In this document: piece after piece, positions 1 through 64,000 of the stretch | Numbering within the stretch: position 1 is the stretch's first letter | How the letters are laid out: the number at the start of each line of letters is the position of its first letter | IMG/VR virus record: IMGVR_UViG_3300032018_000003 | Direction: 5' to 3' (one strand) | DNA from: a virus | Taxonomy: Duplodnaviria; Heunggongvirae; Uroviricota; Caudoviricetes | Length of the DNA: 64,000 nucleotides | The notes under the pieces: model-generated | Database searches by the model: none | Told to the model about the DNA's origin: nothing | Seen by the model: only the letters and a program-made list of their open reading frames with translations | Translations under genes and position numbers: made by a program

Positions 1-111
1 AAGAATAGGTAAATCAGAATTATGTTGTTCGCAATATTCTATAGCTGCGATTTGGTTCTTATGTTCTTCTATTTTCAATATGTCGTTTATCATTATTGTT
101 TCACTTCCTTT

Positions 112-594
112 TTATTCATCATTTTCTTGATACTTCTTTATTATTTTTGTTTTTCTTTCATTCTCGGCTTGAAGTTCTGATATTTGTTTTAATAAATTAA
201 ATTTATTTTTGTGTTGTATGTTGTGTTGTATGATTAAAAAATTATGTTCTTTTTGTAATTTTATAAATTGTTTTAAACGTATATCATTTATATTGTGAAT
301 TTCTTTGTCTTTCTCTTCTGTTAAAAGTAATAATCTGTTAATTTCTGTTTGTGCTGTGTTCAATAGCATTTCTTTGGTTTGAAGTTCGGAATCTTTCTCT
401 TCTTTATAATTAATATGTATTTGTTCAATACACATTTCTAATTGGTTTATTGTTAAATCTTTAAATCGTATATCGGAGTTGTGGAGTTGTTTTATTTCTT
501 TCAAATCATTGGTATTTAATGCCTCTCTATGCTTAACATATAAATATAATTTATCATACGCACTTTCAAAAGTTTCCTTATCGTTGTTTGGCAT
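112..594 (-). CDS. hypothetical coiled-coil protein (160 aa)
   Basis: ORF from track. Sequence is Lys/Glu/Leu-rich and heptad-like. No catalytic motif seen. Confidence 0.35.
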   Translation of the reverse strand: MPNNDKETFESAYDKLYLYVKHREALNTNDLKEIKQLHNSDIRFKDLTINQLEMCIEQIHINYKEEKDSELQTKEMLLNTAQTEINRLLLLTEEKDKEIHNINDIRLKQFIKLQKEHNFLIIQHNIQHKNKFNLLKQISELQAENERKTKIIKKYQENDE

Positions 595-685
595 TTTTAT
601 ATAACCTCCATAATTTGTAATTTATTATAATCATCTATCCAAGCTATCCATTTCTGTTCTTTAATATAAAATTCTATTGTGTCGG

Positions 686-1027
686 TCATTTTACCACCCA
701 ATTTGCTTTCATTAGTGCTTCATCTAGTGCTTCCGAAACACAACAACCACCATTATAAAAACGAATAGTATAATTTAATTCTTTATCAATTTCAAATATA
801 TCATCTTCTTCATTAACTTCTATTAAGTTTGTTTCATAAACATCATTATTATTTATATAATATTTATTATATTCAATATTTTCTAGTTCTTCTTCCCAAT
901 TTCTATTATATGATTTTAAAAAAAAAATATTATTTTGATTACAAATTCTTTTACAACAATCCTCTTTATTTTCATTTTCTAAATTTAATCTTTTTAATTT
1001 TCCTTTATAATGTACCGTTTCACTCAT
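686..1027 (-). CDS. hypothetical protein with two CC dicysteine pairs (113 aa)
   Basis: ORF from track. Its start overlaps the stop of the upstream gene (ATGA). Confidence 0.3.
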   Translation of the reverse strand: MSETVHYKGKLKRLNLENENKEDCCKRICNQNNIFFLKSYNRNWEEELENIEYNKYYINNNDVYETNLIEVNEEDDIFEIDKELNYTIRFYNGGCCVSEALDEALMKANWVVK

Positions 1028-1290
1028 ATCAAACCACCATCTTTTAAGATTTTAATCTCATTTTCACACCATTCTATTAATTCATCTACGAAATAAGCAT
1101 CATTACAAGTGCAGTTACCTAAAATTTCACTATCTTTTATTGGATTTAAAATAGTTTTGCAGGTTAAGGCGTGGGCTTTTGCGTATTTTTCTATATAACG
1201 TAACATATATCTATCTTTTCGATTGAAATTATTTACGTGTATTTCTACTCTTTTAAATTCATTAACCAAATCTGTGCTTATTGATTTCAT
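1024..1290 (-). CDS. small protein, paralog A of MKSI...EIKILKDGGLI family (88 aa)
   Basis: Conserved N-terminus MKSISTDLVNE, central KAHALTCKTIL motif and C-terminus EIKILKDGGLI. These are shared with ORFs 3607..3834 and 3998..4297. Confidence 0.5.
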   Translation of the reverse strand: MKSISTDLVNEFKRVEIHVNNFNRKDRYMLRYIEKYAKAHALTCKTILNPIKDSEILGNCTCNDAYFVDELIEWCENEIKILKDGGLI

Positions 1291-2078
1291 CTTAATACCT
1301 CTAATGCTCGATTAAGTTTATCTATTTCTTTTTGTTTTCTTTCTATTTCTGATTTGATAAAGTTTATAACTAATTGATTTTCAGTTTTCTTTAATTCTTC
1401 TTCAGTTTTCTTTAATTCTTCTTCAGTTTTCTTTAATTCTTCTTCAGTTTTCTTTAATTCTTCTTCAGTTGGGCTACTCGAAACGAACCTGCCGTAATTG
1501 TTAAGGTTATTATCACCATCGGCATTCGAGTAGTTACTATTAACATTATAAAGGACAACCGCCCGAACTCCGTTTTTACCATCACAACCATCTAAATAAA
1601 ATCCCATAGCTTCTGATTTATTAAATAATTTAAAATAATTTTCTGCATAATTTGATAATAATTTTGTATCTCCTTCACATGCAGCAATCCACGCAGGGTG
1701 TGATTTTACTTCATTTAATGATAACAAATCATCATATTCAGCATCTTTTATATTTAATACAACAGCACCTTTTTCTTTTTTCATTTGATTATATTGTTCG
1801 TCAGTTATAGGTAAAAAACTACTATTAAAATTTTCATCAATATTGATTAGCAATTCACATTTTGGCACAATAATAAACTCTCCTGTTTCATTAAAATTTT
1901 TAGGATACACAACAGCAGTACAAGAGTCTTGCCAAGTTTCAAATAATTTCCTGTCATTATTTTTTTTCAAATCGATTAATCTTGCCTCAACGTTTTGTCT
2001 GAATGTAAAAGCTTTATCTCTAAAGACAGCCATTCCTTTTGCATAAGTATCGTATCTTTTTGATATTTCGTATTTCAT
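1287..2078 (-). CDS. hypothetical protein with 4x TEEELKK tandem repeat (263 aa)
   Basis: ORF from track. The internal peptide repeat is encoded by the 21-bp tandem repeat at 1380-1470. Confidence 0.45.
   Translation of the reverse strand: MKYEISKRYDTYAKGMAVFRDKAFTFRQNVEARLIDLKKNNDRKLFETWQDSCTAVVYPKNFNETGEFIIVPKCELLINIDENFNSSFLPITDEQYNQMKKEKGAVVLNIKDAEYDDLLSLNEVKSHPAWIAACEGDTKLLSNYAENYFKLFNKSEAMGFYLDGCDGKNGVRAVVLYNVNSNYSNADGDNNLNNYGRFVSSSPTEEELKKTEEELKKTEEELKKTEEELKKTENQLVINFIKSEIERKQKEIDKLNRALEVLR
1380..1470. repeat. tandem repeat, 21-bp unit ttcagttttctttaattcttc x4.3
   Basis: Four perfect copies read directly (1380-1400, 1401-1421, 1422-1442, 1443-1463) plus a partial copy. Confidence 0.9.
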
Positions 2079-2401
2079 TGTTTTTTACCTCTTTATTTCG
2101 TTAAACAATACATGTGGTTGTTAAATACTTCCATACAAGCAGGATATTTAACATAGTATTGATAATATATTGATAATAAAATTAATAACATAATAGCAAT
2201 AATTATTAAAATAAGTTTCTTGTCCATCATTTCACCACTTTACTTTTAAAATCTTTACATAATATAGGATTAAATTTCTTTTTCAACCAACATACTCTTA
2301 TATAATAATTATATGTCATTGTTTGAGTATGATGTAAAGACATCTTACTACCAAAGTATTTACATTTTTCACAAAGTTGTAATATTTTCATATCAAACCA
2401 C

Positions 2402-3610
2402 CTATTTATTTTTACATAAATAATAATCGTCTGTTACTTCTTTACATTCGTTTTCATCAAAATTGTATTTATTAGCTTCAATTCCGTTGTAAAAAGCTCT
2501 AGTTGTATTTATTATTATATCATTAATCTTTTGGGTGTATAAATCACAATCTTTTTTTGTCATTGTTTGAAACATATGGTCTCCAACAGAGCACATTACT
2601 TTTTCTGTTATGTTTTCTTTTTTAGGCATTTCACGTCCAGTAGTTATTGTGGTATTACATTCTGGTGGTATTTCACAACCTTTTAACCAAGAATAATTAT
2701 TTAATGAACTAGGGCATAATCCGTGATTTATAACGGGACAAACATCTTCTGTATTATTTTCAATTTTTATTGTAATAGTAGGTAATACTGTTACTCCTAC
2801 ATTTACAGTTGTTGCGTTAAAACTGTATTTATTAACTTCAGTTGTATTTATTATTATAGCATTAATCTTTTGGGTGTATAAATCACAATCTTTTTTTGTC
2901 ATTGTTTGATACATATGGTCTCCAACAGAGCACATTACTTTTTCATTACAATTTTTATAAATGTGAACAGTATGCCCATATTCATTAACATACTCATAAT
3001 CACAATTTTCTTTACTTTCTTCTTTAGGTTTTAATTCATCACACACTTCTGTAACATTTATACGTTTGCAATTAGTAGCATTCAAACAAAAATCTACATA
3101 ACCTATGTATTCACAACTCATTCTAGCATAACCTTTTGGTATTGTTGTTTTTGGTTTTATTTCTGTAATATTATAATAATATTCACAATCTGTTCCAGTT
3201 AGTGTATAATTACCTTTTATAAAATTAGGAGCAGCAGCAACCCACGTATCTTTTTGAGAAAAACAACCATTTGGAAAAGTATAATTGATTGTTGCTGTAT
3301 TGTTTATTGGGTAACTCCAATCATACAAAACATTACTAAATTTACCTAATGTGTTTTGTCTTGTTTTAGTACAATTCGTAATTTCTAAAGAACCATAACC
3401 ATAATACACAATACATTTTTTTGTACCTGTTTCATCAAAAATATGTAGATTTCTTTCTGTAAATTGCTTAAAGTCTGCGTTTGTATCTTTACCTTCAACA
3501 ATATTTGTAAGTATTGAGTCTAAACTATACCCAATCCAAATACCAATCATAAGTGAAATCACTATTATTGTAGCTATTAACATACCATTATCCGAAATTA
3601 AACTTTTCAT
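2402..3610 (-). CDS. Cys-rich membrane-anchored putative glycoprotein with internal duplication (402 aa)
   Basis: N-terminal hydrophobic anchor, about 30 Cys and many N-x-S/T sequons. The peptide KVMCSVGDHM(Y/F)QTMTKKDCDLYTQKIN occurs twice. Confidence 0.5.
   Translation of the reverse strand: MKSLISDNGMLIATIIVISLMIGIWIGYSLDSILTNIVEGKDTNADFKQFTERNLHIFDETGTKKCIVYYGYGSLEITNCTKTRQNTLGKFSNVLYDWSYPINNTATINYTFPNGCFSQKDTWVAAAPNFIKGNYTLTGTDCEYYYNITEIKPKTTIPKGYARMSCEYIGYVDFCLNATNCKRINVTEVCDELKPKEESKENCDYEYVNEYGHTVHIYKNCNEKVMCSVGDHMYQTMTKKDCDLYTQKINAIIINTTEVNKYSFNATTVNVGVTVLPTITIKIENNTEDVCPVINHGLCPSSLNNYSWLKGCEIPPECNTTITTGREMPKKENITEKVMCSVGDHMFQTMTKKDCDLYTQKINDIIINTTRAFYNGIEANKYNFDENECKEVTDDYYLCKNK
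2465..2944. repeat. intragenic direct repeat, copies 2465-2605 and 2825-2944
   Basis: A core of about 104 bp is identical except for 2 mismatches. Upstream similarity continues with a 24-bp in-frame indel. Confidence 0.8.
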
Positions 3611-3834
3611 ATCAAACCACCATCTTTTAATATTTTTATTTCTGATTCACACCATCTTAAAATATGCTCTTTATCTGAACAAAAAATATCATTTTCTCTC
3701 ATAGTATAATTTTCTAAAATAGTTTTATAAGTTAATGCGTGTGCTTTTGCTTTTGTATAATACGTATATCTAATTTGTAAATCTTCCCAGTTTATACTTA
3801 TGTCATTAACTAATTCAGTCGCTATGCTTTTCAT
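3607..3834 (-). CDS. small protein, paralog B of MKSI...ILKDGGLI family (75 aa)
   Basis: N-terminus MKSIATELVND and C-terminus ESEIKILKDGGLI. Overlaps the start of the downstream gene by ATGA. Confidence 0.5.
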   Translation of the reverse strand: MKSIATELVNDISINWEDLQIRYTYYTKAKAHALTYKTILENYTMRENDIFCSDKEHILRWCESEIKILKDGGLI

Positions 3835-3997
3835 TTCTTCACTTCATCCGTTGTATCATTAAAATCAATTCTTACTAAGTCAATACAGCCTCTTAAAATA
3901 CTATCTATATGAGATGGTCTTAATGATTTATTTTTATATTTATGTAATATTAATAATATTTCGTTCATACATTTATAATAATCGTTCATATCTGTTT

Positions 3998-4297
3998 TCA
4001 TATCAAACCACCTTCTTTTAATATTTTTATCTCACTTTCACAATAATCATATATTTGTATTGCTTCTCTTGTTGCACTACACCACCTGTTTTCTAAAATA
4101 GTTTGGCAGGTTAAGGCGTGTTGTTTTGCTTTTGTTAAAATTTTAAAATAATAATCTTCTAATTCACTACCGCCATATCCATCGTCATCTATATTACTAA
4201 GTTTATTAGGGGTTGTATAATGGTCTTCAAATGTTATATTATTATTTTTTAATAATACTATAAATTCATTAACCAAATCTGCACTTATTGATTTCAT
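3998..4297 (-). CDS. small protein, paralog C of MKSI...ILKEGGLI family (99 aa)
   Basis: N-terminus MKSISADLVNE, central KQHALTCQTIL motif and C-terminus ESEIKILKEGGLI. Confidence 0.5.
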   Translation of the reverse strand: MKSISADLVNEFIVLLKNNNITFEDHYTTPNKLSNIDDDGYGGSELEDYYFKILTKAKQHALTCQTILENRWCSATREAIQIYDYCESEIKILKEGGLI

Positions 4298-4509
4298 TGT
4301 CCCACTCCATATGGTTTTTTTATAATAACTTTTTTAGTTTTTCTTTTCTTATCATTTATCCAGTAAAATAAACCATATTCTTGCATTCTATAATGATATG
4401 TAACAGAAACTATTTGTTGAATTATTATTTTTTTATTAAGTTTATTATTTAGATTTACAAAATTTCTTAAATCTATCATACTTTGAAATGTAGCACATTC
4501 TAATTTCAT
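4294..4509 (-). CDS. hypothetical basic protein (71 aa)
   Basis: ORF from track. Translationally coupled to 3998..4297. Confidence 0.3.
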   Translation of the reverse strand: MKLECATFQSMIDLRNFVNLNNKLNKKIIIQQIVSVTYHYRMQEYGLFYWINDKKRKTKKVIIKKPYGVGQ

Positions 4510-4510
4510 A

Positions 4511-4762
4511 TTACATCAACCTGTATTTTAGTATTACCATTTGCATAGCAATTCCTTCTCTTAGTTCCATATATTGCTGATACTTTGGTTCTTCTTTTAA
4601 TGTTCCTTCGTAATCTCTCAATACGTTCTCTGCTTCGTTTAATGCAAAAGAACCAACCATATCGTCGATACTGTTTGCTTTTAATCTATCGTCTAAATAT
4701 TTTATTTTGTCATCTCTGTTCATAATAATCACTCCGTTTAGTTTCACATTCGTATAAATCAA
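4511..4762 (-). CDS. hypothetical protein (83 aa)
   Basis: ORF from track. Confidence 0.3.
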   Translation of the reverse strand: MIYTNVKLNGVIIMNRDDKIKYLDDRLKANSIDDMVGSFALNEAENVLRDYEGTLKEEPKYQQYMELREGIAMQMVILKYRLM

Positions 4763-4883
4763 CTTGATTTTTTAGTCCATATATTCTGAATATACATCTA
4801 TGCAATCAGTAGAAAGATACAATCTCTCGATTTCTTGTGCTCTTTCGATGTTCCATAAAGTTTGTTTATCAGTTTCATTCATC

Positions 4884-5069
4884 TTAATCTTGCCCAAACG
4901 TATCATCTTGACATTTTTGACATAATCCACTAATCATATATTCTTTCATAGAAATATGATTACGAAAATCTTTATTATTTATTGGTTTATTACAAAAAGG
5001 ACAAATTTTATTATTAACTTTTTCTACTTCTTTTGAAAATCCACTTTGTTTCATTATTTCTTTGTTCAT
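4884..5069 (-). CDS. small zinc-ribbon protein (61 aa)
   Basis: Carries CPFC...CQKC cysteine pairs. Confidence 0.4.
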   Translation of the reverse strand: MNKEIMKQSGFSKEVEKVNNKICPFCNKPINNKDFRNHISMKEYMISGLCQKCQDDTFGQD

Positions 5070-5201
5070 TTATTCTACCTCATATAAATCAATTTGATTC
5101 AACCCACATTGTTCACAACGTCCCTTTTCTGCGCGTATAGGACGTTTTCTCCATTCGTGTAGTGTGGTTCTATGTAACCAACACAGTTCGCAAATTTTCA
5201 T
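5070..5201 (-). CDS. small zinc-ribbon protein (43 aa, not in track)
   Basis: Manually translated as MKICELCWLHRTTLHEWRKRPIRAEKGRCEQCGLNQIDLYEVE. Its stop abuts the start of the next gene. Confidence 0.35.
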   Translation of the reverse strand: MKICELCWLHRTTLHEWRKRPIRAEKGRCEQCGLNQIDLYEVE

Positions 5202-5365
5202 TTTTTGTTACTCTCATCAACACCATCACTAAACCCATCATTATAAATTTTATTAATAATATTACAAAGTTCTTGTTCTTTATCACTTTCTTCTTCGTCG
5301 TTATTTATTACTTTTTTAATTTGTTTAAAAATTTTTTCAACATATTTGTCTTTCATGCTTTCACC

Positions 5366-5578
5366 TCAAAAAAATAGTTCATATTCATTAGTTATTATTC
5401 TAATAAAATAGTGTTGTTTTTTTAATATTTTAATAAAATCCTCTAAGTTATATTCATCATTATCTTTTCTATAATCATCTAAATCTATACTAAATTGTTT
5501 AATACATCCGTCTTTAATTTCTATCATTGGATATTGATACTTCTCGTTATCATATAATTTAATTATACTTGTTTTCAT
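5366..5578 (-). CDS. hypothetical protein (70 aa)
   Basis: ORF from track. Confidence 0.3.
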   Translation of the reverse strand: MKTSIIKLYDNEKYQYPMIEIKDGCIKQFSIDLDDYRKDNDEYNLEDFIKILKKQHYFIRIITNEYELFF

Positions 5579-5910
5579 GGTTTCACCTCGTTATATTAGT
5601 ATTATGTAGTGTTGTAAATTCATTATTTGTTTTTTCGTCTATTTCTTCAAAAAATAAAATATCTTGTCCTGCGTTAATAGTTGCTTCAAATCTTGCCTCT
5701 TCTTCATTGTTAGCTTCTATTTCTCCAGTAATTTTAAATTTCATACTTTCACCCTACCAACATACTTTTTCTAAATCGTTTATTATAATTCCATTCCTTT
5801 GGTGAATTTTTTCTTTTTTCGTTTCGTTTACATCTTAAATGTGCATCACCATGCGAATTAATTTGTAATGGTAATAAACAAATTCTACATTTTGTTGTCA
5901 TTTTATATCG

Positions 5911-6108
5911 CTATCCGAAATAATCTTCATCTAATACGCATTTGTTTTGTTTAACTATTACTCTACGTTCAGTATTGTTTATAGGTTTTATTGAAGTTCC
6001 TTTCATATGAAACACATAATATTTAAACCCGAACAAAGCTTTATGTAAACATCTTTTTTTATTAAGTTTATTCTTTTGTAAACATTGTTTAAACTTTTGA
6101 ATTTTCAT
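5911..6108 (-). CDS. hypothetical basic protein (65 aa)
   Basis: ORF from track. Overlaps the upstream gene by ATGA. Confidence 0.3.
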   Translation of the reverse strand: MKIQKFKQCLQKNKLNKKRCLHKALFGFKYYVFHMKGTSIKPINNTERRVIVKQNKCVLDEDYFG

Positions 6109-6293
6109 ACAACTTCCTCAATTTCACAACGTAATTTTATTTTCTTACCGATCATTTCTTTTGGCAATACTATATTTGTGCACACTACTACTCCGGGTCC
6201 AGTCTTACTTTGTAATACAATATATTCATTCTGAATAACTGTATTTTCAGACCCCCTAGCTCGTCTACATAAATACCCTTTGTGTATTATCAT
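6105..6293 (-). CDS. hypothetical protein (62 aa)
   Basis: ORF from track. Confidence 0.3.
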   Translation of the reverse strand: MIIHKGYLCRRARGSENTVIQNEYIVLQSKTGPGVVVCTNIVLPKEMIGKKIKLRCEIEEVV

Positions 6294-6645
6294 TGTATCA
6301 AATTTCCTTTATTATCATATTTACATTTACAATATTTTTTAAAAATTAAAAAATCTAATATTGGTAATTTATATTCCTTTGACATTATCACTACTCGGAT
6401 CGGTTTTATTATCCGTAACTGACATTCCGGGCATATCTTTGGTAGGCTCATGTAGTATTACCTTTTTTATTAAACATCCATTCTCATATTGTAATTCATA
6501 CAATATAGATTCTTTTGGTTCACTATTATGTGTAAACCATAAATTTTCCAACACATTCTCTTTTAAATCCATTTTTGCACCTCAATATTTTAAAATTGGT
6601 TATATATAAAGGATATACAATAACCTTTATATAGGTTTTGTTTCT

Positions 6646-6873
6646 TTACTCGTCGTCTAAGCCGTTTTTTTCAAGTTTAAAAGATTTTTTCTTATCTTTA
6701 ACATATTGTTTAATTGCTTCAACAACAACTTCACCAAACTCTTTGTTACTTACAACGTTCTCTGTGTCGTATATATATAATTTTTTTATTACTGCTTTTA
6801 CATTATCTAATCTTGTAAAAGTTATACAATACTTAACTTCTTGTTTATCTCCTATTCTTATTCGTATCCCCAT
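6646..6873 (-). CDS. hypothetical protein (75 aa)
   Basis: ORF from track. Confidence 0.3.
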   Translation of the reverse strand: MGIRIRIGDKQEVKYCITFTRLDNVKAVIKKLYIYDTENVVSNKEFGEVVVEAIKQYVKDKKKSFKLEKNGLDDE

Positions 6874-7172
6874 ATTATATCACCCAAACTTCTCTTTTAA
6901 TTTTTCATACTGTTGTTTTTCATTAAGTTCTTTTTGATTTTTTTCTCGTTCTTCCTCTTTTCTTCTTTTAATTTCTTCTTCGTCTGTTTCCAATTCTTCA
7001 TGTTGTAATTCTAAATGGTTTCCTTCTTCCCACGAATCAGATTCGACAGACACGTTTAATTATTTATCTGGATATGTTCCTTTATAATTTTGAAGTATTG
7101 ATATAGCTTCATCGAGTGTTCCTTCCAAATCATAATTACTTATTTCACACAATGTCCGTGTTTTTGTTTGTT

Positions 7173-7388
7173 TCATTTTAGATTCTCCCTCAACATTTTA
7201 TTAAACATTAAATATTTATCAATAATTTTTTTATTCTGTTCTAATGTTCTTACTTTAATTATTTCAATATCATCAAACCCTATTTTAGTTAAAAGCTCGT
7301 TTGCTTTTTCTTTACCCACTTTACTTTCAACATAATCAAACAGTGATGTTATTTGGTCTACTGCATTTATAGTATCGTCGTCTATCAT
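7173..7388 (-). CDS. hypothetical protein (71 aa)
   Basis: ORF from track. Confidence 0.3.
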   Translation of the reverse strand: MIDDDTINAVDQITSLFDYVESKVGKEKANELLTKIGFDDIEIIKVRTLEQNKKIIDKYLMFNKMLRENLK

Positions 7389-7399
7389 TATTTAACACC

Positions 7400-7789
7400 T
7401 CACAATAACAATATAAAATAATTATGACTTTTCTGAATAACGTTATGTGTTATCGCATCATCTACTAAATCATCAAACTCGTCATATAGCACATCACAAC
7501 TTACTACATTTCCTTTTGTTTCTATATAAGTTATAAGTTGTTTAAACTTATCCTGAACTTTTTCAATTTCATTTACTCTAGGGTCTTTATTATTTAATAA
7601 CCAAGTCTTAATATAGTTTATATGTTTACATCCTTCAATAGGTTTTCGCATTGTATAATCCATACAACTACATGTATTATCATTAAACTTATATTTTTTC
7701 AACGGAATACTAAATGTTCCGTCGTTATTATAAGTAGGTTGTATTCCCGAATCATATAATTTTTTTCCTTCTTCAATTCTGTCTACCAT
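7400..7789 (-). CDS. SWIM-type zinc-finger protein candidate (129 aa)
   Basis: CSCMDYTMRKPIEGCKH fits the C-x-C-x(n)-C-x-H SWIM signature. Confidence 0.4.
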   Translation of the reverse strand: MVDRIEEGKKLYDSGIQPTYNNDGTFSIPLKKYKFNDNTCSCMDYTMRKPIEGCKHINYIKTWLLNNKDPRVNEIEKVQDKFKQLITYIETKGNVVSCDVLYDEFDDLVDDAITHNVIQKSHNYFILLL

Positions 7790-7994
7790 GTTTTTAACCT
7801 CGGTTTAAATTTTAAAAAATAAAAACTTTATAACAATCTCGTTTGGAATAACCAAAATTTTATGGACTCGAACCACATCTGAATATTCAGTCGCCGACGA
7901 GATTCTGGTTACTTTTACATATGTGTTTTATCCCGCATATGTTCCATATAACGTTGTTATAAAGTCTTATATAATTATAAAAAATAAAAAATAC

Positions 7995-8753
7995 TTATTT
8001 GAATTTCTTAATAATATCCAAATAAGGTTTCTTTCTCTCTTCGAGTTGTTTAATTTCTCTATCAAACGCGTTGATACTATCTGTCGCTTGTCTTAATTGT
8101 GTTTTTGCGTATTCTACTTCTGCGTTTGCTTTTTCTAAATCAAATTGTTTTTTCGCTTCTACTAAATTTACTGGTTTTATTTCATCTATATTCATAGTTT
8201 CACCTTGGTTATTTCGTGTTATTATACAATGTCTGTTTTGTTGTCTTACGTTCGATATAAAAGTATCTATCATTTCTTTTTGTTTTTGTGTGGACTCATC
8301 GTTCCATTTTTTCCACAAATTTTCTGGTTGTACTAACTCAAATCCTTTTTCGTTCGACCATTCACAAAACATTGTTCTTGATTCTTTCATTTTAAGTTCA
8401 AAACTTTCAATACTAGGTGAATATCTTATATCCACAATAGTAAATTTTTTTCCAACTTCTCCTGATGATGTCGAATATCCTGAATATATACATTCTACAA
8501 CATCTCCAATTTTAAATTTTGGTTCGTTTTCAATAATAACTTCTTCTACAATATCTCGAGAAGAACCTGGCGTCGTAGTCGCAGTTCCATCTATCTTATA
8601 CGTTTCTCTTCTAAGAGTTGTATCGAAATCTTGTTCAAAAGGAAACAAGAATATACCTCCTCTTCCACATTCGTCATCTTGCGGAAGTCTTTTTCTAATT
8701 TTAAAAACAGTTCCTGCACCGTCTTTATATGTTTTACCTGCTTCAAGTTTCAT
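7995..8753 (-). CDS. hypothetical protein with C-terminal coiled coil (252 aa)
   Basis: ORF from track. An oligo-T terminator-like tract lies directly after its stop. Confidence 0.4.
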   Translation of the reverse strand: MKLEAGKTYKDGAGTVFKIRKRLPQDDECGRGGIFLFPFEQDFDTTLRRETYKIDGTATTTPGSSRDIVEEVIIENEPKFKIGDVVECIYSGYSTSSGEVGKKFTIVDIRYSPSIESFELKMKESRTMFCEWSNEKGFELVQPENLWKKWNDESTQKQKEMIDTFISNVRQQNRHCIITRNNQGETMNIDEIKPVNLVEAKKQFDLEKANAEVEYAKTQLRQATDSINAFDREIKQLEERKKPYLDIIKKFK

Positions 8754-8914
8754 TTATTTTGTCACCTCATTAAAATCTGTTTTCAATTTCTTGATATTGA
8801 ACGTTATCAATATCACTTAATTTATGGGTATAACAAAAGTTATCGAACTCTTCTAATGTTATATTTCCTGTTGCTTTGTCTAATAGTGCTTCATATATGT
8901 TTTCTCTTGTCATA

Positions 8915-9400
8915 TTAATCAGTCTCCGACAAAACCATTTTGCCTTTTAATCCTTTTACTTTTCCTTTACCATCGAACCGATAACCCCATACTTCGTTAT
9001 CTTCTCCGGTAAAAATCATATCTCCTTTGGTTACTTTATCTTTTAAATAATTTGCTAAATCTTCATCGTCATAGAATTTTTGTTCATAGTCTATAACTAA
9101 AGAATTATCTTCTTTTATTTCTAATGCTTCTATATGATAAAAAACATAATCTCCTGAAAGTTTAATTTTATCTCTCATTATTTTAAAGTTTTTGTGTTCT
9201 CCTTTCGGATTACTTTTAGTTATATTTGAACTACAACTTAAATATTCTGGAGAATTCTCCACACAACATAAAATATCTTTTAATAATTGTTCTTTGCATT
9301 CCTTTTTTACTTTCGTTGTAAATTCTACTCTTGAATAATATCCCATTTCAATCACCTCAACATTCCGCTTGAAAATTACAATATCCTGTTTTCTTGACAC
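8915..9400 (-). CDS. hypothetical protein (161 aa)
   Basis: ORF from track. Confidence 0.35.
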   Translation of the reverse strand: MSRKQDIVIFKRNVEVIEMGYYSRVEFTTKVKKECKEQLLKDILCCVENSPEYLSCSSNITKSNPKGEHKNFKIMRDKIKLSGDYVFYHIEALEIKEDNSLVIDYEQKFYDDEDLANYLKDKVTKGDMIFTGEDNEVWGYRFDGKGKVKGLKGKMVLSETD

Positions 9401-9752
9401 ACTTTAAAATCTTTTTACCTAATTCTAATCGTGCGTACCAAGTTAATTTTTTTATAGCATCTCTACCAACTTCTTCCTTTAATTGTTCGTCATTGTACCC
9501 ACAATCTTTTTTAAAGAATTTATCAAACTTTTCTTTATATTCTCCTAATTCTTCTTCACATTTTTCAATACCTTTTTCAATTTCTGGTAAATGTTCTTTA
9601 TCAAAACAATATTCTAAATAGTTTGGTTGTTGTCCTTCGTAACCGAAAAAATCGGCATCACTACTGCTCTGAACTGCAAACCAAAATTTACCTTCTATGT
9701 CCCCTGTTATATAACGTCCTATGTTAATCAATCCTCCTTCTAATGATCCCAA
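9357..9752 (-). CDS. hypothetical protein (131 aa)
   Basis: ORF from track. Confidence 0.35.
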   Translation of the reverse strand: MGSLEGGLINIGRYITGDIEGKFWFAVQSSSDADFFGYEGQQPNYLEYCFDKEHLPEIEKGIEKCEEELGEYKEKFDKFFKKDCGYNDEQLKEEVGRDAIKKLTWYARLELGKKILKCVKKTGYCNFQAEC

Positions 9753-10156
9753 GTAGCACTTTCGTACTCTGGTAATCCATAAACAATATAACTTTCTAAA
9801 CTTTTAATAACTTCTTCTAACCACAAATACAATTCGTCTTGCGGAACACTTCCTTCACTACATTGGTATCTTAAACAATGTAACGATTTTAATAATTGAA
9901 AATTATTCGGCGTTTTGGTATTATCATTCCATTTAAATTCTGGAACTTTAGAATAGTCATCGTCTCTACAATATCTCATAATAACTGCTTTTTTATTCAT
10001 ATTCCATAATTTGTTTGCTAGTGTTTCAAAATCTTTTGAACTATCTATTTTTTGTTTATCATATAATTCTGAATTTCTTTCTTTAAATTTATTGTTGTAA
10101 AATAATCCCTGAATTATATTGTTCATACATATATCAGATACTATAAAACTACTCAT
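9740..10156 (-). CDS. hypothetical protein (138 aa)
   Basis: ORF from track. Confidence 0.35.
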   Translation of the reverse strand: MSSFIVSDICMNNIIQGLFYNNKFKERNSELYDKQKIDSSKDFETLANKLWNMNKKAVIMRYCRDDDYSKVPEFKWNDNTKTPNNFQLLKSLHCLRYQCSEGSVPQDELYLWLEEVIKSLESYIVYGLPEYESATWDH

Positions 10157-10167
10157 TCGTCTTCACC

Positions 10168-10323
10168 TCAATTCAATTTAGATTTATTATAACAATCCAT
10201 ATTACAAAACACTTTCATAATATGTTGTGTCATATTTCTATAATCAATATCAATCTTAATCTTAACCTTATCAGTATCACTTCTATGAACTAATCTATTA
10301 CAATAATTACATTTGAGTCCCAT
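10168..10323 (-). CDS. small zinc-ribbon protein (51 aa, not in track)
   Basis: Manual translation MGLKCNYCNR...FCNMDC. A GAGGTGA SD lies upstream. Confidence 0.35.
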   Translation of the reverse strand: MGLKCNYCNRLVHRSDTDKVKIKIDIDYRNMTQHIMKVFCNMDCYNKSKLN

Positions 10324-10568
10324 AATTCACCTCGTTATACCCCATTATATAGAGGTTTTTATGTTAAAATACCCCCTAAATTTTGGTTTTAAGGTACTTT
10401 TTTTATATTAAGGTTATTTAACCTTAATAAATGTAATGTAATCAGGATTTCGTTATATCCTTTCAATAGAGAATCGAGAAGATAAGCCTTATCTTCTTGT
10501 GTCGCTTCTCCTGAAAGATATTTTTGAATACTAGTATCTACTTTATTTTCCATTGTTTCATCTCTTTA

Positions 10569-10784
10569 TTAAGAATCTAATTCACACCCACATAAATCAC
10601 AAAAATATTTAAAATTGTTTGTACTGTCATCAAAATAACAATCTGTATCAGTGTCTGCAAATTTCGTTTGTTTTATTTTAACTTCGCCTTCAAACTTATA
10701 TCTTTTAAATGTATTATGTCCACACTCTTTACATTTAATATATTTCATCATCTCACCTCTTATCCGTTGCGTTTTCGTATACAT
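10569..10784 (-). CDS. small zinc-ribbon protein (71 aa)
   Basis: Carries CKECGHN...CDLCGC. Confidence 0.4.
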   Translation of the reverse strand: MYTKTQRIRGEMMKYIKCKECGHNTFKRYKFEGEVKIKQTKFADTDTDCYFDDSTNNFKYFCDLCGCELDS

Positions 10785-10986
10785 AGTCTTCTTTGTTTAA
10801 TTTTTTCATTAACTCTTCTTCGCTCATGTATAATGGTCTTCCACATTTCGGACACGTATATTGTAAATTATTAGTTATTGTGTTTTCAAGAACGTATTCC
10901 GATCCTTTTTTTAATGTACCACTTTCAACTTTATCTCTTCTATAATTAACAAAATCTATTTTATTTTCACATTTTGGACATCTCAT
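10753..10986 (-). CDS. small zinc-ribbon protein (77 aa)
   Basis: Carries MRCPKCEN...CPKCG. Confidence 0.4.
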   Translation of the reverse strand: MRCPKCENKIDFVNYRRDKVESGTLKKGSEYVLENTITNNLQYTCPKCGRPLYMSEEELMKKLNKEDYVYENATDKR

Positions 10987-10987
10987 A

Positions 10988-11134
10988 TTACATCACCTTT
11001 TCAATTTTATCTCGATTAATTTTCGAACATATTGTAATCACATAACAATAACGACATCTACCGAAATCGGTTAATTTATAGTCTATTATCTTATGTCTTT
11101 TTAAACATTTTTCACATATTAAAACTTCTTCCAT
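10988..11134 (-). CDS. small zinc-ribbon protein (48 aa, not in track)
   Basis: Manual translation MEEVLICEKCLKRHK...GRCRYCYVI. Confidence 0.35.
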   Translation of the reverse strand: MEEVLICEKCLKRHKIIDYKLTDFGRCRYCYVITICSKINRDKIEKVM

Positions 11135-11146
11135 AGTATCAACTCC

Positions 11147-12187
11147 TTATGCTGCTTGTAATCCAGAACTCGTTGTTGGTAAAACAACATCTTTTTTCTT
11201 TCGTTTTGGTTTATCTAATAATTCCCAATCAGCAGTTGTGAAATGATAACTGTGTTCATATTTTCCTGTTTTTGTTACTGCCACAAATACTTTAATTCTA
11301 TCTGAATATACTTCAGCAACTTTTCGTATATCACCAGTGTTCATAAATTTTCCTACCGAAGACAAAGATTCTCCGTTATACGATTTAGTTCCTTTCCATT
11401 TTACCAAAACTCCTACACTATATCCCTTAATATTAATCTTTTTCGGTTTTGGTACTTTTACTGGTTTCGGTTTTTTCGGTACTACTCCATCGTATTTTAT
11501 AATGTCTTCTTGTGCTACGAATGCTTCTAAATGTAACGATTTTTTATAACCATCTTCGTTTGCATATAAAACATACGCTGGGTCTGTCCCCGAACGAATT
11601 ATTTCTTTAAATCTATAATAATCTTTATAGTTTGTTTTGTCTGCATTTTTCCACATTAAAAACACATCTTTTTTGTTCGGTATTTTAACTCCGATTGTTC
11701 GTTCTAACATTTTAGGAATCTCACTACTATCTGCCGGTTTATAATAAATCGGACTTAATTGACTAACTAAAACTAATCTTTTTCCTTTGTTTTCGTTATA
11801 CAATTTTTTTAAATCGTCGTGTAACGCATATCCACGATAACCTAAATGACATACTTCAATATCTTCCCATGTCATTTTATCAAGAATATTAGCAAACTCT
11901 TTAAAACTTGCGTCGGTATAACGTTCAGGAACGTCTTCGTTTTCTGTATCTATCCTGACTTCTCGTTTAAACGGGTCCACTTCCAATTTTGTCATTTGAT
12001 CTTCTTTAATTTTATGATAATAACAAATAGTCGCATGTGAATCTACGGTTGCTACTCTATTATTCACCCATTGTTTAAAGTCTGGATTTTTTGTTCTTAT
12101 ACCATTCCAAATTTCTCTTCTTTGGTCCGGTGTAATCCAATACAATTTTCCTGTTTTATCTACAACATAACTTAACATCTGACACAT
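11147..12187 (-). CDS. MCQ-N-terminal family protein, paralog 1 (346 aa)
   Basis: N-terminal module MCQ..S.V..TGK.YW......DSHATIC is shared with 13445..14098. A strong AGGAGG SD lies upstream. Confidence 0.45.
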   Translation of the reverse strand: MCQMLSYVVDKTGKLYWITPDQRREIWNGIRTKNPDFKQWVNNRVATVDSHATICYYHKIKEDQMTKLEVDPFKREVRIDTENEDVPERYTDASFKEFANILDKMTWEDIEVCHLGYRGYALHDDLKKLYNENKGKRLVLVSQLSPIYYKPADSSEIPKMLERTIGVKIPNKKDVFLMWKNADKTNYKDYYRFKEIIRSGTDPAYVLYANEDGYKKSLHLEAFVAQEDIIKYDGVVPKKPKPVKVPKPKKINIKGYSVGVLVKWKGTKSYNGESLSSVGKFMNTGDIRKVAEVYSDRIKVFVAVTKTGKYEHSYHFTTADWELLDKPKRKKKDVVLPTTSSGLQAA

Positions 12188-12253
12188 ATTTAATCCCTCC
12201 TATTTTAATTTCTTTTGAATTCTTATGAACATAAAAAGAAAAAGTAAACAGAC

Positions 12254-12682
12254 TTATACAGTCTGTCCACATTCTTTACATTTACAAACTTCACCAACTA
12301 CTTTAACATCTTTATATGTTTTAAGTCTAGTTAATGTTTTCTTATACTCTGCTTCGTTTTGTACTAATGTATTTCCTCTAATTGTTTCTAATGCTCTGAT
12401 CTGTGCTAATGTTTTTCCTTTATACATTCGTATAACGAACTTCTTAACTTCGTCCACGTGTTTCATTTGATCTTTCGCTTCACAATCTAATTGTCCTGTT
12501 TCTACATTATATTTCCAATTTTGAGTTGCTGATACTCTGTAGAAATTTCTAATCACACTATGCGAATCTGGGTCTGCTTTACCTTTCGCTGCTAATTTTT
12601 TAATCTGTTCTGTTCCTAAGTAGTAGACTTTCTTATTCTTTAAACCTACCACCATACATATACATCCAATTTCTTGACACAT
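12254..12682 (-). CDS. hypothetical protein starting MCQ (142 aa)
   Basis: AGGAGG SD upstream. Shares the MCQ start and ends with CKCKECGQT. Confidence 0.4.
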   Translation of the reverse strand: MCQEIGCICMVVGLKNKKVYYLGTEQIKKLAAKGKADPDSHSVIRNFYRVSATQNWKYNVETGQLDCEAKDQMKHVDEVKKFVIRMYKGKTLAQIRALETIRGNTLVQNEAEYKKTLTRLKTYKDVKVVGEVCKCKECGQTV

Positions 12683-12752
12683 TTTTTCATCCTCCTATTC
12701 GTTTCGTTTTTCTAATTTTATTTATTTCATTAGCGGCGTATAATAAAATAAA

Positions 12753-13448
12753 TTAAAAATCATACATATAATGTCTTTGTGCTTCACGTTCTTCTTGTTC
12801 AATATCTTTATCGGTTTTAGCTTGATCTTCTTTATTCATTGCCGCATAAAGTTTATCGTACTTAGTCCAATCCTCTTCATCTTTTGGTTGTTGTTTCAGT
12901 TTATCTCTAAATCCTAACCAACCGAGAATTCCCTGTTGTCCATAACTACAACTTCCTGTTCCATCATTTTGTCCCCAACCGCTATATCCGCTCCAAACTG
13001 GTTTCGGTCTTATATCAGTAAAGTTCGTAAATTTCTTTCCCGGAACATTTTTAAAAGTAGTTATCTCTTCAACTTTTTGTAATCCGTTCCCTGCTAACAT
13101 ATACTCAACCACACGCGCAATGTCACGTCTAGTTCCATATAAATAACATTCTACAGTTTCATCTTTTAAATTTTCTACTGAACCAAACAATCCATACTTT
13201 TTAGATTGTGTTTCAATAGTGTCTCTAAAAGATACTCCTTGAACCTGTCCTTTAAATATAATATGAAACGTTATTTTTTCATTCACATCATATGTTCTAT
13301 CTACATATGTTACTTGTTCTTTAGTTGTTACTGTCGGTTTATCTTTAATCACTACCACATTTTTATCAACGTTCTTATTATTTTCTTTAATAAATTTGTC
13401 ATAATATCCCTTCTTTTTCCATTTGTTTTTATTACTCATTTTAATCAA
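12753..13448 (-). CDS. acylphosphatase-like domain protein with Gly/Trp-rich C-terminal region (231 aa)
   Basis: FKGQVQGVSFR and GLFGSVENLKDETVECYLYG resemble the two acylphosphatase signatures. Confidence 0.45.
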   Translation of the reverse strand: MIKMSNKNKWKKKGYYDKFIKENNKNVDKNVVVIKDKPTVTTKEQVTYVDRTYDVNEKITFHIIFKGQVQGVSFRDTIETQSKKYGLFGSVENLKDETVECYLYGTRRDIARVVEYMLAGNGLQKVEEITTFKNVPGKKFTNFTDIRPKPVWSGYSGWGQNDGTGSCSYGQQGILGWLGFRDKLKQQPKDEEDWTKYDKLYAAMNKEDQAKTDKDIEQEEREAQRHYMYDF

Positions 13449-14098
13449 TCCTCCTTCTTATCTAGTTTCTTAAAAATAACTTTTCTTATCCGTCGTCCTT
13501 TTGGACATGGATATAAACTATTCTTATAAAAAGTATTTTCATAATTACCTTTAATATATAAACATCTATATTTTATTTCTACTTTATCGTTCCATTGTTT
13601 CTCTTTCACTAATTCTAATACTTTATATTTTCTTCTATAATAATCTAAAACGAAATCGCCAACCTTAATCTTCTTGTTTAATGTAAATAACGGTTTCGGT
13701 TTTAAACAATTATTATCATAATTGATATGTCGTAATTCATTCCTACTAGGAATTAATTCTAATGGAGTATCTTCTAAAATAAGTGTATCTACTTTCGGAT
13801 GTTTCTTTAACCAATACTTTCCTAATTTCATTCTCATCGGGATTAAAGTTCCTGTAATAAATCTTTTAGCATCCCTATCAGTAGAAGTGGTAACACTTGA
13901 ATTATCATCAACTCGCCATTTATTTAATATAGGACAATATTCATATTTACCACAAATATCTTCCTCTGTATTGTTTCCACTAAATTCAGAACATATTGTC
14001 GCATGGGAATCCCATTGTCGACGTCCTTTTCGTTCTTCTATTGGGAACCACAATATCTTCCCTGTCCTCGTTACTGCAAAACTAACAAATTGACACAT
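13445..14098 (-). CDS. MCQ-N-terminal family protein, paralog 2 (217 aa)
   Basis: MCQFVSFAVTRTGKILW...DSHATIC matches the module of 11147..12187. AGGAGG SD upstream. Confidence 0.45.
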   Translation of the reverse strand: MCQFVSFAVTRTGKILWFPIEERKGRRQWDSHATICSEFSGNNTEEDICGKYEYCPILNKWRVDDNSSVTTSTDRDAKRFITGTLIPMRMKLGKYWLKKHPKVDTLILEDTPLELIPSRNELRHINYDNNCLKPKPLFTLNKKIKVGDFVLDYYRRKYKVLELVKEKQWNDKVEIKYRCLYIKGNYENTFYKNSLYPCPKGRRIRKVIFKKLDKKED

Positions 14099-14103
14099 TC
14101 AAA

Positions 14104-14235
14104 TCATTCCTCCTTATACACATTCATAAATTTGTTTTTACATGTTCTACAAGTCCAATAATAAATCCATTCTAAAAACCAAGATTTTCCATCAAACTTT
14201 ATATTATCACTTTTACATTTAGGACAAACCATCAT
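14104..14235 (-). CDS. small zinc-ribbon protein (43 aa, not in track)
   Basis: Manual translation MMVCPKCKSD...WTCRTCKNKF. Its 3' end carries the SD of the MCQ gene. Confidence 0.35.
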   Translation of the reverse strand: MMVCPKCKSDNIKFDGKSWFLEWIYYWTCRTCKNKFMNVYKEE

Positions 14236-14516
14236 AATACCTTCTTATGTTTCAAATCTAAATATATCTTTTTGAAATTATCAATAGTTATTCGTCCTAT
14301 TATAACATACTCTTCCGAACACCTATTTTTATCGTTTGGAATATTCTCCTGTGACAAATCAAGTATATTACTTTCATCAATATTTAAATCAGAAACTTTT
14401 TCTGTTCTGTTTCTAACTATTAAAATATGTTTCTTTGTTTCATCATAATATACATCTGTTCCTAAATTATAAACATACTTCACACTATTAAATATATATC
14501 TCTTTATCATTACCAA
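14232..14516 (-). CDS. hypothetical protein (94 aa)
   Basis: ORF from track. Confidence 0.3.
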   Translation of the reverse strand: MVMIKRYIFNSVKYVYNLGTDVYYDETKKHILIVRNRTEKVSDLNIDESNILDLSQENIPNDKNRCSEEYVIIGRITIDNFKKIYLDLKHKKVL

Positions 14517-14564
14517 CTCACCTCAATATAGTTATCACTACAATAATTATAAATTCAAAAAAAA

Positions 14565-14912
14565 TTACTTTTTGATCAATACTAATCGTCCAATAGACTT
14601 CTCAATTTTAAATCCTTTACACACATCATTTTCTTCAAACTTCTTATTATTGATTTTATAAATTAGATCGTTTAATTCATTCACTATTAATCCAAAGTCA
14701 CTTAAAGAAGTCATTTGTTTATCTTTCAATACAGTTAATATATCAGAACTTAAATCATAAATGTCTGTGTGTTCCTTCTGTGCTAATTCAATAAACAAAT
14801 TTTCAATCGTATATGTTTGTTTGTTTCTTATTCGTTCTGCTTCTTGTTCTAATTCCAAAACTAATTGTTGTTCTTCTAAATCTATTATCATCTGTTGTTC
14901 AACTTCATCCAT
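14565..14912 (-). CDS. hypothetical protein, paralog of 16517..17041 (115 aa)
   Basis: Shared motif NLFIELAQKEHTDIYDLSSDIL compared with SLFRELGQIEHKDVIDLSVDIL. Confidence 0.4.
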   Translation of the reverse strand: MDEVEQQMIIDLEEQQLVLELEQEAERIRNKQTYTIENLFIELAQKEHTDIYDLSSDILTVLKDKQMTSLSDFGLIVNELNDLIYKINNKKFEENDVCKGFKIEKSIGRLVLIKK

Positions 14913-15038
14913 CTTTAATTCACCTTCGTCTTATTTTGTTTATACTATATAATGGTTTTTGTAGTATTTAAATGTTTATGTTTTTAAGTATATAGTTATG
15001 TAACTATTAAAAAGTTACAACAAAAAAATTGCAGGATC

Positions 15039-15263
15039 CTATTTATTCATTTCCTGCATCACGCTTTTAAATAATGGTGTATCTATTCTAATCATATTTA
15101 ATGAATCGTTCTTCAATTGCAAACTCGCAGCGTGCAATTCTTTCGCTCTTGAATTACATCGATTACAAAATTCATTTATACTAATCATATTAGTCTGTGT
15201 TTTTTTATCTATCATATTCATCAACCTCCATATAAGTTTATTATTCATTTTAATCATCTCCAT
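15039..15263 (-). CDS. hypothetical protein (74 aa)
   Basis: ORF from track. Confidence 0.3.
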   Translation of the reverse strand: MEMIKMNNKLIWRLMNMIDKKTQTNMISINEFCNRCNSRAKELHAASLQLKNDSLNMIRIDTPLFKSVMQEMNK

Positions 15264-15585
15264 TCAATATTTTGAATATAGATCTCCGTCTATTACAATG
15301 TATTCGTCTTGGCGATAATCTTTTTGAACTTCTTCTTCCGTATCAAAAATAGATATACCACTATAAATCTTTTTGTATCCTTCCATATTTAAACCTCCGT
15401 TTATAATTTAAATATATTCACATAAAACTATAAATCTGACTAAGCGCAACTTCTTCCATTAACGAACACGATTCTTTTTCTGTCATTGAGTTTTCTTTTA
15501 CTAATTCATCAATAACTTTTTCTACCTTCTTATTAAATTCGATTAACCATTTTTTGTTTTTCATATTTAAACCTCCGTTTATAAT

Positions 15586-15876
15586 TTAAAATAAATCAGG
15601 ATTATAATTATCATCGTCACCATTATAAATAAATGGTTTATCTGGATCCGGAATTAAATCTATTAAATTATCGATATCTACATTCGGCAATTTAGAATAT
15701 TTGATCATTGAATTATCTACTCGTTCAATATCTTTAATCTGTATTATATCGATTAGATTAAAATATTTATCATTAGAAAATTTAAAATTCAAAAACAATT
15801 CTTTCTCGTTTCGTAAAATCTTTATAATTCCATTTGTCACTTCGATTTCCATATCATCAGTCCTCCAACTATTCAA
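15586..15876 (-). CDS. hypothetical acidic protein (96 aa)
   Basis: ORF from track. Confidence 0.3.
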   Translation of the reverse strand: MNSWRTDDMEIEVTNGIIKILRNEKELFLNFKFSNDKYFNLIDIIQIKDIERVDNSMIKYSKLPNVDIDNLIDLIPDPDKPFIYNGDDDNYNPDLF

Positions 15877-15905
15877 AATTCAAAATCAAAATATACATAA
15901 ACCTT

Positions 15906-16232
15906 TTATGGTTCTATATATTTAGTGTCGATTAATTTTTGTATATCGTCTTTAAAAAATTCAAAACTTCTTTTATTGTTAAACATAACGTTTGTTATTC
16001 TTTTTTCTTCGTCTGTTAATATTTTAGATTCGTCATAGCTAATTAAAATATATTCTAATATATATTCTGTTTTCGTTATTATATTTCCTTCCATGTGATC
16101 GTATCTATATAAACTTTTAAATTGAAATTCCATATCGGGATAAATATCTTCAATAGAACTCGGCATCTCTTTTAGATCATTCTGATTAAATTTTCTCGTC
16201 ACCACAAACCTTTCTATTATATTAACATTCAT
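15906..16232 (-). CDS. hypothetical protein (108 aa)
   Basis: ORF from track. Confidence 0.3.
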   Translation of the reverse strand: MNVNIIERFVVTRKFNQNDLKEMPSSIEDIYPDMEFQFKSLYRYDHMEGNIITKTEYILEYILISYDESKILTDEEKRITNVMFNNKRSFEFFKDDIQKLIDTKYIEP

Positions 16233-16496
16233 TATCTCAGTCCTCCAACTATTTAAACTTCAAATCTAATAAGTAATCATAAAAATAAAAAAAGAATCTC
16301 AAGTTATTCAAACTTGAAATTCATTGTCCCAATATTCCATCTCTTCCTGTTCGCTTCTATTATTCATTTTCCGATTCACCCGTTCTTTTAAATTTTAAAT
16401 ATATATGATTATTAAAAAGGAAAATCCTTTTAAAAGTCCATTCAAAAGGATCTATAAATTTGATATACTTATATCTATTAAGTAATCTAAAATAAC

Positions 16497-16529
16497 AAAA
16501 AAAAAAAAATAAAGGTTTAAACAACCTTT
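16497..16529 (-). terminator. hairpin followed by T13 tract (read on minus strand)
   Basis: Stem AAAGGTT/AACCTTT with a 5-nt loop, then 13 T on the minus strand. It sits at the 3' end of gene 16517..17041. Confidence 0.45.
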
Positions 16530-17041
16530 ATAATCTTTTCGATTTTAAAAGTAGTAGGAGTTTCCACTACTTTAAAGTCGTTATACCAATCGGCATCGTT
16601 TCCAATACTACCAACTTCAATATTTTTTTTACTTTCTAATCTATATACATAAACGTTTTTAACGTTATTAACAACGTTTAAAAGTGTTGGGGTATTCCCA
16701 TGTTTATTTGTTTTGTTTTTTAGTATTAAGTGTTTTAATATATCAACACTTAAATCAATTACGTCTTTATGTTCAATTTGTCCGAGTTCCCTAAATAAAC
16801 TACTAATAGTTACTCTATTAGAAGTCGCAATTTTAGATGTCCCATTTTTAATCGACTCGATTTGTTTTTGTAAATCGTCCATTTTTTGTTGTTGTAAAGT
16901 AGTTAACACTTCCGTTATTGGTTTTGTATTAACGTCTTTTAATACAATAGTTTCTTTTGTTTTGTTTTCCATTTTATTCAATCCTCCATATATTATATAT
17001 AACCTTTTGGTTAAATATAAGTTGTTTGTTTTGTTACACAA
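16517..17041 (-). CDS. hypothetical protein, paralog of 14565..14912 (174 aa)
   Basis: Shared 22-aa motif. A TATA-like element plus GGAGG SD lie upstream at 16985-17005. Confidence 0.4.
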   Translation of the reverse strand: MCNKTNNLYLTKRLYIIYGGLNKMENKTKETIVLKDVNTKPITEVLTTLQQQKMDDLQKQIESIKNGTSKIATSNRVTISSLFRELGQIEHKDVIDLSVDILKHLILKNKTNKHGNTPTLLNVVNNVKNVYVYRLESKKNIEVGSIGNDADWYNDFKVVETPTTFKIEKIIKVV

Positions 17042-17100
17042 TAACGTTTAAAACGTTTGTGTTGTGTTTTGTTTTTGTTTTGTTTTGTTTGTTTGGTATA
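17042..17100. repeat. GTTTT/GTTTG-rich tract
   Basis: gttttgtttttgttttgttttgtttgtttgg read directly. Confidence 0.7.
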
Positions 17101-17129
17101 ACACTTTGTTTTATTTGATTGTTTGTGTT

Positions 17130-17630
17130 ATACTAATACTACTATATACCTTTGAGTATATAAATGTTTGTGTTGTGTAACATATACCTTTTATAAAAGA
17201 ATCCCTATTAAATAGTATTACGTTATTGTTACTATATAATAGTATTATTTATTTGTTATTATATAGTAGTAGTTATTAAATTTACAGTAGGATCCTAATT
17301 ATGTTACTATTATATAATAACATTAAACCATAACTACTATAAAGTAATATAAGTCTTAATAGTATATCTCTTCTATATATCTATTATGTATAACAATATA
17401 GTTATACAATTAAGATTATCTTAATAGTATAACTTAATAGTATAACTATATTGTTATATGTAACTACTTAATAGTTTTGATATCTTATAACTACTATATA
17501 GTTTATATTATATGTAACTACTTTAAAGGGATCCTTATTTAATACTACTATATAGTTTAAACTTTTTATAACTACTACTCTCAAGTGTTTAAACACTACT
17601 ACTATAAAGTAACGTTTCAAAATTTCAAAA
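17130..17630. repeat. iteron family A, AACTACTATA(W)AGT and TTAATAGTATAACT copies
   Basis: At least 8 related copies, for example at 17332, 17421, 17434, 17490, 17545, 17568 and 17596. The region has no ORF. Confidence 0.6.
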
Positions 17631-17639
17631 TACCTGCAA

Positions 17640-17935
17640 GTGTAGTAATTTGAAAGTAGTGACACTTTTTTAAAACCTTTTAACTACTTTGAAATAAGTA
17701 TTTGAAGTCGTTATTTAAAAGTGGTAACACCCGAGACGTGCAGGGACGTACTTCTATTTGAAGTGATACGTACCCCCATTTGAAATGGTACGTGACGTAT
17801 AGGGGACGTACCTAGGACGTATATATATTTGAATTAGACGTACCTCGCCTGCATTTGAAAGGGGGTACGTACGTAGGCTAAAAGGGGGTACGTCCTATAT
17901 ATAGACGTAGTATATAAAGGGGGTACGTATCAAGT
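17640..17935 (+). repeat. iteron family B, ATTTGAA(R) plus GGGGGTACGT or GGGACGTAC composite repeats
   Basis: ATTTGAA occurs 7 times. A G-run plus TACGT occurs at 17743, 17769 (inverted), 17802, 17861, 17884 and 17918. This is a local GC-rich island. Confidence 0.65.
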
Positions 17936-18028
17936 GAATTTAGCCATATGTTATCGGTACGCTATAGACTAATATACAAAAAGGTATACCAAATTATCAA
18001 CTATAAAAATTAAAAAGGATTTTTTTTT

Positions 18029-18054
18029 ATTTATTTTCCATATAGAAAATAAAT
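18029..18054. repeat. perfect 10-bp inverted repeat atttattttc / gaaaataaat with 6-nt spacer
   Basis: Read directly. Confidence 0.7.
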
Positions 18055-18158
18055 TTATAAAGACCCCCAAAGATATCTATCCTCAAGGGTTATACTCATA
18101 TCCTTTATAAACTTCCTTTCTATATAGACAATAATTAAATAATACACAACAATACACG

Positions 18159-18296
18159 ATACCAAATATGGAAACGTGGCGATTCTATTAAGCCAGAAGG
18201 GTTATACTACTATTTGTTTATAAAGAACATACTAAAACACAATACCAAATATGGAAACGTGGCGATTCTATTAAGCTAGAAGGGTTATACTACTAT
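18159..18296. repeat. tandem direct repeat, 55-bp unit x2 (18159-18213 and 18242-18296), each preceded by a TTTATAAA TATA-like box
   Basis: The copies differ at 1 position. The period is 83 bp. Confidence 0.8.
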
Positions 18297-18334
18297 GTGT
18301 ATATGAATAGTATAGTGGTATAGACATTAGTATA

Positions 18335-18511
18335 TTAAAACTCGCCTCTATCCTTTCCTTTCCAATAGAGTATCGCACCAAGTCTTATTAATAGAAGTAA
18401 TATTATAATTGCAATTGGAATTATAATTAACCATATTTTAAATATATAGAATAGGAACACTAATATAACAACTGATACTAATCCTGCAAGCAATTGGTTT
18501 ACCCAAGTCAT
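18335..18511 (-). CDS. small two-TM membrane protein (58 aa, not in track)
   Basis: Manual translation MTWVNQLLAGLVSVVILVFLFYIFKIWLIIIPIAIIILLLLIRLGAILYWKGKDRGEF. Confidence 0.3.
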   Translation of the reverse strand: MTWVNQLLAGLVSVVILVFLFYIFKIWLIIIPIAIIILLLLIRLGAILYWKGKDRGEF

Positions 18512-18669
18512 TTTAATACACGTCCGTCTTTATTACTCCTGTGCATGATCATATACTGTAACAATTCAATATCCTCTTTGGTTTGTTTTATTTCTGTAAT
18601 AAGGTTGTCGTGTTTAATATATAATTGTTTTAAGTTGTCTAACATATTTTGTAATGTTACTTCAACCAT
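18508..18669 (-). CDS. small coiled-coil protein (53 aa, not in track)
   Basis: Manual translation MVEVTLQNMLDNLKQLYIKHDNL.... Its stop overlaps the next start (ATGA). Confidence 0.3.
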   Translation of the reverse strand: MVEVTLQNMLDNLKQLYIKHDNLITEIKQTKEDIELLQYMIMHRSNKDGRVLK

Positions 18670-18676
18670 TTATAAT

Positions 18677-19018
18677 TCACTTTATATTATTTATTAATAT
18701 GTTGGTGTCCATCTCTCCACCAACTTTATATTCATATCTCTTTACCATCGCTCGTCCATAAGTACAATTAGTACTATTTATATTTCCATTTATCCATGTC
18801 TCATTACAACCATCTGGATAAGTTACTATCTCTGTTGTCGTTACTAACTTATCTTTATTTAAAACCATCCACAACATTGTACTAAATATAATTACAAGTC
18901 CAATAATAACAATTACTTTTTGTTTGAATGAAATGTCTTTCCAATCCTTTTTAAATTTTAATTTGTTTAATACTTTATCGTCTATCTCGAACGACATATC
19001 TTTATCGTTGTCTGTCAT
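18677..19018 (-). CDS. single-pass membrane protein with Cys/N-glyc-sequon ectodomain (113 aa)
   Basis: Transmembrane segment IIGLVIIFSTMLWMV followed by C..NETWINGNINSTNC. Confidence 0.4.
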   Translation of the reverse strand: MTDNDKDMSFEIDDKVLNKLKFKKDWKDISFKQKVIVIIGLVIIFSTMLWMVLNKDKLVTTTEIVTYPDGCNETWINGNINSTNCTYGRAMVKRYEYKVGGEMDTNILINNIK

Positions 19019-19466
19019 TTTTTATTGTCACCTTGTTTAAACTTTTATCATATATATAAAATGCAAGTAAAGAAAAACACATAGGTAAGAAATAAAACAC
19101 TATCGATAGTGTCGCAAACCCAGTAGCTTTTTCTTGCGTTGTTAGTTGTGCCGATTGAATTACTATCTCAGGATTCATTATACCAGATATATTACTATAA
19201 CAACCTATTCCTAACATTAGTGTCGCCATTGTACAAATAAGTATAAACATATAATAAGTCATATTACTACTGAACTTTCCATAGTTGTATGCAAACCATA
19301 CAAAACCATTTATAAGAACTTTAACTATAAACACGAACCATATACTATTAGTTAATAAGAATAATGGATTACCTTCTCCTGGTAATATAAAAAGAGATGT
19401 GATAGCATCAGTTAAATTTAGAATAGTAAAAACAAAAAGTAAAAAAAATAAAGTTTTGTTTTTCAT
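19002..19466 (-). CDS. multi-pass membrane protein (154 aa)
   Basis: About 4 hydrophobic helices. Confidence 0.4.
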   Translation of the reverse strand: MKNKTLFFLLFVFTILNLTDAITSLFILPGEGNPLFLLTNSIWFVFIVKVLINGFVWFAYNYGKFSSNMTYYMFILICTMATLMLGIGCYSNISGIMNPEIVIQSAQLTTQEKATGFATLSIVFYFLPMCFSLLAFYIYDKSLNKVTIKNDRQR

Positions 19467-19649
19467 TCTACATCACAATTTTATTATAATGTTCCCAATA
19501 ATAAAAACACAAACGTTAATACTGAACCACCAAACACACACAGCGTTCCTATCCTATATAAAACCCATCTATTTATTTGTAATGGTTCGTCCATATGCGA
19601 TTTCATTTTAAGTATATGTTCCGTCATTCCCATTTAGATTCATCTCCTA

Positions 19650-20315
19650 TTATTCTGTAATGTTTGGACTAATACCAATAACTTTGCTCATATCTATTAC
19701 AATGTTGTTTAATAATATAACATGTTTATCAGTCATTGATTGTTTTAATGTAAGTAAAAGCGCTTCCGTGTTTGATACAGGCACATTAAAGTTATATGAT
19801 ACTCCATCAAGGCACGCTATAATAAATTGAACGTGAGCCTCTTCCTGCGCTTGTGGTTGCATTGTAGGAACTTGTTGTTCTCTTTGTGTTCGCATAATCT
19901 CTTGTCTTCTTAACATCTCTTTCTTTTGTTCATATAAGCCTAATAATCTTTCGTGCTCTTGTTGTGCTAAACGTTCTTGTTCTTCTTGTTCTAATAATGC
20001 TTCTTGTTCTGCACGTTGAACTTCATATTCGTTTATTTCTTCTTCAGTATAATCGTTTGGTGTAGGAGTTGTTTCTTCTAAGTCTTGTGGTTCTTGTTCC
20101 TCGTTATAGTCAGGTTCTTTTACTATAACCGCTTCTTTTGCACCAAAGACTTTGGTGTTATTAAACCCTTGTGGTTTATGTTCTGTTAACCCCATAGGTG
20201 TTTGTTGAGCATTATCTGTTACTTTATTCACTACTAATCTTCCGCCTTCTACTCGCATTTTTCCCATTTTAATATCCTCCTTGTTACTATCTTTTTTCTT
20301 AAACATACTAAACAT
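19650..20315 (-). CDS. Glu/Gln-rich coiled-coil protein (221 aa)
   Basis: Contains EQEALLEQEEQERLAQQEHERLL. Confidence 0.4.
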   Translation of the reverse strand: MFSMFKKKDSNKEDIKMGKMRVEGGRLVVNKVTDNAQQTPMGLTEHKPQGFNNTKVFGAKEAVIVKEPDYNEEQEPQDLEETTPTPNDYTEEEINEYEVQRAEQEALLEQEEQERLAQQEHERLLGLYEQKKEMLRRQEIMRTQREQQVPTMQPQAQEEAHVQFIIACLDGVSYNFNVPVSNTEALLLTLKQSMTDKHVILLNNIVIDMSKVIGISPNITE

Positions 20316-20316
20316 A

Positions 20317-20709
20317 TTACTTCACCTTACCATAATGTTTCATATTACTCTTCATTGTTGCACGTAACTCCGGTGTCACTATTAACATTTTTTCAAACGT
20401 TGTTATCTTAGTAATCTGTTCTATCTGTGACGGAGTTAATATAATATTAAGTTTAGCTTTATCTATATCTTCACGTTTGATTATTTCTATTTTAATACTA
20501 CAATTACTTTCTTTATCATTATAATCATTCCAATTATGTTCCTTTAGAAATATTCTTAAACGTTCTTTTATGTTTGCTTCTTTGTCCTCTAATAGTTTTT
20601 TAATTAAATGTATATCTCTATACTTACTAAATAAAGAAGTTATACTCTCATCCTCTTTAAAGACTTCAAGTAGTCTATTTATATCCTGAGTTACTAATGT
20701 TTGTTCCAT
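20317..20709 (-). CDS. hypothetical protein (130 aa)
   Basis: ORF from track. Confidence 0.35.
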   Translation of the reverse strand: MEQTLVTQDINRLLEVFKEDESITSLFSKYRDIHLIKKLLEDKEANIKERLRIFLKEHNWNDYNDKESNCSIKIEIIKREDIDKAKLNIILTPSQIEQITKITTFEKMLIVTPELRATMKSNMKHYGKVK

Positions 20710-20887
20710 TACTGCACCTTTATATCACTACAACATTTTCTTCTATTCTTTTTAGTTAAAAATAATTCGACATTCTTTGGAAACAAATAACACAAATCAT
20801 TAAATCTCATAATAGCTCTATCTTTATCTTTATATAACTCATTGATAACTTGTCCGTTTCCTTTTCTGACAAATATTTCATACACCA

Positions 20888-21802
20888 TTATAATACCTCA
20901 ATAACTTTTGGTGGTGCTATTAAAGTATCAAACCCTTCAGTTAATATTTGTTCTGCTTTCTTCTGCATTAGTTCTTCAAGTAATGGTGTTATATGACTAC
21001 CTTGAGTTATATAAGAAGTTATACTATTGTAGAGTTTCCAACGCGTAACTTTTTGTGTACACGTATCATTCATATAAGTAACTACCTTCTTACCTGTCTT
21101 TGTATCTTTAACTATTACACAAGTAATACCTAATCTTTTTAATATTTGTTCTCTATGTTTAAAACGTTCAAATAATAGTTCACATAACTTGGCACAGTTA
21201 ATCCATTCTGTACTGTCAAGCATACTATCTGAAATCCAGGTTTGTAATTCTGCATTACCGTTAATTATTTTATTAATACCAATACTAACAAACTTATCAA
21301 TCTCCTTTGCTAGTAATTGATTATGTCTAATAGAAAATTGTCCATCTATAAACTTACTTAGTATCATTCCATTCATACAAGCAAGACGTGTTAGTTTAAC
21401 TTGAAAGTTTAATGATGTACTCTTATCATAAGAATTACTTACTCTAAATCCAGTAACAAACTCTTCATTAAGTTTATCAAACTTAAGGTTACGGTTATTA
21501 AAATCAATGTCTGCAAATGCTTTATTACCACTTTGGAACATAGTCATTTTAAATTTGATTCCAAGTCTATCTAATGACTCAGCAATACTATCAAAGTATT
21601 CTTTATGTTGTACCACGTGATAATTATCAGAAACTACATTACACATTTCTTTCTGTGCGTTGTTATATATCCCTCTAAAGTTAGTTACTGGAGTATTATC
21701 TTTACCCCATTGGATAGGTACTAATTGCGCAGTATCAAGTCTCTCTGTTGCTGCCTGAACTTCACCCACTGTTATACATTCTTGTTTTGTTATATTATAC
21801 AT
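20888..21802 (-). CDS. hypothetical protein, possibly DUF932 (phage/plasmid-related) family (304 aa)
   Basis: The region RGIYNNAQKEMCNVVSDNYHVVQHKEYFDSIAESL resembles the conserved DUF932 core. This rests on memory of the family only. Confidence 0.3.
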   Translation of the reverse strand: MYNITKQECITVGEVQAATERLDTAQLVPIQWGKDNTPVTNFRGIYNNAQKEMCNVVSDNYHVVQHKEYFDSIAESLDRLGIKFKMTMFQSGNKAFADIDFNNRNLKFDKLNEEFVTGFRVSNSYDKSTSLNFQVKLTRLACMNGMILSKFIDGQFSIRHNQLLAKEIDKFVSIGINKIINGNAELQTWISDSMLDSTEWINCAKLCELLFERFKHREQILKRLGITCVIVKDTKTGKKVVTYMNDTCTQKVTRWKLYNSITSYITQGSHITPLLEELMQKKAEQILTEGFDTLIAPPKVIEVL

Positions 21803-21870
21803 TTTATATACCTCACATTATATTTATAATAACTAAAGGTAATGGTATTTATATATTTATTGTTTCTAAT

Positions 21871-22398
21871 TTAATCTGCTTTTCTAAATGGTACTATAAT
21901 AAACTTATAAACAACAATACCTACTATCAATGTCACGATCGCAACAAATACCAATATCCATTTTACTATACTACCACTATTGGGATTATCTTCTAATCCA
22001 TTAAGTAACAATGTTATGTCTGATACATACGGTGGTTCTGTTATTTGAATACTATAAAAAGATAATAGTCTAGCATTATATAATTTTTCTAATCTGGTCA
22101 TATTAGAAACATCTGTTATATAATATGTAACTACAACATCATATGTACCAATAGATGTAGTATTGATTTTAATTATGTTATCTTCGGTACACGGACATTC
22201 GTATATACCACTAATAGTTTGGGAACAGTTACCAATAGGATATAAACCAGTAGTTGTATTCTGTCCTACTTCATTTACTTTAATCATATTATAATTGTTA
22301 CACATCGGTACTGTTGTAATGTTAAACTCTGTACCAATGTCGTATGCTGTTACAAAACAACTACATAATAATATTATTATTAGATATATATATTTCAT
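21871..22398 (-). CDS. secreted/membrane-anchored putative glycoprotein (175 aa)
   Basis: Signal peptide MKYIYLIIILLCSCFVTA, a C-terminal transmembrane segment and multiple N-x-S/T sequons. Confidence 0.45.
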   Translation of the reverse strand: MKYIYLIIILLCSCFVTAYDIGTEFNITTVPMCNNYNMIKVNEVGQNTTTGLYPIGNCSQTISGIYECPCTEDNIIKINTTSIGTYDVVVTYYITDVSNMTRLEKLYNARLLSFYSIQITEPPYVSDITLLLNGLEDNPNSGSIVKWILVFVAIVTLIVGIVVYKFIIVPFRKAD

Positions 22399-22787
22399 TG
22401 TACAACCCTCTTTACTCTAGTAGACGCGTGTTTTAAAAACGGTGCTTGAAATACATCTTCGAATTGTTCAATACATATAGGATTTAACCCAAGTTGGTAC
22501 ATAACTAATGCCGGTTGTCTATTAGATTGAAAAATTAAATAGCACCGATAATCTTTCGGTGCGACTTCCATTAATTTAAATAAAAACCCTAGAGCTTGAT
22601 TCCAACTTATTCCTTTAAGTCGTTTGCATTCAATTACGAACTTTTCATCGTCATTACGAACATCTTGTTGTTGTTGAAATCCAAGTTGTTTAGTAAGATA
22701 TGTTCTTGGATATTTTTTCTGTAATGAATAACATGTGTCGTATTCAAGATTAGACCCCTTAGTTTTCGCTGCACGTATAGATGTCAT
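22395..22787 (-). CDS. Holliday-junction resolvase Hjc-like PD-(D/E)xK nuclease candidate (130 aa)
   Basis: KGSNLEYD...DDEKFVIECKRLKG...CYLIF parallels Hjc E...D...E-x-K and its downstream hydrophobic strand. Confidence 0.4.
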   Translation of the reverse strand: MTSIRAAKTKGSNLEYDTCYSLQKKYPRTYLTKQLGFQQQQDVRNDDEKFVIECKRLKGISWNQALGFLFKLMEVAPKDYRCYLIFQSNRQPALVMYQLGLNPICIEQFEDVFQAPFLKHASTRVKRVVQ

Positions 22788-23024
22788 TATACTTCCTCAT
22801 AAAACAAAACGTATCCATAACTAAAAGAATACCCGTGTGTTATTGTTGTAATACTAACTATCTTAATTTTATTACCATTACAAAAATTACAAACTTGTCC
22901 TGCATTATTAAACTGTTTTGATTTCATCATTTTTTATTCTCTCCTCATCGGCATTAACATTCCTGTATAATACATTATTAAAAACATTAATATTACCATT
23001 AATATTCCTATTATATCAATTATA

Positions 23025-23258
23025 CTAACCAAAATTACTACATCCTTTATATTCACATAAACAATTTGATTTGTTATGTATATCAACCAAATTATTGTAT
23101 CTACTACATATCTTATCTGTTAAGTGCGCTTGACACGTTTCACCACAGTTTGTTGTATCTGTATATGTTATATCATACGTCTTTGTACAACCAACAACAA
23201 ATAAACTAACCAATAATAATAAAACTAATGTCAATACAGCAACAAACGGCGGTTTCAT
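23025..23258 (-). CDS. small secreted Cys-rich protein (77 aa)
   Basis: Signal peptide plus 8 Cys. Confidence 0.35.
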   Translation of the reverse strand: MKPPFVAVLTLVLLLLVSLFVVGCTKTYDITYTDTTNCGETCQAHLTDKICSRYNNLVDIHNKSNCLCEYKGCSNFG

Positions 23259-23623
23259 TCAGTGTCCCCATGTATTTTTTCTGCTATCTTTTTATTAAGT
23301 AATACGAATAATATTAGTACTACAATAATACTCAGTATACCGGAAACTGCTTTAACATTTGTAAATATATTTATTATACCATCTATTATTGTAAATATAA
23401 TACCTGGAATTAATATAGCAAATATAAGAGCCAAAATTTTTGCACCAATAACTGTGTCCCAATCTGAATTATGTGTTATACTTTTTATTATAAAATAATA
23501 TATAGTTTCACAAATAATAAGTGTTATTATTGCATATACCCACCAATACTGATGCATTCCTATAGAAAAATCTATACCATCTGGAGTAAACATTAAATTT
23601 AATACATATTGTTTCCATACCAT
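23255..23623 (-). CDS. multi-pass membrane protein (122 aa)
   Basis: Hydrophobic helices. Overlaps its neighbour by ATGA. Confidence 0.35.
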   Translation of the reverse strand: MVWKQYVLNLMFTPDGIDFSIGMHQYWWVYAIITLIICETIYYFIIKSITHNSDWDTVIGAKILALIFAILIPGIIFTIIDGIINIFTNVKAVSGILSIIVVLILFVLLNKKIAEKIHGDTE

Positions 23624-24009
23624 TATATCATTCCTCTCAAAAATCTTCTACTACTCGTCCGTATAACAATATATAATAAAATAAAGATAGCGAATACAGT
23701 GCCATAATTGTTTAATACCCAATCTAATACACCATACGTTCCATCAACTACTCGCGAACTTGTAGTATAACTATCTCCTTGATTTTTATTTGTATAATCA
23801 TACACACGAGACTCTTCTTGCGGTTTATTTATATACATAATTATAAGTGTAATAAATATTATAACCAATAAAACCAATGCTAAATAAAACCATTTAGTTA
23901 TTTTTGGTTTTACTTCGTCGTCTAGTCTTTTGTTTTGTTTTATTTGGTTCATCAGTTGATTTCGGAATGTCCGTGTTAAAATAGTAACTTGGTGGTTGGT
24001 TTTCATCAT
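23623..24009 (-). CDS. membrane protein (128 aa)
   Basis: Two transmembrane segments. Confidence 0.35.
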   Translation of the reverse strand: MMKTNHQVTILTRTFRNQLMNQIKQNKRLDDEVKPKITKWFYLALVLLVIIFITLIIMYINKPQEESRVYDYTNKNQGDSYTTSSRVVDGTYGVLDWVLNNYGTVFAIFILLYIVIRTSSRRFLRGMI

Positions 24010-24173
24010 TTAAATCCTCAGTAAATTCATTATATACTTTATCTTCTTTCTTTTTAAGTTTCATTATTATTGGTATTAACCATTTCAATAATAAATATAT
24101 TAATGGCAAACATAAAAATATTAAAGAAAATAAAAAAAATTTACTCCTTAATAATACTAGTGGGTTAGGCATC

Positions 24174-25148
24174 TTAATTCACCGATACATTTCCTATGTT
24201 TGCACCAGTGCCCATGTTCATTATCATACCCATAGAATCTCCTGTTACCCATTGTGGATAAGTTCCTTTCCATGTTGCTCGCATCATATCAATATAATTA
24301 TTCTGTACCATAAGTGGAGTAAGCTCGTTTTTCTTTAATGCAAGTGCTTGTGCTTCTGCTTCTCCTTTAATTAAAATTGATTTTGCACTTGCTTGTGCTT
24401 CAAGTTCAATCTTCTTAGCATCTGCCTCGTATGTTGCAATTTGTCGTACCTTATTACTTTCTGCTTCTCCCTTAGCAGCTTCAATTTGTCTTAATGCTTC
24501 TTGTTTTTGGTATTCTGCTTCTTGCGCTTTAGATAAAGCTTGTTGTTCAAATACTTTTTTACTTTCAAGAGCGTTCTGAAACTCTATACTATAACCAATA
24601 TTAGAAATTACTACATTATCTAATGTAAGATAGTCTTTTGGAAAGTTTGCTTTAATTTGTGCTATCGCTTTCTCTTTAAGTTCTTCACGTTTCTCGTAAA
24701 GGTTCTTTGAATCGTATTGCGCAGTTACTGTTTTGAATGCTTCAATTACGATACCTTGAATGTTTAATACTACTGGTAAATCTTTATCTACGCCTACTTT
24801 ACTATAAGCATTAACTACATTCTCGCCATTAGTTTTAAAATTGATTTGAATACTAGCATATACTTTCTGTCCTTCTTTATCTGGTGCAGAGTTTGCATCA
24901 TCGATTGTCATGTCCATACGTTTAGTTCTTAAATCGTATTCTTCTACGTGTACAAACGGTGACATGAATTGCCAACCACTTACCATCGTTCCTTTTAATA
25001 CACCCATATCATTTACTACTCCAATATGTGTCGCGTCAACTGTTTTAAAACTTGCTAATCCTACAAAAAACAAGATTAATGCTATTACTATAAATATTCC
25101 TACTACAATTCCTGTTACTGTACTTTGTCCTTTTTTATTCATTTTCAT
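24174..25148 (-). CDS. SPFH/band-7 (stomatin/HflK/prohibitin-like) membrane protein (324 aa)
   Basis: N-terminal transmembrane segment, then a PHB-like core GVVNDMGVLKGTMVSGWQFMSPFVHVEEYDLR, then an Ala/Glu-rich coiled coil. Confidence 0.65.
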   Translation of the reverse strand: MKMNKKGQSTVTGIVVGIFIVIALILFFVGLASFKTVDATHIGVVNDMGVLKGTMVSGWQFMSPFVHVEEYDLRTKRMDMTIDDANSAPDKEGQKVYASIQINFKTNGENVVNAYSKVGVDKDLPVVLNIQGIVIEAFKTVTAQYDSKNLYEKREELKEKAIAQIKANFPKDYLTLDNVVISNIGYSIEFQNALESKKVFEQQALSKAQEAEYQKQEALRQIEAAKGEAESNKVRQIATYEADAKKIELEAQASAKSILIKGEAEAQALALKKNELTPLMVQNNYIDMMRATWKGTYPQWVTGDSMGMIMNMGTGANIGNVSVN

Positions 25149-25157
25149 TCATCTCCT

Positions 25158-25577
25158 TCAACTATATTTCTTATATACTCGTACTGCTAAACACATTCCA
25201 AATATAAATATAAATATTCCTAATAAAAATGTAAATGTTTTAGATACATACGACTGCCAGTTTGGATCGGTTCGTACATCAGAATAAGTTAATACTTCTA
25301 AATATTGATCTCCAGTATATCTACATTCTACTATTTTTGGATCTTTTAATTGTTCTGGTGTACACTCGTGTATAATAAACTTATCTATAGCTTTTTCATC
25401 TGATGTTATTACACTATAAAAAAGTAATCCTGCTAAAAACGTCATACATAAAAAAACTAGTAATGCTAATGGCATTACTTTACGTATATGTATATACTCA
25501 ATTTCATGTACACATACTTGTTTTCTTGCTTCTGAGAACATGTCTTCTTTCTGTTTGTTTTTTTTATTCATTTTCAT
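25158..25577 (-). CDS. membrane protein sharing MKMNKK start with SPFH gene (139 aa)
   Basis: Two transmembrane segments. A duplicated roughly 30-bp start region occurs at 25131-25160 and 25560-25590. Confidence 0.35.
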   Translation of the reverse strand: MKMNKKNKQKEDMFSEARKQVCVHEIEYIHIRKVMPLALLVFLCMTFLAGLLFYSVITSDEKAIDKFIIHECTPEQLKDPKIVECRYTGDQYLEVLTYSDVRTDPNWQSYVSKTFTFLLGIFIFIFGMCLAVRVYKKYS

Positions 25578-25828
25578 TCATCTCCATATTTTATTGGTTT
25601 ACAAATATCTAAACAGTTATCTGTAAATTTTCTGTTAAACTTAAAGTCTTCACATTTGTAAATACATTCATCATAAGTTGTTACATTAGAAATTAATATT
25701 TCTTTTAATATGTCGTAGTTACTACTCACACAATTTTGTGGTTCTTTGTTTTCATATACTAATATTATTGATATAGCTAACAGTATTAGTATTGTTATAC
25801 ACACATATAAATTTTGATTTTCGCCCAT
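25574..25828 (-). CDS. type-II membrane Cys-rich small protein (84 aa)
   Basis: Signal anchor plus 6 Cys. Confidence 0.35.
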   Translation of the reverse strand: MGENQNLYVCITILILLAISIILVYENKEPQNCVSSNYDILKEILISNVTTYDECIYKCEDFKFNRKFTDNCLDICKPIKYGDE

Positions 25829-26059
25829 AATAAACCTTTATACTATTGGTGTTTATATAAGTTACGTTTCTAATTTTTATTCTCTAACAAAATCCACATG
25901 GTCCACCATTCGTACAATTTGAATAATATTGTTGACAACCTAATGCCTGGTTTATACTATATTGAATTATAAAATGTGCTATTACGTTTATCAAAATAAC
26001 AATACCTATAAGAAGACAAAAATATAATAATGTTACTTTTAAGTCTTTATTCATAATTA

Positions 26060-27385
26060 TCAATATTCAAATATGTTTTTCTTAATCTGTGGTTTAATAA
26101 AATAACTTAACTCACTCCACACTCCACTCATATCAATATCCGATATTGTAAAGTTACGGTCTTTAAATTCATCTAATGTACATAGTTTTATACTATTACC
26201 GACGCCCACACCTCTAGTGTTGGGGATAAGAAAGTGTATTCCTGGACCATATTTTTTAGTTATCTGCGCCTGAATTCCACCTAAAGAATTCGAATAATGT
26301 TCTATTTTCTTTACACTTTTTCTCATACACATAAGAGTTGTGTCTTTTTCTAATAGTTCTAATATAATGTTTTTTAAATAAGTTTTACTAAATTTAACTA
26401 TTCCCTTTTCTACTATTTGAGGTACTAAGTAATCCCAAAAAAGTTTTCTAGATAAAGGAGATGTTGATTTTTTTCTTATACCGAGATTTTTTATGACTAA
26501 AGCGTCTTTGGGGTCTTTAAAAATTCCTTTTTTTACATATATATAATTTTTTTGAAGAAGTCCAAACTCATGTTTATTTTTCTGGTCATCTTCGTCTAAA
26601 TCAAATTCGATTTTATTTTTTTTGTTGTCTCCTTTAAAGAAAAACAAATGTTTAATTTCACACTCTAATTCAAAATCAAATGTTGTTTGAGGAAACGGAA
26701 CTGTACTTTTAATATAGTCTATAATTTGTTGTTTGACTTTTAACAATCTTTCAGTGTCCATATAATAATCTAGTATGTATAACGAATCTGTATCAGTATA
26801 TGCAACATCATAACCATTCTCTTTAAACACTTGTCTTGCGTATTTTACCCATTGTTCCCCTAATGAAGTACAATCCTGTGCTGCAGTCATATCATATAAT
26901 AATATAAATGCAGGGTTGTCAGAAACTCCGAAGCTCGTATTTAAGCATATCTTAAACGTGTATTCAAGCGGGTCTACTTTTTTACTTAGTTCTAAATATT
27001 CCTTTACTAACTCTTCTGTTAATACTATTTCTTTTAATTCTAAATCTTTAACGTCTTTTAAATTAATTGTATATATAACTTTACCAATATATTTATCTGC
27101 CTTTTTCATACTAACTACTTTCTTTTCTTCTACTAATACAAATTTTCGTTTATAATAATTTCTTTGATAAAACCATTTACGTTGTAGTTTAGCAACTATA
27201 CCCATTTCATCAGTATAATAAACGCCGCTAACTTTCCATACCCCTCCACCATTCCATGTGGGTCTATTATTAAAATCAAACTCTTTCTTTCTATTTAATA
27301 ATGCGGCTTGAATATATACGTGTGGATATAGAGAAGTATAATCTAATAATATTATATTATATTTTGATTTGTCTATAGTTTCCAT
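26060..27385 (-). CDS. polB: family B DNA polymerase, polymerase-domain fragment (441 aa)
   Basis: Motif A LLDYTSLYPH and motif C YTDTDS are present. It begins immediately after the point where the exonuclease-fragment ORF ends. Confidence 0.85.
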   Translation of the reverse strand: METIDKSKYNIILLDYTSLYPHVYIQAALLNRKKEFDFNNRPTWNGGGVWKVSGVYYTDEMGIVAKLQRKWFYQRNYYKRKFVLVEEKKVVSMKKADKYIGKVIYTINLKDVKDLELKEIVLTEELVKEYLELSKKVDPLEYTFKICLNTSFGVSDNPAFILLYDMTAAQDCTSLGEQWVKYARQVFKENGYDVAYTDTDSLYILDYYMDTERLLKVKQQIIDYIKSTVPFPQTTFDFELECEIKHLFFFKGDNKKNKIEFDLDEDDQKNKHEFGLLQKNYIYVKKGIFKDPKDALVIKNLGIRKKSTSPLSRKLFWDYLVPQIVEKGIVKFSKTYLKNIILELLEKDTTLMCMRKSVKKIEHYSNSLGGIQAQITKKYGPGIHFLIPNTRGVGVGNSIKLCTLDEFKDRNFTISDIDMSGVWSELSYFIKPQIKKNIFEY

Positions 27386-27389
27386 TTTA

Positions 27390-27752
27390 TTACCAACATC
27401 TCATTATAGGATAATACATTATTTTATTAGTAATCAACATAGAGTTTTCATACCACGTCATATTTCTTTTTCCTATATATTCTATTTTTATAAAAGAACA
27501 ATCTAATTTAACATTAAATTTATAAGTATCATTAAAAACACAATAACCATCATTCTCATAATATACTGTTGTGTTTTCGTTCATGTCGTGCATAAAATTA
27601 CAAAGAGTGTCGTTTTTATAAACTAACACGCTGTTTGCTCCAACAAACATTCCATATGATGTACCCATATTATAAATTATTAAAAACAATATAATCATTA
27701 ACAACCAAAACAATATAGTCTTTATTTTATTTATTTTAATCTGTTGTAACAT
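27390..27752 (-). CDS. small type-II membrane Cys protein inserted between polB fragments (120 aa)
   Basis: MLQQIKINK start plus a transmembrane segment. It is a paralog of 27736..28029. Confidence 0.45.
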   Translation of the reverse strand: MLQQIKINKIKTILFWLLMIILFLIIYNMGTSYGMFVGANSVLVYKNDTLCNFMHDMNENTTVYYENDGYCVFNDTYKFNVKLDCSFIKIEYIGKRNMTWYENSMLITNKIMYYPIMRCW

Positions 27753-28029
27753 TATTAACCTCTAAATATTCTTTTGCTTTATTAAAATTATATTTATTAG
27801 AATAACTATATTCACCTTCTATAGATATATTTACACACGTAAAACTATCATAAAGAATAACATCGTTTGTTTTATAATTATAATAACCTTTATAATTACA
27901 AAAATCTTCTGCGGTTGTTAAATCTTCATATATTGACATCCCCATTAAAATAGGTCCACCAACTATACACATTGAAATTATTAATGTAAAATAATCTATT
28001 TCTCCTTTTTTATTTTTAATCTGTTGCAT
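27736..28029 (-). CDS. small type-II membrane Cys protein inserted between polB fragments (97 aa)
   Basis: MQQIKNKKGE start plus a transmembrane segment. It is a paralog of 27390..27752. Confidence 0.45.
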   Translation of the reverse strand: MQQIKNKKGEIDYFTLIISMCIVGGPILMGMSIYEDLTTAEDFCNYKGYYNYKTNDVILYDSFTCVNISIEGEYSYSNKYNFNKAKEYLEVNNVTTD

Positions 28030-28783
28030 GGAACTCTTCCCCGGTAGGATAACTTACATACCCACCACTAATTTTCTCTTCACTCTCATCTTCACCACTA
28101 TCTCCAAATTTATCAGGATACTTTGGTGTCCATCCTAATGAATAACAAATAACTTTATATACAAAACTTGCTGCACTTGCAGTCAAATAAGTTTTTCTAT
28201 TAATATCATCTTCAGGTACGAAATTTTTAAACACACTAAAATAATCTTCAATAAACTCATACAATTTTTTAGTTACTTCTATATCTCTATTAAGATACTC
28301 GCGCATTGTTTTAAGTTCTTCGTTGGTCCATTGTTTTTTATTAAACAAATTCTTATCAACATGTATCTTAGAACTTTCTTCATCTACTAAATGTAATGTC
28401 TTAGTAATATAATCCAAACTAAATTCCATTAGGAGGTCTTTTAACATACCATCTTTAACTTTCATAATTATTGCTCTGTCAACAATTACGTTTCTTAAAT
28501 CAACATATACTTTATTATAAAATTTAATCCCGTGTCGTTTAAGAACATTATTATCATAACCAGGATTATCTTTCTTACCTTCAATATTGAACCCCACGAT
28601 TACTCTGTGCGCATTAATAACCTTTTGTACCTCTGACAAATCTGTTAATATATATGGTTTCCCTGTCTTATAACTATAACAACCAAACAATCGGAACTCA
28701 TCGTTCTCTGCATCGGGCATTCCCTTAGTCGGTGTATATGTTTCAATGTCATATACTAAAACGTCTTTGTCAATGTCTACCAT
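28016..28783 (-). CDS. polB: family B DNA polymerase, 3'-5' exonuclease-domain fragment (255 aa)
   Basis: Exo I YDIETY, Exo II GFNIE..YDNNVL and Exo III YLNRD are present. It ends with the pre-motif-A sequence GGYVSYPTGE. Confidence 0.8.
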   Translation of the reverse strand: MVDIDKDVLVYDIETYTPTKGMPDAENDEFRLFGCYSYKTGKPYILTDLSEVQKVINAHRVIVGFNIEGKKDNPGYDNNVLKRHGIKFYNKVYVDLRNVIVDRAIIMKVKDGMLKDLLMEFSLDYITKTLHLVDEESSKIHVDKNLFNKKQWTNEELKTMREYLNRDIEVTKKLYEFIEDYFSVFKNFVPEDDINRKTYLTASAASFVYKVICYSLGWTPKYPDKFGDSGEDESEEKISGGYVSYPTGEEFHATD

Positions 28784-28959
28784 TTTTTTGACTCCTTATC
28801 AAAATTAAATATTATATTTTGTTTTATTTTTTCTTCCCTTTCTTTATATTCTTTATCTGACATAATTACTATATGATGCGGCGCATTATTCGGAAAAGAC
28901 TTATCCATAACCATCAACGATCGTTTATTTTCATTAGTTATGTTATTCATTGTAATCCC

Positions 28960-29187
28960 CTATTCTTTATCGTTACCATATTCATAAAAACAATAAAACG
29001 AACAAAATACAAAAAATAAATTTAATAAAAAGAAAGGGTTCCAAGTACTAGTACTTTGTATTAAATTACCTGTATATAATAACCCCATAATATTTGCTAT
29101 TAATATCATCCCCCAGAAAGATTTTGTTATTGTTTTTGGTATTTTCATTAATGATTTCTCCACAACGTATGTACTAATCCTAAACAT
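28960..29187 (-). CDS. small membrane protein (75 aa)
   Basis: Hydrophobic helices. Confidence 0.3.
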   Translation of the reverse strand: MFRISTYVVEKSLMKIPKTITKSFWGMILIANIMGLLYTGNLIQSTSTWNPFFLLNLFFVFCSFYCFYEYGNDKE

Positions 29188-29307
29188 ATTAATATTATTC
29201 CTAACGTTCTAACCCAACCACCAATATGTTTACCAAACACATCCATTATTACTGGTATAACAAAACAAAAAATTCCTATAAAGAATAATGGACTTATACT
29301 TGCCATA

Positions 29308-29517
29308 CTATTCGCCTTCGTTTAAAAAACTTGGAATTTTTTTAAAAGAATTATTACAAATGACACATTGTGAATGTTTCAATCTACCATTATATTTAAA
29401 ATCTGTGCTCTTATTACACATGATACAAAAAAGTTTTCTATTATACTTAAACGTTTTTGCCATGCTTTTTTGATACTGTTGTCCTACTGTTAATTTTGTC
29501 ATGTTCATCACCATCAT
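29308..29517 (-). CDS. small zinc-ribbon protein (69 aa, start probably internal MTKLTV)
   Basis: Carries CIMCNKS...CVICNNS. Confidence 0.4.
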   Translation of the reverse strand: MMVMNMTKLTVGQQYQKSMAKTFKYNRKLFCIMCNKSTDFKYNGRLKHSQCVICNNSFKKIPSFLNEGE

Positions 29518-29932
29518 TATTAGTCATACTTTTCATTGTTTTATTAAATACTGTATTAATAATAACCCCTGCGGTAACTGTTGCTGCAATAATCGCAGTC
29601 ATCTCGCTAATTGTTTTTAATAATAATAATCGTCTATTGTTTTTAATAATAATAATCGTTTAAACAACTGTTCCTCGTCTTTTGTAAAAATGTTACTCTT
29701 TAACATTGAATTCAATTCTACCAAAATTAATTCATCTAATAAAAATAAATATTTGTTTTCTTCTTCCGTTTTCATATTAATCCTCTCTCCTCTTTAATTT
29801 TTGTTTGCATACTTTCAGCAAACCTTTTTCTAAATTCTAAATATTCGTCTTTAAGTTTAATTTCGTTTATTATTACTTCTGCAATTTCTCCAGTAACTAC
29901 ACACTGAAATAAATTATATTTCATATCATCGT

Positions 29933-31138
29933 TCATTTCGATTCCCCCTTAAACATACTCTTAAATATTTTTGCTGCTACACTAACTGTCCAACCATTTC
30001 CTGCTAGATGATATAAATGACTTTTTGCTATACCTTCTATAATAATCTCATCTCTTAAAAAACCCTGTAACCTAAAACATTCTTTTGGTGTTAAACGTCT
30101 TATTCTTTGGTTTGTTATTAATACCTCTTTCGGTTCTCCTGCTTGTAAACATCTATGAACATTACTATCTTGTGGAATGTATGTTGTTAAAGGACGATCT
30201 TCTTTCCCATGTTTTAAATGATATATATCTATTTGTTGAGGTTCGTTCTTTTCTAACTCTAATTTTTTTGCTACATCCAACGCTATATTAAAATCGCGTG
30301 TCACTGTATTAAGTAATATTTTATTATCGGCTGCAACGGTACATGTTAATGTTGGACTTATACCATTAACACTATATATTCTTTCTCTATCAAATTCCGC
30401 ATCCATATTTAATTGTACTATTTCGTCAACAAAACACGGTACATCACCACCGACTTTTAATGTTCTACACGGGTTATTTATATCTATAGGTTGTCTTTCT
30501 TTAAAATTACTTTTATTTATACCATTGATTGCTCGTTCAGATAAAAAATAACTTTCATCAACTTCTTTTTCTAATACGTCTTTAAGAAATAATTTAAGTG
30601 GTTCTTTGTTTGGAAATTGAAATTCCATAAAGTCCCATGTGCCTAATTTACATACAAACCAAACACGTTCCCTATTTTGTGGTACACCGTAATCTTTACT
30701 ATTTAATACTTTATGACAAACATCGTAACCTATTTCTCTTAAACAATGTATCATCTTTTCAAACGTTCTACCATCGTCAATACTTAATAGTCCCTTTACG
30801 TTTTCTAATAACATATATTTAGGTTTCTTTACTTTTGCTATTCTTAACACGTCCCAAAATAAAGTTCCTCTAGGATCAAGTTCACCTAAACGTTTTCCAC
30901 TTATAGAAAAACTCTGACAACAAAACCCTGCTGTAAGTAAATTAAAGTCTGGTACTTCTTCCGGTACTATTTTACTTATGTCACCATAGTTTTTTATTTT
31001 ACCATGATTTAATTCATGAATCTTTATTGCATGTTTATCTATCTCTGATATACCTACACATTTAAATGGAAGTCCTAATTGTTTTAATGCAAACAAATCT
31101 GCACCATAACCGGAAAATGTACTAAAGACTTCTATCAT
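29933..31138 (-). CDS. DNA (cytosine-5)-methyltransferase (401 aa)
   Basis: Motif I FSGYGA, a PCQ-type motif GFCCQSFS and ENVKGL are present. Confidence 0.85.
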   Translation of the reverse strand: MIEVFSTFSGYGADLFALKQLGLPFKCVGISEIDKHAIKIHELNHGKIKNYGDISKIVPEEVPDFNLLTAGFCCQSFSISGKRLGELDPRGTLFWDVLRIAKVKKPKYMLLENVKGLLSIDDGRTFEKMIHCLREIGYDVCHKVLNSKDYGVPQNRERVWFVCKLGTWDFMEFQFPNKEPLKLFLKDVLEKEVDESYFLSERAINGINKSNFKERQPIDINNPCRTLKVGGDVPCFVDEIVQLNMDAEFDRERIYSVNGISPTLTCTVAADNKILLNTVTRDFNIALDVAKKLELEKNEPQQIDIYHLKHGKEDRPLTTYIPQDSNVHRCLQAGEPKEVLITNQRIRRLTPKECFRLQGFLRDEIIIEGIAKSHLYHLAGNGWTVSVAAKIFKSMFKGESK

Positions 31139-31275
31139 TATTTAACTTCCTCAATTGCATCCACGGGACATTGTGTTTTAAATTTTTTTAATCTTTTTTG
31201 AGATGTCTCATTATCATCTATTCCACATACATTACAACCAATACATTTATCTTTATTTATTTTAAATTTTACCAT
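31138..31275 (-). CDS. mini ferredoxin-like 4Fe-4S protein (45 aa, not in track)
   Basis: Manual translation MVKFKINKDKCIGCNVCGIDDNETSQKRLKKFKTQCPVDAIEEVK. It has CxxCxxC...CP. Its stop overlaps the MTase start codon. Confidence 0.45.
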   Translation of the reverse strand: MVKFKINKDKCIGCNVCGIDDNETSQKRLKKFKTQCPVDAIEEVK

Positions 31276-31490
31276 ACATACACCTACCACATTTTATATT
31301 TATATAGTTGTTGTTTCTAACTCCTATTCAAAGTCTTTGTTACTACAACCAGTATGATATTCAAGTTGTTTGTTCCATTGTACTGTAGCGGTTTGTTTTT
31401 TAATACCAAGTTTTTCACATTCTTTAATAAACAATTCTTTGGTGTTTACTTTATTATATATCGCTTCATAATTTGTTTTTACCATTCGAT

Positions 31491-31706
31491 TCACTTCTCC
31501 CTTTTATGATTCGTTAAATCCTTTCTACTAAGTTCTTCAAAATATTGTCCTAAACTACTGATGTTTTTATCTAAACAATGAATTTTAATTTTTTTCCACA
31601 TATCCTTAGATAATTTTATTGTTGTAAAAACATATACTTCTTTTTTTCTAAATGAAACATACGACTGAACTGTTTTTTCTTTTTTAATATTATCTCCTTT
31701 CGCCAT
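31491..31706 (-). CDS. putative ribbon-helix-helix (CopG/Arc-like) regulator (71 aa)
   Basis: The N-terminus is basic and beta-strand-like. The whole protein is helical and small. The call is weak. Confidence 0.3.
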   Translation of the reverse strand: MAKGDNIKKEKTVQSYVSFRKKEVYVFTTIKLSKDMWKKIKIHCLDKNISSLGQYFEELSRKDLTNHKREK

Positions 31707-32119
31707 TGTTTAAACCCTTTTAAATTTCGGACACTCATTACTTTTATATTCCGCGCAACTGTTTTTACAATATCGTCCTTGTATACATACTTTATCTCCC
31801 ACATATCCTGCTTTGTGATCCATCTTACCTAATGGACATACATAACTATTATTCTTGTTCGGTTTCGTCATTTATTTCGTCCTCCTTGTTTAATGCTATT
31901 AAAGCTCTTATTAATAGTACTAATACTATTATTAAAAATATAATAAATAATATTAATATAAAAATTAATGTTACGTTGTCCATGTTAGTTTACTTCTCCC
32001 TACTCACTCATTAATGAAAAAAACAAAAAAATGCAAAACATCATATAATGATTAGTAATCAAACACAATACTGCCGCTATAAAAAAATATGGTATGTTTT
32101 TCATGTTCCTATTCTCTAT

Positions 32120-32974
32120 TTATTTAAAATCTCCGTTTAATCCGTGGGTTTCTTTTATTTTTTGTATTTCCTTTTCACTAAAAAAATCATTTTTAAGTTT
32201 AACTATTTTTTTAGTGTCTGTGTTTTTATCAACCATATCTAATATATTTTTTATTACTATATTTTTAGATTTGATTTCTCCTACACCACAACAATTATTA
32301 TTCGCATATATGTTTTTGATTATAAATAAATTATTATCATACAATTTAATTTTTTCTATAAGTTCTTTTATTTTTTTATTTAAATTATTTTTTGTATTAT
32401 TGTATCGTTCTTTATTATTAATATTTTCTAATTCTTTTTCTAATTTTATTAATTCCTCTTTATATTGTTTTGATAATTCACTCAAATCAAAATATGTTTT
32501 CTTAGTTACCTTTTGTAAAACTTTAGATTTATACTTCCATATAAATTCATATTCGTTATTATTCATCTTGAATAATATTAAATTTTTAGCATAAGTTTTA
32601 CCATTAAATATCCAAAGCATTTTATCATAAAACTTTTCACGATTTTTAATATCTTCGGAAGAAATAGGACTATTTTGAAATTCTACAACATATTTTTCAT
32701 TAATCATAACATCTGCAATATGTTTTGTTAATTGTTTTTGTACAATAATTTCTCTATTATTTAATGGAAACTTGTTTTTCCATTCTACGTGCCACTGAGT
32801 TTCTCCCTCTGACCAAGTATCACAATCAGTTCCTTTTTTATGCGCCCAATGCCACACATTAATATCTCCACATTTAGATATTACTTCCTCACCACATAAT
32901 TGACACATTCCTTTTTTTCCTGGTTCTGCAACCGTTTTTTCATTATTACTGTTTATTACATACAACATTTTCAA
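32120..32974 (-). CDS. CoiA-like (competence protein CoiA family) nuclease-domain protein (284 aa)
   Basis: CQLCGEEVISKCGDINVWHWAHKKGTDCD...WH has the CoiA-like Cys cluster plus HWAH. Confidence 0.5.
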   Translation of the reverse strand: MKMLYVINSNNEKTVAEPGKKGMCQLCGEEVISKCGDINVWHWAHKKGTDCDTWSEGETQWHVEWKNKFPLNNREIIVQKQLTKHIADVMINEKYVVEFQNSPISSEDIKNREKFYDKMLWIFNGKTYAKNLILFKMNNNEYEFIWKYKSKVLQKVTKKTYFDLSELSKQYKEELIKLEKELENINNKERYNNTKNNLNKKIKELIEKIKLYDNNLFIIKNIYANNNCCGVGEIKSKNIVIKNILDMVDKNTDTKKIVKLKNDFFSEKEIQKIKETHGLNGDFK

Positions 32975-32978
32975 TCAC

Positions 32979-35681
32979 CTAAAAATCTTCTTTAATTCCT
33001 ATCTGTACTCCAAATAAGGAGGATTCTTTTTTTGGTTCTTCTATTACTTTATTATTTTCTTTTTTTGGTTCTATAGCTTTAAATCTAACGTTTCTATAAT
33101 AATAATCTCGTTGTCTATCCACCATCGTATTTTTATAATCTACTCTTAATATATTTCTTAAATGGTAATTAAAGGTGTTTACTGTATCTATTTCTAAATC
33201 GTTTTCTCCACAAAATTGTGCGTATGCGTCTAATAACATATCTCTTTCAATACTACTTCCACTACAAAATTCAAGACGTCCAGAAATATATTTTTCCGAA
33301 CTACACCCATATATCTTAAATTTGTTTGTTATATCTTCTATAGAATCATTATAACTAAACCCGTTTTGATTTAATATTCTTTTTAATCCTTCTATTGCCC
33401 AATTTAATATTCCTGACATCTCATCTTTACTAAATAAAATGTCGTTTATTACATCGGGATTTCCTTTTTTAATAAGTTTTTTTTCGTCTTCGTTTACTTT
33501 TAATATCTCACTATCGTAATTTTTTTTATCATAAAATTTATATTTAAATTCTATTATCTTAAATCTTAAAAAAGAAGCCTTTGTTTTATCGTCTGGGTCT
33601 GGCATGGTGTTTAAAGATATAATATGCTTTGCAAATGGAGTAAAATCAAGAGATGATAAAAATTTTCTTTTTGCTGATTGCGTGTCTCCCCCCGTTAATT
33701 TTTTAATAGTATTCATATTAATTTTTTTATTTTTATCTACCTCAGAACTTATATTAATATATTTAGAATGTAATTCAGATAATTCAAAAGCATCACTTGC
33801 TAAATTAGATAATTCGAAATTTTTATAGTTTGTTTTACCAAACATTTTCTGAATTATTTTTAAAAATTTACCTTTTCCGTTTCTACCTGAACCAATAAGC
33901 ATAAGAAATTTATCAAATTTAGGAGTTCTGTGCAGACAATAACCAACAAACTCTTGTAAACTTATTTTGTCTTCTATGTTTTGTTTTATATCAATTCCGC
34001 GTTCATCTTTACTTGGCCCAATAACACTATCTAAAAATATTTGAAATTTGTTGTATTCTTTTTCTGAATTGTATGAAACATTTAATCTACTAAAAAATTT
34101 ATATTTTGGATTATAATTAATTAACTTATTTTGCTTTAAATCGTATAAACCGTTTCTTAATGGTATTAAATAACTCGGTTCGTCTGCAAACAATATTTTA
34201 GAATCTGTTTTTGTTGATTCTATATGTTCCATTATTTTATTAAATTTTAAATCTGTATAAGAATTAATTACTGTATTATCATCTAATATATCGTTTTCAA
34301 ACATATCGTAAACTATTTTTTTTAATGTATCTCTTCCATTATTAATATATATACCATTAGTATAAACATATACTTCTGAATGACTTTCGTTTTTTGTAAT
34401 ATAAATTTTATAATTATCTAATATATAATTAACTGCTAAATCCACCCCTTTAGATATTACTATAGGACTTTTACTTCTCATTAAAAAATGTATATCACGT
34501 AACACTTGTGTTCTTTCTTCTTCGTTTTTATGACTTAAATTTAATGGTATTGGTTTTAAATCATTGTGTAGTGCAATAGTTTCTTCAATGTATTCTTTTT
34601 TCATGTCGTCATCTAAAGACAAAAAATATTCTTTATCTTCTTCTTCTGTTATATGAGAATAAAACTCGTCAAATATATCGTTAATGTTTTTTTCTGCCCA
34701 TTTAATTTTTTTCCCAACACATTCTATTTTCCAATGGTCACATATCTCTTGCATTGCGGTTTTAAATGTTATTTCTTCTCCTGAATCTACTTTATGTTTT
34801 GCCTGCCACAACGAAAAAATATTATATCCTTTTGCTTCATGATAACAGTATGCAACCTCGTCATTTATATGAAGGTTTCCTTTTCCATGCATATCATGTA
34901 ATGGACATTTAACTACGGTGTTATTAGATACATCTGTCCCCATATATTCTAAAACATCTTTTATTTTTACTTTCTCACATACCGCCTGCATAAAAGGATT
35001 TAGTTTTTTTATTTTATTTTCTTCTTCTTTTATTTTATCTTCGGTGTTTAATTCAAATGTTTTTTCTAATTCGTTTAATGTTAAATTTGATATTTCACAG
35101 TCTTTAACAATTTCATATCTTCTTCCTGTACCTCTATTAATAGAATTTGGTCCAACAACTTGAGACCCCCTTCCTTGTAAATCTACAAGGGTTGTTCTTT
35201 TTCCATCAACTTCGATAGATACGGGTTTTTTCTTAAATTCTTTATCTAAAAAATAATAATAATGATATAACCCACTTCCACCGGTTTTTACTATAAGAGT
35301 GTCTTTTAAAATTTTTTCTTTTTCTTTTTGATATGTTTCCTCATCAAAATCTATAACTACAAGATTATTAACCCCACATAAAACTCCATAATTATTAACT
35401 TTTATATGATTTAATAGTTTATTATCATCATATCTATAATTAGTACAAAAATCTTTTAAAAATCTTATCTTTACTTTTTTGTTTTCTTTCTTTTCTGAAT
35501 CTAAAATTTCAATAATGTTTTGGTCTTCAAGACGTTGTAATGCAGTTTTATATCCTGTTGTTACTATATCCCCTGTTTTAAATCCGTTTTCTTTGGTATA
35601 AAATAATTCTATTGGTGTTTTTTCATTCAATAGAACGAATCTAAACATATCTTTTTGTAGAACTTTAGGTATTTGAATCAT
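32979..35681 (-). CDS. D5-like primase-helicase (900 aa)
   Basis: A C-terminal SF3-type P-loop LIGSGRNGKGKFL is present. There is also a Zn-binding CPLHDMHGKGNLHINDEVAYCYH segment and an N-terminal prim-pol-like VVIDFDEE. Confidence 0.7.
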   Translation of the reverse strand: MIQIPKVLQKDMFRFVLLNEKTPIELFYTKENGFKTGDIVTTGYKTALQRLEDQNIIEILDSEKKENKKVKIRFLKDFCTNYRYDDNKLLNHIKVNNYGVLCGVNNLVVIDFDEETYQKEKEKILKDTLIVKTGGSGLYHYYYFLDKEFKKKPVSIEVDGKRTTLVDLQGRGSQVVGPNSINRGTGRRYEIVKDCEISNLTLNELEKTFELNTEDKIKEEENKIKKLNPFMQAVCEKVKIKDVLEYMGTDVSNNTVVKCPLHDMHGKGNLHINDEVAYCYHEAKGYNIFSLWQAKHKVDSGEEITFKTAMQEICDHWKIECVGKKIKWAEKNINDIFDEFYSHITEEEDKEYFLSLDDDMKKEYIEETIALHNDLKPIPLNLSHKNEEERTQVLRDIHFLMRSKSPIVISKGVDLAVNYILDNYKIYITKNESHSEVYVYTNGIYINNGRDTLKKIVYDMFENDILDDNTVINSYTDLKFNKIMEHIESTKTDSKILFADEPSYLIPLRNGLYDLKQNKLINYNPKYKFFSRLNVSYNSEKEYNKFQIFLDSVIGPSKDERGIDIKQNIEDKISLQEFVGYCLHRTPKFDKFLMLIGSGRNGKGKFLKIIQKMFGKTNYKNFELSNLASDAFELSELHSKYINISSEVDKNKKINMNTIKKLTGGDTQSAKRKFLSSLDFTPFAKHIISLNTMPDPDDKTKASFLRFKIIEFKYKFYDKKNYDSEILKVNEDEKKLIKKGNPDVINDILFSKDEMSGILNWAIEGLKRILNQNGFSYNDSIEDITNKFKIYGCSSEKYISGRLEFCSGSSIERDMLLDAYAQFCGENDLEIDTVNTFNYHLRNILRVDYKNTMVDRQRDYYYRNVRFKAIEPKKENNKVIEEPKKESSLFGVQIGIKEDF

Positions 35682-35903
35682 CTAATCAAACACTCCTTTA
35701 ATAGTTAAAACAGAAACATTATCAAAAGTTAATAGTATTTTACCTACCTTAATATCATTAAAAAGAAATTCGTTATCAAATACTTCGTTTATATTACCAT
35801 TATAATAGTAAACGTACCCGTTTACATCTTTTTTAGAAATCTTTATTGTCTTATTTCTAATAGATTCAAAATATTCTTTTTTATTCATTCGATTCAATTC
35901 CAT
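35682..35903 (-). CDS. hypothetical protein (73 aa)
   Basis: ORF from track. Its start abuts the primase-helicase stop. Confidence 0.3.
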   Translation of the reverse strand: MELNRMNKKEYFESIRNKTIKISKKDVNGYVYYYNGNINEVFDNEFLFNDIKVGKILLTFDNVSVLTIKGVFD

Positions 35904-35977
35904 AAAGATATTAATCTTTATTATTTAAATAACACTATACCATTTATATAATGTAACTTGTTTATATAGTTTGTGTT

Positions 35978-36536
35978 TCTAAAAAAACTTCTTTATAATA
36001 AAAATTTAGATATAATCTAATTACATAAGTTTTTTTAGAAAATATATATTACATAAGTTTTTTTTCTGTTTTTATAACTATTTATTATAATGTTAAGATT
36101 TTTTAAAAATAGTACTTTTTTGTAGTAACACAATAAATTAACATTTTTTTTGACATTATATATGTTTTCAAAAATATATATTGCGGTATATAATTCCCTA
36201 GGTTTTAGTGTTTTTTTGGTGTTTTTTACCCTTTTTTCTAAAAAAACTTATGTAACGAAAACAGATTTATGTAATGAGGGTATTGTAAAATGCTAGTATA
36301 ACCCATATATCATAGAAAAAAAAATATTACATACGTTACATACGACATTTCGAAAATTGGTATACAAAATATTTCTAAAAAAACTTTATAACCTATTTTT
36401 GTGTATTACCTAAATAGTAGTAAAAACATTAAGCGCGTTGTTAAAAATAATTTTTTTTATATACGAAATGGTATATACGAAAATTATAATATAAAATTCA
36501 TACTGAAGTTGAAAACGCTTATGTAACGTATGTAAT
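35978..36536. promoter_or_regulatory. strand-switch intergenic region with repeated TTACATAAG/CTTATGTAA and TCTAAAAAAACTT motifs
   Basis: TTACATAAG at 36021 and 36049. Its reverse complement at 36248, 36267 (variant) and 36518. TCTAAAAAAACTT at 35978, 36238 and 36374. Confidence 0.45.
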
Positions 36537-36595
36537 TTTCGAATAGTATATTAGAAAAGGTAATTATATAAATACCATTTACTATATTTAACATA

Positions 36596-36736
36596 ATGTT
36601 TAAAGAAATACATTTAGCAGCAATTGATGCTGCGCGTATCTTTGGTGAGGACTATCATCTAAGCTGGATATTTTTCTATCCACTTTGGTTTGTCGCGATC
36701 CTTGTCACGTTTAAAAAAGATAAAGGAGATGTTTAA
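36596..36736 (+). CDS. small membrane protein (46 aa, not in track)
   Basis: Manual translation MFKEIHLAAIDAARIFGEDYHLSWIFFYPLWFVAILVTFKKDKGDV. Confidence 0.3.
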   Translation: MFKEIHLAAIDAARIFGEDYHLSWIFFYPLWFVAILVTFKKDKGDV

Positions 36737-36855
36737 TGAAAGGAACTTGTGATTATTGTGGTGAATATGATTATTTAACATTTAAAGGATTATGTAAAGG
36801 ATGTCATATTAAAGAATATGGTAAAAAAGATTTTGAAGAAAACGAACGGATGTAA
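36736..36855 (+). CDS. small zinc-ribbon protein (39 aa, not in track)
   Basis: MKGTCDYCGEYDYLTFKGLCKGCH with an AGGAG SD upstream. Confidence 0.35.
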   Translation: MKGTCDYCGEYDYLTFKGLCKGCHIKEYGKKDFEENERM

Positions 36856-36896
36856 TATAACATAACACTATTCAATATTAAATAGGGTAACTAATT

Positions 36897-37196
36897 ATGG
36901 TAACTTTGATACAAAAAGAATATTATAAATGTGATTATTGTTCTTATACCGATGAAGATGAAGATGATGTAAAAGAACATATGATAGAACATCAAGAATC
37001 TCCTATCAAAAAAGAAGAAGATGTATATGTTTGTGATGTATGTAAAGAAGAATTTAAAAGAAGTACTTACGCAGTAACGTGTGAAGATAAACATAAAAAC
37101 AATAATGATAAAAGATATCAAGCGTTTCTTGAAGATCAACAAAGAACTAAATTGTTGTGTGAAGGTAATAAACCTAACCAAAAAAAACTTTTCTAG
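36897..37196 (+). CDS. C2H2-like zinc-finger acidic protein (99 aa)
   Basis: Carries CDYCSYTDEDEDDVKEHMIEH and CDVCKEEFKRS. Confidence 0.4.
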   Translation: MVTLIQKEYYKCDYCSYTDEDEDDVKEHMIEHQESPIKKEEDVYVCDVCKEEFKRSTYAVTCEDKHKNNNDKRYQAFLEDQQRTKLLCEGNKPNQKKLF

Positions 37197-37202
37197 TAAT
37201 TC

Positions 37203-37224
37203 AAACAAATATATATATAAATCC
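37203..37224 (+). promoter_or_regulatory. plus-arm promoter motif AAACAAATATATATATAAATCC
   Basis: One of at least 8 copies of the A-A-C-W-ATATA(TA)TAAATA(C)C element that lie 20-60 bp upstream of plus-strand genes. Confidence 0.4.
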
Positions 37225-37275
37225 ATAAAGATATATTTTCTATTAGTTATAGTTATCAAAGGGAGGACGATTAAA

Positions 37276-38154
37276 ATGAATATGAAAATGTTATTAATTA
37301 TGGTGTTTACAATAATTCTGGGTGCAGGTATAGTATCTGCGTATACAACCACAGCAATGTGTAGTTACGCAACAACAACAGATGGTACTGATTGGAACCC
37401 AATGAGTAACGATACGTACACGACAATAACATTTACTGGAGACACTTCATTTAATTCATTAACTGACGTTACTCCTAGATTAAATACTACTTTTTTCTAT
37501 TGTGAGAATTTTGTACCAGCAAATAAATCAGTAAGTTCTTTATTCTATTATCATCCGGGTACTATTGTAGGTACTGCAGCTATTATGAATGTTACTAATA
37601 GTACAGGAACCGTTGTAGGTGGTGGTAATTATACAGTAGCAAACAATACCGCGGGATTAACAACATTAACATGGTCATTTAATACAGCTTCTTTTAATGA
37701 TACAACTTTAAGAGTATGTTATAATAAAACATTAGTTAAAGTTACAAACGTAGCATATAATGATATTGCACATCCAAACGGAGTATTATGTACTAGTTGT
37801 ACTTTATTATCAGCAACAGGTGGCGCAGATTTCGGACAGACTTATAGTGTAAGATTAGCAAGACCAGAACTTAACGGAACTAGTTATGCAGCATACTGGA
37901 CATTAGCAACACGAACTTGTGTAGCACGTGACGGATGCCAAGCAACAAGAACAATTGTGTTTGCAGGTTACGCATTAATTGCATTGTTTGCAATAGTAGG
38001 AGCAGCATTCTTTATAGTTAATATTGTAGGAAAAGGCGGAGCCGATATGGCGACTGCAGGAGTAATGGTAGTTACTATTATAGGACTTGCTATTGTTATA
38101 CTTGTAGGATACTTAATAACAGGAATTGTAAGTACCGCGATATGTACCGTCTAA
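37276..38154 (+). CDS. secreted, C-terminally membrane-anchored putative glycoprotein (292 aa, start set at MNMKM)
   Basis: AAAGGGAGGA SD upstream, a signal peptide, more than 12 N-x-S/T sequons and two C-terminal transmembrane helices. Confidence 0.55.
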   Translation: MNMKMLLIMVFTIILGAGIVSAYTTTAMCSYATTTDGTDWNPMSNDTYTTITFTGDTSFNSLTDVTPRLNTTFFYCENFVPANKSVSSLFYYHPGTIVGTAAIMNVTNSTGTVVGGGNYTVANNTAGLTTLTWSFNTASFNDTTLRVCYNKTLVKVTNVAYNDIAHPNGVLCTSCTLLSATGGADFGQTYSVRLARPELNGTSYAAYWTLATRTCVARDGCQATRTIVFAGYALIALFAIVGAAFFIVNIVGKGGADMATAGVMVVTIIGLAIVILVGYLITGIVSTAICTV

Positions 38155-38159
38155 TAGAA

Positions 38160-38181
38160 TAGACGGATTTATTTTTTTTTT
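38160..38181 (+). terminator. oligo-T (T10) terminator
   Basis: gacggatttatttttttttt lies directly after the stop of 37276..38154. Confidence 0.4.
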
Positions 38182-38248
38182 GATTATATTTTAGAAACAC
38201 AAAGTATATAAACATAACGTCCCCCATATATACTTTGGTGATCATAAT

Positions 38249-38509
38249 ATGAAAAAAGTAATATTAGTATTGATGTGTTTGGTGTTAGCACAAGCAGCAT
38301 TCTCATTAAATTTTGAATTGAATAAAGACACAGATTTTACTAAAGAGAGATGTTTAATAAAAATGTCTTATGCGGACGATAGTAGATATTTTGTACAACA
38401 GTGTGCACAACCAACATATTTAGATATGTTTTATTCTACACACAAAGTACCGTTTGGTTATTTATATGAAAATAATCTAAAGGTAGCACCTATCTTTTGT
38501 AGTAATTAA
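38249..38509 (+). CDS. small secreted Cys protein (86 aa)
   Basis: Signal peptide MKKVILVLMCLVLAQAAFS. Confidence 0.45.
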   Translation: MKKVILVLMCLVLAQAAFSLNFELNKDTDFTKERCLIKMSYADDSRYFVQQCAQPTYLDMFYSTHKVPFGYLYENNLKVAPIFCSN

Positions 38510-38539
38510 TTTTTTTCTTTCTTTTTATCTTCTAATTCT

Positions 38540-38561
38540 AAACAAATATATATATAAATCT
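38540..38561 (+). promoter_or_regulatory. plus-arm promoter motif copy
   Basis: aaacaaatatatatataaatct is nearly identical to the copy at 37203. Confidence 0.4.
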
Positions 38562-38681
38562 AATATGACGTATATGATTATATATTTACAGATATGACAT
38601 TCTTTCCAGATGCCCACATCTGTTTCCTTGGTATGTTCTCACACAACTATCAAGGTTTTATAATTATAGGAGGACAACACA

Positions 38682-39077
38682 ATGTTAAAACCAATACCAA
38701 GAATGAATATAATGGGTAAGATACTAGGCGGCACTACAGCAAGGACTGGCGGTGTAGTAGGCAATATTCTAGGACATAATAAGTTTGGTGGGGCGACAAT
38801 GAGTAGACAGCACCAATGGGGTTCATTCTCAACCACACAAAAGAATTCATTAAGAAAGAAGTATCCTGATTCTGATGGTGACGGAGTTCCTAATAGATGG
38901 GATTGTCAACCCCATAATAAAAGATTCCAAGAGGAAGAAGATGAAGATGAAGAGTATGACCAAGAAGAAAGTAAAAAATATTTTGAAGAATTAGAAAAAA
39001 AGAGAGAAAAAGAAGAAAAAGAAAAAAGAGAAAACTATTTATACTTTAAAGGATGGAAAAAAATGAGAGGAGAATAA
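38682..39077 (+). CDS. thrombospondin type-3 repeat protein with KE-rich tail (131 aa)
   Basis: YPDSDGDGVPNRWDCQP matches the DxDxDGxxDxxD calcium-binding repeat. GGAGG SD upstream. Confidence 0.5.
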   Translation: MLKPIPRMNIMGKILGGTTARTGGVVGNILGHNKFGGATMSRQHQWGSFSTTQKNSLRKKYPDSDGDGVPNRWDCQPHNKRFQEEEDEDEEYDQEESKKYFEELEKKREKEEKEKRENYLYFKGWKKMRGE

Positions 39078-39354
39078 ACAATGGCAAAAACCACACAAGA
39101 TATATTTAATAGAGTAATGAACGTGAAGTTTGAACAATCTATATTTTCACACAATAACAATAAAAAGAAAGGATCTAAAAGACACGAAGAAGAAGAGGAG
39201 GACGATTAATATGGCAGATACTAAAAAAACAGTAAATAAAATGTTAAGTGGACAACCAACCACATCAGAAAAGATTTATAAGAATACAACAAGTAAACCA
39301 CACGATAAGATAGTTAATAAAATAATTAAAAGATAGTTGGGAGACTAAATAACA

Positions 39355-39675
39355 ATGGGTAATTTTTATAGTGATTATTTCTTTGGTAACAAAGACGGAC
39401 AATCATCTCAAGTACCGCAAGGTAATTCCGGTGGCGGAATGTATGGTGGTATACCAAGACGAACACCTTCGCTTGGCGGAAGTAGTATGTCTACGTTTGG
39501 ACAAGGAGTACCGGCAAAAAGAACTTTCTATTCAAGAAATAGCATGCAAGAAGCTGAACAAATGTGTATTCAAGCAGGGTATAGACCAATAGGTAAATTA
39601 GTTAATAAACATGGACAAAATATTGTCTTTGGCCGAATAATTCAACAACAAGCACAACAAAGAAGTTATAATTAA
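39355..39675 (+). CDS. Gly/Ser/Gln-rich hypothetical protein (106 aa)
   Basis: ORF from track. Confidence 0.35.
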   Translation: MGNFYSDYFFGNKDGQSSQVPQGNSGGGMYGGIPRRTPSLGGSSMSTFGQGVPAKRTFYSRNSMQEAEQMCIQAGYRPIGKLVNKHGQNIVFGRIIQQQAQQRSYN

Positions 39676-39876
39676 AGGTATTATAATGAACTCTCAACTT
39701 AAACTAGGTATTAGAACAGAACGAGAACATCGTAGTACTTATATGTTTATTCAAAACTATTATAAAAAGTTTGGTAAGATGCCGAGTCAAACTGATGTAT
39801 ATAAACACATTGCTTCTAATCATCTTTCTGAAAATCCTAAATATTATACAAAACTAAATAAAGCGAGGTTGTAATA

Positions 39877-42003
39877 ATGTTTAACATAGATAAATCATTA
39901 AAAAATATAATGGGTACTACTAAACGAAGTTCTAACACATTTAATTTTAAACAAAAGTCTCCTATGTTTAAACCAGTAACTTCTAATAGAACTAATAATA
40001 TAGTTAATAATATGTTATCTAATAAACAATACAAACCCGCGTCACCTAAAATGCAGATGCAATGGAAATCATTTTCTACACCAATGAAAAACATTATGCG
40101 TTCTAAATATCCTGATAGTGATGGTGACAGAATACCTGACCGATGGGATTGCAAACCAAATAATCCTTTTATGACAATGGCGTTTATATATCCAACAGAA
40201 CAGGAAATGAAAAGAACTGGTGTTAAAAAAATAAGTTTCCCAGTTAAAAAATTATATAATATGAGAGCTGATTATGGCATTGATAAAACAAAAACATTTC
40301 GTGGAGATAATACATCTTTTAGTAATTCAGAGGAAAGAATTCGTACAAAGATAGAAAATGATTGGCGAGAAAAAAATAAAGAAAGAATAGAATTAAATAG
40401 TAACGTAAATCAACTTTTATTAGATGATGCTATTAGAACAAATACATTGGATGATTGGAACCCGACACGTATAGAACCTCCATATCCTGAAAGAAAAGAA
40501 GTGTTTAAAGAATATGTTAAAGAAGAAAAAGATAAATATGAAAAAGAAAAAGGATTTAAATTAGGTTCTCCAAAAATAAAAAAAAGTAGTTATTATTATG
40601 TTGCGACTTTACCAATAAAGTTTACTAAAGAACAATTAAATGAAAAAAGAAAAAATGTAATGGTAACAGGTCATACACAAGTAGAAGAAGATTTTATGGG
40701 TAGACATGGTGGGTATATTCCAAATTCTCCTGAAGCTGATAAATATATGAATAATTTAACAGAAGCTATACAATCAGAAAAACCACTCGTGCCACCAATT
40801 GATTTATCTATGAACGATATAAGAAATAAACATACTGGTGAAGCTCGACATAGATTAAGTGTATTACAAAATATAAAACAAAAAAATGTAGATATTATAG
40901 TACCAGACACTCACGATTATAAAACTATAATACATAAAGGAAATTTAAAAATAGTTCCTAGAAGTGAAGAAGAAGAAAAAGAATGGAGAAGAAACAGAAC
41001 TCCAGTAGAACAAATATATCCGGAACATGCACCAATAGAAAAACAACAAGAGTGGAAAAATACACCAGAAGCAGAGAAGGAAGTTATTAGAGAATTATTA
41101 CCCGATGGTGATGGTGACAATAAACCAAAAGGATTTGATTGTGATGATACTAATAAAAATAAACAGGATAGTAAACCTAACAGATTAATGCGACAAAGAA
41201 TTGATAACGCAAATATTCAATTTCTTCATCCAAACGTCAAAACTGCTTTTCGTAATCAATCTTCAATTATACCAGATAAATATAGACAAAACGTTTTTAT
41301 GGGAACTTTAAAAAGACATCCAGAAATAATAACAGAAATAGAACGTAAACCCAAAGTTTCTTTTATGTTATATAACGAAAAAGAATATAAACAAATGTAT
41401 CCTGAAAGAAAAAATATACCTAACGGCGTAATGTTAAGTCAATCATATAATCGTTTACATGGCGAAGATTTGGAAGATTCTCTTGTAGTAGCATTAAATA
41501 TAGATAAAGGGGCAAATCGTTCTCCACAACAAAGAGCAAGAACAACACTACATGAGTTTGGACATGTTCATAGTTATCAAACACAACCAAAAGGTGCTTT
41601 TGTAGAACGGTATGGTAGAGAATTAGCAAGAAAGGTTCCGTATGAGGAACTGACAGAAGAAAAAATAGCAAACGAATACGCCGATTCTATAATGTATGCT
41701 GCTCCAGAAGAAAAAAGATATAATGAAATTACTAATATAAAAGCGCAAGAAATAAAAGAAAGGGATGAAAGTTCAAAAAAACAAGGAGTTTCTCGAGAAG
41801 AAATTGTTCCACAACTAGTAGATGAATGGAATTCTTTTTTAGATGAACAATCAAACGTTGTAAAACAAAAAAAAGAAGAACGATCTTATGAAGAGCATAG
41901 AAAATTATTTAATGAAGATACTCCTATAGAACCCTCTATCGAACAAGATACTCAAGAATACCCTCGTGACAGAGAAGATAAAATGAACGTGTGGGAAAAG
42001 TAA
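39877..42003 (+). CDS. HExxH zinc metallopeptidase with two thrombospondin type-3 repeats (708 aa)
   Basis: TTLHEFGHVH zinc motif. YPDSDGDRIPDRWDCKP and LPDGDGDNKPKGFDCDD repeats. The N-terminus is a paralog of 38682..39077. Confidence 0.55.
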   Translation: MFNIDKSLKNIMGTTKRSSNTFNFKQKSPMFKPVTSNRTNNIVNNMLSNKQYKPASPKMQMQWKSFSTPMKNIMRSKYPDSDGDRIPDRWDCKPNNPFMTMAFIYPTEQEMKRTGVKKISFPVKKLYNMRADYGIDKTKTFRGDNTSFSNSEERIRTKIENDWREKNKERIELNSNVNQLLLDDAIRTNTLDDWNPTRIEPPYPERKEVFKEYVKEEKDKYEKEKGFKLGSPKIKKSSYYYVATLPIKFTKEQLNEKRKNVMVTGHTQVEEDFMGRHGGYIPNSPEADKYMNNLTEAIQSEKPLVPPIDLSMNDIRNKHTGEARHRLSVLQNIKQKNVDIIVPDTHDYKTIIHKGNLKIVPRSEEEEKEWRRNRTPVEQIYPEHAPIEKQQEWKNTPEAEKEVIRELLPDGDGDNKPKGFDCDDTNKNKQDSKPNRLMRQRIDNANIQFLHPNVKTAFRNQSSIIPDKYRQNVFMGTLKRHPEIITEIERKPKVSFMLYNEKEYKQMYPERKNIPNGVMLSQSYNRLHGEDLEDSLVVALNIDKGANRSPQQRARTTLHEFGHVHSYQTQPKGAFVERYGRELARKVPYEELTEEKIANEYADSIMYAAPEEKRYNEITNIKAQEIKERDESSKKQGVSREEIVPQLVDEWNSFLDEQSNVVKQKKEERSYEEHRKLFNEDTPIEPSIEQDTQEYPRDREDKMNVWEK

Positions 42004-42322
42004 ACTATATAAATATAAATATTATTCTATATTATATGTTATATAAAGTGTTAAGAAATCTTCTATTTTTGATAGTATTGGGGTATATTACATTGAGTAC
42101 TATTCAAACTTTAATAGTAGCCATTCATAAAGAACAAATATGTACTGTTGCGAATCCAACGGGAGAAATTTCTAAAGGATATGTTTCTGCACTAAAGACA
42201 TACCAACCGTTACACAACACAACTTGGGTAGATAAAAATATATTACAACGCGGAATACAGTTTGAAGTTTGGAGAAATAGTTTACCTATAAGTTGGACTT
42301 TTTGGATGAAGTGTTAAGAAAC

Positions 42323-42340
42323 ACAAACTATATAAATACC
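42323..42340 (+). promoter_or_regulatory. plus-arm promoter motif copy ACAAACTATATAAATACC
   Basis: Lies 55 bp upstream of 42395. Confidence 0.4.
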
Positions 42341-42394
42341 TATAAGTATTATAATTAACATAAAACGTAAAACAACGTTTGGAGACGTAAACCT

Positions 42395-42988
42395 ATGGTA
42401 AATGAATTTGAAGACAGCGAAGAACAACCGCCAAAAGAAGCAGGATTTTCTAAGACTTTTGAAGACACTACAGAACCACAAACAGATGACATAATGGCAT
42501 CCGGGTCAAACAGTATTACTTTTGATTGGAAGAATGCTAAGAAAAAATCTAAGTTTGCAGCAAGAACCGACCTTAATGGTAAAACAGTAGAAATCGTTTC
42601 TGCCGATATTGAAATTCCAGGAGTAGACTTACCTTGGAGCACTACAAGAGACAAAACAAAAAAGGTTAAATACTGTACATTGAAAATAACATATGATAAC
42701 GGGCAAGGCGAAAATTTTTCAGGGGTAAGAATATTTGAAAGAATAGAAAAAGGTAAATCTCTTTATTCGCAACCTAGCTGGACTAAGGATAGACAAAACC
42801 AAGCAAGTGAATTGTTAGGATATTATGCAGACTTTAAGAAAAAGGATATTAATTCTGTGGACCCAAATACTGAACTGATGTCGTTTCTAAACAGCCATCC
42901 GAAAGTATTAATTAAATCTGTCGAAGTAGAAAATCCTAAGACAAGAGAAAAGTTAAAGAAAAACCTAATTGGTTCTTTTATTAATTAA
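42395..42988 (+). CDS. hypothetical protein (197 aa)
   Basis: ORF from track. The promoter motif ACAAACTATATAAATACC lies upstream. Confidence 0.35.
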   Translation: MVNEFEDSEEQPPKEAGFSKTFEDTTEPQTDDIMASGSNSITFDWKNAKKKSKFAARTDLNGKTVEIVSADIEIPGVDLPWSTTRDKTKKVKYCTLKITYDNGQGENFSGVRIFERIEKGKSLYSQPSWTKDRQNQASELLGYYADFKKKDINSVDPNTELMSFLNSHPKVLIKSVEVENPKTREKLKKNLIGSFIN

Positions 42989-43045
42989 TTTTTTTATTTT
43001 TTTCTTTTTATTTTAAATTTTAATTAGTTATATGTAGGTTAATGT

Positions 43046-43387
43046 ATGGAAAAAATAATTTGGAACAATAAAATAATAAAAGCAGATTTTAAAAAAGGAG
43101 ATAGAATTAAAGTTATTAATACTTTATTAATGTGTGGGCAATATTATAATTATGCAAGAATTTTTATGAAATATAATATTATGTTAGAAGTTAAAAAAAT
43201 TCATAAATGTACACATTGTAATAAAAAAACAAAACCGTTTTTCACGTATGGATGTAGTATAATAAAAAAAGATAATGATAAATTAATAAAAACATTGGAA
43301 AAAGTAAAAAAACCAGACGATGTTTTAATATTTGATTATGCAACATTATTATATTATTATAGATGTAATGATATAAAAAAGGTATGA
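43046..43387 (+). CDS. hypothetical protein with CTHCNKK motif (113 aa)
   Basis: ORF from track. Confidence 0.3.
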   Translation: MEKIIWNNKIIKADFKKGDRIKVINTLLMCGQYYNYARIFMKYNIMLEVKKIHKCTHCNKKTKPFFTYGCSIIKKDNDKLIKTLEKVKKPDDVLIFDYATLLYYYRCNDIKKV

Positions 43388-45561
43388 AAATGATAAGAAG
43401 TTCATTTTCCCAAACTAATATGTTTAGTCACTACCCTCGTCAATGGTATTTTAAGTATGTATTAAAGATTAAGGAAGTATCAGATTTTTCTTACGCGAAT
43501 GGTGGTACAGCCGTACACAAAACCGTTGAACAATTATTATTAAAAAACATAACTGAAATTGAAGCATTAAAAGAATTCTTTAATAACCAATGGGATAGTT
43601 TTAATTTAAGTAGTTCTATAATAAAACATATGAAAGACAAATATTGGTTAATGGTACTTAATGCAAGAGAACGAAATATTGAATGTACCGATATAGAAAG
43701 TGAAATAAATTTTCCTGATGTTCGTATGTTTTTAGATATATTAAATAAAAACACTTGGGAAATTAGAGATTTAAAGACGAGTAAACGTGATGATAAACAC
43801 GATAAAGAATATACCGATCAAACATTACTATACGCGTGGGGAATATTGCGACAATATAATGTACTCCCGAGAAAACTAACTGTCGATTATTTACAATATT
43901 CCGGTAGTAAAGGTATATTAGAAATTGTACCAACACAACAAGACATTGATAGAATTTCTAAATGGTATAACGATTGTGGATCAGAAATGGAAGCGTTATC
44001 TAATTTAAAGATTTGTCCAGCTAAATGTAAAGAATGTAACCCGTGGTGTAGTTTTACAAAAGAATGTGCTGCAGAAGAGAATGAATTTACTGTTAAATTA
44101 AATATATGGAACAGTTTAATATTTATTAATTGCGAGTTTAATGATATAATAAATAAACAATTACATAAGAAATTTAGTTATGTTCAAACCAAAGACGCAT
44201 ATATGAATAAGAAATGGAACAAACAAAACCCCACTATAGATTTTTATAATGAAACTAAACATAGTTTACCATTAGGGTTTAAGACACAACTAATAAAAAC
44301 GTTTACTGATTATTGTGAATGGAAGAAATGTAAACTAAATTTAATTATTAATGATACACGCCAGTTTAATGAAGCTAAAATAATAATGCCAGAAAAATTC
44401 TTGAACGGAAATGAGTTAAGATACTATCAAAAGGATGCAGTTAAAGTAGTATTAGATAATAAAATTGTTTCAATACAGTCCGCAACCGGAAGTGGTAAAA
44501 CAGAGATGTCAATAGATGTTATTAGACAATTAGGATATAAAACATTGTTTATTGTCGATAGAAAAGAATTAATGAAACAAACAATAGAACGAATAGAAAA
44601 ATGTTTAGGTGTAGAGGTTGGTAAGTTAGGTGAAGGGGAACGAGATTTAAAACATATTACTGTTGGTATGATACAAACAATTAATAGTAACATAAACAAT
44701 AACGATCAAGAAATTATAGATTATTTGAAAACAATTAGGTTTACTATATTTGATGAAGCTCATAAATGCGCAGCAGATTCTTTTATTACATTAAATAAGT
44801 GTCTTAATAATTCTGAATATAAACTTCTTATGTCGGGAACTTTAAGACGTAATGATGGAGAAGATATGAAATTATATTCTATTGGTGGTGAAATTAAATA
44901 TACCAAACAAGCAAAAGAATTAATAAACGAAGATATCCTTATGAATCCTAAAGTTTATTTTATTAAAGATTATATGACACGCGAACAAGAACACGAAATA
45001 AGACTATCGTGTAGTACAGGATTAATTAACGCGGAAGACCAATATCCTATTTTTTATGATAAGTTTATCGTTACAAATAGTTTAAGAAACGAATTAATAA
45101 AACAAGTAGTAGATGTAGTTAGTAAAAACAACAAGAAAGTTTTAATATTAGTTAAGTTGATAGAACATGGAAAAATATTAGAACAGTTAATTCCTAATAG
45201 TAAATATTTGTATGGCGAAACACCAAAAAAGGAACGGGAAGAAATATTTAACGATTTTTCTCATGGTAATCTTAATGTAATGATTTCTATGGTAACGATG
45301 ATGAGTGAAGGATTAGATTGGCCGTCACTTGAACTTTTTTTGATGGCGAGTGGTATAAAAACAGATAATAAAATAATACAAGGCATTGGCAGAATATTAC
45401 GTAAATGTAAAAATAAAGAACAACCAAAATATATTGATTTTATGGATTATGGTGGTATGATTAGGAATGCCAGCGTGTGTAGACGTCGTGCATTAAGACG
45501 TGAAGGATATTATATTAACGAAGTTACATTAGACGAGTTCATAGAAACACAAACTATATAA
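43384..45561 (+). CDS. Cas4-like RecB-family nuclease fused to SF2 DEAH helicase (725 aa)
   Basis: N-terminal nuclease motifs and the Cys cluster CPAKCKECNPWCSFTKEC. C-terminal helicase motif I SATGSGKT, motif II FDEAH and motif VI-like QGIGRILR. Confidence 0.6.
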   Translation: MKMIRSSFSQTNMFSHYPRQWYFKYVLKIKEVSDFSYANGGTAVHKTVEQLLLKNITEIEALKEFFNNQWDSFNLSSSIIKHMKDKYWLMVLNARERNIECTDIESEINFPDVRMFLDILNKNTWEIRDLKTSKRDDKHDKEYTDQTLLYAWGILRQYNVLPRKLTVDYLQYSGSKGILEIVPTQQDIDRISKWYNDCGSEMEALSNLKICPAKCKECNPWCSFTKECAAEENEFTVKLNIWNSLIFINCEFNDIINKQLHKKFSYVQTKDAYMNKKWNKQNPTIDFYNETKHSLPLGFKTQLIKTFTDYCEWKKCKLNLIINDTRQFNEAKIIMPEKFLNGNELRYYQKDAVKVVLDNKIVSIQSATGSGKTEMSIDVIRQLGYKTLFIVDRKELMKQTIERIEKCLGVEVGKLGEGERDLKHITVGMIQTINSNINNNDQEIIDYLKTIRFTIFDEAHKCAADSFITLNKCLNNSEYKLLMSGTLRRNDGEDMKLYSIGGEIKYTKQAKELINEDILMNPKVYFIKDYMTREQEHEIRLSCSTGLINAEDQYPIFYDKFIVTNSLRNELIKQVVDVVSKNNKKVLILVKLIEHGKILEQLIPNSKYLYGETPKKEREEIFNDFSHGNLNVMISMVTMMSEGLDWPSLELFLMASGIKTDNKIIQGIGRILRKCKNKEQPKYIDFMDYGGMIRNASVCRRRALRREGYYINEVTLDEFIETQTI

Positions 45562-45570
45562 ATATAAAAC
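45549..45570 (+). promoter_or_regulatory. plus-arm promoter motif copy ACAAACTATATAAATATAAAAC
   Basis: Lies upstream of 45585. Confidence 0.35.
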
Positions 45571-45775
45571 GGTGTAATAACAATATGGAAATTAAAACTA
45601 AAAATCAAATATGTGAAACTTTTCATTGTCTTGGTGCAGCATTATCACCAACGCTTAGAAGAGATTTGGGTATATCACAAATAGAGTGGATGGAAATAAA
45701 AACTTATAGGGGAAAAGAGGAAACCTTTTCTATAGTAAAAGGAATGGGCAATAAAATACCGGGAGATGAATTAAA

Positions 45776-46480
45776 ATGAAGATTGACAAAACAGAGATAG
45801 TAAACTTTTTTAAGAAAATTAGAATGGATAAAGACGAAAAGATTGAAGAAGCAAAATTTAACTTTGATACTAATGGACTTAAAGTATTAGCAACGTCTAA
45901 TACTAAATCAACACAAGTGAGTGCATTATTAAAACCTGCTGCATTTAAAGAATATGAAAAAATTGGTGTAGTAGCAATAAACGATCTTACTAATGTTCAA
46001 GGAGTATTTGATAGATTTAAAGGAGTTATTACAATTAAAAAAAGTGGTAATTGTATGATAGTGAATGGGGACAACAAAAAAGTTGATATTGAATTGGTAA
46101 GCGAACAGTTTCTTGTAAATGAAAAAGAACCCCAAGGATTAGTTTTTGAGAACGAAATTATTATTGATAGTACAACATTAAAAGAAATTGTTGCAGACAT
46201 TGAACTTAATAAAGAAGCAGAATTAATTGTTACTACAGGAGATAAGGTAGTTAAATTTAGTAATACCGGAAAATATAAATTTGAGACTACACTTGAAGCA
46301 CCATTATGTAAAGTAGGAACTGTAGTAAAATTCGGTCAAGCATTTATTGATGCAACAAAAAATCTTAATGGTATGTTGAAACTACATGTAGGAACAAATT
46401 ATCCATGTAAGATTGTTGAAGAGTCTGATATAAGTACAATAAGTATAATTATTGCACCGCGTATAGCCGACTCAGAGTGA
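45776..46480 (+). CDS. candidate sliding clamp (PCNA-like), weak (234 aa)
   Basis: The size and alternating hydrophobic pattern fit PCNA, and it lies directly upstream of the RFC-like gene. No strict motif was seen. Confidence 0.35.
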   Translation: MKIDKTEIVNFFKKIRMDKDEKIEEAKFNFDTNGLKVLATSNTKSTQVSALLKPAAFKEYEKIGVVAINDLTNVQGVFDRFKGVITIKKSGNCMIVNGDNKKVDIELVSEQFLVNEKEPQGLVFENEIIIDSTTLKEIVADIELNKEAELIVTTGDKVVKFSNTGKYKFETTLEAPLCKVGTVVKFGQAFIDATKNLNGMLKLHVGTNYPCKIVEESDISTISIIIAPRIADSE

Positions 46481-46518
46481 ATTTTTTATTTTTTATAATA
46501 TGATAAGGAGATACAAAA

Positions 46519-46794
46519 ATGTCAACAAGTAATATATTATTTTGGTGCGCAATAGGTATTGCAGTATTAGGCTTAATTTATGTTGGTACGATTGAAACGA
46601 TAGGTACAAAAAATATAGATTGTTATGATGAACATAACCAAAAAATACTTGACCACGTGTGTGAAGAGAAACAAGCAATAAATATATTTGGAATGACTGG
46701 TTCGGAAAAAGAACTTTGTTCGTATTCAGTAATTGATATATTACTTATATTTATATTGTTTGCTGGTAGTATATTAACTATACGAATGTATTAA
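46519..46794 (+). CDS. small membrane protein (91 aa)
   Basis: AAGGAGA SD upstream and two transmembrane segments. Confidence 0.35.
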   Translation: MSTSNILFWCAIGIAVLGLIYVGTIETIGTKNIDCYDEHNQKILDHVCEEKQAINIFGMTGSEKELCSYSVIDILLIFILFAGSILTIRMY

Positions 46795-46816
46795 AAAAAT
46801 ATAATGAGGAACACAA

Positions 46817-47713
46817 ATGACATTCAACCCTAAAGATATTGTTTGGACCGAGAAATATAGACCCAAATTAGTAAACGAAATTGTTGGAGATTTTAAAGAT
46901 AAGATAAAAGAGTATCTTAAAAATTCTGATAACATGCCACATTTTTTATTTTACTCACGTACTCCTGGAACCGGGAAAACAACAATTGTAAAAGCAATCA
47001 TTAATGAACTTGGTTGTGATAGTATAACAATAAACAGTTCCGATGATAGAGGTATAGAAGCAATAAGAGAAAAGGTTAAAGAGTTTGCTAAATCTAAAAG
47101 TAGTAATGGTAATAGGCGTTGTGTATTCTTAGACGAAATTGATGGTGCGACTCGTCCTGCACAAGATGCTCTTCGTAATATAATGGAGACATACGCAAGT
47201 AACGCATTTTTTTGCCTCACATGTAATAATATAAATAAGGTTTCGGATGCGATACAATCACGTTGTGTATGTATAAATTTCGCATACCCAAATAGAGACG
47301 AGATAAAAAAATATCTTGAAATGATATGTGAAAAAGAAAATTTAAATTATACTGATGAAGGACTTGATGAAATATTAAAATATAATTATCCTAGTATAAG
47401 AAATTGTGTTATATGTTTACAAGACTTGAAAACCGAAAGTAAAGATATAACAAAAGAAAATATTAAACCTATTAATAGTATGTTTGAAGAAATGTGGCAG
47501 AAAATAAAAAACAAAGAGTGGAAGGATATTAAAATTATTATAATGGAGAGTACACTTGACGCGAGAGAACTTAATACTTATTTTTGGGAGAAAGCATTAG
47601 AAGAAGAAAATATTAAAATTATTCAAACATGTTGTAGAAATGAAAAGGATATTAGTACTGGTGCAGATGCTAATATTATAGTAGTAACAAGTTTAATTGA
47701 GATGGTAAAATGA
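46817..47713 (+). CDS. rfc: replication factor C small-subunit-like clamp loader (298 aa)
   Basis: WTEKYRP box, P-loop RTPGTGKTT, Walker B FLDEIDG and SRC motif QSRCV. Confidence 0.8.
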   Translation: MTFNPKDIVWTEKYRPKLVNEIVGDFKDKIKEYLKNSDNMPHFLFYSRTPGTGKTTIVKAIINELGCDSITINSSDDRGIEAIREKVKEFAKSKSSNGNRRCVFLDEIDGATRPAQDALRNIMETYASNAFFCLTCNNINKVSDAIQSRCVCINFAYPNRDEIKKYLEMICEKENLNYTDEGLDEILKYNYPSIRNCVICLQDLKTESKDITKENIKPINSMFEEMWQKIKNKEWKDIKIIIMESTLDARELNTYFWEKALEEENIKIIQTCCRNEKDISTGADANIIVVTSLIEMVK

Positions 47714-48078
47714 CAACATTAAAAGAAGAATTAATTAAAAAACTTAATGAATCAGATTCTCATAAACATTTAGAAAAATTTACTATTGAGAAAGAAATAA
47801 TAGAGGCGTATAGAAAAATTAACAGTAATAAAAAAGATAACGAAAAACTCAAATTGTTAAAAATGTATGAAGAAGGATTTAAAGACGCAGTAATGTTTTG
47901 TTTAGACAAGAAAGAATGTGGACTTGATAGAAGTAATAACGACATGTATATTAAATTATTACAAAGGTTGTCTCCTTTTATACGAGACGAATTGACTTTT
48001 GGTGATGCTTTTGAAGTTATTCAAGTATGTGAGAAAAAAACAAGCGATATTATAGTTGAAAAAATTAATAATATGTGA
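47710..48078 (+). CDS. hypothetical protein (122 aa)
   Basis: ORF from track. Overlaps rfc by ATGA. Confidence 0.3.
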   Translation: MTTLKEELIKKLNESDSHKHLEKFTIEKEIIEAYRKINSNKKDNEKLKLLKMYEEGFKDAVMFCLDKKECGLDRSNNDMYIKLLQRLSPFIRDELTFGDAFEVIQVCEKKTSDIIVEKINNM

Positions 48079-48090
48079 TGGTGAAATAAA

Positions 48091-48417
48091 ATGGACGATG
48101 CAAGTTTAAAACGAGATCATGATGAGTTAATGGAATCTTTAGATAAAAAAATAAAAGGAACCGAATTAGAAAAACAAATGTTTAAAAATGGTACTAACTA
48201 TGGAATACAAATCGGAGCCTTATTAGTTTATGATAGGTTATTAAAATTACATTCGAGTAAAACGTTTTCTAAAAATTTTATTGAAGATTTGGAAAAATGT
48301 AAAAGTATAACAGACAAAGAAGAAAAACTTAAATCACTATTTAAAGAGTTACATAAAGTATTTATTGGTACTGCAGTGAAATATACAGGAAAACCTATTA
48401 TTGGCGCAGAGTGGTGA
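48091..48417 (+). CDS. hypothetical protein (108 aa)
   Basis: ORF from track. Confidence 0.3.
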   Translation: MDDASLKRDHDELMESLDKKIKGTELEKQMFKNGTNYGIQIGALLVYDRLLKLHSSKTFSKNFIEDLEKCKSITDKEEKLKSLFKELHKVFIGTAVKYTGKPIIGAEW

Positions 48418-48423
48418 AATAGA

Positions 48424-48696
48424 ATGGATGATGAATTAAAAGGAATTGTTATTATATTTTGTCTTATTATTGGTGCATGTACTATATTTTTTACAATATT
48501 TCAAATTAATGAAAATGATAAAACAGAAATGTTTAAATGTTTAGAAGTATGTAATGATAAAACAGAGACACCTAATATGATACAATGTCAAAAAGGTTGT
48601 GAATTATTACGAAATGAAATTAATATGACAAGTGACGCTAATAATACTTATATACATGGATATTTTACAAACGAATTTATTAAGGAGATAAAATAA
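48424..48696 (+). CDS. small membrane Cys protein (90 aa)
   Basis: One transmembrane segment plus 4 Cys. Confidence 0.3.
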   Translation: MDDELKGIVIIFCLIIGACTIFFTIFQINENDKTEMFKCLEVCNDKTETPNMIQCQKGCELLRNEINMTSDANNTYIHGYFTNEFIKEIK

Positions 48697-48804
48697 ATGG
48701 TACTAACTATATCTTCTCCGATAATATCACTATTATTTACTTTTATTGGTATATATATTATGTTTCATATAACTAATGAATATGGCTATTCGGAGTAAAT
48801 ATTA

Positions 48805-49323
48805 ATGGACATATTTTACGTAATAAACAATTTATATACAAATAAGAAATCTCAATGGATCATAGAATTAGATGATAAAGAATTACAAGAGAATAAAATA
48901 GAACCTTTTATGATACAACGTTTTTTGTCTATGAATGATGAAGTAAGACAACTAACGCGATGGTTGGATAAATACACGTTTACTATATCACCAAAGATGT
49001 ATATAAGTTTAGCATGGAGCGTATTACCTAAATATCAAAAACCTCCTTATGTTCCGTACATTAAGATAAAAACAAAAGAGGACGAGTATTGTTTCATTTT
49101 GCCAAAGATAAGACAACATTTACAATTAAGTCATAACGATTATAACGCATTGAAAAGCAGATTAATAAAAAACATTGAGACAGATAAATTTAATTGGTTT
49201 GCATTTTATGGTGTGCCAAAGAGCTATTATAAATTTTATAATTTAAATTTTGAAAATGTTAAAACCTTTGGCGAGACAGAAAAGAAACCTGTAGAAGTGG
49301 GTTTAAGTAAATGGGGATTATAA
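48805..49323 (+). CDS. hypothetical protein (172 aa)
   Basis: ORF from track. Confidence 0.3.
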   Translation: MDIFYVINNLYTNKKSQWIIELDDKELQENKIEPFMIQRFLSMNDEVRQLTRWLDKYTFTISPKMYISLAWSVLPKYQKPPYVPYIKIKTKEDEYCFILPKIRQHLQLSHNDYNALKSRLIKNIETDKFNWFAFYGVPKSYYKFYNLNFENVKTFGETEKKPVEVGLSKWGL

Positions 49324-49881
49324 ATGTTAATTAAACAAATGTATAACGGTTTTACTGGTTTAATAGATGTTGGTAGAAATGTTTTGTTTGTGGAGTTATC
49401 TAACGCAGGAACATTTATAGATAACGATAAAATATTAGATAAATGTTTAATGGAAAATTATATTGTATTTATTGATAACGATAATTTTAATCAAAAAGAA
49501 GATATTATAAAAATAATTAAAACAATTAATAAAAGAAACAATCAGATTAAAATTTGGATCTATTGTACACCAATTAATAAATTAGCAAGTAAATTGGAAA
49601 ATGTTAATTATATTGTTATGTGCGATGGTAATACAAACTATGATAAAGTTAAAGATGTTATTATAGAACATTATGTTTCATATAATAGTTTGTTTGTATT
49701 TAATGTAGCAACACAGTTAGACATAGAAAGCGTATATAAAATAGTTAATTTGTTTTTAATACCAAAGAAATTAGTTTATCTTACTACAGATACAGATAAT
49801 TTTAAAATGTTACAGGATAGTGCAATGTTAAACAAATACAATTTTTGTTTAGATTTTAAGAAAATGTTGTGGGACGAATGA
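49324..49881 (+). CDS. hypothetical protein (185 aa)
   Basis: ORF from track. Confidence 0.3.
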   Translation: MLIKQMYNGFTGLIDVGRNVLFVELSNAGTFIDNDKILDKCLMENYIVFIDNDNFNQKEDIIKIIKTINKRNNQIKIWIYCTPINKLASKLENVNYIVMCDGNTNYDKVKDVIIEHYVSYNSLFVFNVATQLDIESVYKIVNLFLIPKKLVYLTTDTDNFKMLQDSAMLNKYNFCLDFKKMLWDE

Positions 49882-50228
49882 AACAGATATACAGTTATAA
49901 CGTCATAGAAATATTACATGTTCATAAAGTAAATGAAGTCACTGAAGATATTATATTTTTTAAGAATAGACATAAACATATATTAAACATTAAAACTACT
50001 ATGTCGTTAGATGATGAAGAAATCTTAGATATGTATCTATTTAGAAAATATATAGAACAGATATTAAGCGCACTTAGTTTTGATATTAAAGATAAAACCT
50101 ATGATATGTTAGCAACATATATTAAGAATAAGATAACCGAACAGTTTACAAATCACGATATAGAAATAGATATAAGAGAAGATAATGTTACAGGAATAGT
50201 TTTTAAGTTCGACGAGCTAGAAACGTAA
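49869..50228 (+). CDS. hypothetical acidic protein (119 aa)
   Basis: ORF from track. Confidence 0.3.
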   Translation: MGRMKQIYSYNVIEILHVHKVNEVTEDIIFFKNRHKHILNIKTTMSLDDEEILDMYLFRKYIEQILSALSFDIKDKTYDMLATYIKNKITEQFTNHDIEIDIREDNVTGIVFKFDELET

Positions 50229-50242
50229 CCTATATAAATACC
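50227..50242 (+). promoter_or_regulatory. plus-arm promoter motif copy AACCTATATAAATACC
   Basis: Lies upstream of 50261. Confidence 0.4.
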
Positions 50243-50260
50243 ATATAATATATACTATAT

Positions 50261-50827
50261 ATGGTTATAGTAAATAATATTGTTATTAATACTTTAGTTC
50301 AGCAAAGAACTGCACTAATAATGCATTTTGAGAAGAAACTTATTACTGAAGAAGTATATAAAAAACAACTTGAAGAAATTAATTTTAAACTTAAACAACA
50401 ACAAGATTTGTTTATTAAAGATGCGCAAAAAACAATAGACGAAGAAATAAAAGAAGTTAGAAAACAAAACTTGAAAAAAGAAGTTATTAAAAAAGTTATA
50501 GAAGAAAAGAAAATAGAGTTACCACGATTGGTATTGAAACCAATACTTATTACCAAACCAATTAAATTTCATCCAAAAAAAGAAGTTGGAGTTCCTTCAT
50601 TAAGAAGTATTATAATAAAAACATTATGCGGCGGTATAGTTAAATCACACGATGATGTTATACGTGAAGTTAAAAAGGTTTTACCTAATATAGATGATAA
50701 AAAAATATTATATTTTTCAAAATACACAATCCTTTCAGTTAAGAAAGGAGATTTAAGATATAAAGAATATAAGTGGGAAGACGAAAGATTTTTATTAACA
50801 AGGAGTGATATACAATGCCAAAAGTAA
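50261..50827 (+). CDS. Lys/Glu-rich hypothetical protein (188 aa or shorter)
   Basis: ORF from track. The promoter motif lies at 50227-50242. Confidence 0.3.
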   Translation: MVIVNNIVINTLVQQRTALIMHFEKKLITEEVYKKQLEEINFKLKQQQDLFIKDAQKTIDEEIKEVRKQNLKKEVIKKVIEEKKIELPRLVLKPILITKPIKFHPKKEVGVPSLRSIIIKTLCGGIVKSHDDVIREVKKVLPNIDDKKILYFSKYTILSVKKGDLRYKEYKWEDERFLLTRSDIQCQK

Positions 50828-51510
50828 CATTTGATACATATGGAGATAGAAAAGAAGATACGTTTGAAGAAAAAAAACACAGTTCTCTATGGGATAAAAC
50901 TAAAGGCTGGTTTAAAAAACAAGCAGAGAAGAAAGAAGAAGATAATAAGTTTAAAGAAGAAATTCGTTCAGAGGCGTTAAAAGAAGCTAAAGTTGAAGTT
51001 GTACCGATTCTACAGAAACAATATAAACAACAAGAAATTGATAGATTAACAGGAAAAAATAAAGGTGATCTAATGGAAAAATTTAAAAATAGTTTAAGTG
51101 GCGCAAACGGAAGTTTTATTGCAAGTGATGAGAAGTTGGATAGAATGCTAGGAAAAAAAAAAGTTAATGTAGACTCTTCATCAAAAGAAGAATCTTCTAC
51201 TGGTGGGTTAGCAAGTAACGATAAATTAATGGGAATGTTAGGAAAAAACAAAGACAAAATTAAAGAAGAGAACCATACAAAAGGCGTTTCTAATGACGAT
51301 ATTATGAATATGATGAGTACAAGTAGTGGAAAACACAGTAACAAAAATGCAGTAGACGAAGATAAAATTAAACGTGGCTTAAAAATTAAAGAAGATAAAG
51401 AGAATTCTAAAGTAGTTGATAATGATAAAATTAGTTCTATGTTAGGAAAGTCTGGTAGTAATAGTAGTACACAAGATAAACTTGATAGAATGCTTGGTAA
51501 GAAAAAATAA
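50815..51510 (+). CDS. repeat protein with 5 copies of an (S/T)xDK(L/I)xxMLGKxK module (231 aa)
   Basis: SDEKLDRMLGKKK, SNDKLMGMLGKNK, SNDDIMNMMSTS, DNDKISSMLGKSG and TQDKLDRMLGKKK read directly. Confidence 0.4.
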   Translation: MPKVTFDTYGDRKEDTFEEKKHSSLWDKTKGWFKKQAEKKEEDNKFKEEIRSEALKEAKVEVVPILQKQYKQQEIDRLTGKNKGDLMEKFKNSLSGANGSFIASDEKLDRMLGKKKVNVDSSSKEESSTGGLASNDKLMGMLGKNKDKIKEENHTKGVSNDDIMNMMSTSSGKHSNKNAVDEDKIKRGLKIKEDKENSKVVDNDKISSMLGKSGSNSSTQDKLDRMLGKKK

Positions 51511-51532
51511 AACTTTTGTGGGGAAAAGAATT

Positions 51533-51742
51533 ATGATAAGTAATAACCAACAGATAAAGATAAATGGGTTTTCTTTAGAAGTTATTGATATGTATACTAA
51601 ATTAAAAACGTTGTACGTATTAGAATCTTTTTTTAAAGAATATCCGAAAAAAGCAATAGATATAAAAGGGTATATTAAAATAAAAGAAGTTGCGATTAAA
51701 GAAACTAAAGAACAGTTACATATAGTTAATGATGAAGTTTAA
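51533..51742 (+). CDS. hypothetical protein (69 aa from internal ATG of track ORF 51482..51742)
   Basis: ORF from track. Confidence 0.3.
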   Translation: MISNNQQIKINGFSLEVIDMYTKLKTLYVLESFFKEYPKKAIDIKGYIKIKEVAIKETKEQLHIVNDEV

Positions 51743-51750
51743 GGAGAACA

Positions 51751-52302
51751 ATGAATATAGAATATTCATTAAAGATGCCAAAGGGTTGGCATAAAAGTAC
51801 AGAACAAGAAAGGTTTTATAGTTGGAGTAATATTAAAATTTCTTTAACTCATTTTGAAAATATAATGAAACTATTATCAGCCAAAGATATAGTTCTTACA
51901 TCGAACAATAACGATTCTGCAGTGTCTGTTTTTTTTACATTATATACAAAACGATTATGTTTATATTTAGATAAATGGGATCGTAGAGAAGATAATATAA
52001 CTGCTATTAGTATGTTCTTAGAAAATCTAATAAAAAGTAAAAAATATGTTGGGGACAACATTGTACTTTATTGTCTTTCTAATTTAAAAGAAAATCCCAC
52101 AACATTAACTTCTATAGTAACTAATATTAAAAAACCATTGTGGTGTAATATATTAGAAGTTGAAGAAACGTGTACTAAGGAAGAAGTTAAAACACAATAC
52201 CATAAATTATGTAAAATAATGCACCCGGACAATGGTGGTAGCGCAGACGAGTTTATATTACTTAAACAGGCGTACGATGAAGGAATGTTGAATGCAAAAT
52301 GA
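51751..52302 (+). CDS. J-domain (DnaJ-like) protein, J domain at the C-terminus (183 aa)
   Basis: EEVKTQYHKLCKIMHPDNGGSADEFILLKQAYD matches helix II, the HPD tripeptide and helix III. Confidence 0.55.
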   Translation: MNIEYSLKMPKGWHKSTEQERFYSWSNIKISLTHFENIMKLLSAKDIVLTSNNNDSAVSVFFTLYTKRLCLYLDKWDRREDNITAISMFLENLIKSKKYVGDNIVLYCLSNLKENPTTLTSIVTNIKKPLWCNILEVEETCTKEEVKTQYHKLCKIMHPDNGGSADEFILLKQAYDEGMLNAK

Positions 52303-53578
52303 AATTTCTTTTGGTATTAAAACAGACGAAGTAAAAGAAACTTTTTTTGATGAGACATTAATAGAAAATAAAAATTCAGTTGAGTTACATAATTGGCAAC
52401 GAGAGGGAATTAAATATTTCTTTAGTAATGGTGGTAAAGCAATATTTAACTGTCCTACGGGAGTTGGAAAAACGTTTTTTGCTATAGAATTATTAAAAGA
52501 AATATTGAAACGAGAACCGGAACTTAGAATTCTTATTGTTGTACCAAAAAATGTTATTATGGAAACGGGTTGGTATCAAGAATTGTATAACAATGGTTTT
52601 GGATTACAAGACATTGGTATTTTTTATGGTAATATAAAAGAAATATGTAAGATTACTATTACAAACATGCAGAGTATAGATAAAATACCATTAGAAATAT
52701 TTAGTGTAATCGTTCTTGATGAAGCACATTCGTACGGGACGACTAAAAATTTAATTTGGGTCGAACACGACTTTAAATATAAAATAGGTTTATCCGCAAC
52801 AATTGAACGTACTGATGGTAAACATTGGGATATAATTAAGGCACATAATTATAATGTTTTTAAATATACACCGAAAGAAGCATTAAAAGACGGAATTCTT
52901 AATACTTTTTATTATTATGATATTGGTGTAGAGATGGATGACAACACCAAACAAGATTATGATAACCTTTCTCAAGAAATTTATATGATGTACCAGATGC
53001 ACGGAAACTATAACATCATAATGCGACGTAAAGATGGTATCACAAACGCACTATTAAGTAAACTAACAAAACGAAAACAAATGGTTAATAACTATAATAG
53101 AAAGTTTGAAGTTATACGAACTATATGTGATAAGCATAAGAACAATAAGATAATTGTATTTTCACAGTTTAATGATCAAACCAATAAGTTATATTGGGAA
53201 TTATTAGAGATTGGTGTCAAAGCAGTAATAATACATTCCGGGGTAGATAAAGAAGAAGTTGATAGGATAATGATGGGGTTAAAAAAACAAGACACTTTCT
53301 GTATTTTAACCACCAAGAAGCTAGATGAAGGTTGGAACCTACCAAAGCTAGACGTTGCAATAATAACAGCAGGTGATAGCTCTGATAGGCAGACAATACA
53401 ACGAATGGGTAGGGTATTACGAAAAAAAGAAAAAGCTAGTGTGTTATATCAAACTTATTGTCTTGATACTATTGAAGAAACGGATGCCATACAACGTGCA
53501 AAAACATTTAAAGAACTTTGTGTAGATTACAAAGAATATGTTTTTTATAATAATGATAACACATTTGTATTAGATTGA
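52292..53578 (+). CDS. SF2 DEAH-box helicase (428 aa)
   Basis: Motif I NCPTGVGKTF, motif II VLDEAH, motif III SAT and motif VI QRMGRVLR. Confidence 0.7.
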   Translation: MQNEISFGIKTDEVKETFFDETLIENKNSVELHNWQREGIKYFFSNGGKAIFNCPTGVGKTFFAIELLKEILKREPELRILIVVPKNVIMETGWYQELYNNGFGLQDIGIFYGNIKEICKITITNMQSIDKIPLEIFSVIVLDEAHSYGTTKNLIWVEHDFKYKIGLSATIERTDGKHWDIIKAHNYNVFKYTPKEALKDGILNTFYYYDIGVEMDDNTKQDYDNLSQEIYMMYQMHGNYNIIMRRKDGITNALLSKLTKRKQMVNNYNRKFEVIRTICDKHKNNKIIVFSQFNDQTNKLYWELLEIGVKAVIIHSGVDKEEVDRIMMGLKKQDTFCILTTKKLDEGWNLPKLDVAIITAGDSSDRQTIQRMGRVLRKKEKASVLYQTYCLDTIEETDAIQRAKTFKELCVDYKEYVFYNNDNTFVLD

Positions 53579-53746
53579 TAAAAAACAATACATTTATATA
53601 TAATATATATATAATATATGGTGGGCATAGGAATGGATAAGGTTTTTGCAAAGAATTTACTTATTTTATTAGGACTAGGTGTATTAATGGCAGGACTTTG
53701 TGGTTTCTTAGCATGGTGGTTTATTTTTGATGGGTGGTTATGCTAA

Positions 53747-54877
53747 ATGGTGTTTAATGAAGATAATCTAGGTATTGCACGTAAACGTCTAGTAGAAAAA
53801 ATTATTCTTAGTAATTGGTTAGTTAAATCTCCTATAGACAGAACTTATACATACAACGAACTTCTTTTTGTTATTCAAGAGATGATGCAATCGGAAGGTA
53901 AAAATTATTTAGAACTTAATAGTGCTAATAGAGGATATGAAATATTTAGAAATTTTGTTGAATTACTTCTTTATAGAAATCTTGCTAATTATGATAGTAT
54001 GATATTACTCACTAGTCCTAAAGGAACTGGAAAATCATCAGCAGCAATTATGATTGCGAGATATTGGTGTAAATTATTAGGAAGAAATTTCGATCCAGAA
54101 AAAAACATAGCTTATAATAATAACGATGTATCAAATAAAATAGATGAGTTAGCTCCTTTTTCTGCACTTATTTGTGATGAGGCAGTACGGTTTGCTCTTT
54201 CGTCAGAATGGGCAAAAAAAGAACATCGTGAATTGAGAAAAAAACTTGCACAGGTAAGAACAAAACATTTTTTATTTATTTTATGTTTTCCATTAAAAGT
54301 ATATAAACTAGAAAGTACGTACCTCCAAAGCTATGTTAATTATTGGGTTGATCTTTATGCTAGAGGCCGAAGTGTAATATATATTAAAAACGCAAATCCT
54401 ACTCAAGATGGTTGGGCATTAAAAGAATTTGATAAAGTCGTTGGAAGTTATAATGAATTTACTTCAGAAGAACAAATAAAACAAAAGTTAATGAAACATC
54501 CGAATTATTGGCAAATGATGAAAATTCCAAAAGTACCTGAACACGTTTATGAAAAATATATGAAAACGCGAGAACGAAATGTATATGATAGTGAAGATGG
54601 TAATTTATTAGCTAGTACATCCAAAGAAGAAATATATCGTGCATTATTAATATTAGCATTAAAAGATATAATGACTAACGATACAACATTATCAATGAAT
54701 AGAATTATATTACACATAAAAAACCAGTACGATATAACTATAAATAAAAGTATAGTACAATTTATTCTTGAAGATAGTAAACAATTAATAAGTAAAGTAA
54801 GAGAACAAGTATTTGATGGTAACATTGATGAAAAATACCAGACAGAAAATAAACCAACTGGAAAAATAAATGAATGA
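53747..54877 (+). CDS. P-loop NTPase (possible packaging or replication ATPase) (376 aa)
   Basis: Walker A LTSPKGTGKSS and Walker B LICDEAVRF. Confidence 0.5.
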   Translation: MVFNEDNLGIARKRLVEKIILSNWLVKSPIDRTYTYNELLFVIQEMMQSEGKNYLELNSANRGYEIFRNFVELLLYRNLANYDSMILLTSPKGTGKSSAAIMIARYWCKLLGRNFDPEKNIAYNNNDVSNKIDELAPFSALICDEAVRFALSSEWAKKEHRELRKKLAQVRTKHFLFILCFPLKVYKLESTYLQSYVNYWVDLYARGRSVIYIKNANPTQDGWALKEFDKVVGSYNEFTSEEQIKQKLMKHPNYWQMMKIPKVPEHVYEKYMKTRERNVYDSEDGNLLASTSKEEIYRALLILALKDIMTNDTTLSMNRIILHIKNQYDITINKSIVQFILEDSKQLISKVREQVFDGNIDEKYQTENKPTGKINE

Positions 54878-55283
54878 TTCAGAATTACAAAACAAAATAT
54901 GGAACATAGAATGTATTGCTGATGAGATTAAAGAATTCCCACAAACTTATGGCACAATATTAAAAAAAAAATTAACTAATAGTACACAAGAATTTATTTT
55001 ACGTAGAAAATTAAACATATTATGTAACGATGGTACAATATGTAGAAGTATGGTACCGGGAACACGTTTTGGTAGAGTAATATTTTATTGTTTACCAAAG
55101 AAATATACTATACTAGTAGAAAACGAAAGAATAGGTATTGAAGTATTTGTATTTTACGATTTCGAAAATATAAACGATTTATTAATTAAAGTAAATAAAT
55201 ATTGGAAGTTAAAGGAATATTGTTGGGAAGAACATAACGAAGAAAGAACATTTTTAACAGGACATGTATTAAAATGGATATAA
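54870..55283 (+). CDS. hypothetical protein (137 aa)
   Basis: ORF from track. Overlaps the ATPase gene. Confidence 0.3.
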   Translation: MNDSELQNKIWNIECIADEIKEFPQTYGTILKKKLTNSTQEFILRRKLNILCNDGTICRSMVPGTRFGRVIFYCLPKKYTILVENERIGIEVFVFYDFENINDLLIKVNKYWKLKEYCWEEHNEERTFLTGHVLKWI

Positions 55284-55510
55284 AAACAAAAGATATTGTG
55301 GGTATTATTGTAAGCGTTATTATAATTATAGTTGCAATTTATTTTGCTATAAATAGTATGGGAAACCAATATAAATATAATTGTTTTGAGAACGATACTA
55401 TAAAAAATATAACGGAACACCAATTTAATTGTGTTACAATAGATTGTACTACAAAAACATGTATAACATATAGAAACGAACATAAAATAAATATAACAGG
55501 TATAACATGA
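55274..55510 (+). CDS. small membrane Cys protein (78 aa)
   Basis: One transmembrane segment, 4 Cys and N-x-S/T sequons. Confidence 0.3.
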   Translation: MDIKTKDIVGIIVSVIIIIVAIYFAINSMGNQYKYNCFENDTIKNITEHQFNCVTIDCTTKTCITYRNEHKINITGIT

Positions 55511-55893
55511 ACATAGGAAATTTATTAATAATGGTTATATTATGTTATTATATAATATACATATTAACATTATGTTTTTCTGTAGAAAAAAAATTAAAAA
55601 CGTTTGATAGAAATGTCGAATTAGATAAATTGAGATTAATTCAACATAAAACATTAGAAGAACAAAAGAATTTTCTTGATTTGAAAGAGCCCAAAGAAAC
55701 TTGGCACTTTAGTTGGTTATGGTTATGGTGTACTTTTTTACAATTATGTATTTATGTTACAGTGTATTATACATTGTATAAAATATTAGATTATTATAAT
55801 ATAGAAAGTCCATTATGGTTAGGTATAACTTTTTTGATTGGGTTACCTATACTAATGAATTTTATTTTAAAAAAGTTTAATATGAATAATTAG
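55507..55893 (+). CDS. multi-pass membrane protein (128 aa)
   Basis: Three hydrophobic helices. Confidence 0.3.
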   Translation: MNIGNLLIMVILCYYIIYILTLCFSVEKKLKTFDRNVELDKLRLIQHKTLEEQKNFLDLKEPKETWHFSWLWLWCTFLQLCIYVTVYYTLYKILDYYNIESPLWLGITFLIGLPILMNFILKKFNMNN

Positions 55894-55943
55894 TTAGATA
55901 TATAAATGAGTTATACTATATAATATATAAAAATGGTGATTAA

Positions 55944-56483
55944 ATGACAGTAATAGCAATGATTGGGCGTAGAAGACACAGAAATCCTTTTAGAGGAGCA
56001 GTACAGGTATTGAATGGAGTATTTGCTTTTCAGGAGCATATGTGGATAATAATAAACAGTTCTTTTAACATGGCAAAAAAACAAGCGAAAGAATCCGATA
56101 AAAACATAGCGTTCATTGTAACAAAAGAAAAAGAGAACGAAGATTTAATATATTGTATTGAATGGATAAAAATAGTGGTTCAAGGAACAGAAGAACAGGA
56201 ACAAGAAGAATATGACGAATTTAATAAAATGTACGAACAATGTGGTAAGATCATTAAGAAAGATTTAAACATTGGTAGTGTTGATAATAATATGAAACAA
56301 CACTTTAAAACAAAAATGTTAAATTTAACTGAACTAAAAGACGCTTATGAAAAAGGATACGGCGCGACACGTGATAATAGTATATCACAGAAACTTCTTG
56401 AATTGGGTATTCTAACACATCTTAAAATAGAAAAAGACTATGAAAATCGTGATATGACACGAAAGCAAGATATTGGTGTATAA
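55944..56483 (+). CDS. hypothetical protein (179 aa)
   Basis: ORF from track. Confidence 0.3.
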   Translation: MTVIAMIGRRRHRNPFRGAVQVLNGVFAFQEHMWIIINSSFNMAKKQAKESDKNIAFIVTKEKENEDLIYCIEWIKIVVQGTEEQEQEEYDEFNKMYEQCGKIIKKDLNIGSVDNNMKQHFKTKMLNLTELKDAYEKGYGATRDNSISQKLLELGILTHLKIEKDYENRDMTRKQDIGV

Positions 56484-56485
56484 CA

Positions 56486-56764
56486 ATGGTAGTTATTAAT
56501 ATGGTAGTGGAATTGAATTTAGCAAGAAGAGTTGCTATGTTTAATGCAGAAGCAAACAAAATAGATAGAAATCATAATAACGTTCTGTTTGGTACAGATA
56601 GTACTAAACAATTAAAACAAAAGATGATAGAACGAGATAAGATGGTATATATAATAAGAACTAATTTTCGTAATTTAGATATTAATAAAATATTAAGTAA
56701 CCCGGAACAAGGAATTAAGAATTCTACAGATGTTGATAAAATAATGAATATTATTGCGACATAG
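56486..56764 (+). CDS. hypothetical protein (92 aa)
   Basis: ORF from track. Confidence 0.3.
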   Translation: MVVINMVVELNLARRVAMFNAEANKIDRNHNNVLFGTDSTKQLKQKMIERDKMVYIIRTNFRNLDINKILSNPEQGIKNSTDVDKIMNIIAT

Positions 56765-56766
56765 GA

Positions 56767-56784
56767 CAAATATATATATAAACA
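56767..56784 (+). promoter_or_regulatory. plus-arm promoter motif copy ACAAATATATATATAAAC
   Basis: Lies upstream of 56806. Confidence 0.35.
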
Positions 56785-56805
56785 AGCAATTATATTATAG
56801 TTATT

Positions 56806-59800
56806 ATGGCGTCAACTTCTTCAACAAGTTCAATGAGCACTAACCCAAACAAGGTTAGTTATACTGGATTGGGGTTAAGTGGTGGCAGTTCACCAGTACC
56901 ATCAAGTTCATCTTCTTCTGGCGGTGGTAGTTCTTCATCAGTAAATCCAGGTTCTCTTAATGTTGGTAGTAAATATACAGGCCCACAAAGCAGTAGTTCT
57001 TCAACGCCATCAAGCGGGGCATCAGGTAGTTCTTCTTCAACAAGCGGGTCATCAAGTGGTTCCACTAGTGGTTCAACATCAAGACATTCACATTCAGGCG
57101 GTGGCGGAAGTTCTTCTCCAGCACCAGAAGTTAATGTGTTTGGCGTATCAACACCCGTACAATCATTAGAAGTTGCTTCTAAAGTAGATACTAATATGTT
57201 TGGTATGCAAACATTACAACAAAGTAATGTTCCATCTTCAGCTAAACAAGATACTAATATGTTTGGATTACCACAACTGCAACAGAGCAGTGGTAGCGCA
57301 AACGTTAATATTGACAGGCCTGCAAACTGGGTAAGTAATGAACAGAATACTCCAACAACAGATTGGGGTAATATAGGACTAGGCGAACAACAGCTCATAA
57401 AAAATAATCCTGGTGGATATGTCACTTTTGGTAGTAAAGTAATGCCAAACAAATTCATAACTTCTGGTGAAGGTAGCGGGTATGGTGGAACACAATCTGC
57501 GGAATTTAATGAAACTACCGGTAAATTTGAGATTACTACTAATATAAACTCTCTTGGCGGATTTGCTAAAACTGATATTAAACCAACAACCATTTCGTTA
57601 TCTAAATCAGAGTTTGCTACACAGTATCCAGATATGAGTAAACAGTTTAGTTTAAATAGAGAAAGACTTGCCTCTGATTTTGTACCACAATATTTGAACA
57701 TTGGTTCTAGTTTAGGGTCTCCAGATATGTCTAGTTCTATGAACAAAATATATGGAAAAGTTATGTCTAATATACCACAGTATGCTGAAATTGGTAAAAC
57801 GTTTAATACACAAAATAAAATTAATCAAATATTAGGTACAAATACACCAAATTTACCACAACAATCAAAAACTTTTCAATACGCCCAGAATTTTTTATAT
57901 TCTCCTACTACTGGTAGAGATATTATAACAACAGAACGAAGCGTTATTCCTAGTGAGTATATGAATTTTGGTAGAAGTTTAGGAAATCAGTATTCGCCAT
58001 TACCAAAAGCAAGTCCGTTTGCTCCAATTATAGATATATCTAAATTTAATACGGGTGTTATAAAAGAATTAAATTTAAAAGAACCTTTTATTCCAACGTC
58101 TATTGGTAATATGGGAACACAAGAAAAAGTACAAAACGCACCGTATGTTGATATAACACCAAGAAAAGATACTTCGTTACCACCTTCTGTTTTTGGTGCT
58201 AGTAGTAATAAAGCAGAAAACAAATTTTTAGATTATGTGTATAAAAATTTCGAAATTACAAAAGATGAAAAAAATAGTACTATATATAAAACAAAAAATG
58301 ATATTTCTATAGAAGACGCAAACAAAAAAATAGAAATTGCGAATGCGTTACAACAACAAGCGATTGCAGAAGCCAAAACCGCCCAATTACCAGATAGTTT
58401 TATTGCGTTGCGACAAAAACAAATGAATGTCTTGGATATGGAAAAAACATTTTCTAAAGATTCGTATTCCTTTTCTCCAGACAACTTTCAACAAGCATTG
58501 ACATATCAAGGAGTTAAAAGTATAGGGCAACCAGGAGTATTAAATAAATTATATGGTGGTATATCTTTAGCTACCAATTTAGGAGTAGAATATGTTAAAT
58601 GGGAAGGAATTGGTGCGGTTGCTGGCGCAGGATTAGGATTAGCATCAACAGGAATTGGTAAAGTTGCATCGTTATCAACAAAACCAAGCAATATTCTTGT
58701 AAGAATAAACCCACTATTATCAAAAAGTTCTAATATAATTTCAGTATCTAAACCAATAACAACAAGTACTGGTTTTTTTGGAAATGTAGCAAAACCAATT
58801 TTAAATACCGGTAAAGAAATAGGAAAAGAAACAATCAGTATTTTAGGCAGCACTCCAGGAGTAATAGGATTATCGACAGTATATGGAACATATGAAGGAG
58901 TTAAAAAAGATAGTGTTATTGAAGGAGTAATGGCGGGAGCGACTTTTGGTACGAGCGCATTTGGTTTTGAAAAAGGGTTTGGAGCAATATCAAGTTATAA
59001 AAATATAGAAACTCCATTTTTAGAAAATAAACAGATTTTTACTTCTGAAGTTAAAGGTTCACGACAAATAGAAACTACACCGTTTGAAAGAGGATATAAA
59101 AGCAAAGAAACTTTTAAAGGTACTGGTAAAACTGGAGATTTATTATATACTGGTTATACGACAGTACCAAATTTAAGAACTGGTACAGGAACTATAGAAT
59201 ATGGAATCACAAATTTAAAAAATAAAAATATAGTATTCTCAGGAACGGGAACAATAGATTTATTTAAATCAAAAACATTATCTAGTTCTACACGTGGGGA
59301 AACAACAATTTCAAAAATAGAAACGGAAACAATTTCTAGATTAAATAAAGAAAAAATTCCTACAATAGAAAAAACCACAATAATGAGAATTGGAAATACA
59401 AACACGCCGAATTTTTATAATGAACTTATTTCAAAGGATACTACAACGCCTACAATGAATATATTAGAACAATTTTCTCAAAAAGCGTCTGTATCAAGAT
59501 ATCCTTCAGGAGCAATTAAAACAAATTTATTTCCACAAGGAACTATAGAAACAACAAGTAAAATACTTCCAACAAAAATGGTATTAGGAAATTACAATAC
59601 TTATGTTATTAAACCAACAGTAAGTAAAGTATTTGATGCAGGATTAGACTTAGGTACAAAAATTAAAAGTACTAGTAATATGTTTAAAGGTAAAAAAGCG
59701 ACGGCTGAGGTTGGGTTTGGTAATTTTGGCAATACTTATGGTTCAATGCCAAGACCTGGAGAATTGTTTGGTGAATCAGGATTGATAAAACCTATGGAAT

Positions 59801-60441
59801 CTACTTTTTCTAAAACAATAACCCCTGCAAAAAACGAAATGTCTTTTAGTTCACAATTTAGTATGCCGTCATCAAGATTATTGATAAATAATGAAATGAA
59901 GTTTGGTGGAATGTTAAAAATGGTATCTTCTGTTGGAAGTGGTAGTGCTAATAATTATATTAGTGATTATTTTAGTATGCCAAATATAAATACGAAAAAT
60001 TTAACAAAAAACGAAAATAGAATAAGAAATGATTTTTCTTCATTACCAAAAGAAATGTTTACTGGAATGCCAAAAACAGACACGGGTGGCATGCCAAAAA
60101 CTGATACAGGAGCAATATCAAAAGCAGATACAACGGATTATACTAAACCAAACACAGATTTTAATTTTAGAGGAGAAATATTACCACCAATAACTATACC
60201 AACTCCTTTTATGCCACCGTTTTTTAGACCAAAACCAAAACAACAATCTTTTTATAAAAATACTACAAAAAACAGTAACCAAAAAACATATAGTAATTAT
60301 TTAGCTGATATTACAGGTAAAACGTTTAAAAGTAAAGAACCAACACAACGAGAACGTGCACAAACCGCAGTAGAACGTGGATTTGGTAAACTAACTGGTG
60401 GGAATTTTAAGAAATCTTTTGGTAGTGCAAATTTTAGATAG
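56806..60441 (+). CDS. large structural protein, tape-measure-like (1211 aa)
   Basis: Poly-Ser/Gly low-complexity N-terminus. A glycine-zipper hydrophobic core GIGAVAGAGLGLASTGIGKVAS. A tandem GMPKTDTG repeat. Confidence 0.45.
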   Translation: MASTSSTSSMSTNPNKVSYTGLGLSGGSSPVPSSSSSSGGGSSSSVNPGSLNVGSKYTGPQSSSSSTPSSGASGSSSSTSGSSSGSTSGSTSRHSHSGGGGSSSPAPEVNVFGVSTPVQSLEVASKVDTNMFGMQTLQQSNVPSSAKQDTNMFGLPQLQQSSGSANVNIDRPANWVSNEQNTPTTDWGNIGLGEQQLIKNNPGGYVTFGSKVMPNKFITSGEGSGYGGTQSAEFNETTGKFEITTNINSLGGFAKTDIKPTTISLSKSEFATQYPDMSKQFSLNRERLASDFVPQYLNIGSSLGSPDMSSSMNKIYGKVMSNIPQYAEIGKTFNTQNKINQILGTNTPNLPQQSKTFQYAQNFLYSPTTGRDIITTERSVIPSEYMNFGRSLGNQYSPLPKASPFAPIIDISKFNTGVIKELNLKEPFIPTSIGNMGTQEKVQNAPYVDITPRKDTSLPPSVFGASSNKAENKFLDYVYKNFEITKDEKNSTIYKTKNDISIEDANKKIEIANALQQQAIAEAKTAQLPDSFIALRQKQMNVLDMEKTFSKDSYSFSPDNFQQALTYQGVKSIGQPGVLNKLYGGISLATNLGVEYVKWEGIGAVAGAGLGLASTGIGKVASLSTKPSNILVRINPLLSKSSNIISVSKPITTSTGFFGNVAKPILNTGKEIGKETISILGSTPGVIGLSTVYGTYEGVKKDSVIEGVMAGATFGTSAFGFEKGFGAISSYKNIETPFLENKQIFTSEVKGSRQIETTPFERGYKSKETFKGTGKTGDLLYTGYTTVPNLRTGTGTIEYGITNLKNKNIVFSGTGTIDLFKSKTLSSSTRGETTISKIETETISRLNKEKIPTIEKTTIMRIGNTNTPNFYNELISKDTTTPTMNILEQFSQKASVSRYPSGAIKTNLFPQGTIETTSKILPTKMVLGNYNTYVIKPTVSKVFDAGLDLGTKIKSTSNMFKGKKATAEVGFGNFGNTYGSMPRPGELFGESGLIKPMESTFSKTITPAKNEMSFSSQFSMPSSRLLINNEMKFGGMLKMVSSVGSGSANNYISDYFSMPNINTKNLTKNENRIRNDFSSLPKEMFTGMPKTDTGGMPKTDTGAISKADTTDYTKPNTDFNFRGEILPPITIPTPFMPPFFRPKPKQQSFYKNTTKNSNQKTYSNYLADITGKTFKSKEPTQRERAQTAVERGFGKLTGGNFKKSFGSANFR

Positions 60442-60447
60442 TACAAT

Positions 60448-60469
60448 AACAATATATATATAAATACCC
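60448..60469 (+). promoter_or_regulatory. plus-arm promoter motif copy AACAATATATATATAAATACCC
   Basis: Lies upstream of 60489. Confidence 0.4.
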
Positions 60470-60488
60470 ATAGACACACTTATATGAT

Positions 60489-60827
60489 ATGAGGATACTG
60501 AATTCTATGTTCAATAACAAAAAAGGTCAATTGGGAAGCCTTTTCAAATACTGGCAATATATTTTATTTGCTATTATATCGTGTTTTGGAGTATTGATTA
60601 TATTTAAATTCATGTTTCAGGTAGCGTTCAAAGGTTATATATACCCGATTTTCGTTACAACAGTACAACAATCGACAATACCACCAGCAACACAGGCAAT
60701 TATATTAGCAAACTATAACAATATTCCAACATATATAACAATTTGTTTCGGTGGAGTATTATGTATCATATTAATTTATTTAATAATGTTGGCATTTAAG
60801 GAGGAATCCGAAAATGTTTACAGATGA
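60489..60827 (+). CDS. membrane protein (112 aa)
   Basis: Three transmembrane segments. Confidence 0.35.
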   Translation: MRILNSMFNNKKGQLGSLFKYWQYILFAIISCFGVLIIFKFMFQVAFKGYIYPIFVTTVQQSTIPPATQAIILANYNNIPTYITICFGGVLCIILIYLIMLAFKEESENVYR

Positions 60828-61122
60828 TAATAAAGGACAAACTGCAAGTACTGGTTGGGCAGTAATTTTTTTCCTATTAATATTAGTACCAATAGCAGTA
60901 ATATTTATTATATTTAATCAAGTAATGAGTGAGTATCTTGTACCAATATCTGGCTCAATGGTAATGAATACCACATCATTAAATGCGAGTGCAAGAACTG
61001 CGATGATTACAGAAATGACGCGGTACGATTTGATATGGTACGCGTTACCGATAGTTATTATTATTGCTTTAGTATTATGGTTAATAATAAATGCTATGAA
61101 ACGAAGAAATGGTGAATACTAA
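60814..61122 (+). CDS. membrane protein (102 aa)
   Basis: Two or three transmembrane segments. Confidence 0.35.
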   Translation: MFTDDNKGQTASTGWAVIFFLLILVPIAVIFIIFNQVMSEYLVPISGSMVMNTTSLNASARTAMITEMTRYDLIWYALPIVIIIALVLWLIINAMKRRNGEY

Positions 61123-61124
61123 AA

Positions 61125-64000
61125 ATGAAACTTAAATTTATTTTGTTTATTATTGTATGTTTATTAGTTTCTGGTGTCGCGAATGCTACTTGGTGGAATA
61201 CGTCGTATCAATATAAAATGTTAATCAATACTTCAAATTTCACAACATCAACTTTTTTTTATATAAATGGAAGTAATGGTGTTGATATAAAGGGTACTAT
61301 AATTTATCCTATTGCAAGAACTACAACAGGTAATGTTTCTTTATATTTCAATAATGCAACCGATTACTCTATTATTGAAAATGATACTATTGTTCAAAAT
61401 AATATTTATTCAAATGAAGTAATAGCATATTATAAAGCTGATGAAACTTCTTCATCTTCTAATTTAATAGATGCTATTGAACGTTATAATTTTACACAAG
61501 TTGGAAGTCCTTTATCAACTACAGGAAAAATATTAAATGGTAGAGTTGTTAATAATACAGGTGTACAATATTTTAATAGAGATAATGCTTTTTTAAGTCC
61601 TTTAAGTACTGCTGATTTTACTATTACTTTGTGGATTAAAAGATTACAAAGTGAGGAGAATACAATTATTTTTTCATCAGGACTTACAACAGGTAGTAAT
61701 AATCAAGGAGTTACTATATATTGGAAAGACGCAGATGCTAATAAAATTGCTTTCAGAGGTATTGGTTCAGATACAACAGGATATGTAGTTGCATCGACAT
61801 CTACTCTTGCACAAGATACTTGGTATATGGTAACAGTTAAAAAAAATTCAACACATATATCTCTTTTTATTAATGGTATATTTAATAATACTGCAACATA
61901 TACTCAAACAGGAAATTGGTGGAGTTCAACCAACGCAGCAGTAGGTTGTATATATTTAAGTGGTTCTCCTTCAGCATCAAATATTCCAAAAAATAATATT
62001 GATGATTTAGTTATTTATAATAAATCTTTATCTTCAGCTGAAATATTACAAAGGTATAATAATAATATAAATGTAAACGGTTTTGGTGATGTATATGCAA
62101 CAGAACAAGGTGGATCAGGGACTCCAATAGTTAATAGTATTAATATAACAACATATTATTCAGGTGGTGGTTATACAAGCGAATATATTTATGTACCATT
62201 CCAAAACATTACTTGTATCACAAACACAACTAGTGCTAATAGTATTAAATATAATTGGTTTGTAAATAGTATTAGTGTTTTAAATAATAGTATTGTATTA
62301 CCATTATCAGGAATTAATGTTGGGGACAATATTTATTGTCAAGTTAATGCGACAAATAGTACTTTCAATACATCAACACTCGCAAATTCACGTGTATATA
62401 CAGTTTTAGGTAGCGTGTTTCAATTTAGTAACACTGGTAATAATTGGAATTTAAATAATTTAACAGTATTTACTGGTAGTAAACACAATTTATCAATAAA
62501 CATAACCTTTGCACAATCTGATTTATTTGCTACATATTTAAACGTTACTTGTGATATTACTGGTACTATTTTTAGTGCGACAAATACTTCTATAAATACT
62601 AGTACTTTAAATTATTATATTAATAATATATCTTTAAATTATCCATTCCAACGTTGTAGAATTTTTATGACTAGTTCTGATTCGCACACTGCGCAATTAA
62701 TTCCTAATTATATTCAACAAAAAACAACAAAAGGAATTTTGTTTAATACTAGTATATCAAACATAGAAATAACGTCAAACGAAAACGATTATAATGATAT
62801 TAGTACACGAAAATTAATGGACAGAGTTACGTTTGAGTTTGATTATAATAGTAAATCATTGACACGAAGTTATACAGTACATTCGGATAATAAATTATAT
62901 TATTTACCTAATAGTAGATATAAAGGACATTTTGTAAGTTGGAACGAACAAACAAAAATAGGTAACTGGATAGATTTCGAGCAACAAAATAGTGATAATT
63001 ATAATTATGATATAAATAAAATAGATGATTATACTTATACTGTTATTGTATCACCAATAATATTAATACCGGATGAAGAAATTGTATTAGAACAAAAAGG
63101 AATCTTAAAATTTTTAGGTATTGGTGAATTGGAAACTATTGAAGAAGCGAAAATAAATGATTATGGTATTGATAATATAAAATTCGAAACTCTTGGTAAT
63201 ACTAATGTATATAATTTAACTGCATTTTTTTATATTGGTGGGCAAATTAATTTGAGTTCATTTAATAAATATGATAATAGTAATATTACTAATTATAGTG
63301 TAGTAGTATCGACATCAAGTGGATTTCCACCAATTTCACAAACTTTTAATATAGTCAACAAAAGTGGATTAGGATTTATTGAGAATGTTACTAATGGTAC
63401 ATATATATTTAATTTTACTACACCATACTTTTTTGATTCTATACAAACTGTTATTATGAACAACGTATCAAAGAGTGTATTATACAATACTTCACAATCG
63501 TTATTATCGATTTATGTGACTGATTTACTTATCGGCCAACCAGTAACGAATTATTCAGTTTATTTATATGACGGAACTTTTTTAACACAACGAAACGTTA
63601 CAACAATAAATGGTTATATTTCAATACCACTTAACGCAACAACATATTTATATAATGTAACTGGACCAGGGTATTTGATTGCTGGTGGTACAACCGCGCC
63701 TACATATAAAGAAAATTTAACATTAACTGTTGGATTGGGGTATTTAGCAAATTTTACTATTTGGGACGAAGTTACTGGTGGATTGTTTAATATGGGTGAT
63801 GCGACATTACCAACATTAATGATATATTGTCCAACAAGCAATATAATATATAATTTATCAGTAAATAAATTTACTGTACCAGTAAGTTGTGTATATAGTA
63901 AATTCCAAATTCAAATGTATTTTAATGATACTGGTACTACACCAATATATAGAACTTATATTATTGCACCAACTGCATTGAAAGGAATAAACGCTTATTT
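61125..64000 (+). CDS. secreted LamG/concanavalin-A-like domain protein, 3' truncated by window edge (>958 aa)
   Basis: Signal peptide MKLKFILFIIVCLLVSGVANA. LamG signature TITLWIK...DTWYMVTVKKNSTHISLFINGI...IDDLVIYNKSLSSAEI. Dense N-x-S/T sequons. No in-frame stop was seen up to position 64000. Confidence 0.55.
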   Translation, partial: MKLKFILFIIVCLLVSGVANATWWNTSYQYKMLINTSNFTTSTFFYINGSNGVDIKGTIIYPIARTTTGNVSLYFNNATDYSIIENDTIVQNNIYSNEVIAYYKADETSSSSNLIDAIERYNFTQVGSPLSTTGKILNGRVVNNTGVQYFNRDNAFLSPLSTADFTITLWIKRLQSEENTIIFSSGLTTGSNNQGVTIYWKDADANKIAFRGIGSDTTGYVVASTSTLAQDTWYMVTVKKNSTHISLFINGIFNNTATYTQTGNWWSSTNAAVGCIYLSGSPSASNIPKNNIDDLVIYNKSLSSAEILQRYNNNINVNGFGDVYATEQGGSGTPIVNSINITTYYSGGGYTSEYIYVPFQNITCITNTTSANSIKYNWFVNSISVLNNSIVLPLSGINVGDNIYCQVNATNSTFNTSTLANSRVYTVLGSVFQFSNTGNNWNLNNLTVFTGSKHNLSINITFAQSDLFATYLNVTCDITGTIFSATNTSINTSTLNYYINNISLNYPFQRCRIFMTSSDSHTAQLIPNYIQQKTTKGILFNTSISNIEITSNENDYNDISTRKLMDRVTFEFDYNSKSLTRSYTVHSDNKLYYLPNSRYKGHFVSWNEQTKIGNWIDFEQQNSDNYNYDINKIDDYTYTVIVSPIILIPDEEIVLEQKGILKFLGIGELETIEEAKINDYGIDNIKFETLGNTNVYNLTAFFYIGGQINLSSFNKYDNSNITNYSVVVSTSSGFPPISQTFNIVNKSGLGFIENVTNGTYIFNFTTPYFFDSIQTVIMNNVSKSVLYNTSQSLLSIYVTDLLIGQPVTNYSVYLYDGTFLTQRNVTTINGYISIPLNATTYLYNVTGPGYLIAGGTTAPTYKENLTLTVGLGYLANFTIWDEVTGGLFNMGDATLPTLMIYCPTSNIIYNLSVNKFTVPVSCVYSKFQIQMYFNDTGTTPIYRTYIIAPTALKGINAY

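Follow-up and report, generated by a model that had tools for sequence, protein, structure and literature searches.

Lytic phages can carry large non-coding repeat regions at their module boundaries, examples being the injection-stop-signal region of T5 and the early promoter cluster of T7. The satellite phage P4 possesses a bipartite origin, composed of ori and crr, which is bound by the alpha primase-helicase, and crr carries two 120-bp repeats. In the iteron origins of plasmids and phages (R6K/pPS10/P1 oriR and lambda ori), short repeats of 17-22 bp with two-helical-turn phasing are clustered at one site per replicon, accompanied by an adjoining AT-rich, least stable stretch, extra inverted repeats or palindromes and, alongside, a winged-helix-type gene for a Rep protein with two winged-helix domains. 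In archaeal oriC, clusters of ORB/mini-ORB elements are recognized by Orc1/Cdc6. The ORB/mini-ORB consensus contains conserved TTCC and GAA cores (PMC1904270), often together with a G-string, and a haloarchaeal ORB-like element reads TAACAGCGGAAACAGTGGGGTGGGGGGGT (PMC3528665).

In this study, an ORF-free block of ~1.36 kb (16973-18334) was analyzed in a 64-kb stretch of viral DNA (the window) belonging to a circle of ~96.8 kb. The comparisons strongly support the view that this block is a cis-acting, protein-binding hub conserved in a family of uncultured viruses with low GC content. They also suggest, with a probability that we estimate at roughly 0.45, that the block is a putative replication origin with its origin-binding gene.

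The block resembles the T5 and T7 regions in being ORF-free over at least 1 kb, in its direct and inverted repeats and palindromes, and in its position just ahead of very small genes. Unlike those regions, it gives no indication of genome ends, host-polymerase promoter clusters or DnaA boxes; moreover, its pairing of iterons with a winged-helix gene is not a feature of T5 or T7. Like P4, the element encodes a primase-helicase of the PrimPol/D5_N/SF3 type with P4-family matches and has two separate non-coding repeat regions, one of which contains a tandem duplication; unlike in P4, the two regions lie 18 kb apart and share no iteron beyond chance.

Iteron origins are matched in the clustering of short repeats at one site, the adjoining AT-rich and least stable stretch, the neighboring gene for a predicted winged-helix-type protein and the additional inverted repeats and palindromes. 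However, the iteron of the window measures 9 bp, is quasi-palindromic and recurs at irregular intervals, the neighboring gene encodes one small predicted winged-helix domain (~110-150 aa), and the block also contains G-box/ACGT repeats as well as an 83-bp duplication. As in ORB/mini-ORB elements, the repeats end in ..GAAA(T/C) with a G-string 1-4 nt later, an AT-rich candidate unwinding region adjoins them, and several genes of the element are of archaeal flavor. The arrangement reads TTTGAAAT-ATA-GGGTA in the relatives and ATTTGAAAGGGGGT in the window, with a G-string-like GGGTA/GGGGGT present and the TTCC half absent. Unlike in ORB origins, the repeats lack the TTCC core (PMC1904270) and do not form an inverted pair flanking the AT-rich element, and the flanking genes include no AAA+ family. 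Furthermore, no protein of the Orc1/Cdc6, Rep or DnaA families was found beside the block or among the proteins scanned from 74 kb of the circle.

Architecture of the block

The block is limited by the start codon of the minus-strand gene 16517-16972 and by the stop of 18335-18511 (Table 1). According to the ORF list of the window, the sole mechanical ORF longer than 40 aa inside it is 17468-17665, which has a GTG start and a low-complexity product, and the statement of the first-pass annotation that the block lacks a credible ORF was thus borne out. The same annotation had called it the only long ORF-free stretch, which proved incorrect, since a second ORF-free and repeat-rich stretch is present near 36 kb. 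All repeat classes that it had named were found, and each was restricted to the block. An independently assembled Logan contig was 100% identical to the window over 5672 nt and ended at position 18188, within the 83-bp duplication, and circular assemblies of the genome were obtained in two permutations. No phage sequence was matched by 16000-19500 in a BLASTN search.

Table 1. Coordinates of the block, its neighbors and the second non-coding stretch (strand: - minus,. none assigned)
Feature	Position	Strand	Remarks
Conserved small protein gene, candidate iteron-binding protein	16517..16972	-	First gene downstream of the block
Promoter-like segment and 5' leader ahead of the winged-helix gene	16973..17041	-	Read from sequence; putative function
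GTTTT/GTTTG tract	17055..17094	.	TRF periods 5, 11, 16; (CAAAA/CAAAC)n on the gene strand
AT-rich repeat field, candidate DNA-unwinding element	17130..17612	.	20% GC
144-bp imperfect palindrome	17352..17495	.	Centre 17417; inverted repeats I1, I4; right arm with 13-bp tandem duplication
Cluster of ~8-10 ATTTSAAAT iterons (family-wide motif)	17613..17861	.	Spacings 13-56 bp
GC island	17720-17945		44.7% GC vs 27% overall
G-box/ACGT repeats	17736..17932	.	GGGGGTACGT (three forward, one inverted) and GGACGTAC variants
126-bp imperfect palindrome	18017..18142	-	-39.1 kcal/mol (z -5.5) on - strand vs -21.8 (z -2.5) on +
Tandem duplication, 2 x 83 bp	18135..18300	.	Copies 18135-18217, 18218-18300
Last gene of the upstream module	18335..18511	-	58 aa, hydrophobic; right-hand block boundary
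Second ORF-free, repeat-rich stretch	35904-36596		To 36890 at 50-aa ORF cut-off

In the left part of the block, the GTTTT/GTTTG tract reported earlier was recovered by TRF, and it is followed by the AT-rich field, where words of the TAACTACTATA / AATAGTAT family occur ~20 times, some in each orientation. The pattern ACTACT[AT]T[AG][AT]A occurs nine times in 74 kb, and eight of these copies are located at 17138-17683, in agreement with the earlier count of at least eight; the ACTACT-type copies show 27-bp phasing within a 54-bp higher-order repeat at 17454-17561. The word TTAATAGTATA has three copies in the window, all of them forward (17356, 17421 and 17434), and its reverse complement, GTTATACTATTAA, equals GGTTATACTACTAT minus CTA, so the two repeat families previously distinguished represent a single family read in opposite directions. 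Over all 64 kb, duplex stability is lowest in the 200 bp at 17311-17510 (-0.98 kcal/mol/bp vs a mean of -1.163, sd 0.051), adjoining the iterons. For the 144-bp palindrome, the predicted folds of the two strands are of equal quality (-33 to -35 kcal/mol, z ~-7 to -10), which points to symmetry at the DNA level.

With at most one mismatch allowed, ATTTSAAAT has eight matches in the 240 bp of 17622-17861, where ~0.3 would be expected (Poisson P ~1e-9); its window-wide density is 1.27 per kb. Seven of the eight share a single orientation, with the central G on the plus strand, and all eight flank the least stable stretch on the same side. The spacings (26, 39, 13, 56, 22, 49 and 26 bp) are irregular and show no helical phasing of ~11 or 22 bp. 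No recurrence of the iterons was found at other promoters of the window, and this confinement to one site fits a once-per-genome site. The GC-rich island with ATTTGAA iterons described in the first-pass annotation was confirmed: it harbors six of the 18 forward ATTTGAA of the window, all four GGGGGTACGT and, inside 190 bp, 13 of the 182 ACGT, and the G-box/ACGT repeats are flanked by a 17-nt inverted repeat (17764-17780 / 17916-17932). A search for the iteron pattern AAAGGGGGTACGT..AAAGGGGGTACGT returned 0 matches in JGI metagenomes and one chance match in a high-GC Acidimicrobiales MAG.

The perfect 10-bp inverted repeat noted previously is present, but it is one among many perfect palindromes of 10-14 bp in the block, and the two large imperfect palindromes (17352-17495 and 18017-18142) had not been recorded. 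Because of G.U pairs, the latter is far more stable as minus-strand RNA, a result with which a second folding analysis agreed; this points to a probable transcribed hairpin, and it probably serves as a terminator, processing or stability element closing the upstream gene module. The tandem duplication had been described with a unit of 55 bp; the duplication exists, but its period is 83 bp. Its copies are identical at 72 of 83 positions (87%), with a near-perfect core of ~60 bp, and both CCAAATATGG and AAGGGTTATACTACTAT are present in each of them; GGGTTATACT occurs a third time at 18087. No exact match to a 28-mer of the repeat was obtained in IMG/VR, and no counterpart of the duplication was found in the relatives.

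On the other side of the block, the leader of gene 16517-16972 contains a GGAGG Shine-Dalgarno sequence at ~16983-16987 and, at ~17011-17037, an A-rich element with a TATA-like CTTATATTTAA; in the relatives, elements of the AAACAAACA-TTTATAAA type are found about as far from the start codon. A sigma-70 promoter scan gave no enrichment over shuffles. The encoded protein consists of a lysine-rich N-terminal tail and, in an AlphaFold model, a predicted winged-helix domain; this single small domain has no match to a Rep family. On the basis of this model and its location, the protein is the prime candidate for the iteron/G-box binder.

Conservation in related viruses

The relatives, of which there are at least nine, are metagenomic viruses with a GC content of 25-32% and a DUF932 protein 42-53% identical to that of the window. 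Their loci were gathered by alignment search, as a locus search with the single ATPase protein gave no matches. One hallmark ATPase has more than 300 homologues, and among 50,697 deposited phage genomes there was no match to any of them. The primase-helicase has no close relatives in IMG/VR and elsewhere only matches of ~25% identity; it was therefore unusable for synteny.

A syntenic ORF-free gap of 0.75-1.2 kb was present in the relatives (L013, L015, L016, L017, L019, L025, L035, L047 and L050), and gene-caller gaps of 1080 bp (L169/L170) and 1157 bp (L171) were also observed. The gene order ahead of the gap is PolB-exo, PolB and DUF932, followed by homologues of 20317, 19002, 18677 and 18508, the last two corresponding to the neighbor genes 18677-19018 and 18508-18669 of the window. 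BLASTN between the block of the window and the gaps of the relatives yielded no alignment for any of them; the position and motif content of the block are conserved across the virus family, whereas its alignable sequence is not.

The gaps of the relatives contain clusters of the quasi-palindrome ATTTGAAAT together with GGGTA "G-boxes". The most widely common enriched 7-mer is ATTTGAA (9 of 10 regions, 11.6-fold). TTTGAAA occurs at 71 sites in ~8.9 kb of these gaps, preceded by A at -1 in 90% and followed by T at +7 in 75%, and TAGGGTA is enriched 91-fold, L047 carrying GGGGTACGTCC. Moreover, the motif built from the relatives selects 17622-17861 in the window. Only 12 iteron clusters were detected in 552 kb of the relatives' loci. 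In eight of the nine loci with the conserved winged-helix gene, one cluster lies 330-870 bp upstream of this gene and none elsewhere; three of the remaining four clusters abut contig ends, and the fourth begins ~200 bp from one. In seven of eight relatives' loci, the least stable 200 bp was found in the gap, at or just past the iterons. The origin reading gains support from these data, since the ATTTGAAAT iterons are family-wide and the least stable 200 bp adjoins them both in the window and in those seven relatives.

Putative origin and competing explanations

Iterons, a melting-prone stretch and an adjacent winged-helix gene together point to an origin architecture. Read on the gene strand, the block starts where the upstream replication/recombination module closes, with the large, probably transcribed hairpin, continues with the ATTTGAAAT iteron cluster interleaved with G-boxes and then the most easily melted DNA of the window, which is AT-rich and repeat-dense and bears the 144-bp palindrome, and ends with the putative promoter of the conserved small winged-helix gene, which opens a long run of tiny genes. 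In the most likely mechanism, a sequence-specific protein, for which the winged-helix protein is the prime candidate, would oligomerize on the iteron/G-box array and strain the adjoining AT-rich element open, and the opened element would then admit the helicase-primase of the virus together with the split PolB, its clamp and the clamp loader. The same block would form the end of one transcription unit and the start of the next.

The first-pass annotation had proposed an origin or regulatory hub. The conserved position, the motifs and the linkage to the winged-helix gene uphold a cis-acting hub, whereas the GC skew, which that annotation had named as a refuting criterion, is the main evidence against the origin part: the cumulative minimum in the window, 64 kb of the circle, lies not at 17-18 kb but at ~36 kb. 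Since the coding strand switches divergently at this same point, gene orientation confounds the skew test. In L017, L025 and L044, the homologues of the plus-arm genes of the window are co-directional with PolB, and the 36-kb strand switch is thus not family-wide, unlike the block. Across the block itself, a skew step of +0.11 to +0.12 was observed in the window, L017 and L169, and a step of ~0 in L015, L019 and L171. The second ORF-free stretch, which lies at this minimum, adjoins the primase-helicase, ranks second in the window for low duplex stability and has its own direct and inverted repeats, including a TTACATAAG family and a perfect 22-nt inverted repeat. The two non-coding regions (17.0-18.3 vs 35.9-36.6 kb) have in common a single GGGTTATACT and a single TACTACTATTT, and the number of 10-mers shared between 16976-18334 and 35904-36596 (23 vs 14 +/- 7 in control windows) is not significant.

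It is also conceivable, although we consider it unlikely, that the block acts only in transcriptional control, as a terminator/promoter boundary of two modules with operator- or enhancer-like iterons and G-boxes and a winged-helix protein that would be an autoregulator or a temporal switch for the tiny, probably early genes. Such a role would agree with the location of the block, in the window and the relatives, directly upstream of a conserved winged-helix gene, the first in a series of small ORFs that all run in one direction, with the TATATAG-type words oriented with the genes and with the minus-strand-biased hairpin at 18017-18142. In the relatives, furthermore, the iterons are preceded by a partly conserved sequence of ~180 nt, which closes with a conserved hairpin and T-run (GAAAATA-CC-TATTTTC-TTTT). 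However, clusters 330-870 bp upstream of a gene start are far for classical operators, there are 5-13 sites per genome with the motif missing from other promoters, and the conserved 24-mer promoter of the element (TAGAAAC..TATATAAATA, 10 copies) does not occur within the block.

As lambda cosB/Nu1 illustrates, small terminases are winged-helix proteins of comparable size whose repeated binding sites precede the gene that encodes them, and the winged-helix gene beside the repeats recalls this arrangement. A pac/cos-type array at genome ends or a terminal repeat, with a small-terminase-like winged-helix protein, would be compatible with the two permutations of the circle (terminal redundancy), with the several relatives' contigs that end in or near the block and with a weak, non-significant match of one family member to T7-type DNA_Packaging_2 (E 0.006). 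Nevertheless, a packaging site is improbable, as the genes downstream (40-230 aa) include no terminase family in the window or the relatives, the neighbors of the block are replication rather than structural genes, and contig ends are expected at repeats anyway, the Logan break falling exactly in the 83-bp duplication.

The strand-biased stability of the 18017-18142 hairpin, the ~180-nt sequence of the relatives, in whose hairpin one compensatory change was observed, and a GC skew inside the block that departs from that of the flanking genes could likewise mean that the block consists mainly of non-coding RNAs, with the 83-bp units and hairpins as RNA genes and the repeats as their promoters. 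This seems quite improbable. The Rfam 15 covariance models gave 0 matches in the window at gathering score and, in the block, just chance-level miRNA matches with E of 1 or more; no tRNA was found, and the 83-bp units fold no better than shuffles. Moreover, RNAalifold supports the terminal hairpin only, and an HMM built from the relatives' conserved pre-iteron sequence found no counterpart in the window. A partition centromere, in which a TubR/ParR-like winged-helix protein would bind the array to maintain a plasmid-like episome, is very improbable, as neither ParA, ParM nor TubZ occurs among the neighboring genes in the window and the relatives.

Host domain and significance of the pairing

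The virus family is probably archaeal, its genes giving mixed indications of the host domain. The RFC small subunit is closest to archaeal RFCS, and C2H2 and TFIIB-type zinc ribbons and MJ1316 lean in the same direction. The gp44-like clamp loader, CoiA and the TATAAATA core of the promoter 24-mer lean toward bacteria and phages, and the clamp loader resembles T4-type gp44 as closely as it does archaeal RFCS. It is tentatively proposed, as a reading that we regard as somewhat doubtful, that the ATTTGAAAT/G-box array and the small winged-helix protein may constitute an undescribed pair of origin and origin-binding protein with an ORB-like layout (GAAAT, then a G-string) that is independent of Orc1/Cdc6. 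This pair would serve the replicon of a large, widespread and undescribed low-GC virus family, probably archaeal, of sediments and saline lakes.

If the block is an origin, a cis element would be defined for the whole family and a trans factor proposed, both of which would be testable without host culture. If the host is archaeal, GAAAT with a G-string in the absence of an Orc1/Cdc6 gene would bear on the relationship between viral and cellular ORB origins. The succession of ATTTGAAAT clusters and the winged-helix gene provides a compact signature by which fragmentary contigs of the family may be found and oriented. Even if the block should instead be a regulatory or packaging site, it would still be the best conserved non-coding element of the family.

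Extent and repeat content of the block

Sequence comparison marks the ORF-free, repeat-packed block at 16973-18334 as a cis-acting hub that is conserved within, and specific to, its virus family and whose architecture resembles that of an origin. The window has a GC content of 27-28%, and its densely packed genes, with Shine-Dalgarno motifs, lie on the - strand leftwards from about 35.7 kb and on the + strand rightwards from about 36.9 kb. In agreement with the first-pass annotation, no credible ORF was found across the 1362 bp that separate the start codon of 16517-16972 (-) from the stop of 18335-18511 (-), and all the repeat classes previously listed were recovered there, with the tandem duplication having a period of 83 bp rather than 55 bp. 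The block had also been described as the sole long ORF-free stretch, which required correction, as a second, repeat-rich one was found (see table). In addition, an ORF of >957 aa at 61125-64000 (+), which has a Laminin_G_3/concanavalin-like domain and continues past the right end of the window, is missing from ORF listings, so that this stretch could pass for another ORF-free region.

Eight of the nine copies of ACTACT[AT]T[AG][AT]A (the ACTACTATA family) in the 74 kb searched lie in the block, phased at 27 bp within a 54-bp higher-order repeat. All three copies of TTAATAGTATA, the ACTACTATA-family word inverted and minus CTA, also fall in the block, and the GC island harbors 13 of the 182 ACGT of the window, 4 of 4 GGGGGTACGT and six ATTTGAA. 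An independent Logan assembly contains 5.7 kb identical to the window and breaks inside the 83-bp duplication. Moreover, the leaders upstream of genes 15586-15852 and 15906-16232 (15853-15905 and 16233-16359) have a near-identical common segment (..TTTGAA..AATAGTTGGAGGACTGA..) as duplicated 5' leaders, with the iteron-like GATTTGAAG / GATTTTGAATTTTGAA immediately ahead of the Shine-Dalgarno motif.

Coordinates of features in the window
Feature	Position	Strand	Remarks
G/T tract	17055-17094		
Imperfect palindrome, 144 bp	17352-17495		symmetric at DNA level
GC island	17720-17945		44.7% GC
Imperfect palindrome	18017-18142		- strand RNA fold -39.1 vs -21.8 kcal/mol on other strand
Tandem duplication	18135-18300		2 x 83 bp; 72/83 identical positions; core about 60 bp
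Second ORF-free region	35904-36596		0.7 kb; beside primase-helicase, divergent strand switch
Promoter-like 24-nt motif	35980, 31318, 25871, 21867, 6645	-	
Promoter-like 24-nt motif	38193, 42317, 45543, 50219, 53581	+	
Split family-B DNA polymerase	26060-27385 and 28016-28783	-	separate exonuclease and polymerase genes
Clamp, clamp-loader large and small subunits	45776-46480, 46817-47713, 48805-49323	+	T4-like order
P-loop ATPase	53747-54877	+	

Conservation in relatives and the linked winged-helix gene

The DUF932 protein (20888-21802), 2.5 kb from the block, was used as a handle for relatives, and 80 JGI metagenomic loci were retrieved. By tblastn, the gene order PolB-exo / PolB / ... / DUF932 / 20317 / 19002 / 18677 / 18508 was kept, and no homology to the left of the block was recognisable in these loci. 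An ORF-free gap followed the conserved order in L013, L015, L016, L017, L019, L025, L035, L047 and L050, and gene-caller gaps of 1080 and 1157 bp were present in L169/L170 and L171, respectively. The gaps gave no BLASTN alignment with the window, and alignments among them were limited to close pairs (L017/L169, 72%; L016/L019, 71%). Nevertheless, word enrichment indicates that these non-alignable gaps have a common motif grammar: ATTTGAA was the most widely shared enriched 7-mer (9 of 10 regions, 11.6-fold), TAGGGTA was enriched 91-fold with strand bias, and TATATAG 14-fold in gene orientation. The iteron consensus, ATTTGAAAT, is a 9-bp quasi-palindrome (71 sites in relatives), and when run on the window it gave 8 matches in 17622-17861; across the whole window the motif was not enriched (81 found vs 99 expected). 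Furthermore, L047 contains GGGGTACGTCC and TTTGAAATAGTAGTG, which match GGGGGTACGTCC and ATTTGAAAGTAGTG of the window.

A hairpin block, GAAAATA-CC-TATTTTC-TTTT-GAGAAT, was also observed in L013, L015, L017, L019, L035, L169 and L171 (e.g. L169:5392-5417), upstream of the iteron cluster and with a partly conserved stretch of about 180 nt in front of it. It comprises an 8-bp hairpin with one compensatory GC-to-AU change and a T-run, and may serve to terminate transcription or form the 3' terminus of a small RNA; the window yielded no counterpart.

The first gene past the gap, predicted to encode a winged-helix protein (AlphaFold model), is homologous across the window and five aligned relatives (24-30% identity), and its family comprises 35 proteins 84-134 aa long. 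With an iteron cluster taken as at least 5 TTT[GC]AAA within 400 bp, only 12 were counted in 552 kb of relatives' loci. A cluster lies 330-870 bp upstream of the winged-helix gene in eight of nine gene-bearing loci, with none elsewhere in those eight; three of the other four abut contig ends, beyond which the gene would lie, and the remaining cluster begins at a distance of about 200 bp from such an end. This linkage suggests that the adjacent winged-helix protein is a better candidate for binding the block than the initiators named in the first-pass annotation, namely the primase-helicase, the P-loop ATPase and the zinc-ribbon proteins.

Origin-like layout and the region near 36 kb

The lowest duplex stability of any 200-bp stretch in the whole window was found at 17311-17510 (16.5% GC), at the 144-bp palindrome and directly after the iterons in gene orientation. 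Similarly, in seven of eight relatives the locus-wide stability minimum (200 bp) was placed within the gap, at the iteron cluster or immediately past it. The gene-strand order of upstream module end, iterons with G-boxes (GGGTA-type), melting-prone AT-rich repeats, promoter and winged-helix gene is conserved. Because this is the classical layout of iterons, DUE and adjacent binding protein, an origin with its candidate binding protein is ranked first, at a probability of roughly 0.45. No specific origin family was assigned, because the iteron spacing is irregular and the winged-helix domain single and small, unlike in such families, and a Rep or Orc1/Cdc6 gene was absent among the proteins scanned (74 kb).

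The earlier proposal of an origin or regulatory hub was thus supported in part, by conservation and architecture, whereas the GC skew pointed elsewhere: its cumulative minimum within the window lies outside the block, at about 36 kb, together with a coding-strand switch that confounds skew there and softens this counter-evidence. The second ORF-free region contains the second least stable DNA of the window, and its repeats include TTACATAAGTTTTTTT twice with a perfect 22-nt inverted copy 191 nt away, TTACATACG twice with inverted copies, and TTTCTAAAAAAACTT three times. It must be taken seriously as an origin candidate for this genome, either instead of the block or in addition to it. Homologues of the + arm genes run in the same direction as PolB in L017, L025 and L044; the divergent junction is therefore not shared by the family, in contrast to the iteron block. 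Among relatives, the skew step across the block was inconsistent. The two non-coding regions had no iteron in common, which is evidence against a P4-like ori/crr pair. The 74 kb contain four copies of GGGTTATACT (18087, 18199, 18282, +; 36303, -), all within these two regions, and it is the sole specific word linking them.

A purely regulatory hub, without origin function, is a less probable reading. The conserved hairpin and T-run ahead of the iterons in relatives and the - strand hairpin in the window favor it, and make a transcription boundary likely in any case. Ten copies of a conserved ~24-nt promoter-like motif, T(T)AGAAAC(A/G)NAAAC(T/C)TATATAAA(T/C)A, were found, all co-oriented with genes and none in the 17-18.3 kb block. 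The motif includes TATAAATA, the core of T4 late promoters, and would fit an archaeal TATA box plus upstream element equally well. A packaging site is improbable, since the expected partner genes are absent from the neighbouring genes scanned in the window and in relatives; non-coding RNA genes, which found little support, are still less so, and a centromere, likewise lacking its expected partner genes, is the least probable.

The replicon and its virus family

The exact primase sequence is recorded on a 97,032-bp contig and other window genes on a differently permuted 96,932-bp ENA contig; a circular assembly of about 96.8 kb follows for the replicon. Genes in the window specify a PrimPol/D5/SF3 primase-helicase, a C5 methylase, two SF2 helicases, a PCNA/Rad1-like clamp, an RFC-small-subunit/gp44-like clamp loader with a gp62-like subunit, and DUF932, SPFH, CoiA-like, DnaJ-domain and C2H2/TFIIB-type zinc-ribbon proteins. 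Both split polymerase genes are kept in relatives (43-57% identity). Two tandem repeats were also observed. One (21 bp x 4.3, perfect, in frame) lies at 1380-1470 inside ORF 1287-2078 (-); in the ENA assembly of this virus it is shorter by exactly two copies (42 nt), and a Logan contig breaks there, so this protein-internal repeat varies in copy number. The other (26 bp x 1.9, perfect) lies at 29610-29659, in a short intergenic/small-ORF zone upstream of the C5 methylase gene.

An archaeal host is tentatively favored, because archaeal RFCS are the best PDB hits of the clamp loader (its large subunit is nearest to archaeal RFC small subunits), because several zinc-finger, ribbon and MJ1316 families occur, and because the relatives were sampled in sediment, hypersaline and Antarctic-lake metagenomes; on the other side, T4-type gp44 is just as near to the clamp loader.

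The P-loop ATPase matched no Pfam family, and its fold is nearest to VirB4/TcpA/FtsK-HerA and the STIV2 B204 packaging NTPase. It has >300 homologues (50-64% identity) on long contigs, many intein-interrupted and some with HNH domains, which places the element in a large uncultured family. Among 50,697 deposited phage genomes, nothing similar to the ATPase or to the block was found. This ATPase is a hallmark gene of an undescribed virus family, and the block of that family belongs with the iteron-type control or origin regions.

Follow-up and report, generated by a model that had tools for sequence, protein, structure and literature searches.

A gene-free array of short palindromic motifs as a putative replication origin in an uncultivated archaeal element

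What purpose could be served by some 300 bp of densely repeated short motifs that lie outside any credible gene? The question arises at positions 17640-17935 of a 64-kb stretch of DNA, the window analysed here, which has a G+C content of 27% and is part of an element of ~97 kb. An earlier note on this DNA had described the locus as a composite iteron, in which an ATTTGAA box and a TACGT motif headed by G-runs alternate about six times within a local GC-rich island, and had seen in it an ordered array of protein-binding sites. To our knowledge, hardly any replication origins or master control regions have been charted for archaeal viruses, least of all in uncultivated lineages of anoxic sediments and saline lakes.

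The element that carries the array has no close cultured relatives that DNA or protein searches could find, and a search of the GTDB genomes for its host returned a single distant match, on a contig of a Methanosarcinales MAG. A 97-kb public contig suggests a full genome size of ~97 kb, and the identical sequence is present in two public assemblies, in the same orientation and without differences across their overlap. The minus strand encodes all genes up to ~36 kb, and the plus strand those that follow. Aligning the regions upstream of the element's genes recovered a promoter word, TAGAAAC-N6-TATATAAAYA, whose weight matrix finds 12 matches, each in the sense orientation of the local genes. 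The TATA box stands 24-28 nt ahead of the ATG in several cases, and Shine-Dalgarno sequences are found at internal genes. The combination of TATA-box promoters with leaderless first cistrons and with internal cistrons led by Shine-Dalgarno sequences is the archaeal pattern, and we therefore take the host to be an archaeon. An archaeal host is also indicated by an encoded RFC small-subunit-like protein, which among solved structures is best matched by archaeal ones (1iqp at 2e-42, compared with 5e-30 for gp44 of T4). Bacterial sigma-70 promoters and terminators were considered and rejected, as they show no excess over shuffles and the element's promoters are of the TATA-box type. The element is an uncultivated archaeal virus or plasmid-like element, and it belongs to a poorly known group of archaeal mobile elements.

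Anatomy of the array

The array interleaves two classes of motif. The first is a box with the 9-bp palindrome ATTT(C/G)AAAT, of which seven copies lie between 17648 and 17861 on the plus strand, all seven with G at the centre of that strand: ATTTGAAAG at 17648, CTTTGAAAT at 17687, ATTTGAAGT at both 17700 and 17756, ATTTGAAAT at 17778, ATTTGAATT at 17827, and a second ATTTGAAAG at 17853. A regular spacing of 23-26 bp had been reported for these boxes, but this is wrong: the distances from box to box are 39, 13, 56, 22, 49 and 26 bp.

The second class comprises 13 ACGT cores, which fall into ~11 sites between 17733 and 17932. The earlier note had read them as ACGTAC preceded by G-runs. We find instead a degenerate palindrome, GG(T)ACGT(A)CC, with runs of G or C. 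From left to right, the sites are GAGACGTGC (17733), GGGACGTACT (17743), TGATACGTACCCCC (17764), GGTACGTGACGTA (17787), GGGGACGTACCT (17802), AGGACGTATA (17814), TAGACGTACCT (17835), AAAGGGGGTACGTACGTAG (17858), AAAGGGGGTACGTCCT (17881), TAGACGTAGT (17902) and AAAGGGGGTACGTATCA (17916). Their core-to-core spacings are 10, 22, 22, 5, 11, 11, 21, 29, 4, 19, 15 and 20 bp. Because six of these 12 spacings measure 10, 22, 22, 11, 11 and 21 bp, half of them are near one or two turns of the helix.

Boxes and ACGT sites combine into four composite units of the form ATTTGAA-N4-6-(T)ACGTAC on the plus strand at 17756-17872, with starts at 17756, 17778, 17827 and 17853. An ACGT partner, at a box-to-ACGT distance of 10-13 bp within the units, is found for only four of the seven boxes. 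The units are 17-20 bp long and irregularly spaced, at 22, 49 and 26 bp.

The inverted copy that had suggested a dyad element is real, and the dyad is larger than was claimed. It consists of a perfect 14-bp inverted repeat, TGATACGTACCCCC (17764-17777) and GGGGGTACGTATCA (17919-17932), which encloses 141 bp containing three boxes and most of the ACGT sites. The region 17720-17940 folds better than its shuffles as DNA or RNA (z = -4.7), and the 14-bp arms form the outer stem of the DNA fold. The possibility that this inverted repeat is a MITE was rejected, as it has no target duplication and no second copy.

Could the local base composition alone have produced these motifs? All of the motifs that had been listed are present: the array holds 13 ACGT cores, four exact copies of the decamer GGGGGTACGT (three direct, on the plus strand at 17861, 17884 and 17919, and one inverted, on the minus strand at 17768-17777), two copies of GGGACGTAC, and six ATTTGAA plus one CTTTGAA (at 17687). 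As a null model, we used 2000 dinucleotide-preserving shuffles of 17640-17935 itself, which bears directly on whether the motif frequency matches that of shuffled local composition. None of the 2000 shuffles reached the observed counts of ACGT (13, against a shuffle mean of 3.6), TACGT (16 against 3.3), GGGGGTACGT (4 against 0.0) or ATTTGAA (6 against 0.02), which rules out chance or composition as their source.

The motifs are also concentrated here relative to the rest of the window. The decamer occurs nowhere else in the 64 kb, where 0.48 matches would be expected even with one mismatch allowed, and the composite units have no other match. The shorter words are found elsewhere as well, with 7 of the 15 matches to GACGTA in the window falling inside 17745-17909, 16 of the 90 to TACGT inside 17746-17929, and 6 of the 36 to ATTTGAA inside 17648-17859, the last all on the plus strand. 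That the decamer and the composite units are unique in the 64 kb fits a cis site present in one copy better than it fits a general promoter word. A restriction-related cause of the ACGT cluster was rejected too: elsewhere ACGT and GTAC occur at 0.91 and 1.03 of expectation, i.e. they are not avoided, unlike GATC, CATG and CTAG, which are avoided in the window.

The gap around the array and its counterparts in relatives

The array sits in a 1.3-kb gap without credible genes (17042-18334), in which a public gene caller also calls none. The gap is bordered by two minus-strand genes, one for a 58-aa membrane protein (18335-18511) and the other for a protein of 151 aa (16517-16972). Within the gap, the array is indeed a GC-rich island, with 44.9% G+C in 17720-17935 compared with 20.7% directly to its left (17042-17639) and 27.6% in 17936-18334. 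A nearest-neighbour stability scan of the 64 kb placed the array among the five most stable stretches of the window, and the least stable DNA ~150 bp away from it (17177-17576 for the least stable 400 bp, 17313-17512 for the least stable 200 bp). This 400-bp stretch has 18% G+C and contains TACTATATAG-type repeats, and is a candidate unwinding element. An inverted-repeat search found inside it an imperfect AT-rich palindrome of ~70 nt (17389-17459), whose DNA fold (z = -4.9) was equalled by 0 of 200 shuffles.

On the array's far side, a T9 run is followed by a hairpin, TTTATTTTC-catata-GAAAATAAA, at 18020-18053. This is the counterpart of a hairpin, aGAAAATAcctATTTTCtttt, that comes before the box cluster in related elements. 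Its probable role is to insulate the array from the operon upstream. Between that operon and the hairpin lie two tandem 83-nt repeats (18135-18300) that share 87% identity, and part of a third copy is present at 18074-18101. It is at these tandem repeats that one of the element's public contigs breaks.

Is the array kept in related elements? Using as anchor a DUF932 protein encoded 3 kb from the array, we gathered ~100 related loci from IMG/VR and metagenomes, whose sample identifiers we read as anoxic sediments and saline lakes. The DUF932 protein is 40-75% identical to its relatives, and 40-55% identical to most of those compared. Synteny is kept, running from DUF932 through tm154, g113 and g53 to the gap, which measures 1.3-1.5 kb in most elements, and then to a small Lys-rich gene of winged-helix type. 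All 14 elements with a complete gap are enriched there for ATTT(C/G)AAAT, in clusters of 5-12 boxes; in each of the 14, the density of TTTGAA/TTCAAA is 3-11 per kb in the gap, compared with 0.9-2.3 elsewhere. From 178 sites in 16 related elements we obtained the box consensus ATTTGAAAT, in the form A(81%)TTTGAA A(64%)T(65%), with no preferred orientation.

The second motif class is less widespread. Palindromes made of a G-run, ACGT and a C-run, for example GGGGGTACGTACCCCC, lie in or beside the box cluster of about half of the relatives and are absent from about half. They include aaaataGGGGGTACGTACCCCCtatttt in L045, with the same core in L060, GGGGGTACGTCAC in L047, GGGTACGTCCCCCC in L022, three sites in L115, GGACGTACCCC and ACCCTACGTAC in L134, and a half-site, GGGGGTACGTAC, in L074. 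The window stands out from its relatives by the amplification of this ACGT site to about a dozen copies.

Along the direction of transcription, the elements share a common layout. The end of the upstream operon is followed by a variable stretch, the conserved hairpin, the box cluster with its palindrome(s), AT-rich lineage-specific repeats, and GTAACA-type inverted repeats with a AAACATTTATAWA box, after which comes the small gene. The terminator-like hairpin stands ahead of the cluster in nine aligned relatives and takes a differing form in the window.

The earlier note had named absence from homologous regions of related elements as an observation that would speak against its motif. The motif is not absent, because both of its classes recur in the relatives' homologous non-coding gap. 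The note had also argued from the high G+C content that the motif is under selection; the difference in G+C is real, but selection is better argued from this conservation. The idea of an ordered array of binding sites survives in part. That the motifs exceed chance, are unique to the array, have phased ACGT cores and are conserved argues for binding sites, while the proposed 23-26 bp order has to be given up.

Scans of IMG/VR for the motifs themselves (paired decamers, a 16-bp palindrome and three boxes) returned almost only unrelated contigs. They yielded one further family member, L134, and one set of hits consisted of gyrovirus enhancers. A literature search for the box sequence gave noise only.

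A putative origin and the rival readings

Our best reading, which we hold tentatively, is that proteins bind at the array, which would be one half of a conserved cis-acting hub devoid of genes, and that this hub is a putative replication origin. A protein-binding hub such as a replication origin is the most likely identity because the array is dense and non-random, its neighbour is meltable, and it occupies the same place in relatives. The hub looks like an origin in several respects: it is unique, gene-free and insulated by a terminator; it sets phased palindromes against the most meltable DNA; and its position is kept across a family that has its own primase-helicase, clamp, clamp loader and polymerase-like protein. 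The term "iteron", in the sense of an origin repeat bound by an initiator, is our best guess at a label for the array. Protein binding at these sites, the identity of the proteins and a start of replication at the hub are our inferences from the sequence.

Which proteins might act on such an origin? The candidate trans-acting initiator is a 900-aa primase-helicase encoded on the minus strand at 32979-35681, with Prim-Pol, D5_N and P4-family primase/SF3 helicase domains (TIGR01613 at 145 bits, cut-off 108.7). Its gene is 15 kb from the array. The short iterons of ori and crr that are recognised by the alpha primase-helicase of phage P4 are likewise kilobases away from the gene of that enzyme, so the distance in our element is no objection. 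The element also encodes a family-B DNA polymerase-like protein (a weak, sub-threshold PolB match of 20.5 bits against a cut-off of 23, with PDB matches too) and a PCNA/Rad1-like protein (a borderline Pfam match). A C5 DNA methyltransferase and two SF2 helicases are encoded in the window as well, and most of its remaining ORFs are orphans. No gene of the Rep, Orc1/Cdc6 or DnaA families was found beside the array, where the flanking ORFs have no Rep family match, and the scan of ORFs in the window, outside which lie ~33 kb of the genome, turned up neither an orc1/cdc6 nor an MCM gene. A single weak, unconfirmed "DnaA-like" PHROG match is located at 53747-54877 (E = 2e-7).

The product of the conserved small gene that always follows the gap, here the 151-aa protein, has a Lys-rich tail and a modelled winged-helix domain. 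The model is of moderate confidence, because homologue searches gave 1-3 sequences only. TubR and ScpB are among its fold matches. This protein may be a DNA-binding protein of the hub. It diverges to 22-25% identity while the boxes stay constant, and across relatives it shows no visible co-variation with whether the ACGT motif is present. More probable targets for it are the GTAACA repeats on either side of its own promoter and gene.

An origin of this kind could work as follows. Dimeric DNA-binding proteins would line up along one face of the helix, on the phased G-run/ACGT palindromes as well as on the ATTT(C/G)AAAT boxes, and build a nucleoprotein complex at the array. The complex would then stress and open the adjoining 400-bp stretch of 18% G+C with its 70-nt AT palindrome. 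The element's primase-helicase, which is of the P4-alpha/pRN1-ORF904 type, would enter the opened stretch and prime there, and elongation would fall to the family-B polymerase, the PCNA-like clamp and the RFC-like loader.

Counting against an origin at this site is the behaviour of the skews: G/C and A/T skews at third codon positions do not change across 17.7 kb, while the switch in strand and skew lies at ~36 kb, as does the second least stable gap of the window. This second gap, which is AT-rich and repeat-rich and adjoins the primase-helicase gene, is a rival location for the origin. Its repeats are partly copies of the promoter word. Two further points weigh against an origin at the array: about half of the relatives lack the ACGT motif, and no initiator gene of a known family was found next to it.

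Alternatively, the array could be a transcription control region or genetic switch, in which a regulator from the virus or the host would use the ACGT palindromes and boxes as operators or upstream activating sites. We consider this possible but doubtful. The targets of such a switch might be the promoter of the winged-helix gene, a TATATAAA promoter at 17911 or, in relatives, the neighbouring integrase. The TATATAAA / TTTATATA box at 17911-17918 has ACGT sites on both sides and could be a promoter in either direction, and further TATA-like runs occur at 17820 and 17896. Against this, the box does not match the element's main promoter model, that model has no match anywhere in 17042-18334, and the plus strand 3' of 17911 contains nothing coding and nothing structured. 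Two genuine promoters of the element carry AAACGTAAC directly 5' of the TATA box, but the motifs are absent from the other 12 promoters. A switch would also suit the relatives, whose next promoter has another, smaller group of boxes upstream of it, an arrangement that fits transcription control equally well, and two of which (L025 and L134) have the 5' end of an integrase gene directly beside the cluster. The adjacent conserved protein, with its resemblance to a winged-helix DNA binder, likewise speaks for a switch. However, ~18 sites in 300 bp are far above what is typical of archaeal operators, and the winged-helix gene's candidate BRE/TATA promoter, ACACAACACAAACATTTATATACTC (minus strand, 17154-17178), in which AAACATTTATAWA is kept in relatives, has the array as far as 480-780 bp upstream of it.

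The other readings are weaker. A centromere-like partition site, bound by a TubR- or ParR-like winged-helix protein for the segregation of an episome, seems improbable to us. It would account for short, numerous, phased sites in a unique cluster upstream of a small DNA-binding-like gene, and for the TubR and ScpB fold matches, but no NTPase of the ParA, ParM, TubZ or SegA type was found among ~60 ORFs scanned, the winged-helix gene is followed by an unrelated gene (in L115, one for a UvrD helicase), and the winged-helix protein has diverged where the boxes have not.

We give little credence to a site for recombination or packaging, whether of attP type, an invertible segment, or a pac or terminal region for terminase. 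Several observations have this flavour: the perfect 14-bp inverted repeat around 141 bp, the 22-nt inverted repeats with GTACCCC/GGGGTAC around ~220 bp in L047, the integrase genes that adjoin the hub in five relatives, and the several public contigs that end in or near it. But in the window there is no integrase or invertase at the locus or among the ORFs scanned, and the hub is kept in relatives without an integrase. Moreover, the two independent assemblies share orientation and sequence where they overlap, assembly alone predicts contig ends near repeats, and inversion does not need many internal sites. Finally, a structured non-coding RNA gene is very improbable: G+C-rich islands of AT-rich genomes are often RNA genes, 17720-17940 does outfold its shuffles, and one relative has a tRNA-Gly inside its syntenic gap, but the island has no Rfam match, the repeated palindromic motif accounts for the fold while the flanks fold no better than shuffles, and an alignment of nine relatives supports only the terminal hairpin, with no covariation.

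The hub offers a concrete target of ~1 kb that is kept across the family, with two defined motifs, an unwinding candidate, and named candidate binders in the primase-helicase, the small winged-helix protein and host initiators. If the region is an origin, as we prefer to read it, it would be a starting point for shuttle vectors, and shared origin motifs could link elements to their hosts.

Comparison with known systems

How does the hub compare with characterised systems? The shared decamer brings up the 21-bp enhancer repeats of chicken anaemia virus, a gyrovirus, which contain GGGGGTACGT in tandem (L007). These are enhancers of a eukaryotic ssDNA virus, however, with 53% G+C and no boxes, and we rejected homology with them, the decamer being a sequence coincidence. 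If the array is a switch, it would resemble the tandem operator repeats of SSV1 F55 or the upstream sites of archaeal activators of the Lrp/Ptr2 type, with one TATATAAA at 17911 bracketed by sites but a gap that the promoter model does not match. With parC, tubC and the omega heptads it shares short phased repeats of mixed orientation, upstream here of a small gene for a candidate DNA-binding protein, and it differs from them in that no partition NTPase gene was found for it.

The iteron origins of theta plasmids and phage lambda have repeats of 17-22 bp, spaced by about two helical turns, beside an AT-rich unwinding region. The array is like them in its composite units of 17-20 bp, in its ACGT cores 21-22 bp apart, in the least stable AT-rich DNA of the window next to it, and in the small winged-helix-like gene nearby. 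It is unlike them in that no Rep-family protein was found beside it, its units are irregularly spaced and not uniformly direct, and the element's winged-helix protein is a single small domain.

Archaeal ORB and mini-ORB origins, which are bound by Orc1/Cdc6 and have conserved TTCC and GAA cores, combine a dyad element with a G-string (the ORB1 sequence of P. furiosus is printed in PMC1904270). The resemblance lies in the archaeal host, in an AT-rich dyad that ends in GAAAT and is joined by a G5 run (ATTTGAAAGGGGG), and in the many copies beside an AT-rich region. In contrast to the ORBs in PMC1904270, the box consensus ATTTGAAAT lacks the invariant TTCC. In the array, a G or C run may stand to the left or right of a box, 0-6 bp away, and point either way, and three boxes lack a run. 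All seven boxes face the same way on one side of 17177-17576, with no inverted flanking, and no orc1/cdc6 gene was found in the window. Because TTCC, the position of the G-runs, box inversion and orc1/cdc6 all fail, the array should not be filed as an ORB origin. A variant of the idea is that the boxes and G5 runs are AT-rich mimics of the host's ORB-plus-G-string origin elements, which would recruit the host initiator and helicase; the boxes would then stay constant since a host factor reads them, while the family's own proteins have diverged to 40-50% identity. We regard such mimicry as unlikely.

The putative origin can lastly be set beside the ori and crr of phage P4. The array differs in its motifs, which show no relation to the P4 type I octamer, in the interleaving of two motif classes and in its archaeal host, and binding of the array by its initiator is putative. 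Like P4 and pRN1, whose ORF904 is the counterpart, our element has a P4-family primase-helicase with an N-terminal Prim-Pol domain, and as in P4, an array of short repeats in both orientations lies kilobases away from the primase-helicase gene.

Repeats in the syntenic gap and its flanks

The gap that holds the array of ATTTGAA-type boxes and ACGT palindromes, our candidate origin, also contains two 83-nt tandem repeats that are 87% identical (18135-18300), with a partial copy at 18074-18101. These repeats had no match in Rfam and no significant fold. A publicly available contig from this element is broken within them.

We found that in nine relatives the box cluster lies directly downstream of a hairpin, aGAAAATAcctATTTTCTTTTGAGAA, which is conserved at the nucleotide level (L053 5568, L040 6329, L046 12617, L045 5594, L074 7678, L079 5842, L042 9685, L060 7445 and L115 9366). 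A conserved island, CCATAAnnAGTTTCATAA..TGAT, lies ahead of this hairpin in relatives. The hairpin could be a terminator, the 3' end of a small RNA, or a further putative binding site.

In relatives, the small winged-helix gene, the conserved gene after the gap, has inverted repeats of the form TGTTACCC / GGGTAACA that flank its promoter and its 3' side (L047 7230-7270, L044, L046 13140-13175, L045 5120-5240, L115 8570-8700 and 10320-10375, and L022 15390-15410; the form in L025 is GGAGTAACA). These repeats are probably an operator of the small winged-helix protein. Their counterparts in the window are only weak: GTAACA at 17177 and TGTTAC at 17227. One relative, L091, carries this gene in two copies, and has a tRNA-Gly(TCC) gene inside its syntenic gap (9263-9334).

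Promoters, host signals and a second AT-rich gap

The promoter word TAGAAAC-N6-TATATAAAYA occurs 12 times in the window, in every case oriented gene-sense (6620, 21842, 25846, 31293 and 35955 on the minus strand; 36549, 38189, 42313, 45539, 50215, 56759 and 60441 on the plus strand). Because the TATA box lies 24-28 nt ahead of the ATG for several copies, leaderless transcripts are implied. Together, the promoter word and the implied leaderless transcripts point to an archaeal host.

A divergent, AT-rich gap at 35904-36700, which adjoins the primase-helicase gene, could be the origin location instead of the array. In stability this gap ranks second from the bottom in the window, and it contains about five repeats of the AAGTTTTTTTAGAAA type as well as TTACATACGTTACATACG repeats; it is also partly a promoter cluster.

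When 17600-18000 was set aside, several palindromes were depleted across the rest of the window, with GATC at 0.41, CATG at 0.49, GGCC at 0.52, TCGA at 0.59 and CTAG at 0.64 of expectation, while ACGT and GTAC showed no avoidance over the same sequence. The depletion of the former five looks like restriction avoidance.

Orphan proteins, relatives and look-alikes

A 376-aa orphan protein (53747-54877, plus strand) weakly matched the PHROG "DnaA-like replication initiation protein" (E = 2e-7), an assignment without support from Pfam, NCBIfam or PDB. A divergent initiator of the AAA+ type is one possible identity for this protein. A large ORF (61123-64000, plus strand) encodes more than 958 aa and extends past the window end. 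Its product, possibly a fibre or adhesin, has abundant N-x-S/T motifs, and its sole match is a PHROG whose function is unknown.

Family members may reach about twice the size of the element studied here, since L115, which has the same gene order and hub (the gene-free stretch), is a 183-kb ENA scaffold. Five 2.3-kb IMG/VR contigs (L007, L009, L011, L003 and L018) proved to be gyrovirus genomes resembling chicken anaemia virus, and we rejected them as unrelated to the window despite a shared motif: the 21-22 bp gyrovirus enhancer repeats include GGGGGTACGT.

Follow-up and report, generated by a model that had tools for sequence, protein, structure and literature searches.

A family B DNA polymerase gene of an uncultivated virus, divided just before motif A, with two small membrane-protein genes at the break

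Family B DNA polymerases (PolB) occur in several naturally divided forms. The PolB of Nanoarchaeum equitans is of the split-intein type, broken near or in motif A. Further split PolB genes are on record for T4-like phages, phage RM378, magroviruses and Methanothermobacter, and both natural and engineered examples have been listed (PMC3061061). In Aeromonas phages 44RR and 25, gene 43 consists of two adjacent same-strand cistrons, 43A and 43B (Petrov, Ratnayaka & Karam 2010, as summarised in PMC2988022 and PMC3061061). According to these summaries, the halves of T4-type split gp43 are expected to associate, foreign DNA can sit between the cistrons, and for phage 25 gp43A and gp43B were shown to co-purify and to be active (PMC2988022). 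For Rhodothermus phage RM378, a domain-level division into an exonuclease-only protein and a polymerase protein has been predicted (PMC3061061). Methanothermobacter thermautotrophicus (Mth) and the group B magroviruses have split polymerase genes that form natural two-gene PolBs of archaea or archaeal viruses, without protein splicing, and are interpreted as functional (PMC3061061, PMC4104785, PMC5434244); erratic intein excision has been proposed as the origin of the Mth split (PMC4104785). A related situation is that of Aeh1 NrdA/mobE, in which the gene of an essential replication-related enzyme is split by inserted DNA and the polypeptides reassemble (PMC3045599).

The locus described here, from an uncultivated virus with a genome of about 97 kb, resembles these systems in that a replication enzyme is encoded in separate pieces. 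Its family B polymerase gene consists of two minus-strand ORFs, exo and pol, and the roughly 640 nt between them are occupied by two small membrane-protein ORFs, ORF-B and ORF-A. The stretch analysed, 64,000 nucleotides long, is referred to as the window, and coordinates are those of the window. All four ORFs lie on the minus strand where a preliminary description of this DNA had placed them:

28016..28783, minus strand: predicted PolB N-terminal subunit gene (exo ORF), 255 aa; 3'-5' exonuclease domain and first palm strand (GGYVSYP..EFH)
Within 28016..28783, minus strand: Exo I D12/E14; Exo II N66..Y76-D77; Exo III Y163..D167
27386..28027, minus strand: inserted segment that intact relatives lack, about 642 nt, 22.7% GC
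27736..28029, minus strand: ORF-B, 97 aa; ATG 14 nt inside the exo ORF
28006..28026, minus strand: direct repeat copy 1, CAACAGATTAAAAATAAAAAA; first ORF-B codons and, in another frame, the last exo codons and stop
27390..27752, minus strand: ORF-A, 120 aa; ATG 17 nt inside ORF-B; GAGGT Shine-Dalgarno
27726..27746, minus strand: direct repeat copy 2, CAACAGATTAAAATAAATAAA; first ORF-A codons and, in another frame, the last ORF-B codons and stop
26060..27385, minus strand: predicted PolB C-terminal subunit gene (pol ORF), 441 aa; motifs A, B and C, thumb and tail

The exo ORF is preceded by an AAGGAG Shine-Dalgarno sequence, carries an acidic linker of low confidence at about residues 220-237, and ends in ...KISGGYVSYPTGEEFHATD (...EEFHATD) and a stop; its final three codons with the stop (ATD and stop) fall within the repeat that opens ORF-B. 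The pol ORF begins with METIDKSKYNIILLDYTSLYPH. Its ATG lies 1 nt past the double stop TAATAA of ORF-A and has no Shine-Dalgarno sequence of its own, and its frame does, as had been reported, run into a stop 5 codons upstream. The distance from exo stop to pol ATG is 630 nt, the insert length originally given. Measured against intact relatives, the insert starts on the left directly past the codon of the conserved His252 (CAT, 28030-28028) and on the right it extends to the pol ATG. The exo and pol ORFs share a reading frame (732 nt between motif anchors), which contains 35 stops across the insert; the genome has 27% GC. All four ORFs have coding-like codon usage in frame, the two small ones in their annotated frame only. 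Shine-Dalgarno-like motifs precede 56 of 70 genes, against a background of 10.8%, and exo and ORF-A each have one. We looked for a minus-strand terminator at the locus and found none, and promoter-like sites were no more frequent than expected by chance.

Compared with the T4-type split gp43, the window also has a viral PolB in two adjacent same-strand cistrons, but the position and the content of the junction differ. The 44RR gene is interrupted in its fingers region, downstream of motif A but upstream of motif B (gp43A ends in ...KKILASRGVKLDH and contains SFDLTSLYPS, gp43B contains KILINSLYG), whereas the break in the window precedes motif A. The spacer of this split type is untranslated, 49 nt in 44RR, and can be accompanied by a seg-type homing endonuclease and a group I intron. 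The window has two membrane-protein genes in its place, and by break position and spacer it falls outside the T4 type. The domain-level division predicted for RM378 is closer in kind. Its p024 is a 313-aa exonuclease-only ORF with Exo I-III, but it stops before the pre-motif-A strand, whereas the exo ORF of the window includes the first palm strand; no polymerase-part gene is annotated adjacent to it and there is no inserted cargo operon. RM378 moreover represents a different PolB lineage, with no match to the pol half of the window at E <= 1e-3. The Mth polymerase is divided further along the palm, about 83 residues C-terminal to the Pfu fingers split, with 85 kb between its genes (PMC4104785), while the magrovirus split is described as within the catalytic domain (PMC5434244); membrane-protein genes between the halves are not reported for either.

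As the contig is metagenomic, we considered whether a chimeric join or a misassembled insert could have produced this arrangement. This is barely conceivable, given that an independent assembly from ENA matches it exactly over 24313-30385, a run of 6,073 nt that includes the locus. The two assemblies, of 97,032 and 96,932 bp, have unlike start points and the same sequence at the locus. The ORF boundaries are also precise and the coding signal is continuous.

Both halves carry the family B motifs. Using the patterns DxE (Exo I), N..(F/Y)D (Exo II) and Yx3D (Exo III) for the exonuclease, and DxxSLYPS (A), Kx3NSxYG (B) and YxDTDS (C) for the polymerase, we found the three exonuclease motifs in the exo ORF, in line with the preliminary description. 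The pol ORF has all three of the others: DYTSLYPH (motif A, on the strand NIILLDYTSLYPH), KICLNTSFG (B) and YTDTDS (C); it further contains KKNYIY, then the thumb and a conserved C-terminal ..KNIFEY tail, which is clamp-binding-like. All six motifs sit on invariant or near-invariant columns of an 85-sequence alignment. The pol ORF matched Pfam DNA_pol_B at E = 2.4e-4, just under the gathering score, and a profile search against the PDB reached archaeal PolB at 1.3e-24.

It had been proposed that almost nothing is missing at the junction, and that a missing conserved segment would instead mark a decayed gene. Alignment with 84 intact homologs revealed no conserved segment absent from the split polymerase, since the two ends are contiguous in intact relatives such as P0003 (...GEEFHD/NIYLKDFISMYPH, where the slash marks the break). 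The break falls in the turn of the hairpin that leads into the motif-A strand, and the loop there is expanded in this clade alone. Counted from GG to S(LYP), 64 of 82 homologs have a spacing of 22 aa; the joined window protein has 33 aa and P0002, its nearest relative, 39 aa. Of the 141 columns that are at least 90% conserved, the joined protein retains 134 (95%), the 26th lowest retention of 91 and better than that of the intact P0002. Its identity to the outgroups P0003/P0004 (60.4/57.5%) is near that of P0002 (61.8/57.7%), which gives no sign of rate acceleration. An AF2 model of the joined sequence, built as one artificial fused chain and not as a two-chain complex, has an exo-palm-fingers-thumb fold (pLDDT 92.2, pTM 0.88) with a strand at 250-252, a loop at 253-264 (block pLDDT about 70) and a strand at 265-271. 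Foldseek matched this model to the KOD/Tgo/9N and RB69 gp43 polymerases over the full length of the latter (E about 1e-23).

These results bear on whether the gene still works. An alternative view is that polB was recently inactivated by a two-gene insertion, that the halves are undecayed, non-functional relics, and that replication relies on another polymerase, whether encoded in the remaining 33 kb of the genome or supplied by a helper or host. The arrangement occurs in one genome, the only case of a split with inserted genes among 124 homolog clusters, and the pol cistron lacks a Shine-Dalgarno sequence. Sequence conservation also does not date the event. The nearest comparison DNA is only about 60% identical at the protein level, so that synonymous sites are saturated. 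Still, we regard inactivation as rather unlikely. Both ORFs are fully open despite a base composition in which stops are frequent, 95% of the conserved residues are kept with no acceleration of rate, and a clean ATG stands precisely at the loop, where stop and start are tightly coupled. The insert does not appear brand new, as its junction duplication (a two-step history) and host-like codon usage indicate, and a second lineage is split in the same loop. No other DNA polymerase is encoded by window ORFs of 150 aa or more, and the window also has a clamp loader, a PCNA-like gene and a primase-helicase, so that a polymerase is likely needed, although the 33 kb outside could hold another. With both halves intact, conserved and modelled as a full PolB, and with natural precedents at hand, the two-subunit polymerase that the preliminary description had offered as one option gains support.

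The relatives show that the region has been broken in other ways. In at least 12 of them polB is interrupted by a split intein 14 residues downstream of the window break, the ORFs being adjacent and overlapping. On the N side these read ...LDFN/CLPEN... followed by a zinc ribbon and an endonuclease, and on the C side MVKIKSI...THN/SLYPH with a Pfam Intein_splicing match; trans-splicing presumably joins the halves. In a second lineage, represented by two contigs 2 SNPs apart (L088/L089), the gene has a bare stop/start split with a 17-nt overlap in the same loop as the window and carries no insert there. Judged from these sequences, the pre-motif-A site appears to tolerate separation. P0029 (437 aa), a candidate for another split, was rejected, as it is cut by the contig end and reads in frame through the loop. 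A tblastn search of the pol half against 50,697 phage genomes found only T4-like polymerases at 24-26% identity, and pattern scans of IMG/VR and JGI metagenome contigs with a single protein gave no matches. The MAGs of the relatives are labelled as six unrelated taxa, and host inference failed.

Given the protein splicing of the relatives at a nearby site and the shared frame of exo and pol, one might suppose that the insert is removed or bypassed to give one polypeptide, whether by an intron, of group I/II or another kind, by protein splicing or by ribosomal bypass. We consider this extremely improbable. Between 25800 and 29200, cmscan returned no Rfam match at E <= 10, bar a chance snoRNA (E = 2.6), and the insert is taken up entirely by coding-like ORFs, of which ORF-A encodes a genuine conserved protein; the novel intron entertained at first thereby loses its footing. 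A split intein would place an intein N-piece (Cys/Ser1...) at the end of the N-fragment, and a C-piece ending in HN before Ser/Thr/Cys ahead of the C-fragment. Intein blocks are absent from the two halves: the N-part is not followed by Cys/Ser, HN does not precede Ser/Thr/Cys, and motif A is contiguous inside the pol ORF. Unlike split-intein PolB halves, which carry intein pieces, the halves in the window must therefore stay separate. A ribosomal hop of 640 nt is, to our knowledge, without precedent.

We then considered what the inserted genes encode. Both small ORFs have a hydrophobic helix after a Lys-rich N-terminal tail, Cys residues and N-x-S/T sequons, as described before, but the accompanying claim that they are paralogs did not survive comparison by BLASTP (E = 4), by hhalign (probability 0.1%) or by hmmsearch with the ORF-A family HMM, which gave no match to ORF-B at E <= 1 and so leaves ORF-B unassigned to that family. 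Their common M(L)QQIK start is accounted for by the 21-nt direct repeat in the DNA. ORF-A belongs to a conserved, unnamed family of small single-pass four-Cys membrane proteins of 107-132 aa, marked by an N-terminal TM helix, G-x3-G-x3-G, N-x-S/T-x-C, four conserved Cys and a C-terminal YYP..C(W). An exhaustive HMMER run found 26 homologs, with E down to 7e-14, and ORF-A scores 1.7e-34 against a family HMM built without the window sequence. Its model has a pLDDT of 91.5, and no fold match in the PDB or BFVD fell below E = 0.6. ORF-B, in which the single hydrophobic helix is followed by a small Cys-containing C-terminal part, is an apparent orphan, with no homologs in word-index searches, which missed the ORF-A family too.

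Neither gene is part of a homing element. No nuclease domain (LAGLIDADG, HNH, GIY-YIG, PD-(D/E)XK or related) was matched in ORF-A or ORF-B with Pfam or PHROG, and the ORF-A family members have none; the earlier judgement that the inserts are neither homing endonucleases nor inteins stands. ORF-A homologs elsewhere occur in unrelated gene contexts, adjoining tyrosine integrases in two of the three contexts examined, and across about 80 related loci no ORF-A or ORF-B homolog was found in or near polB. The two are best seen as accessory cargo encoding small proteins that are membrane-anchored and probably extracytoplasmic. The notion of a cargo locus lodged in polB, also raised in the preliminary description, is supported by these unrelated contexts and by the lack of an endonuclease or intein.

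The 21-nt direct repeat is 86% identical between copies, lies over both small-ORF start codons and includes the exact 13-mer CAACAGATTAAAA. Two other resemblances were set aside: a 14-nt inverted repeat near both insert ends is attributed to chance, there being 15 similar AT-rich pairs in 3.2 kb, and the likeness of the pol start METIDK to the ORF-A and ORF-B starts is too weak to call. As the direct repeat flanks the ORF-B module in the manner of a target duplication, the two-gene insert might be read as an autonomous, endonuclease-free mobile element of a new kind that targets this polB loop. The integrases beside ORF-A homologs and the disruption of the same loop in another lineage are compatible with such an element. 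It is nevertheless very unlikely, considering that polB loci of relatives lack both genes, that ORF-A relatives keep unrelated company, and that the insert has no nuclease, recombinase or terminal inverted repeat beyond chance. The other split in the loop, moreover, has no insert.

We therefore favour, as the probable explanation, a PolB of two subunits, expressed from a four-gene operon whose translation is coupled and whose junction has taken in cargo genes. Under this proposal exo, ORF-B, ORF-A and pol would be co-transcribed as one four-cistron operon, and the subunits would associate non-covalently into an active enzyme. With the gene broken in the beta-hairpin turn of a clade-specific expanded surface loop, the 255-aa subunit would contribute the proofreading exonuclease domain and the first palm strand, while the 441-aa subunit would open with the strand of the catalytic Asp and supply the remaining palm together with the fingers, thumb and clamp-binding-like tail. 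Assembly may proceed by strand complementation together with the normal exo-palm-thumb interface. With tails of only 3 and 8 residues at the break, the subunits have no obvious extra module for dimerisation such as that of Aeh1 NrdA, where the insert is a homing endonuclease and element-derived tails mediate assembly (PMC3045599). Translation would be coupled, the exo and ORF-B stops lying 14 and 17 nt inside the next ORF. The position of the pol ATG just past TAATAA, with no Shine-Dalgarno sequence, suggests that this start is probably reached by termination-reinitiation at TAATAAAATG. As for the order of events, the 21-nt junction duplication suggests that the inserted genes were added one at a time, perhaps through illegitimate recombination or recombination over short homology, at a stop/start junction possibly older than the genes' arrival.

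Among naturally split polymerases, this case is a new break point, one strand from the catalytic Asp of motif A, together with a new kind of insert that is neither intein, intron nor homing endonuclease. It belongs to a PolB family with three different solutions clustered within about 15 residues. A more far-reaching reading, which we hold to be distinctly unlikely, is that the pre-motif-A loop is a recurrent fission and landing site with three independent uses (a split intein fused to an endonuclease, an overlapping stop/start with nothing inserted, and the membrane-gene pair) and that the split is adaptive, tying pol synthesis to membrane-protein translation. If this were true, reinitiation would link polymerase stoichiometry, timing or replisome localisation to the membrane proteins. 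The locus also draws attention to a conserved but uncharacterised family of small disulfide-type membrane proteins that uncultivated viruses encode. Natural split polymerases reveal where PolB can be cut and yet work. Such knowledge helps in engineering enzymes, for example polymerases that are split or that assemble conditionally, and in explaining how essential genes withstand being invaded by foreign DNA.

The family-B DNA polymerase (PolB) of the window is divided between two ORFs, exo and pol, with two small membrane-protein ORFs, ORF-A and ORF-B, between them. This anatomy is real and verified, and all four ORFs are present as claimed in the preliminary description:

28016-28783, minus strand: exo, 255 aa
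27736-28029, minus strand: ORF-B, 97 aa
27390-27752, minus strand: ORF-A, 120 aa
26060-27385, minus strand: pol, 441 aa

Homologs of the pol half fall into 124 clusters; the nearest, P0002 (705 aa, 69% identity), P0003 (685 aa) and P0004 (690 aa), are each one intact protein. Aligned with intact relatives, exo and pol abut exactly (...ISGGYVSYPTGEEFH|ATD* and METIDKSK|YNIILLDYTSLYPH in the window against ...GEEFHD|NIYLKDFISMYPH in P0003), which bears out the proposal that the split elements would be nearly contiguous. The Exo I-III and motif A/B/C residues occupy invariant or near-invariant family columns, and a search with the family profile gives archaeal PolB structures at 1e-24. The joined halves, modelled with AlphaFold (pLDDT 92.2, pTM 0.88), match the KOD/Tgo/9N and RB69 polymerases along the full length of the latter. 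In this model the break falls in loop 253-264 (block pLDDT ~70), flanked by strand 250-252 and by strand 265-271, which bears the motif-A Asp; the exo subunit is thus predicted to end one strand into the palm, past a low-confidence acidic linker.

The pol subunit ends in ..KPQIKKNIFEY (window 26060-26095). A C-terminal ..K(N/D)IF(D/E)(Y/F) is kept throughout the polymerase family, and it resembles the clamp-binding tail of RB69 gp43 (..SLFDMFDF). Such a tail is compatible with a clamp-dependent replicase. Three hydrophobic-helix ORFs lie directly downstream of pol, ahead of the SPFH gene (window 23623-26054), and the P0002 contig is syntenic, with the same order of polB, three small genes and a Band_7 gene.

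The main rival reading, a recent inactivation of polB, was weighed against the conservation of the two halves. Put end to end, they retain 134 of the 141 columns of at least 90% conservation, the 26th lowest retention of 91 proteins and above that of the intact sister P0002. Identity to the outgroups P0003/P0004 is 60.4/57.5% for the joined protein and 61.8/57.7% for P0002. Both exo and pol are open, against 35 stops in the same frame across the insert, and no other DNA polymerase was found among window ORFs of at least 150 aa. Judged from sequence, the split polB does not appear decayed, and we consider recent inactivation unlikely. The best reading, and a fairly probable one, is that the two subunits form a functional polymerase and that cargo genes occupy its junction. 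Two of the options raised earlier, a polymerase of two subunits and cargo in polB, are thereby combined; the third, an intron, found no support, as Rfam gave no intron or other RNA family at the locus.

Gene arrangement suggests how the two subunits might be expressed. A Shine-Dalgarno-like motif precedes 56 of 70 genes (background 10.8%), including exo (AAGGAG) and ORF-A (GAGGT). The exo stop lies 14 nt inside ORF-B, the ORF-B stop 17 nt inside ORF-A, and pol is without a Shine-Dalgarno motif, its ATG lying 1 nt past the TAATAA of ORF-A. Exo, ORF-B, ORF-A and pol resemble an operon with coupled translation, where ribosomes would reach pol by termination-reinitiation. No minus-strand terminator was found within the locus, and promoter-like sites showed no excess over chance.

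Codon usage of the inserted ORFs is coding-like in the annotated frame only (0.64 and 0.30 bits per codon; exo 0.47, pol 0.45). Each has a Lys-rich tail, a single hydrophobic helix, Cys residues and N-x-S/T sequons, in keeping with the membrane-type features first noticed. As had also been judged, neither resembles a homing endonuclease or intein: Pfam and PHROGs searches gave no nuclease or intein match, and the fragment ends carry no intein residues, motif A being contiguous. Elsewhere in the window, an N-terminal hydrophobic helix occurs in ~28 of 115 small coding-strand ORFs, most with cysteines.

Orphan-like by word-index search, ORF-A has 26 full-length homologs (107-132 aa) by exhaustive HMMER and scores 1.7e-34 with an HMM from which the window sequence was left out. 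Common to them are four conserved Cys, an N-x-S/T-x-C motif and a C-terminal YYP..C-W. The homologs adjoin tyrosine integrase or JAB/ThiF genes, lying just downstream of the integrase in two of three contexts examined, and never sit in polB. The ORF-A model is confident (pLDDT 91.5) and matched no fold in either PDB or BFVD, and there is no Pfam family for these proteins. ORF-A defines a conserved and undescribed family of small membrane proteins, each single-pass and with four conserved cysteines; members lie at:

window 27390-27752
L008 483-860
L009 1553-1900
L011 8001-8363

ORF-B has no homologs anywhere by word-index search, and neither BLASTP nor HMM nor hhalign comparison supports the supposed paralogy of the two ORFs. 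ORF-A and ORF-B share, over their first codons, a 21-nt direct repeat (86% identical, exact 13-mer CAACAGATTAAAA); in another frame it supplies the end of the ORF before, both final codons and stop (ATD* of exo, TTD* of ORF-B). The copies thus bracket the ORF-B module, which agrees with stepwise insertion and duplication of a stop/start junction.

The window is AT-rich (GC 25-33% in 2-kb windows) and no tRNA genes were found in it. Its coding strand is minus up to ~36 kb and plus beyond, with a GC skew sign change at ~36000; the switch marks a divergent junction of two gene blocks, which could be a replication origin or divergent promoter region. Other genes of the window are:

32979-35681: primase-polymerase/D5-type helicase
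45776-46480 and 46817-47713: PCNA-like gene and adjoining RFC-type clamp loader
without coordinates here: C5 DNA methylase, SPFH protein, nuclease-helicase, further helicases

The pol protein entry lies on a 97,032-bp contig, and an ENA assembly of 96,932 bp with another start point is identical to the window across 24313-30385. The viral source genome is therefore ~97 kb and probably circular or terminally redundant. Polymerase relatives occur in MAGs of six unrelated labels (Thermotogaceae, Planctomycetaceae, archaeon, Bacilli, Paceibacterota, Rhodobacter; L015-L021); most likely the contigs are viral and mis-binned, which makes the labels uninformative on host.

PolB splits are already known. 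Of seven natural cases, five are T4-like phages, with the break in the fingers; Methanothermobacter PolB is divided within the palm, and that of phage RM378 where the N-terminal domain meets the palm domain (PMC3061061). In 44RR, motif A lies in gp43A (498 aa) and gp43B (391 aa) begins ahead of motif B after a 49-nt spacer; RM378 p024 is an exo-only ORF. For phage 25, the two split products co-purify and show activity (PMC2988022). Split polymerase genes also occur in group B magroviruses (PMC5434244), and erratic intein excision is a possible origin of the Methanobacteriales split (PMC4104785). What sets the window apart from the T4-like, Methanothermobacter, RM378 and magrovirus splits is where it breaks, one strand ahead of motif A, and what its insert contains.

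Among 82 homologs, 64 have 22 aa from GG to the SLYP Ser and 16 have 23-26 aa; only P0002 (39 aa) and P0052 (34 aa) have a long spacing. Just two splits involve no intein, those of the window and L018/L088, and P0002 and P0052 are their nearest relatives. L088 has a 256-aa exo ORF (ending ..AIEVEDANNK*) and a 425-aa pol ORF (MQTINKQYKNLIIQMDFSSLYPH; start MQTINKQYKNLII..) that overlap by 17 nt, and no gene is inserted. This second, independent non-intein split in the same PolB family and loop is present on two contigs, 2 SNPs apart:

L088 5001-7032 (ENA ERZ27301260 k141_558052)
L018/L089 905-2933 (NCBI SKIH01000052.1)

The L088 pol frame is +1 relative to exo. Shifting by +1 at AAA-TAA would yield ..ANNKKQYKNLII.., which looks intact, and the L088 case may therefore be one of programmed frameshifting instead of true fission.

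At least 12 relatives carry an intein-type split at motif A. The intein (..LDFN|CLPEN.. ... ..THN|SLYPH) is in turn divided over two ORFs that overlap in different frames: an N-piece joined to a zinc ribbon plus a domain of PD-(D/E)XK or endonuclease-I-like type, then a stop, and a C-piece of ~38 aa (MVKIKSI...THN|SLYPH) that always starts MVKI/MVGI. No contiguous motif-A intein was seen among the relatives. Intein-split cases are:

L003 2139-5239
L004 6301-9203
further loci: L043, L048, L056, L062, L069
proteins: P0016, P0032, P0050, P0051, P0060, P0069, P0072, P0076, P0086, P0091, P0102

Related contigs have a LAGLIDADG intein in the clamp-loader gene and 7-deazaguanine-type DNA-modification genes (TGT-like, PTPS/QueD, GTP cyclohydrolase I) near polB (L005 1-511, 1869-3517, 8193-9380; L006 4827-6014). 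Taken together, the window, L088 and intein splits show that the 15-residue region of the polymerase holding these breaks is repeatedly tolerant of separation.

Follow-up and report, generated by a model that had tools for sequence, protein, structure and literature searches.

A very short, rare ferredoxin-like gene overlapping an orphan C5-cytosine methyltransferase gene in a phage early region

A 64-kb stretch of DNA (the window, meaning the whole stretch analyzed), which belongs to a ~97-kb, 28% GC, phage-like genome, carries an orphan C5-cytosine methyltransferase gene and, overlapping its start, an open reading frame (ORF) for a 45-aa ferredoxin-like protein, here called the mini-ferredoxin. 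Taken jointly, the evidence is best read, with a probability of about 0.68, as a protective orphan methylase and an independent mini-ferredoxin whose overlap is ordinary packing in a phage early operon. More is gained from the mini-ferredoxin than from either the methylase or the pairing; mini-ferredoxins define a rare, phage-borne family of 39–45 aa with five sequences among billions of proteins, and they resemble monocluster [4Fe-4S] ferredoxins reduced to their cluster-binding core.

The methylase, the mini ORF and the neighboring genes all lie on the minus strand. Their gene train runs from a Prim-Pol/D5 primase-helicase through a CoiA-like nuclease and several tiny ORFs to the mini-ferredoxin, and continues through the C5-methylase and further tiny ORFs to a split family-B polymerase; it is the early/replication region of the phage. 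Searches by blastn and tblastn found no useful close relatives of this phage among GenBank phages, and scans with the methylase and the primase as queries found no close relative in IMG/VR. The features of the locus are as follows.

29617..29775, minus strand: 52-aa ORF, next in the gene train, ATGA overlap; no family match
29772..29936, minus strand: 54-aa ORF directly 3′ of the methylase, ATGA overlap; no family match
29933..31138, minus strand: orphan C5-cytosine DNA methyltransferase, 401 aa (PF00145, TIGR00675, PHROG 116)
31138..31275, minus strand: mini-ferredoxin gene, 45 aa, predicted single [4Fe-4S] site (Fer4, small homologues)
31148..31152, minus strand: GAGGA Shine-Dalgarno site of the methylase, read from the sequence
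31324..31494, minus strand: small ORF, 56 aa from GTG or 53 aa from the ATG at 31485; no family match
31491..31706, minus strand: 71-aa ORF, weakly ribbon-helix-helix (RHH)-like (PHROG 582, PDB 2kel, neither significant)
32120..32974, minus strand: CoiA-like protein, zinc finger plus PD-(D/E)XK-type nuclease (Pfam CoiA_N, CoiA_nuc)

The mini-ferredoxin gene, its family and its predicted cluster site

The mini ORF begins with the ATG at 31275, its stop includes position 31138, and its 45-aa product is MVKFKINKDKCIGCNVCGIDDNETSQKRLKKFKTQCPVDAIEEVK; an alternative GTG start at 31290 would extend the product to 50 aa, and the ATG is preceded, at a distance of 5 nt, by a Shine-Dalgarno-like AGGTG. 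The translation reads CIGCNVC...CP, with C11, C14, C17, and C36 as the predicted ligands, and the pattern CxxCxxC...CP occurs once in the window. A word-indexed search with the 45-aa ORF retrieved only the ORF itself. An exhaustive HMMER search that covered 1.84 billion representatives found a 42-aa protein of 63% identity (E 3.5e-7) and a 39-aa homologue (E 2e-4), and a profile search added another 42-aa member and then 57–68-aa cellular ferredoxins. The small homologues (P0122, P0124, P0125, and P0141) measure 39–42 aa, while P0123, a repetitive protein of 2303 aa, was discarded as a low-complexity artefact. In total, the family comprises five different sequences, which fall into four clusters at 90% identity, and C11, C14, C17, C36, P37, V38, A40, and I41 are invariant in their alignment. 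The dN/dS of the mini-ferredoxin was 0.14 against the L002 member and 0.23 against the L008 member, and that between the L008 and L200 members was 0.11 at a dS of 0.82. Based on the significant small homologues and the dN/dS values of 0.11–0.23, the mini ORF is, as judged from sequence comparison, a real and conserved gene that is very rare and under purifying selection.

Further scans for family members were made in other collections. Scans of IMG/VR with profile patterns confirmed no further mini-ferredoxins; of two DNA patterns, the first gave 0 matches, and the 4 matches of the second were all spurious owing to in-frame stops. Scans of metagenomes and genomes returned only extra copies of P0122 and ordinary 59–72-aa ferredoxins, which came from CPR bacteria, Bacilli, and Clostridia. 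Among cellular proteins, P0127 is the closest homologue; it was found in a spore-former chromosome and in a Bacilli MAG of 23% GC.

Pfam Fer4 (PF00037) scored the mini-ferredoxin at 24.2 bits (cut-off 21.1), with a match confined to residues 5–17, and the models of the full-length single-cluster domain (~58–66 positions), Fer4_13 (19.4 vs. a cut-off of 24.5) and Fer4_15 (17.7 vs. 22.4), stayed below threshold. The family aligned end to end with 60–68-aa single-cluster [4Fe-4S] ferredoxins minus ~20 central residues, and its profile (positions 1–41) matched the solved monocluster ferredoxins of T. maritima, P. furiosus, D. africanus, and B. thermoproteolyticus with E values of 4.6e-7 to 3e-5. 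Because of these end-to-end profile matches, descent from the monocluster group is supported despite the sub-threshold Fer4_13 and Fer4_15 scores. An AF2 model built with the alignment had a pLDDT of 84 and a beta-loop-helix-beta topology, and fold searches with the 45-aa model gave weak, non-significant matches, mostly to ferredoxins. The single-cluster ferredoxin-type assignment that the sequence-only reading had made from the Cys motif was thus borne out by the Fer4 score above cut-off, the invariant cysteines and the monocluster profile matches.

Similar to the monocluster ferredoxins of Thermotoga maritima (1rof/1vjw), Pyrococcus furiosus (2z8q), Desulfovibrio africanus (FdI, 1dax), and Bacillus thermoproteolyticus (1iqz), the mini-ferredoxins have an N-terminal beta-strand with CxxCxxC, a helix, CP(V)xAI and a C-terminal strand. 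However, the former are 60–81 aa long, whereas the mini-ferredoxins are 39–45 aa, phage-borne, and without the hairpin and loop that follow the third Cys (~20 central residues); 18 residues separate the third Cys from the fourth, and all solved monocluster ferredoxins compared have a longer spacing. The closest cellular relatives are 63–68-aa ferredoxins of low-GC Firmicutes. The mini ORF would therefore be an independent accessory gene for a miniaturized single-cluster [4Fe-4S] ferredoxin, probably derived from the 60–68-aa monocluster ferredoxins of low-GC Firmicutes/Bacilli through loss of ~20 central residues. Its product most likely binds one cluster through C11/C14/C17/C36, as the conserved residues suggest, and may carry single electrons at low potential or bind in a cluster-dependent way, a host or phage protein other than the methylase being its probable partner. 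No ferredoxin-dependent client (radical-SAM CxxxCxxC, NrdG-like, and others) was found in the 64-kb window, the sole match in that search being a Cas4/AddB-like Cys cluster in a nuclease-helicase (43384..45561), so the electron-carrier role stands here without a client enzyme.

Two groups of known proteins were compared. Semidoxins and protodoxin PD1 are natural and designed half-ferredoxins of ~30 aa with a redox-active [4Fe-4S] cluster; semidoxins have a contiguous CxxCxxCxxxCP and can dimerize to hold two clusters (PMC12648291). The mini-ferredoxin is, like semidoxins, which are rare and tied to anaerobes, a very short natural ferredoxin-like peptide. Unlike them, it carries its CP 19 residues after the third Cys, has Asp21 at the +4 position, and would trace its ancestry to a monocluster ferredoxin with an internal deletion; having no contiguous CxxCxxCxxxCP and being 45 aa rather than ~30 aa long, it was not classed as a semidoxin. 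Phages are known to encode ferredoxins, as in the cyanophage ferredoxin of Prochlorococcus phage P-SSM2, Fd, for which host partners are known (10.1101/2020.02.07.937771). The mini-ferredoxin resembles cyanophage ferredoxins, which plug into host redox enzymes, in being a phage-encoded auxiliary gene, but those are plant-type [2Fe-2S] proteins of ~95 aa, while its [4Fe-4S]-type fold is unrelated. If a cluster is bound, the mini-ferredoxins would count with the smallest natural ferredoxins in which the CxxCxxC...CP site is split and would bear on work on minimal and ancestral ferredoxins; they would also be a case of phages of anaerobes with [4Fe-4S]-type electron carriers, in contrast to the well-studied [2Fe-2S] ferredoxins of cyanophages.

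The orphan methylase and its neighbors

The methylase matched Pfam DNA_methylase (PF00145) with 6.2e-69 and 233 bits (cut-off 22), TIGR00675 dcm with 3e-78 and 264 bits (cut-off 100.65) and PHROG 116 with 1.4e-86, and M.HhaI matched its residues 6–201 (1.5e-46). When aligned to M.HhaI and 19 relatives, the translation displayed motifs I (FSGYGA), IV (GFCCQ), VI (ENVKGL), VIII (QNRER), IX (RRLTPKECFRLQGF), and X (GNGW). The call of a C5-methyltransferase from FSGYGA, CCQ, and ENVKGL was thus confirmed, as these motifs are read directly and both family scores lie far above their cut-offs. The nearest relative shares only 58% identity.

In motif IV (C73-C74), the catalytic Cys74 is kept and the preceding Pro is replaced by Cys. 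The CCQ variant was present in none of 119 protein relatives and none of 79 IMG/VR relatives; these ~198 sequences have PCQ, PCT, or PCV at this place. The change from Pro to Cys (codon TGT) needs two nucleotide substitutions. With the Pro before the catalytic Cys replaced, the activity of the methylase is uncertain.

No endonuclease lies next to the methylase, whose neighbors are ORFs of 45–71 aa, and no PADLOC restriction-enzyme model matched these neighbors or the CoiA-like protein; the orphan status that had been proposed, on the ground that no endonuclease was recognizable nearby, therefore holds. An orphan methylase is normal for phages, and the methylases of Bacillus phages SPbeta, phi3T, and SPR are also phage orphan C5-methylases. 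Lactococcal 936-type phages have likewise acquired orphan C5-cytosine methyltransferases, and protection against restriction was documented there (PMC4190342). The enzyme here resembles the phage orphan methylases in being a PF00145 protein that stands alone in an early/replication region, without an endonuclease and with a presumed role in self-protection; it differs from the others in its CCQ in place of PCQ and in the low identity to its nearest relative. Based on homology and on the known role of phage orphan methylases, it would be a stand-alone phage enzyme that, with S-adenosylmethionine and the thiolate of Cys74, methylates cytosine C5 in a short motif on the phage DNA, and this methylation would shield the DNA from host restriction enzymes. 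A proposed check for under-representation of the target palindrome gave a divided answer, as GGCC and GATC are avoided and GCGC, CCGG, and CGCG are not; these statistics are suggestive only and pin no methylase target.

Upstream of the mini ORF, the 53-aa ORF of the sequence-only reading was recovered at 31324..31494 on the minus strand, 53 aa being the length counted from ATG; it had no family match in any profile search and no relatives in the fetched loci. It overlaps by 4 nt with the 71-aa ORF, which had been taken for a putative RHH protein. That ORF exists and is weakly RHH-like, but its matches to the Arc-like repressor PHROG 582 (E 0.05) and to PDB 2kel, SIRV1 protein 56B (E 0.15), are not significant, and it had no Pfam or NCBIfam match. 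A promoter and terminator scan around the mini ORF gave no signal above the shuffled expectation.

Relationship of the two genes and alternative explanations

The TAA stop of the mini ORF and the ATG of the methylase share one base (TAATG), not four, and the methylase Shine-Dalgarno GAGGA lies 9 nt before its ATG, within the codons of the C-terminal tail (EEVK) of the mini-ferredoxin. The overlap that had been noted is therefore present, but as a mark of special coupling it lost its weight, since 37 of the 119 same-strand junctions in the window (31%) are overlaps, among them 21 ATGA junctions and 5 that share a single base. The one-base overlap would thus be the normal gene packing of this genome, with some translational coupling possible, and normal packing says nothing on a shared function.

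The sequence-only reading had also proposed a search for the methylase and mini-ORF synteny elsewhere, and had supposed a redox-sensing regulator of methylation or an anti-restriction component. No ORF with CxxCxxC...CP was found near methylase relatives in any of 81 loci (within ~4 kb; ~0.7 Mb in six frames), and the nearest relative has no mini-ferredoxin upstream. Conversely, P0122, the closest mini-ferredoxin, occurs on 14 contigs (up to 7.7 kb) among nucleotide-metabolism genes, and no methylase match was found on them; none of the mini-ferredoxin relatives adjoins a relative of the methylase here, so the synteny did not recur on either side. In L008, the mini-ferredoxin cassette directly follows a PHROG 757 gene annotated as DNA methyltransferase (E 2.3e-24), which is unrelated to the methylase here; in L200, which is closely related to L008, the place of this methyltransferase-like gene is taken by a zinc-ribbon ORF. 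The DNA homology of L008 and L200 is limited to a cassette of two genes, the mini-ferredoxin and a 49-aa ORF, in different surroundings, and none of 82 loci with PHROG 757 relatives had a mini-ferredoxin beside them. Further, C5 methylation proceeds without an electron donor, and its biochemistry thus offers no ground for a ferredoxin as partner. With the pairing absent from the 81 loci as well, the regulator or anti-restriction idea is unsupported, and the methylase and the mini-ferredoxin look like neighbors by accident rather than a working pair.

Were the two proteins to cooperate after all, the cluster protein could act as a gate or shield for the catalytic thiol of the CCQ site, or make methylation depend on the host's redox or iron status, and translational coupling would hold the stoichiometry of both. 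In line with this are the shared stop/start base, the methylase Shine-Dalgarno inside the mini ORF, the adjacency in L008 as a second mini-ferredoxin lineage, and the coincidence of two rarities, namely a CCQ unique among ~198 relatives and a mini ORF that stands only beside this CCQ methylase. However, with the discovery case discounted, a further adjacency in two or three independent contexts would arise by chance with a probability of roughly 0.1; overlapping junctions are generic in the genome, the L200 cassette and the P0122 lineage do without a methylase, the surveys of 81 and 82 loci were empty, and the reaction requires no redox partner. Cooperation thus appears distinctly unlikely. 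The broader proposal that 39–45-aa mini-ferredoxins are dedicated partners of phage C5-type DNA methyltransferases, gating the CCQ site by host redox or iron state, is judged slightly less likely still; it would, if true, represent a new kind of control over an anti-restriction enzyme.

The other alternatives concern one of the two proteins, or the methylase together with a different neighbor. The mini ORF product might carry no [4Fe-4S] cluster in vivo and be a ferredoxin-descended zinc-binding or apo peptide that perturbs a host protein, as could be suspected from the ~20 missing core residues, the single-cluster Pfam models under threshold, the abundance of small Cys-rich, zinc-ribbon-like ORFs in the window, and the lack of a client enzyme there. 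Yet the conserved residues are the exact ferredoxin signature, CxxCxxCG plus CPVxAI, the retained Pro, Val, Ala, and Ile are those that pack against the cluster in ferredoxins, and ~30-aa peptides with the motif assemble redox-active [4Fe-4S] clusters (PMC12648291), so that we regard a product without the cluster as unlikely. Far less probable, and hardly credible, is a restriction-modification pair of the methylase and the CoiA-like PD-(D/E)XK nuclease with small HTH/RHH-like ORFs as controllers. The CoiA-like gene (CoiA_N 2e-9, CoiA_nuc 5e-7) is the only nuclease-like gene near the methylase, in the same strand and gene train, with the weakly RHH-like ORF between both genes; but it lies ~1 kb and five small ORFs upstream, a lytic-type replication module would be an unusual site for a restriction enzyme, and the RHH assignment of the 71-aa ORF falls short of significance. 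As the CoiA-like protein has no PADLOC restriction match, and as its gene and the flanking small ORFs recur in none of the 81 methylase-relative loci, it was rejected as the cognate endonuclease.

Compared with these, somewhat more weight, though still well on the improbable side, is given to a methylase that is catalytically impaired or repurposed because the invariant Pro that precedes the nucleophilic Cys is lost; such an enzyme might bind DNA but not methylate it, for instance, or have a different substrate. GFCCQ in one of ~199 sequences, two substitutions away from Pro, is consistent with this, and S. pombe Pmt1 (PSCQ) was reported to have no DNA methylation activity; in other DNA methylases, insertion of a Ser ahead of the catalytic Cys reportedly abolished function (PMC3526270). 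Against it, the ORF is full length with all other catalytic motifs intact, and Pmt1 with PSCQ is still an active methyltransferase, on tRNA (PMC3526270). Apart from motif IV the methylase is routine, and the natural Pro-to-Cys change beside its catalytic cysteine provides a ready-made test of the necessity of the PC dipeptide.

Locus layout and the orphan methylase

The methylase, the mini ORF and the two ORFs upstream of it all lie on the minus strand.

Features of the methylase locus
29933..31138, minus: C5-cytosine DNA methyltransferase, 401 aa (Pfam DNA_methylase, TIGR00675 dcm, PHROG 116)
30917..30922, minus: codons 73-74 (TGT TGT) of CCQ, methylase motif IV
ATG at 31275, minus: mini ORF, 45 aa, MVKFKINKDKCIGCNVCGIDDNETSQKRLKKFKTQCPVDAIEEVK, directly upstream of the methylase
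31324..31494, minus: 53/56-aa ORF, upstream of the mini ORF
31491..31706, minus: 71-aa ORF, weakly ribbon-helix-helix-like

The last base of the mini ORF TAA is shared with the methylase ATG (TAATG). An AGGTG site precedes the mini ORF ATG at 5 nt, and the GAGGA of the methylase itself, 9 nt ahead of its start codon, falls within the final codons of the mini ORF. The sequence-only reading had this layout right overall, but its strand (minus) and overlap size (one base) needed correction, and its putative ribbon-helix-helix protein, the 71-aa ORF, gave weak matches (PHROG Arc-like, E 0.05; PDB 2kel, E 0.15). A 53-aa ORF at 31710..31871 (minus) encodes five cysteines, has a strong Shine-Dalgarno site and matches no family; many further small CxxC...CxxC ORFs are scattered over the minus-strand region.

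The methylase matched Pfam DNA_methylase (6.2e-69), TIGR00675 dcm (3e-78) and PHROG 116 (1.4e-86), and the M.HhaI alignment covered its residues 6-201 (E 1.5e-46). No neighbour of it matched restriction-enzyme models, and its flanking ORFs recurred in none of 81 loci with methylase relatives (L001, a locus with one such relative, plus 80 IMG/VR loci, flanks up to 4 kb); therefore, the methylase is an orphan, as had been proposed from sequence. A CoiA-like nuclease encoded ~1 kb upstream was considered as a restriction enzyme but had no PADLOC match; this protein (32120..32974, minus; competence-protein zinc finger plus nuclease-like domain) lies inside the phage replication module. The orphan state is usual for phage methylases, which are known to shield phage DNA from restriction (PMC4190342); the window's enzyme likewise has no endonuclease partner but differs from them by its CCQ motif IV.

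This motif reads GFCCQ, with Cys in place of the Pro of an otherwise near-invariant Pro-Cys dipeptide. Among 120 protein relatives, 113 carried PCQ and one PCV, while six did not match the pattern; the 79 IMG/VR relatives carried PCQ (70) or PCT (9), so that CCQ is unique to the window's methylase against the ~198 relatives examined. A read error is unlikely, since it takes two substitutions to turn the codon TGT into one for Pro. Schizosaccharomyces pombe Pmt1 carries PSCQ and yet is active as a tRNA methyltransferase, whereas other enzymes reportedly lose DNA methylation when this position is changed (PMC3526270). The remaining motifs of the window's methylase are all intact. Given these precedents, its activity is probable but not certain. 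No solved enzyme aligns with its variable region. The palindrome depletion that the sequence-only reading suggested looking for was found across the whole window for GATC, CATG and GGCC (observed/expected 0.41, 0.49 and 0.51) but not for GCGC, CCGG and CGCG, and no target motif can be inferred from it.

A very short ferredoxin derivative

The mini ORF scored above the Pfam Fer4 cut-off (24.2 vs. 21.1 bits), at residues 5-17 only. A word-indexed search returned no protein beyond itself, while HMMER, run exhaustively over 1.84 billion representatives, picked up two further very small proteins, P0122 (42 aa; E 3.5e-7 at 63% identity) and P0124 (39 aa; E 2e-4). The three-member profile then brought in P0125 (42 aa), followed in rank by ordinary ferredoxins of 57-68 aa; P0141 (39 aa) is an additional member. 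In the alignment of this family with longer ferredoxins (A4), C11, C14, C17, C36, P37, V38, A40 and I41 are invariant, and what sets the small proteins apart from the monocluster ferredoxins P0129 and P0127 (63-68 aa) is a single internal gap of ~20 residues. The A4 profile aligned end to end with the solved monocluster [4Fe-4S] ferredoxins of T. maritima (E 4.6e-7), P. furiosus (E 1.3e-6), D. africanus (E 5.9e-6) and B. thermoproteolyticus (E 3.2e-5), the extra segments being in the targets. Codon comparisons gave dN/dS values of 0.14 (window vs. L002, a P0122 contig), 0.23 (window vs. L008, the P0124 contig) and 0.11 (L008 vs. L200, another mini-ferredoxin contig; dS 0.82), indicating purifying selection. 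AlphaFold2 with the alignment (pLDDT 84) predicted a strand/cluster-loop/helix/CP-loop/strand topology; fold searches returned mostly ferredoxins at non-significant scores, as expected at 45 residues. By these comparisons, the mini ORF is a genuine gene descended from a ferredoxin, which bears out its earlier description as ferredoxin-like.

P0127, the nearest cellular homologue, was found in a spore-former chromosome and a 23% GC Bacilli MAG, consistent with a gene taken up from a low-GC Firmicute host and then miniaturised. Semidoxins, half-ferredoxins of ~30 aa, carry a contiguous CxxCxxCxxxCP (PMC12648291), whereas the mini-ferredoxin has Asp at +4 and its Cys-Pro 19 residues later. The family is a new, very short and rare form of a known fold, and no description of it was found in the literature searched.

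Relation of the mini-ferredoxin to the methylase

The mini-ferredoxin had been proposed as a redox-sensing regulator of the methylase or an anti-restriction component; one functional module of the two is not supported. CxxCxxC...CP ORFs occurred in 0/81 methylase-relative loci (flanks up to 4 kb), so that neither conservation of the mini ORF nor the pair itself was seen there, and the closest methylase relative (58% identity) has a primase gene directly upstream. P0122, the closest mini-ferredoxin, occurs on 14 contigs that hold no relative of the window's methylase (tblastn); it lies in a conserved phage-like gene run (RlaP, YAcAr, dNMP kinase, metallophosphatase, NT5C), flanked by 60-aa and 156-aa proteins without assigned function. 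The stop/start overlap does not mark a special functional link, as such overlaps are routine in this genome: 37 of 119 same-strand junctions in the window overlap (ATGA 21, one base 5). C5 methylation, by its established mechanism, requires no electron donor.

A link to methylation is suggested by the 845-bp contig L008, where the P0124 gene and the end of an ORF matching PHROG 757 'DNA methyltransferase' (E 2.3e-24) overlap. However, mini-ferredoxins occurred in 0/82 loci with relatives of this ORF, and L200 has a zinc-ribbon ORF in its place upstream; by our own rough estimate, one extra adjacency in two or three independent contexts, the discovery case discounted, is an event of about one-in-ten probability by chance. 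Full-length relatives of the L008 ORF carry FPPCT and ENP motifs and have no Pfam match, and the methyltransferase activity of PHROG 757 appears to rest on annotation only. PHROG 757 proteins (Clostridium phage phiCs5676-1 CS5676_0067, L114 2228..2848, and 80 IMG/VR relatives) share FPPCT, ENP, FGHPxxKxTxLW and GIAxAMAEQW.

DNA homology between the close relatives L008 and L200 is limited to a 49-aa ORF plus the mini-ferredoxin. Since they share only this two-gene unit, the comparison indicates that the mini-ferredoxin is mobile as a small cassette landing at various sites. The cassette (L008 360..652; L200 178..470) shows 82% DNA identity with differing upstream contexts, and in L008 its 49-aa part is in frame with the PHROG 757 ORF.

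Most likely, the methylase and the mini-ferredoxin are two independent accessory genes in one early operon. The methylase would modify phage DNA, which would thereby escape host restriction. [quoted passage not shown] A 73-aa protein shared by the two phages (window 5369..5590, minus; L002 6852..7070, on the same contigs as P0122; 54% identity) is a hint that they are distantly related or have exchanged genes.

Genome setting

The window (GC 25-33%), drawn from a 97 kb source contig, is a replication region of phage-like type and belongs to a novel lineage, with no close relatives among GenBank phages or IMG/VR and no tRNA genes in its whole length. The coding strand switches from minus to plus at ~36.5 kb, with GC-skew changing sign correspondingly; the trains diverge at ~36000..36900, where GC- and AT-skew signs flip and which may be an origin or divergent promoter region. 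On the minus strand, the train comprises a Prim-Pol/D5 primase-helicase, the CoiA-like nuclease, the methylase, numerous tiny ORFs and a family-B polymerase (26060..28783, minus) that appears split in two.

Parts of the family-B DNA polymerase
28016..28783, minus: exonuclease-type part, 255 aa
27736..28029 and 27390..27752, minus: two small hydrophobic ORFs between the parts
26060..27385, minus: polymerase part, 441 aa (weak Pfam DNA_pol_B match, YTDTDS motif)

The plus-strand part encodes a PD-(D/E)XK nuclease-helicase, a second helicase, a PCNA/Rad1-like protein (weak match) and then an RFC-like AAA+ clamp loader (the last two at 45776..47713, plus). Together with the polymerase and primase-helicase, the latter two suggest that the element encodes its own replisome. 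The nuclease-helicase (43384..45561, plus) joins a PD-(D/E)XK nuclease and an SF2 helicase in one protein, with a C-x3-C-x2-C-x3-C cysteine cluster that recalls Cas4/AddB iron-sulfur nucleases; its PADLOC matches to PbeA and Cas4 are weak. The gene at 12753..13448 (minus) is unusual in a phage: its 231-aa product contains an acylphosphatase domain (2e-14).
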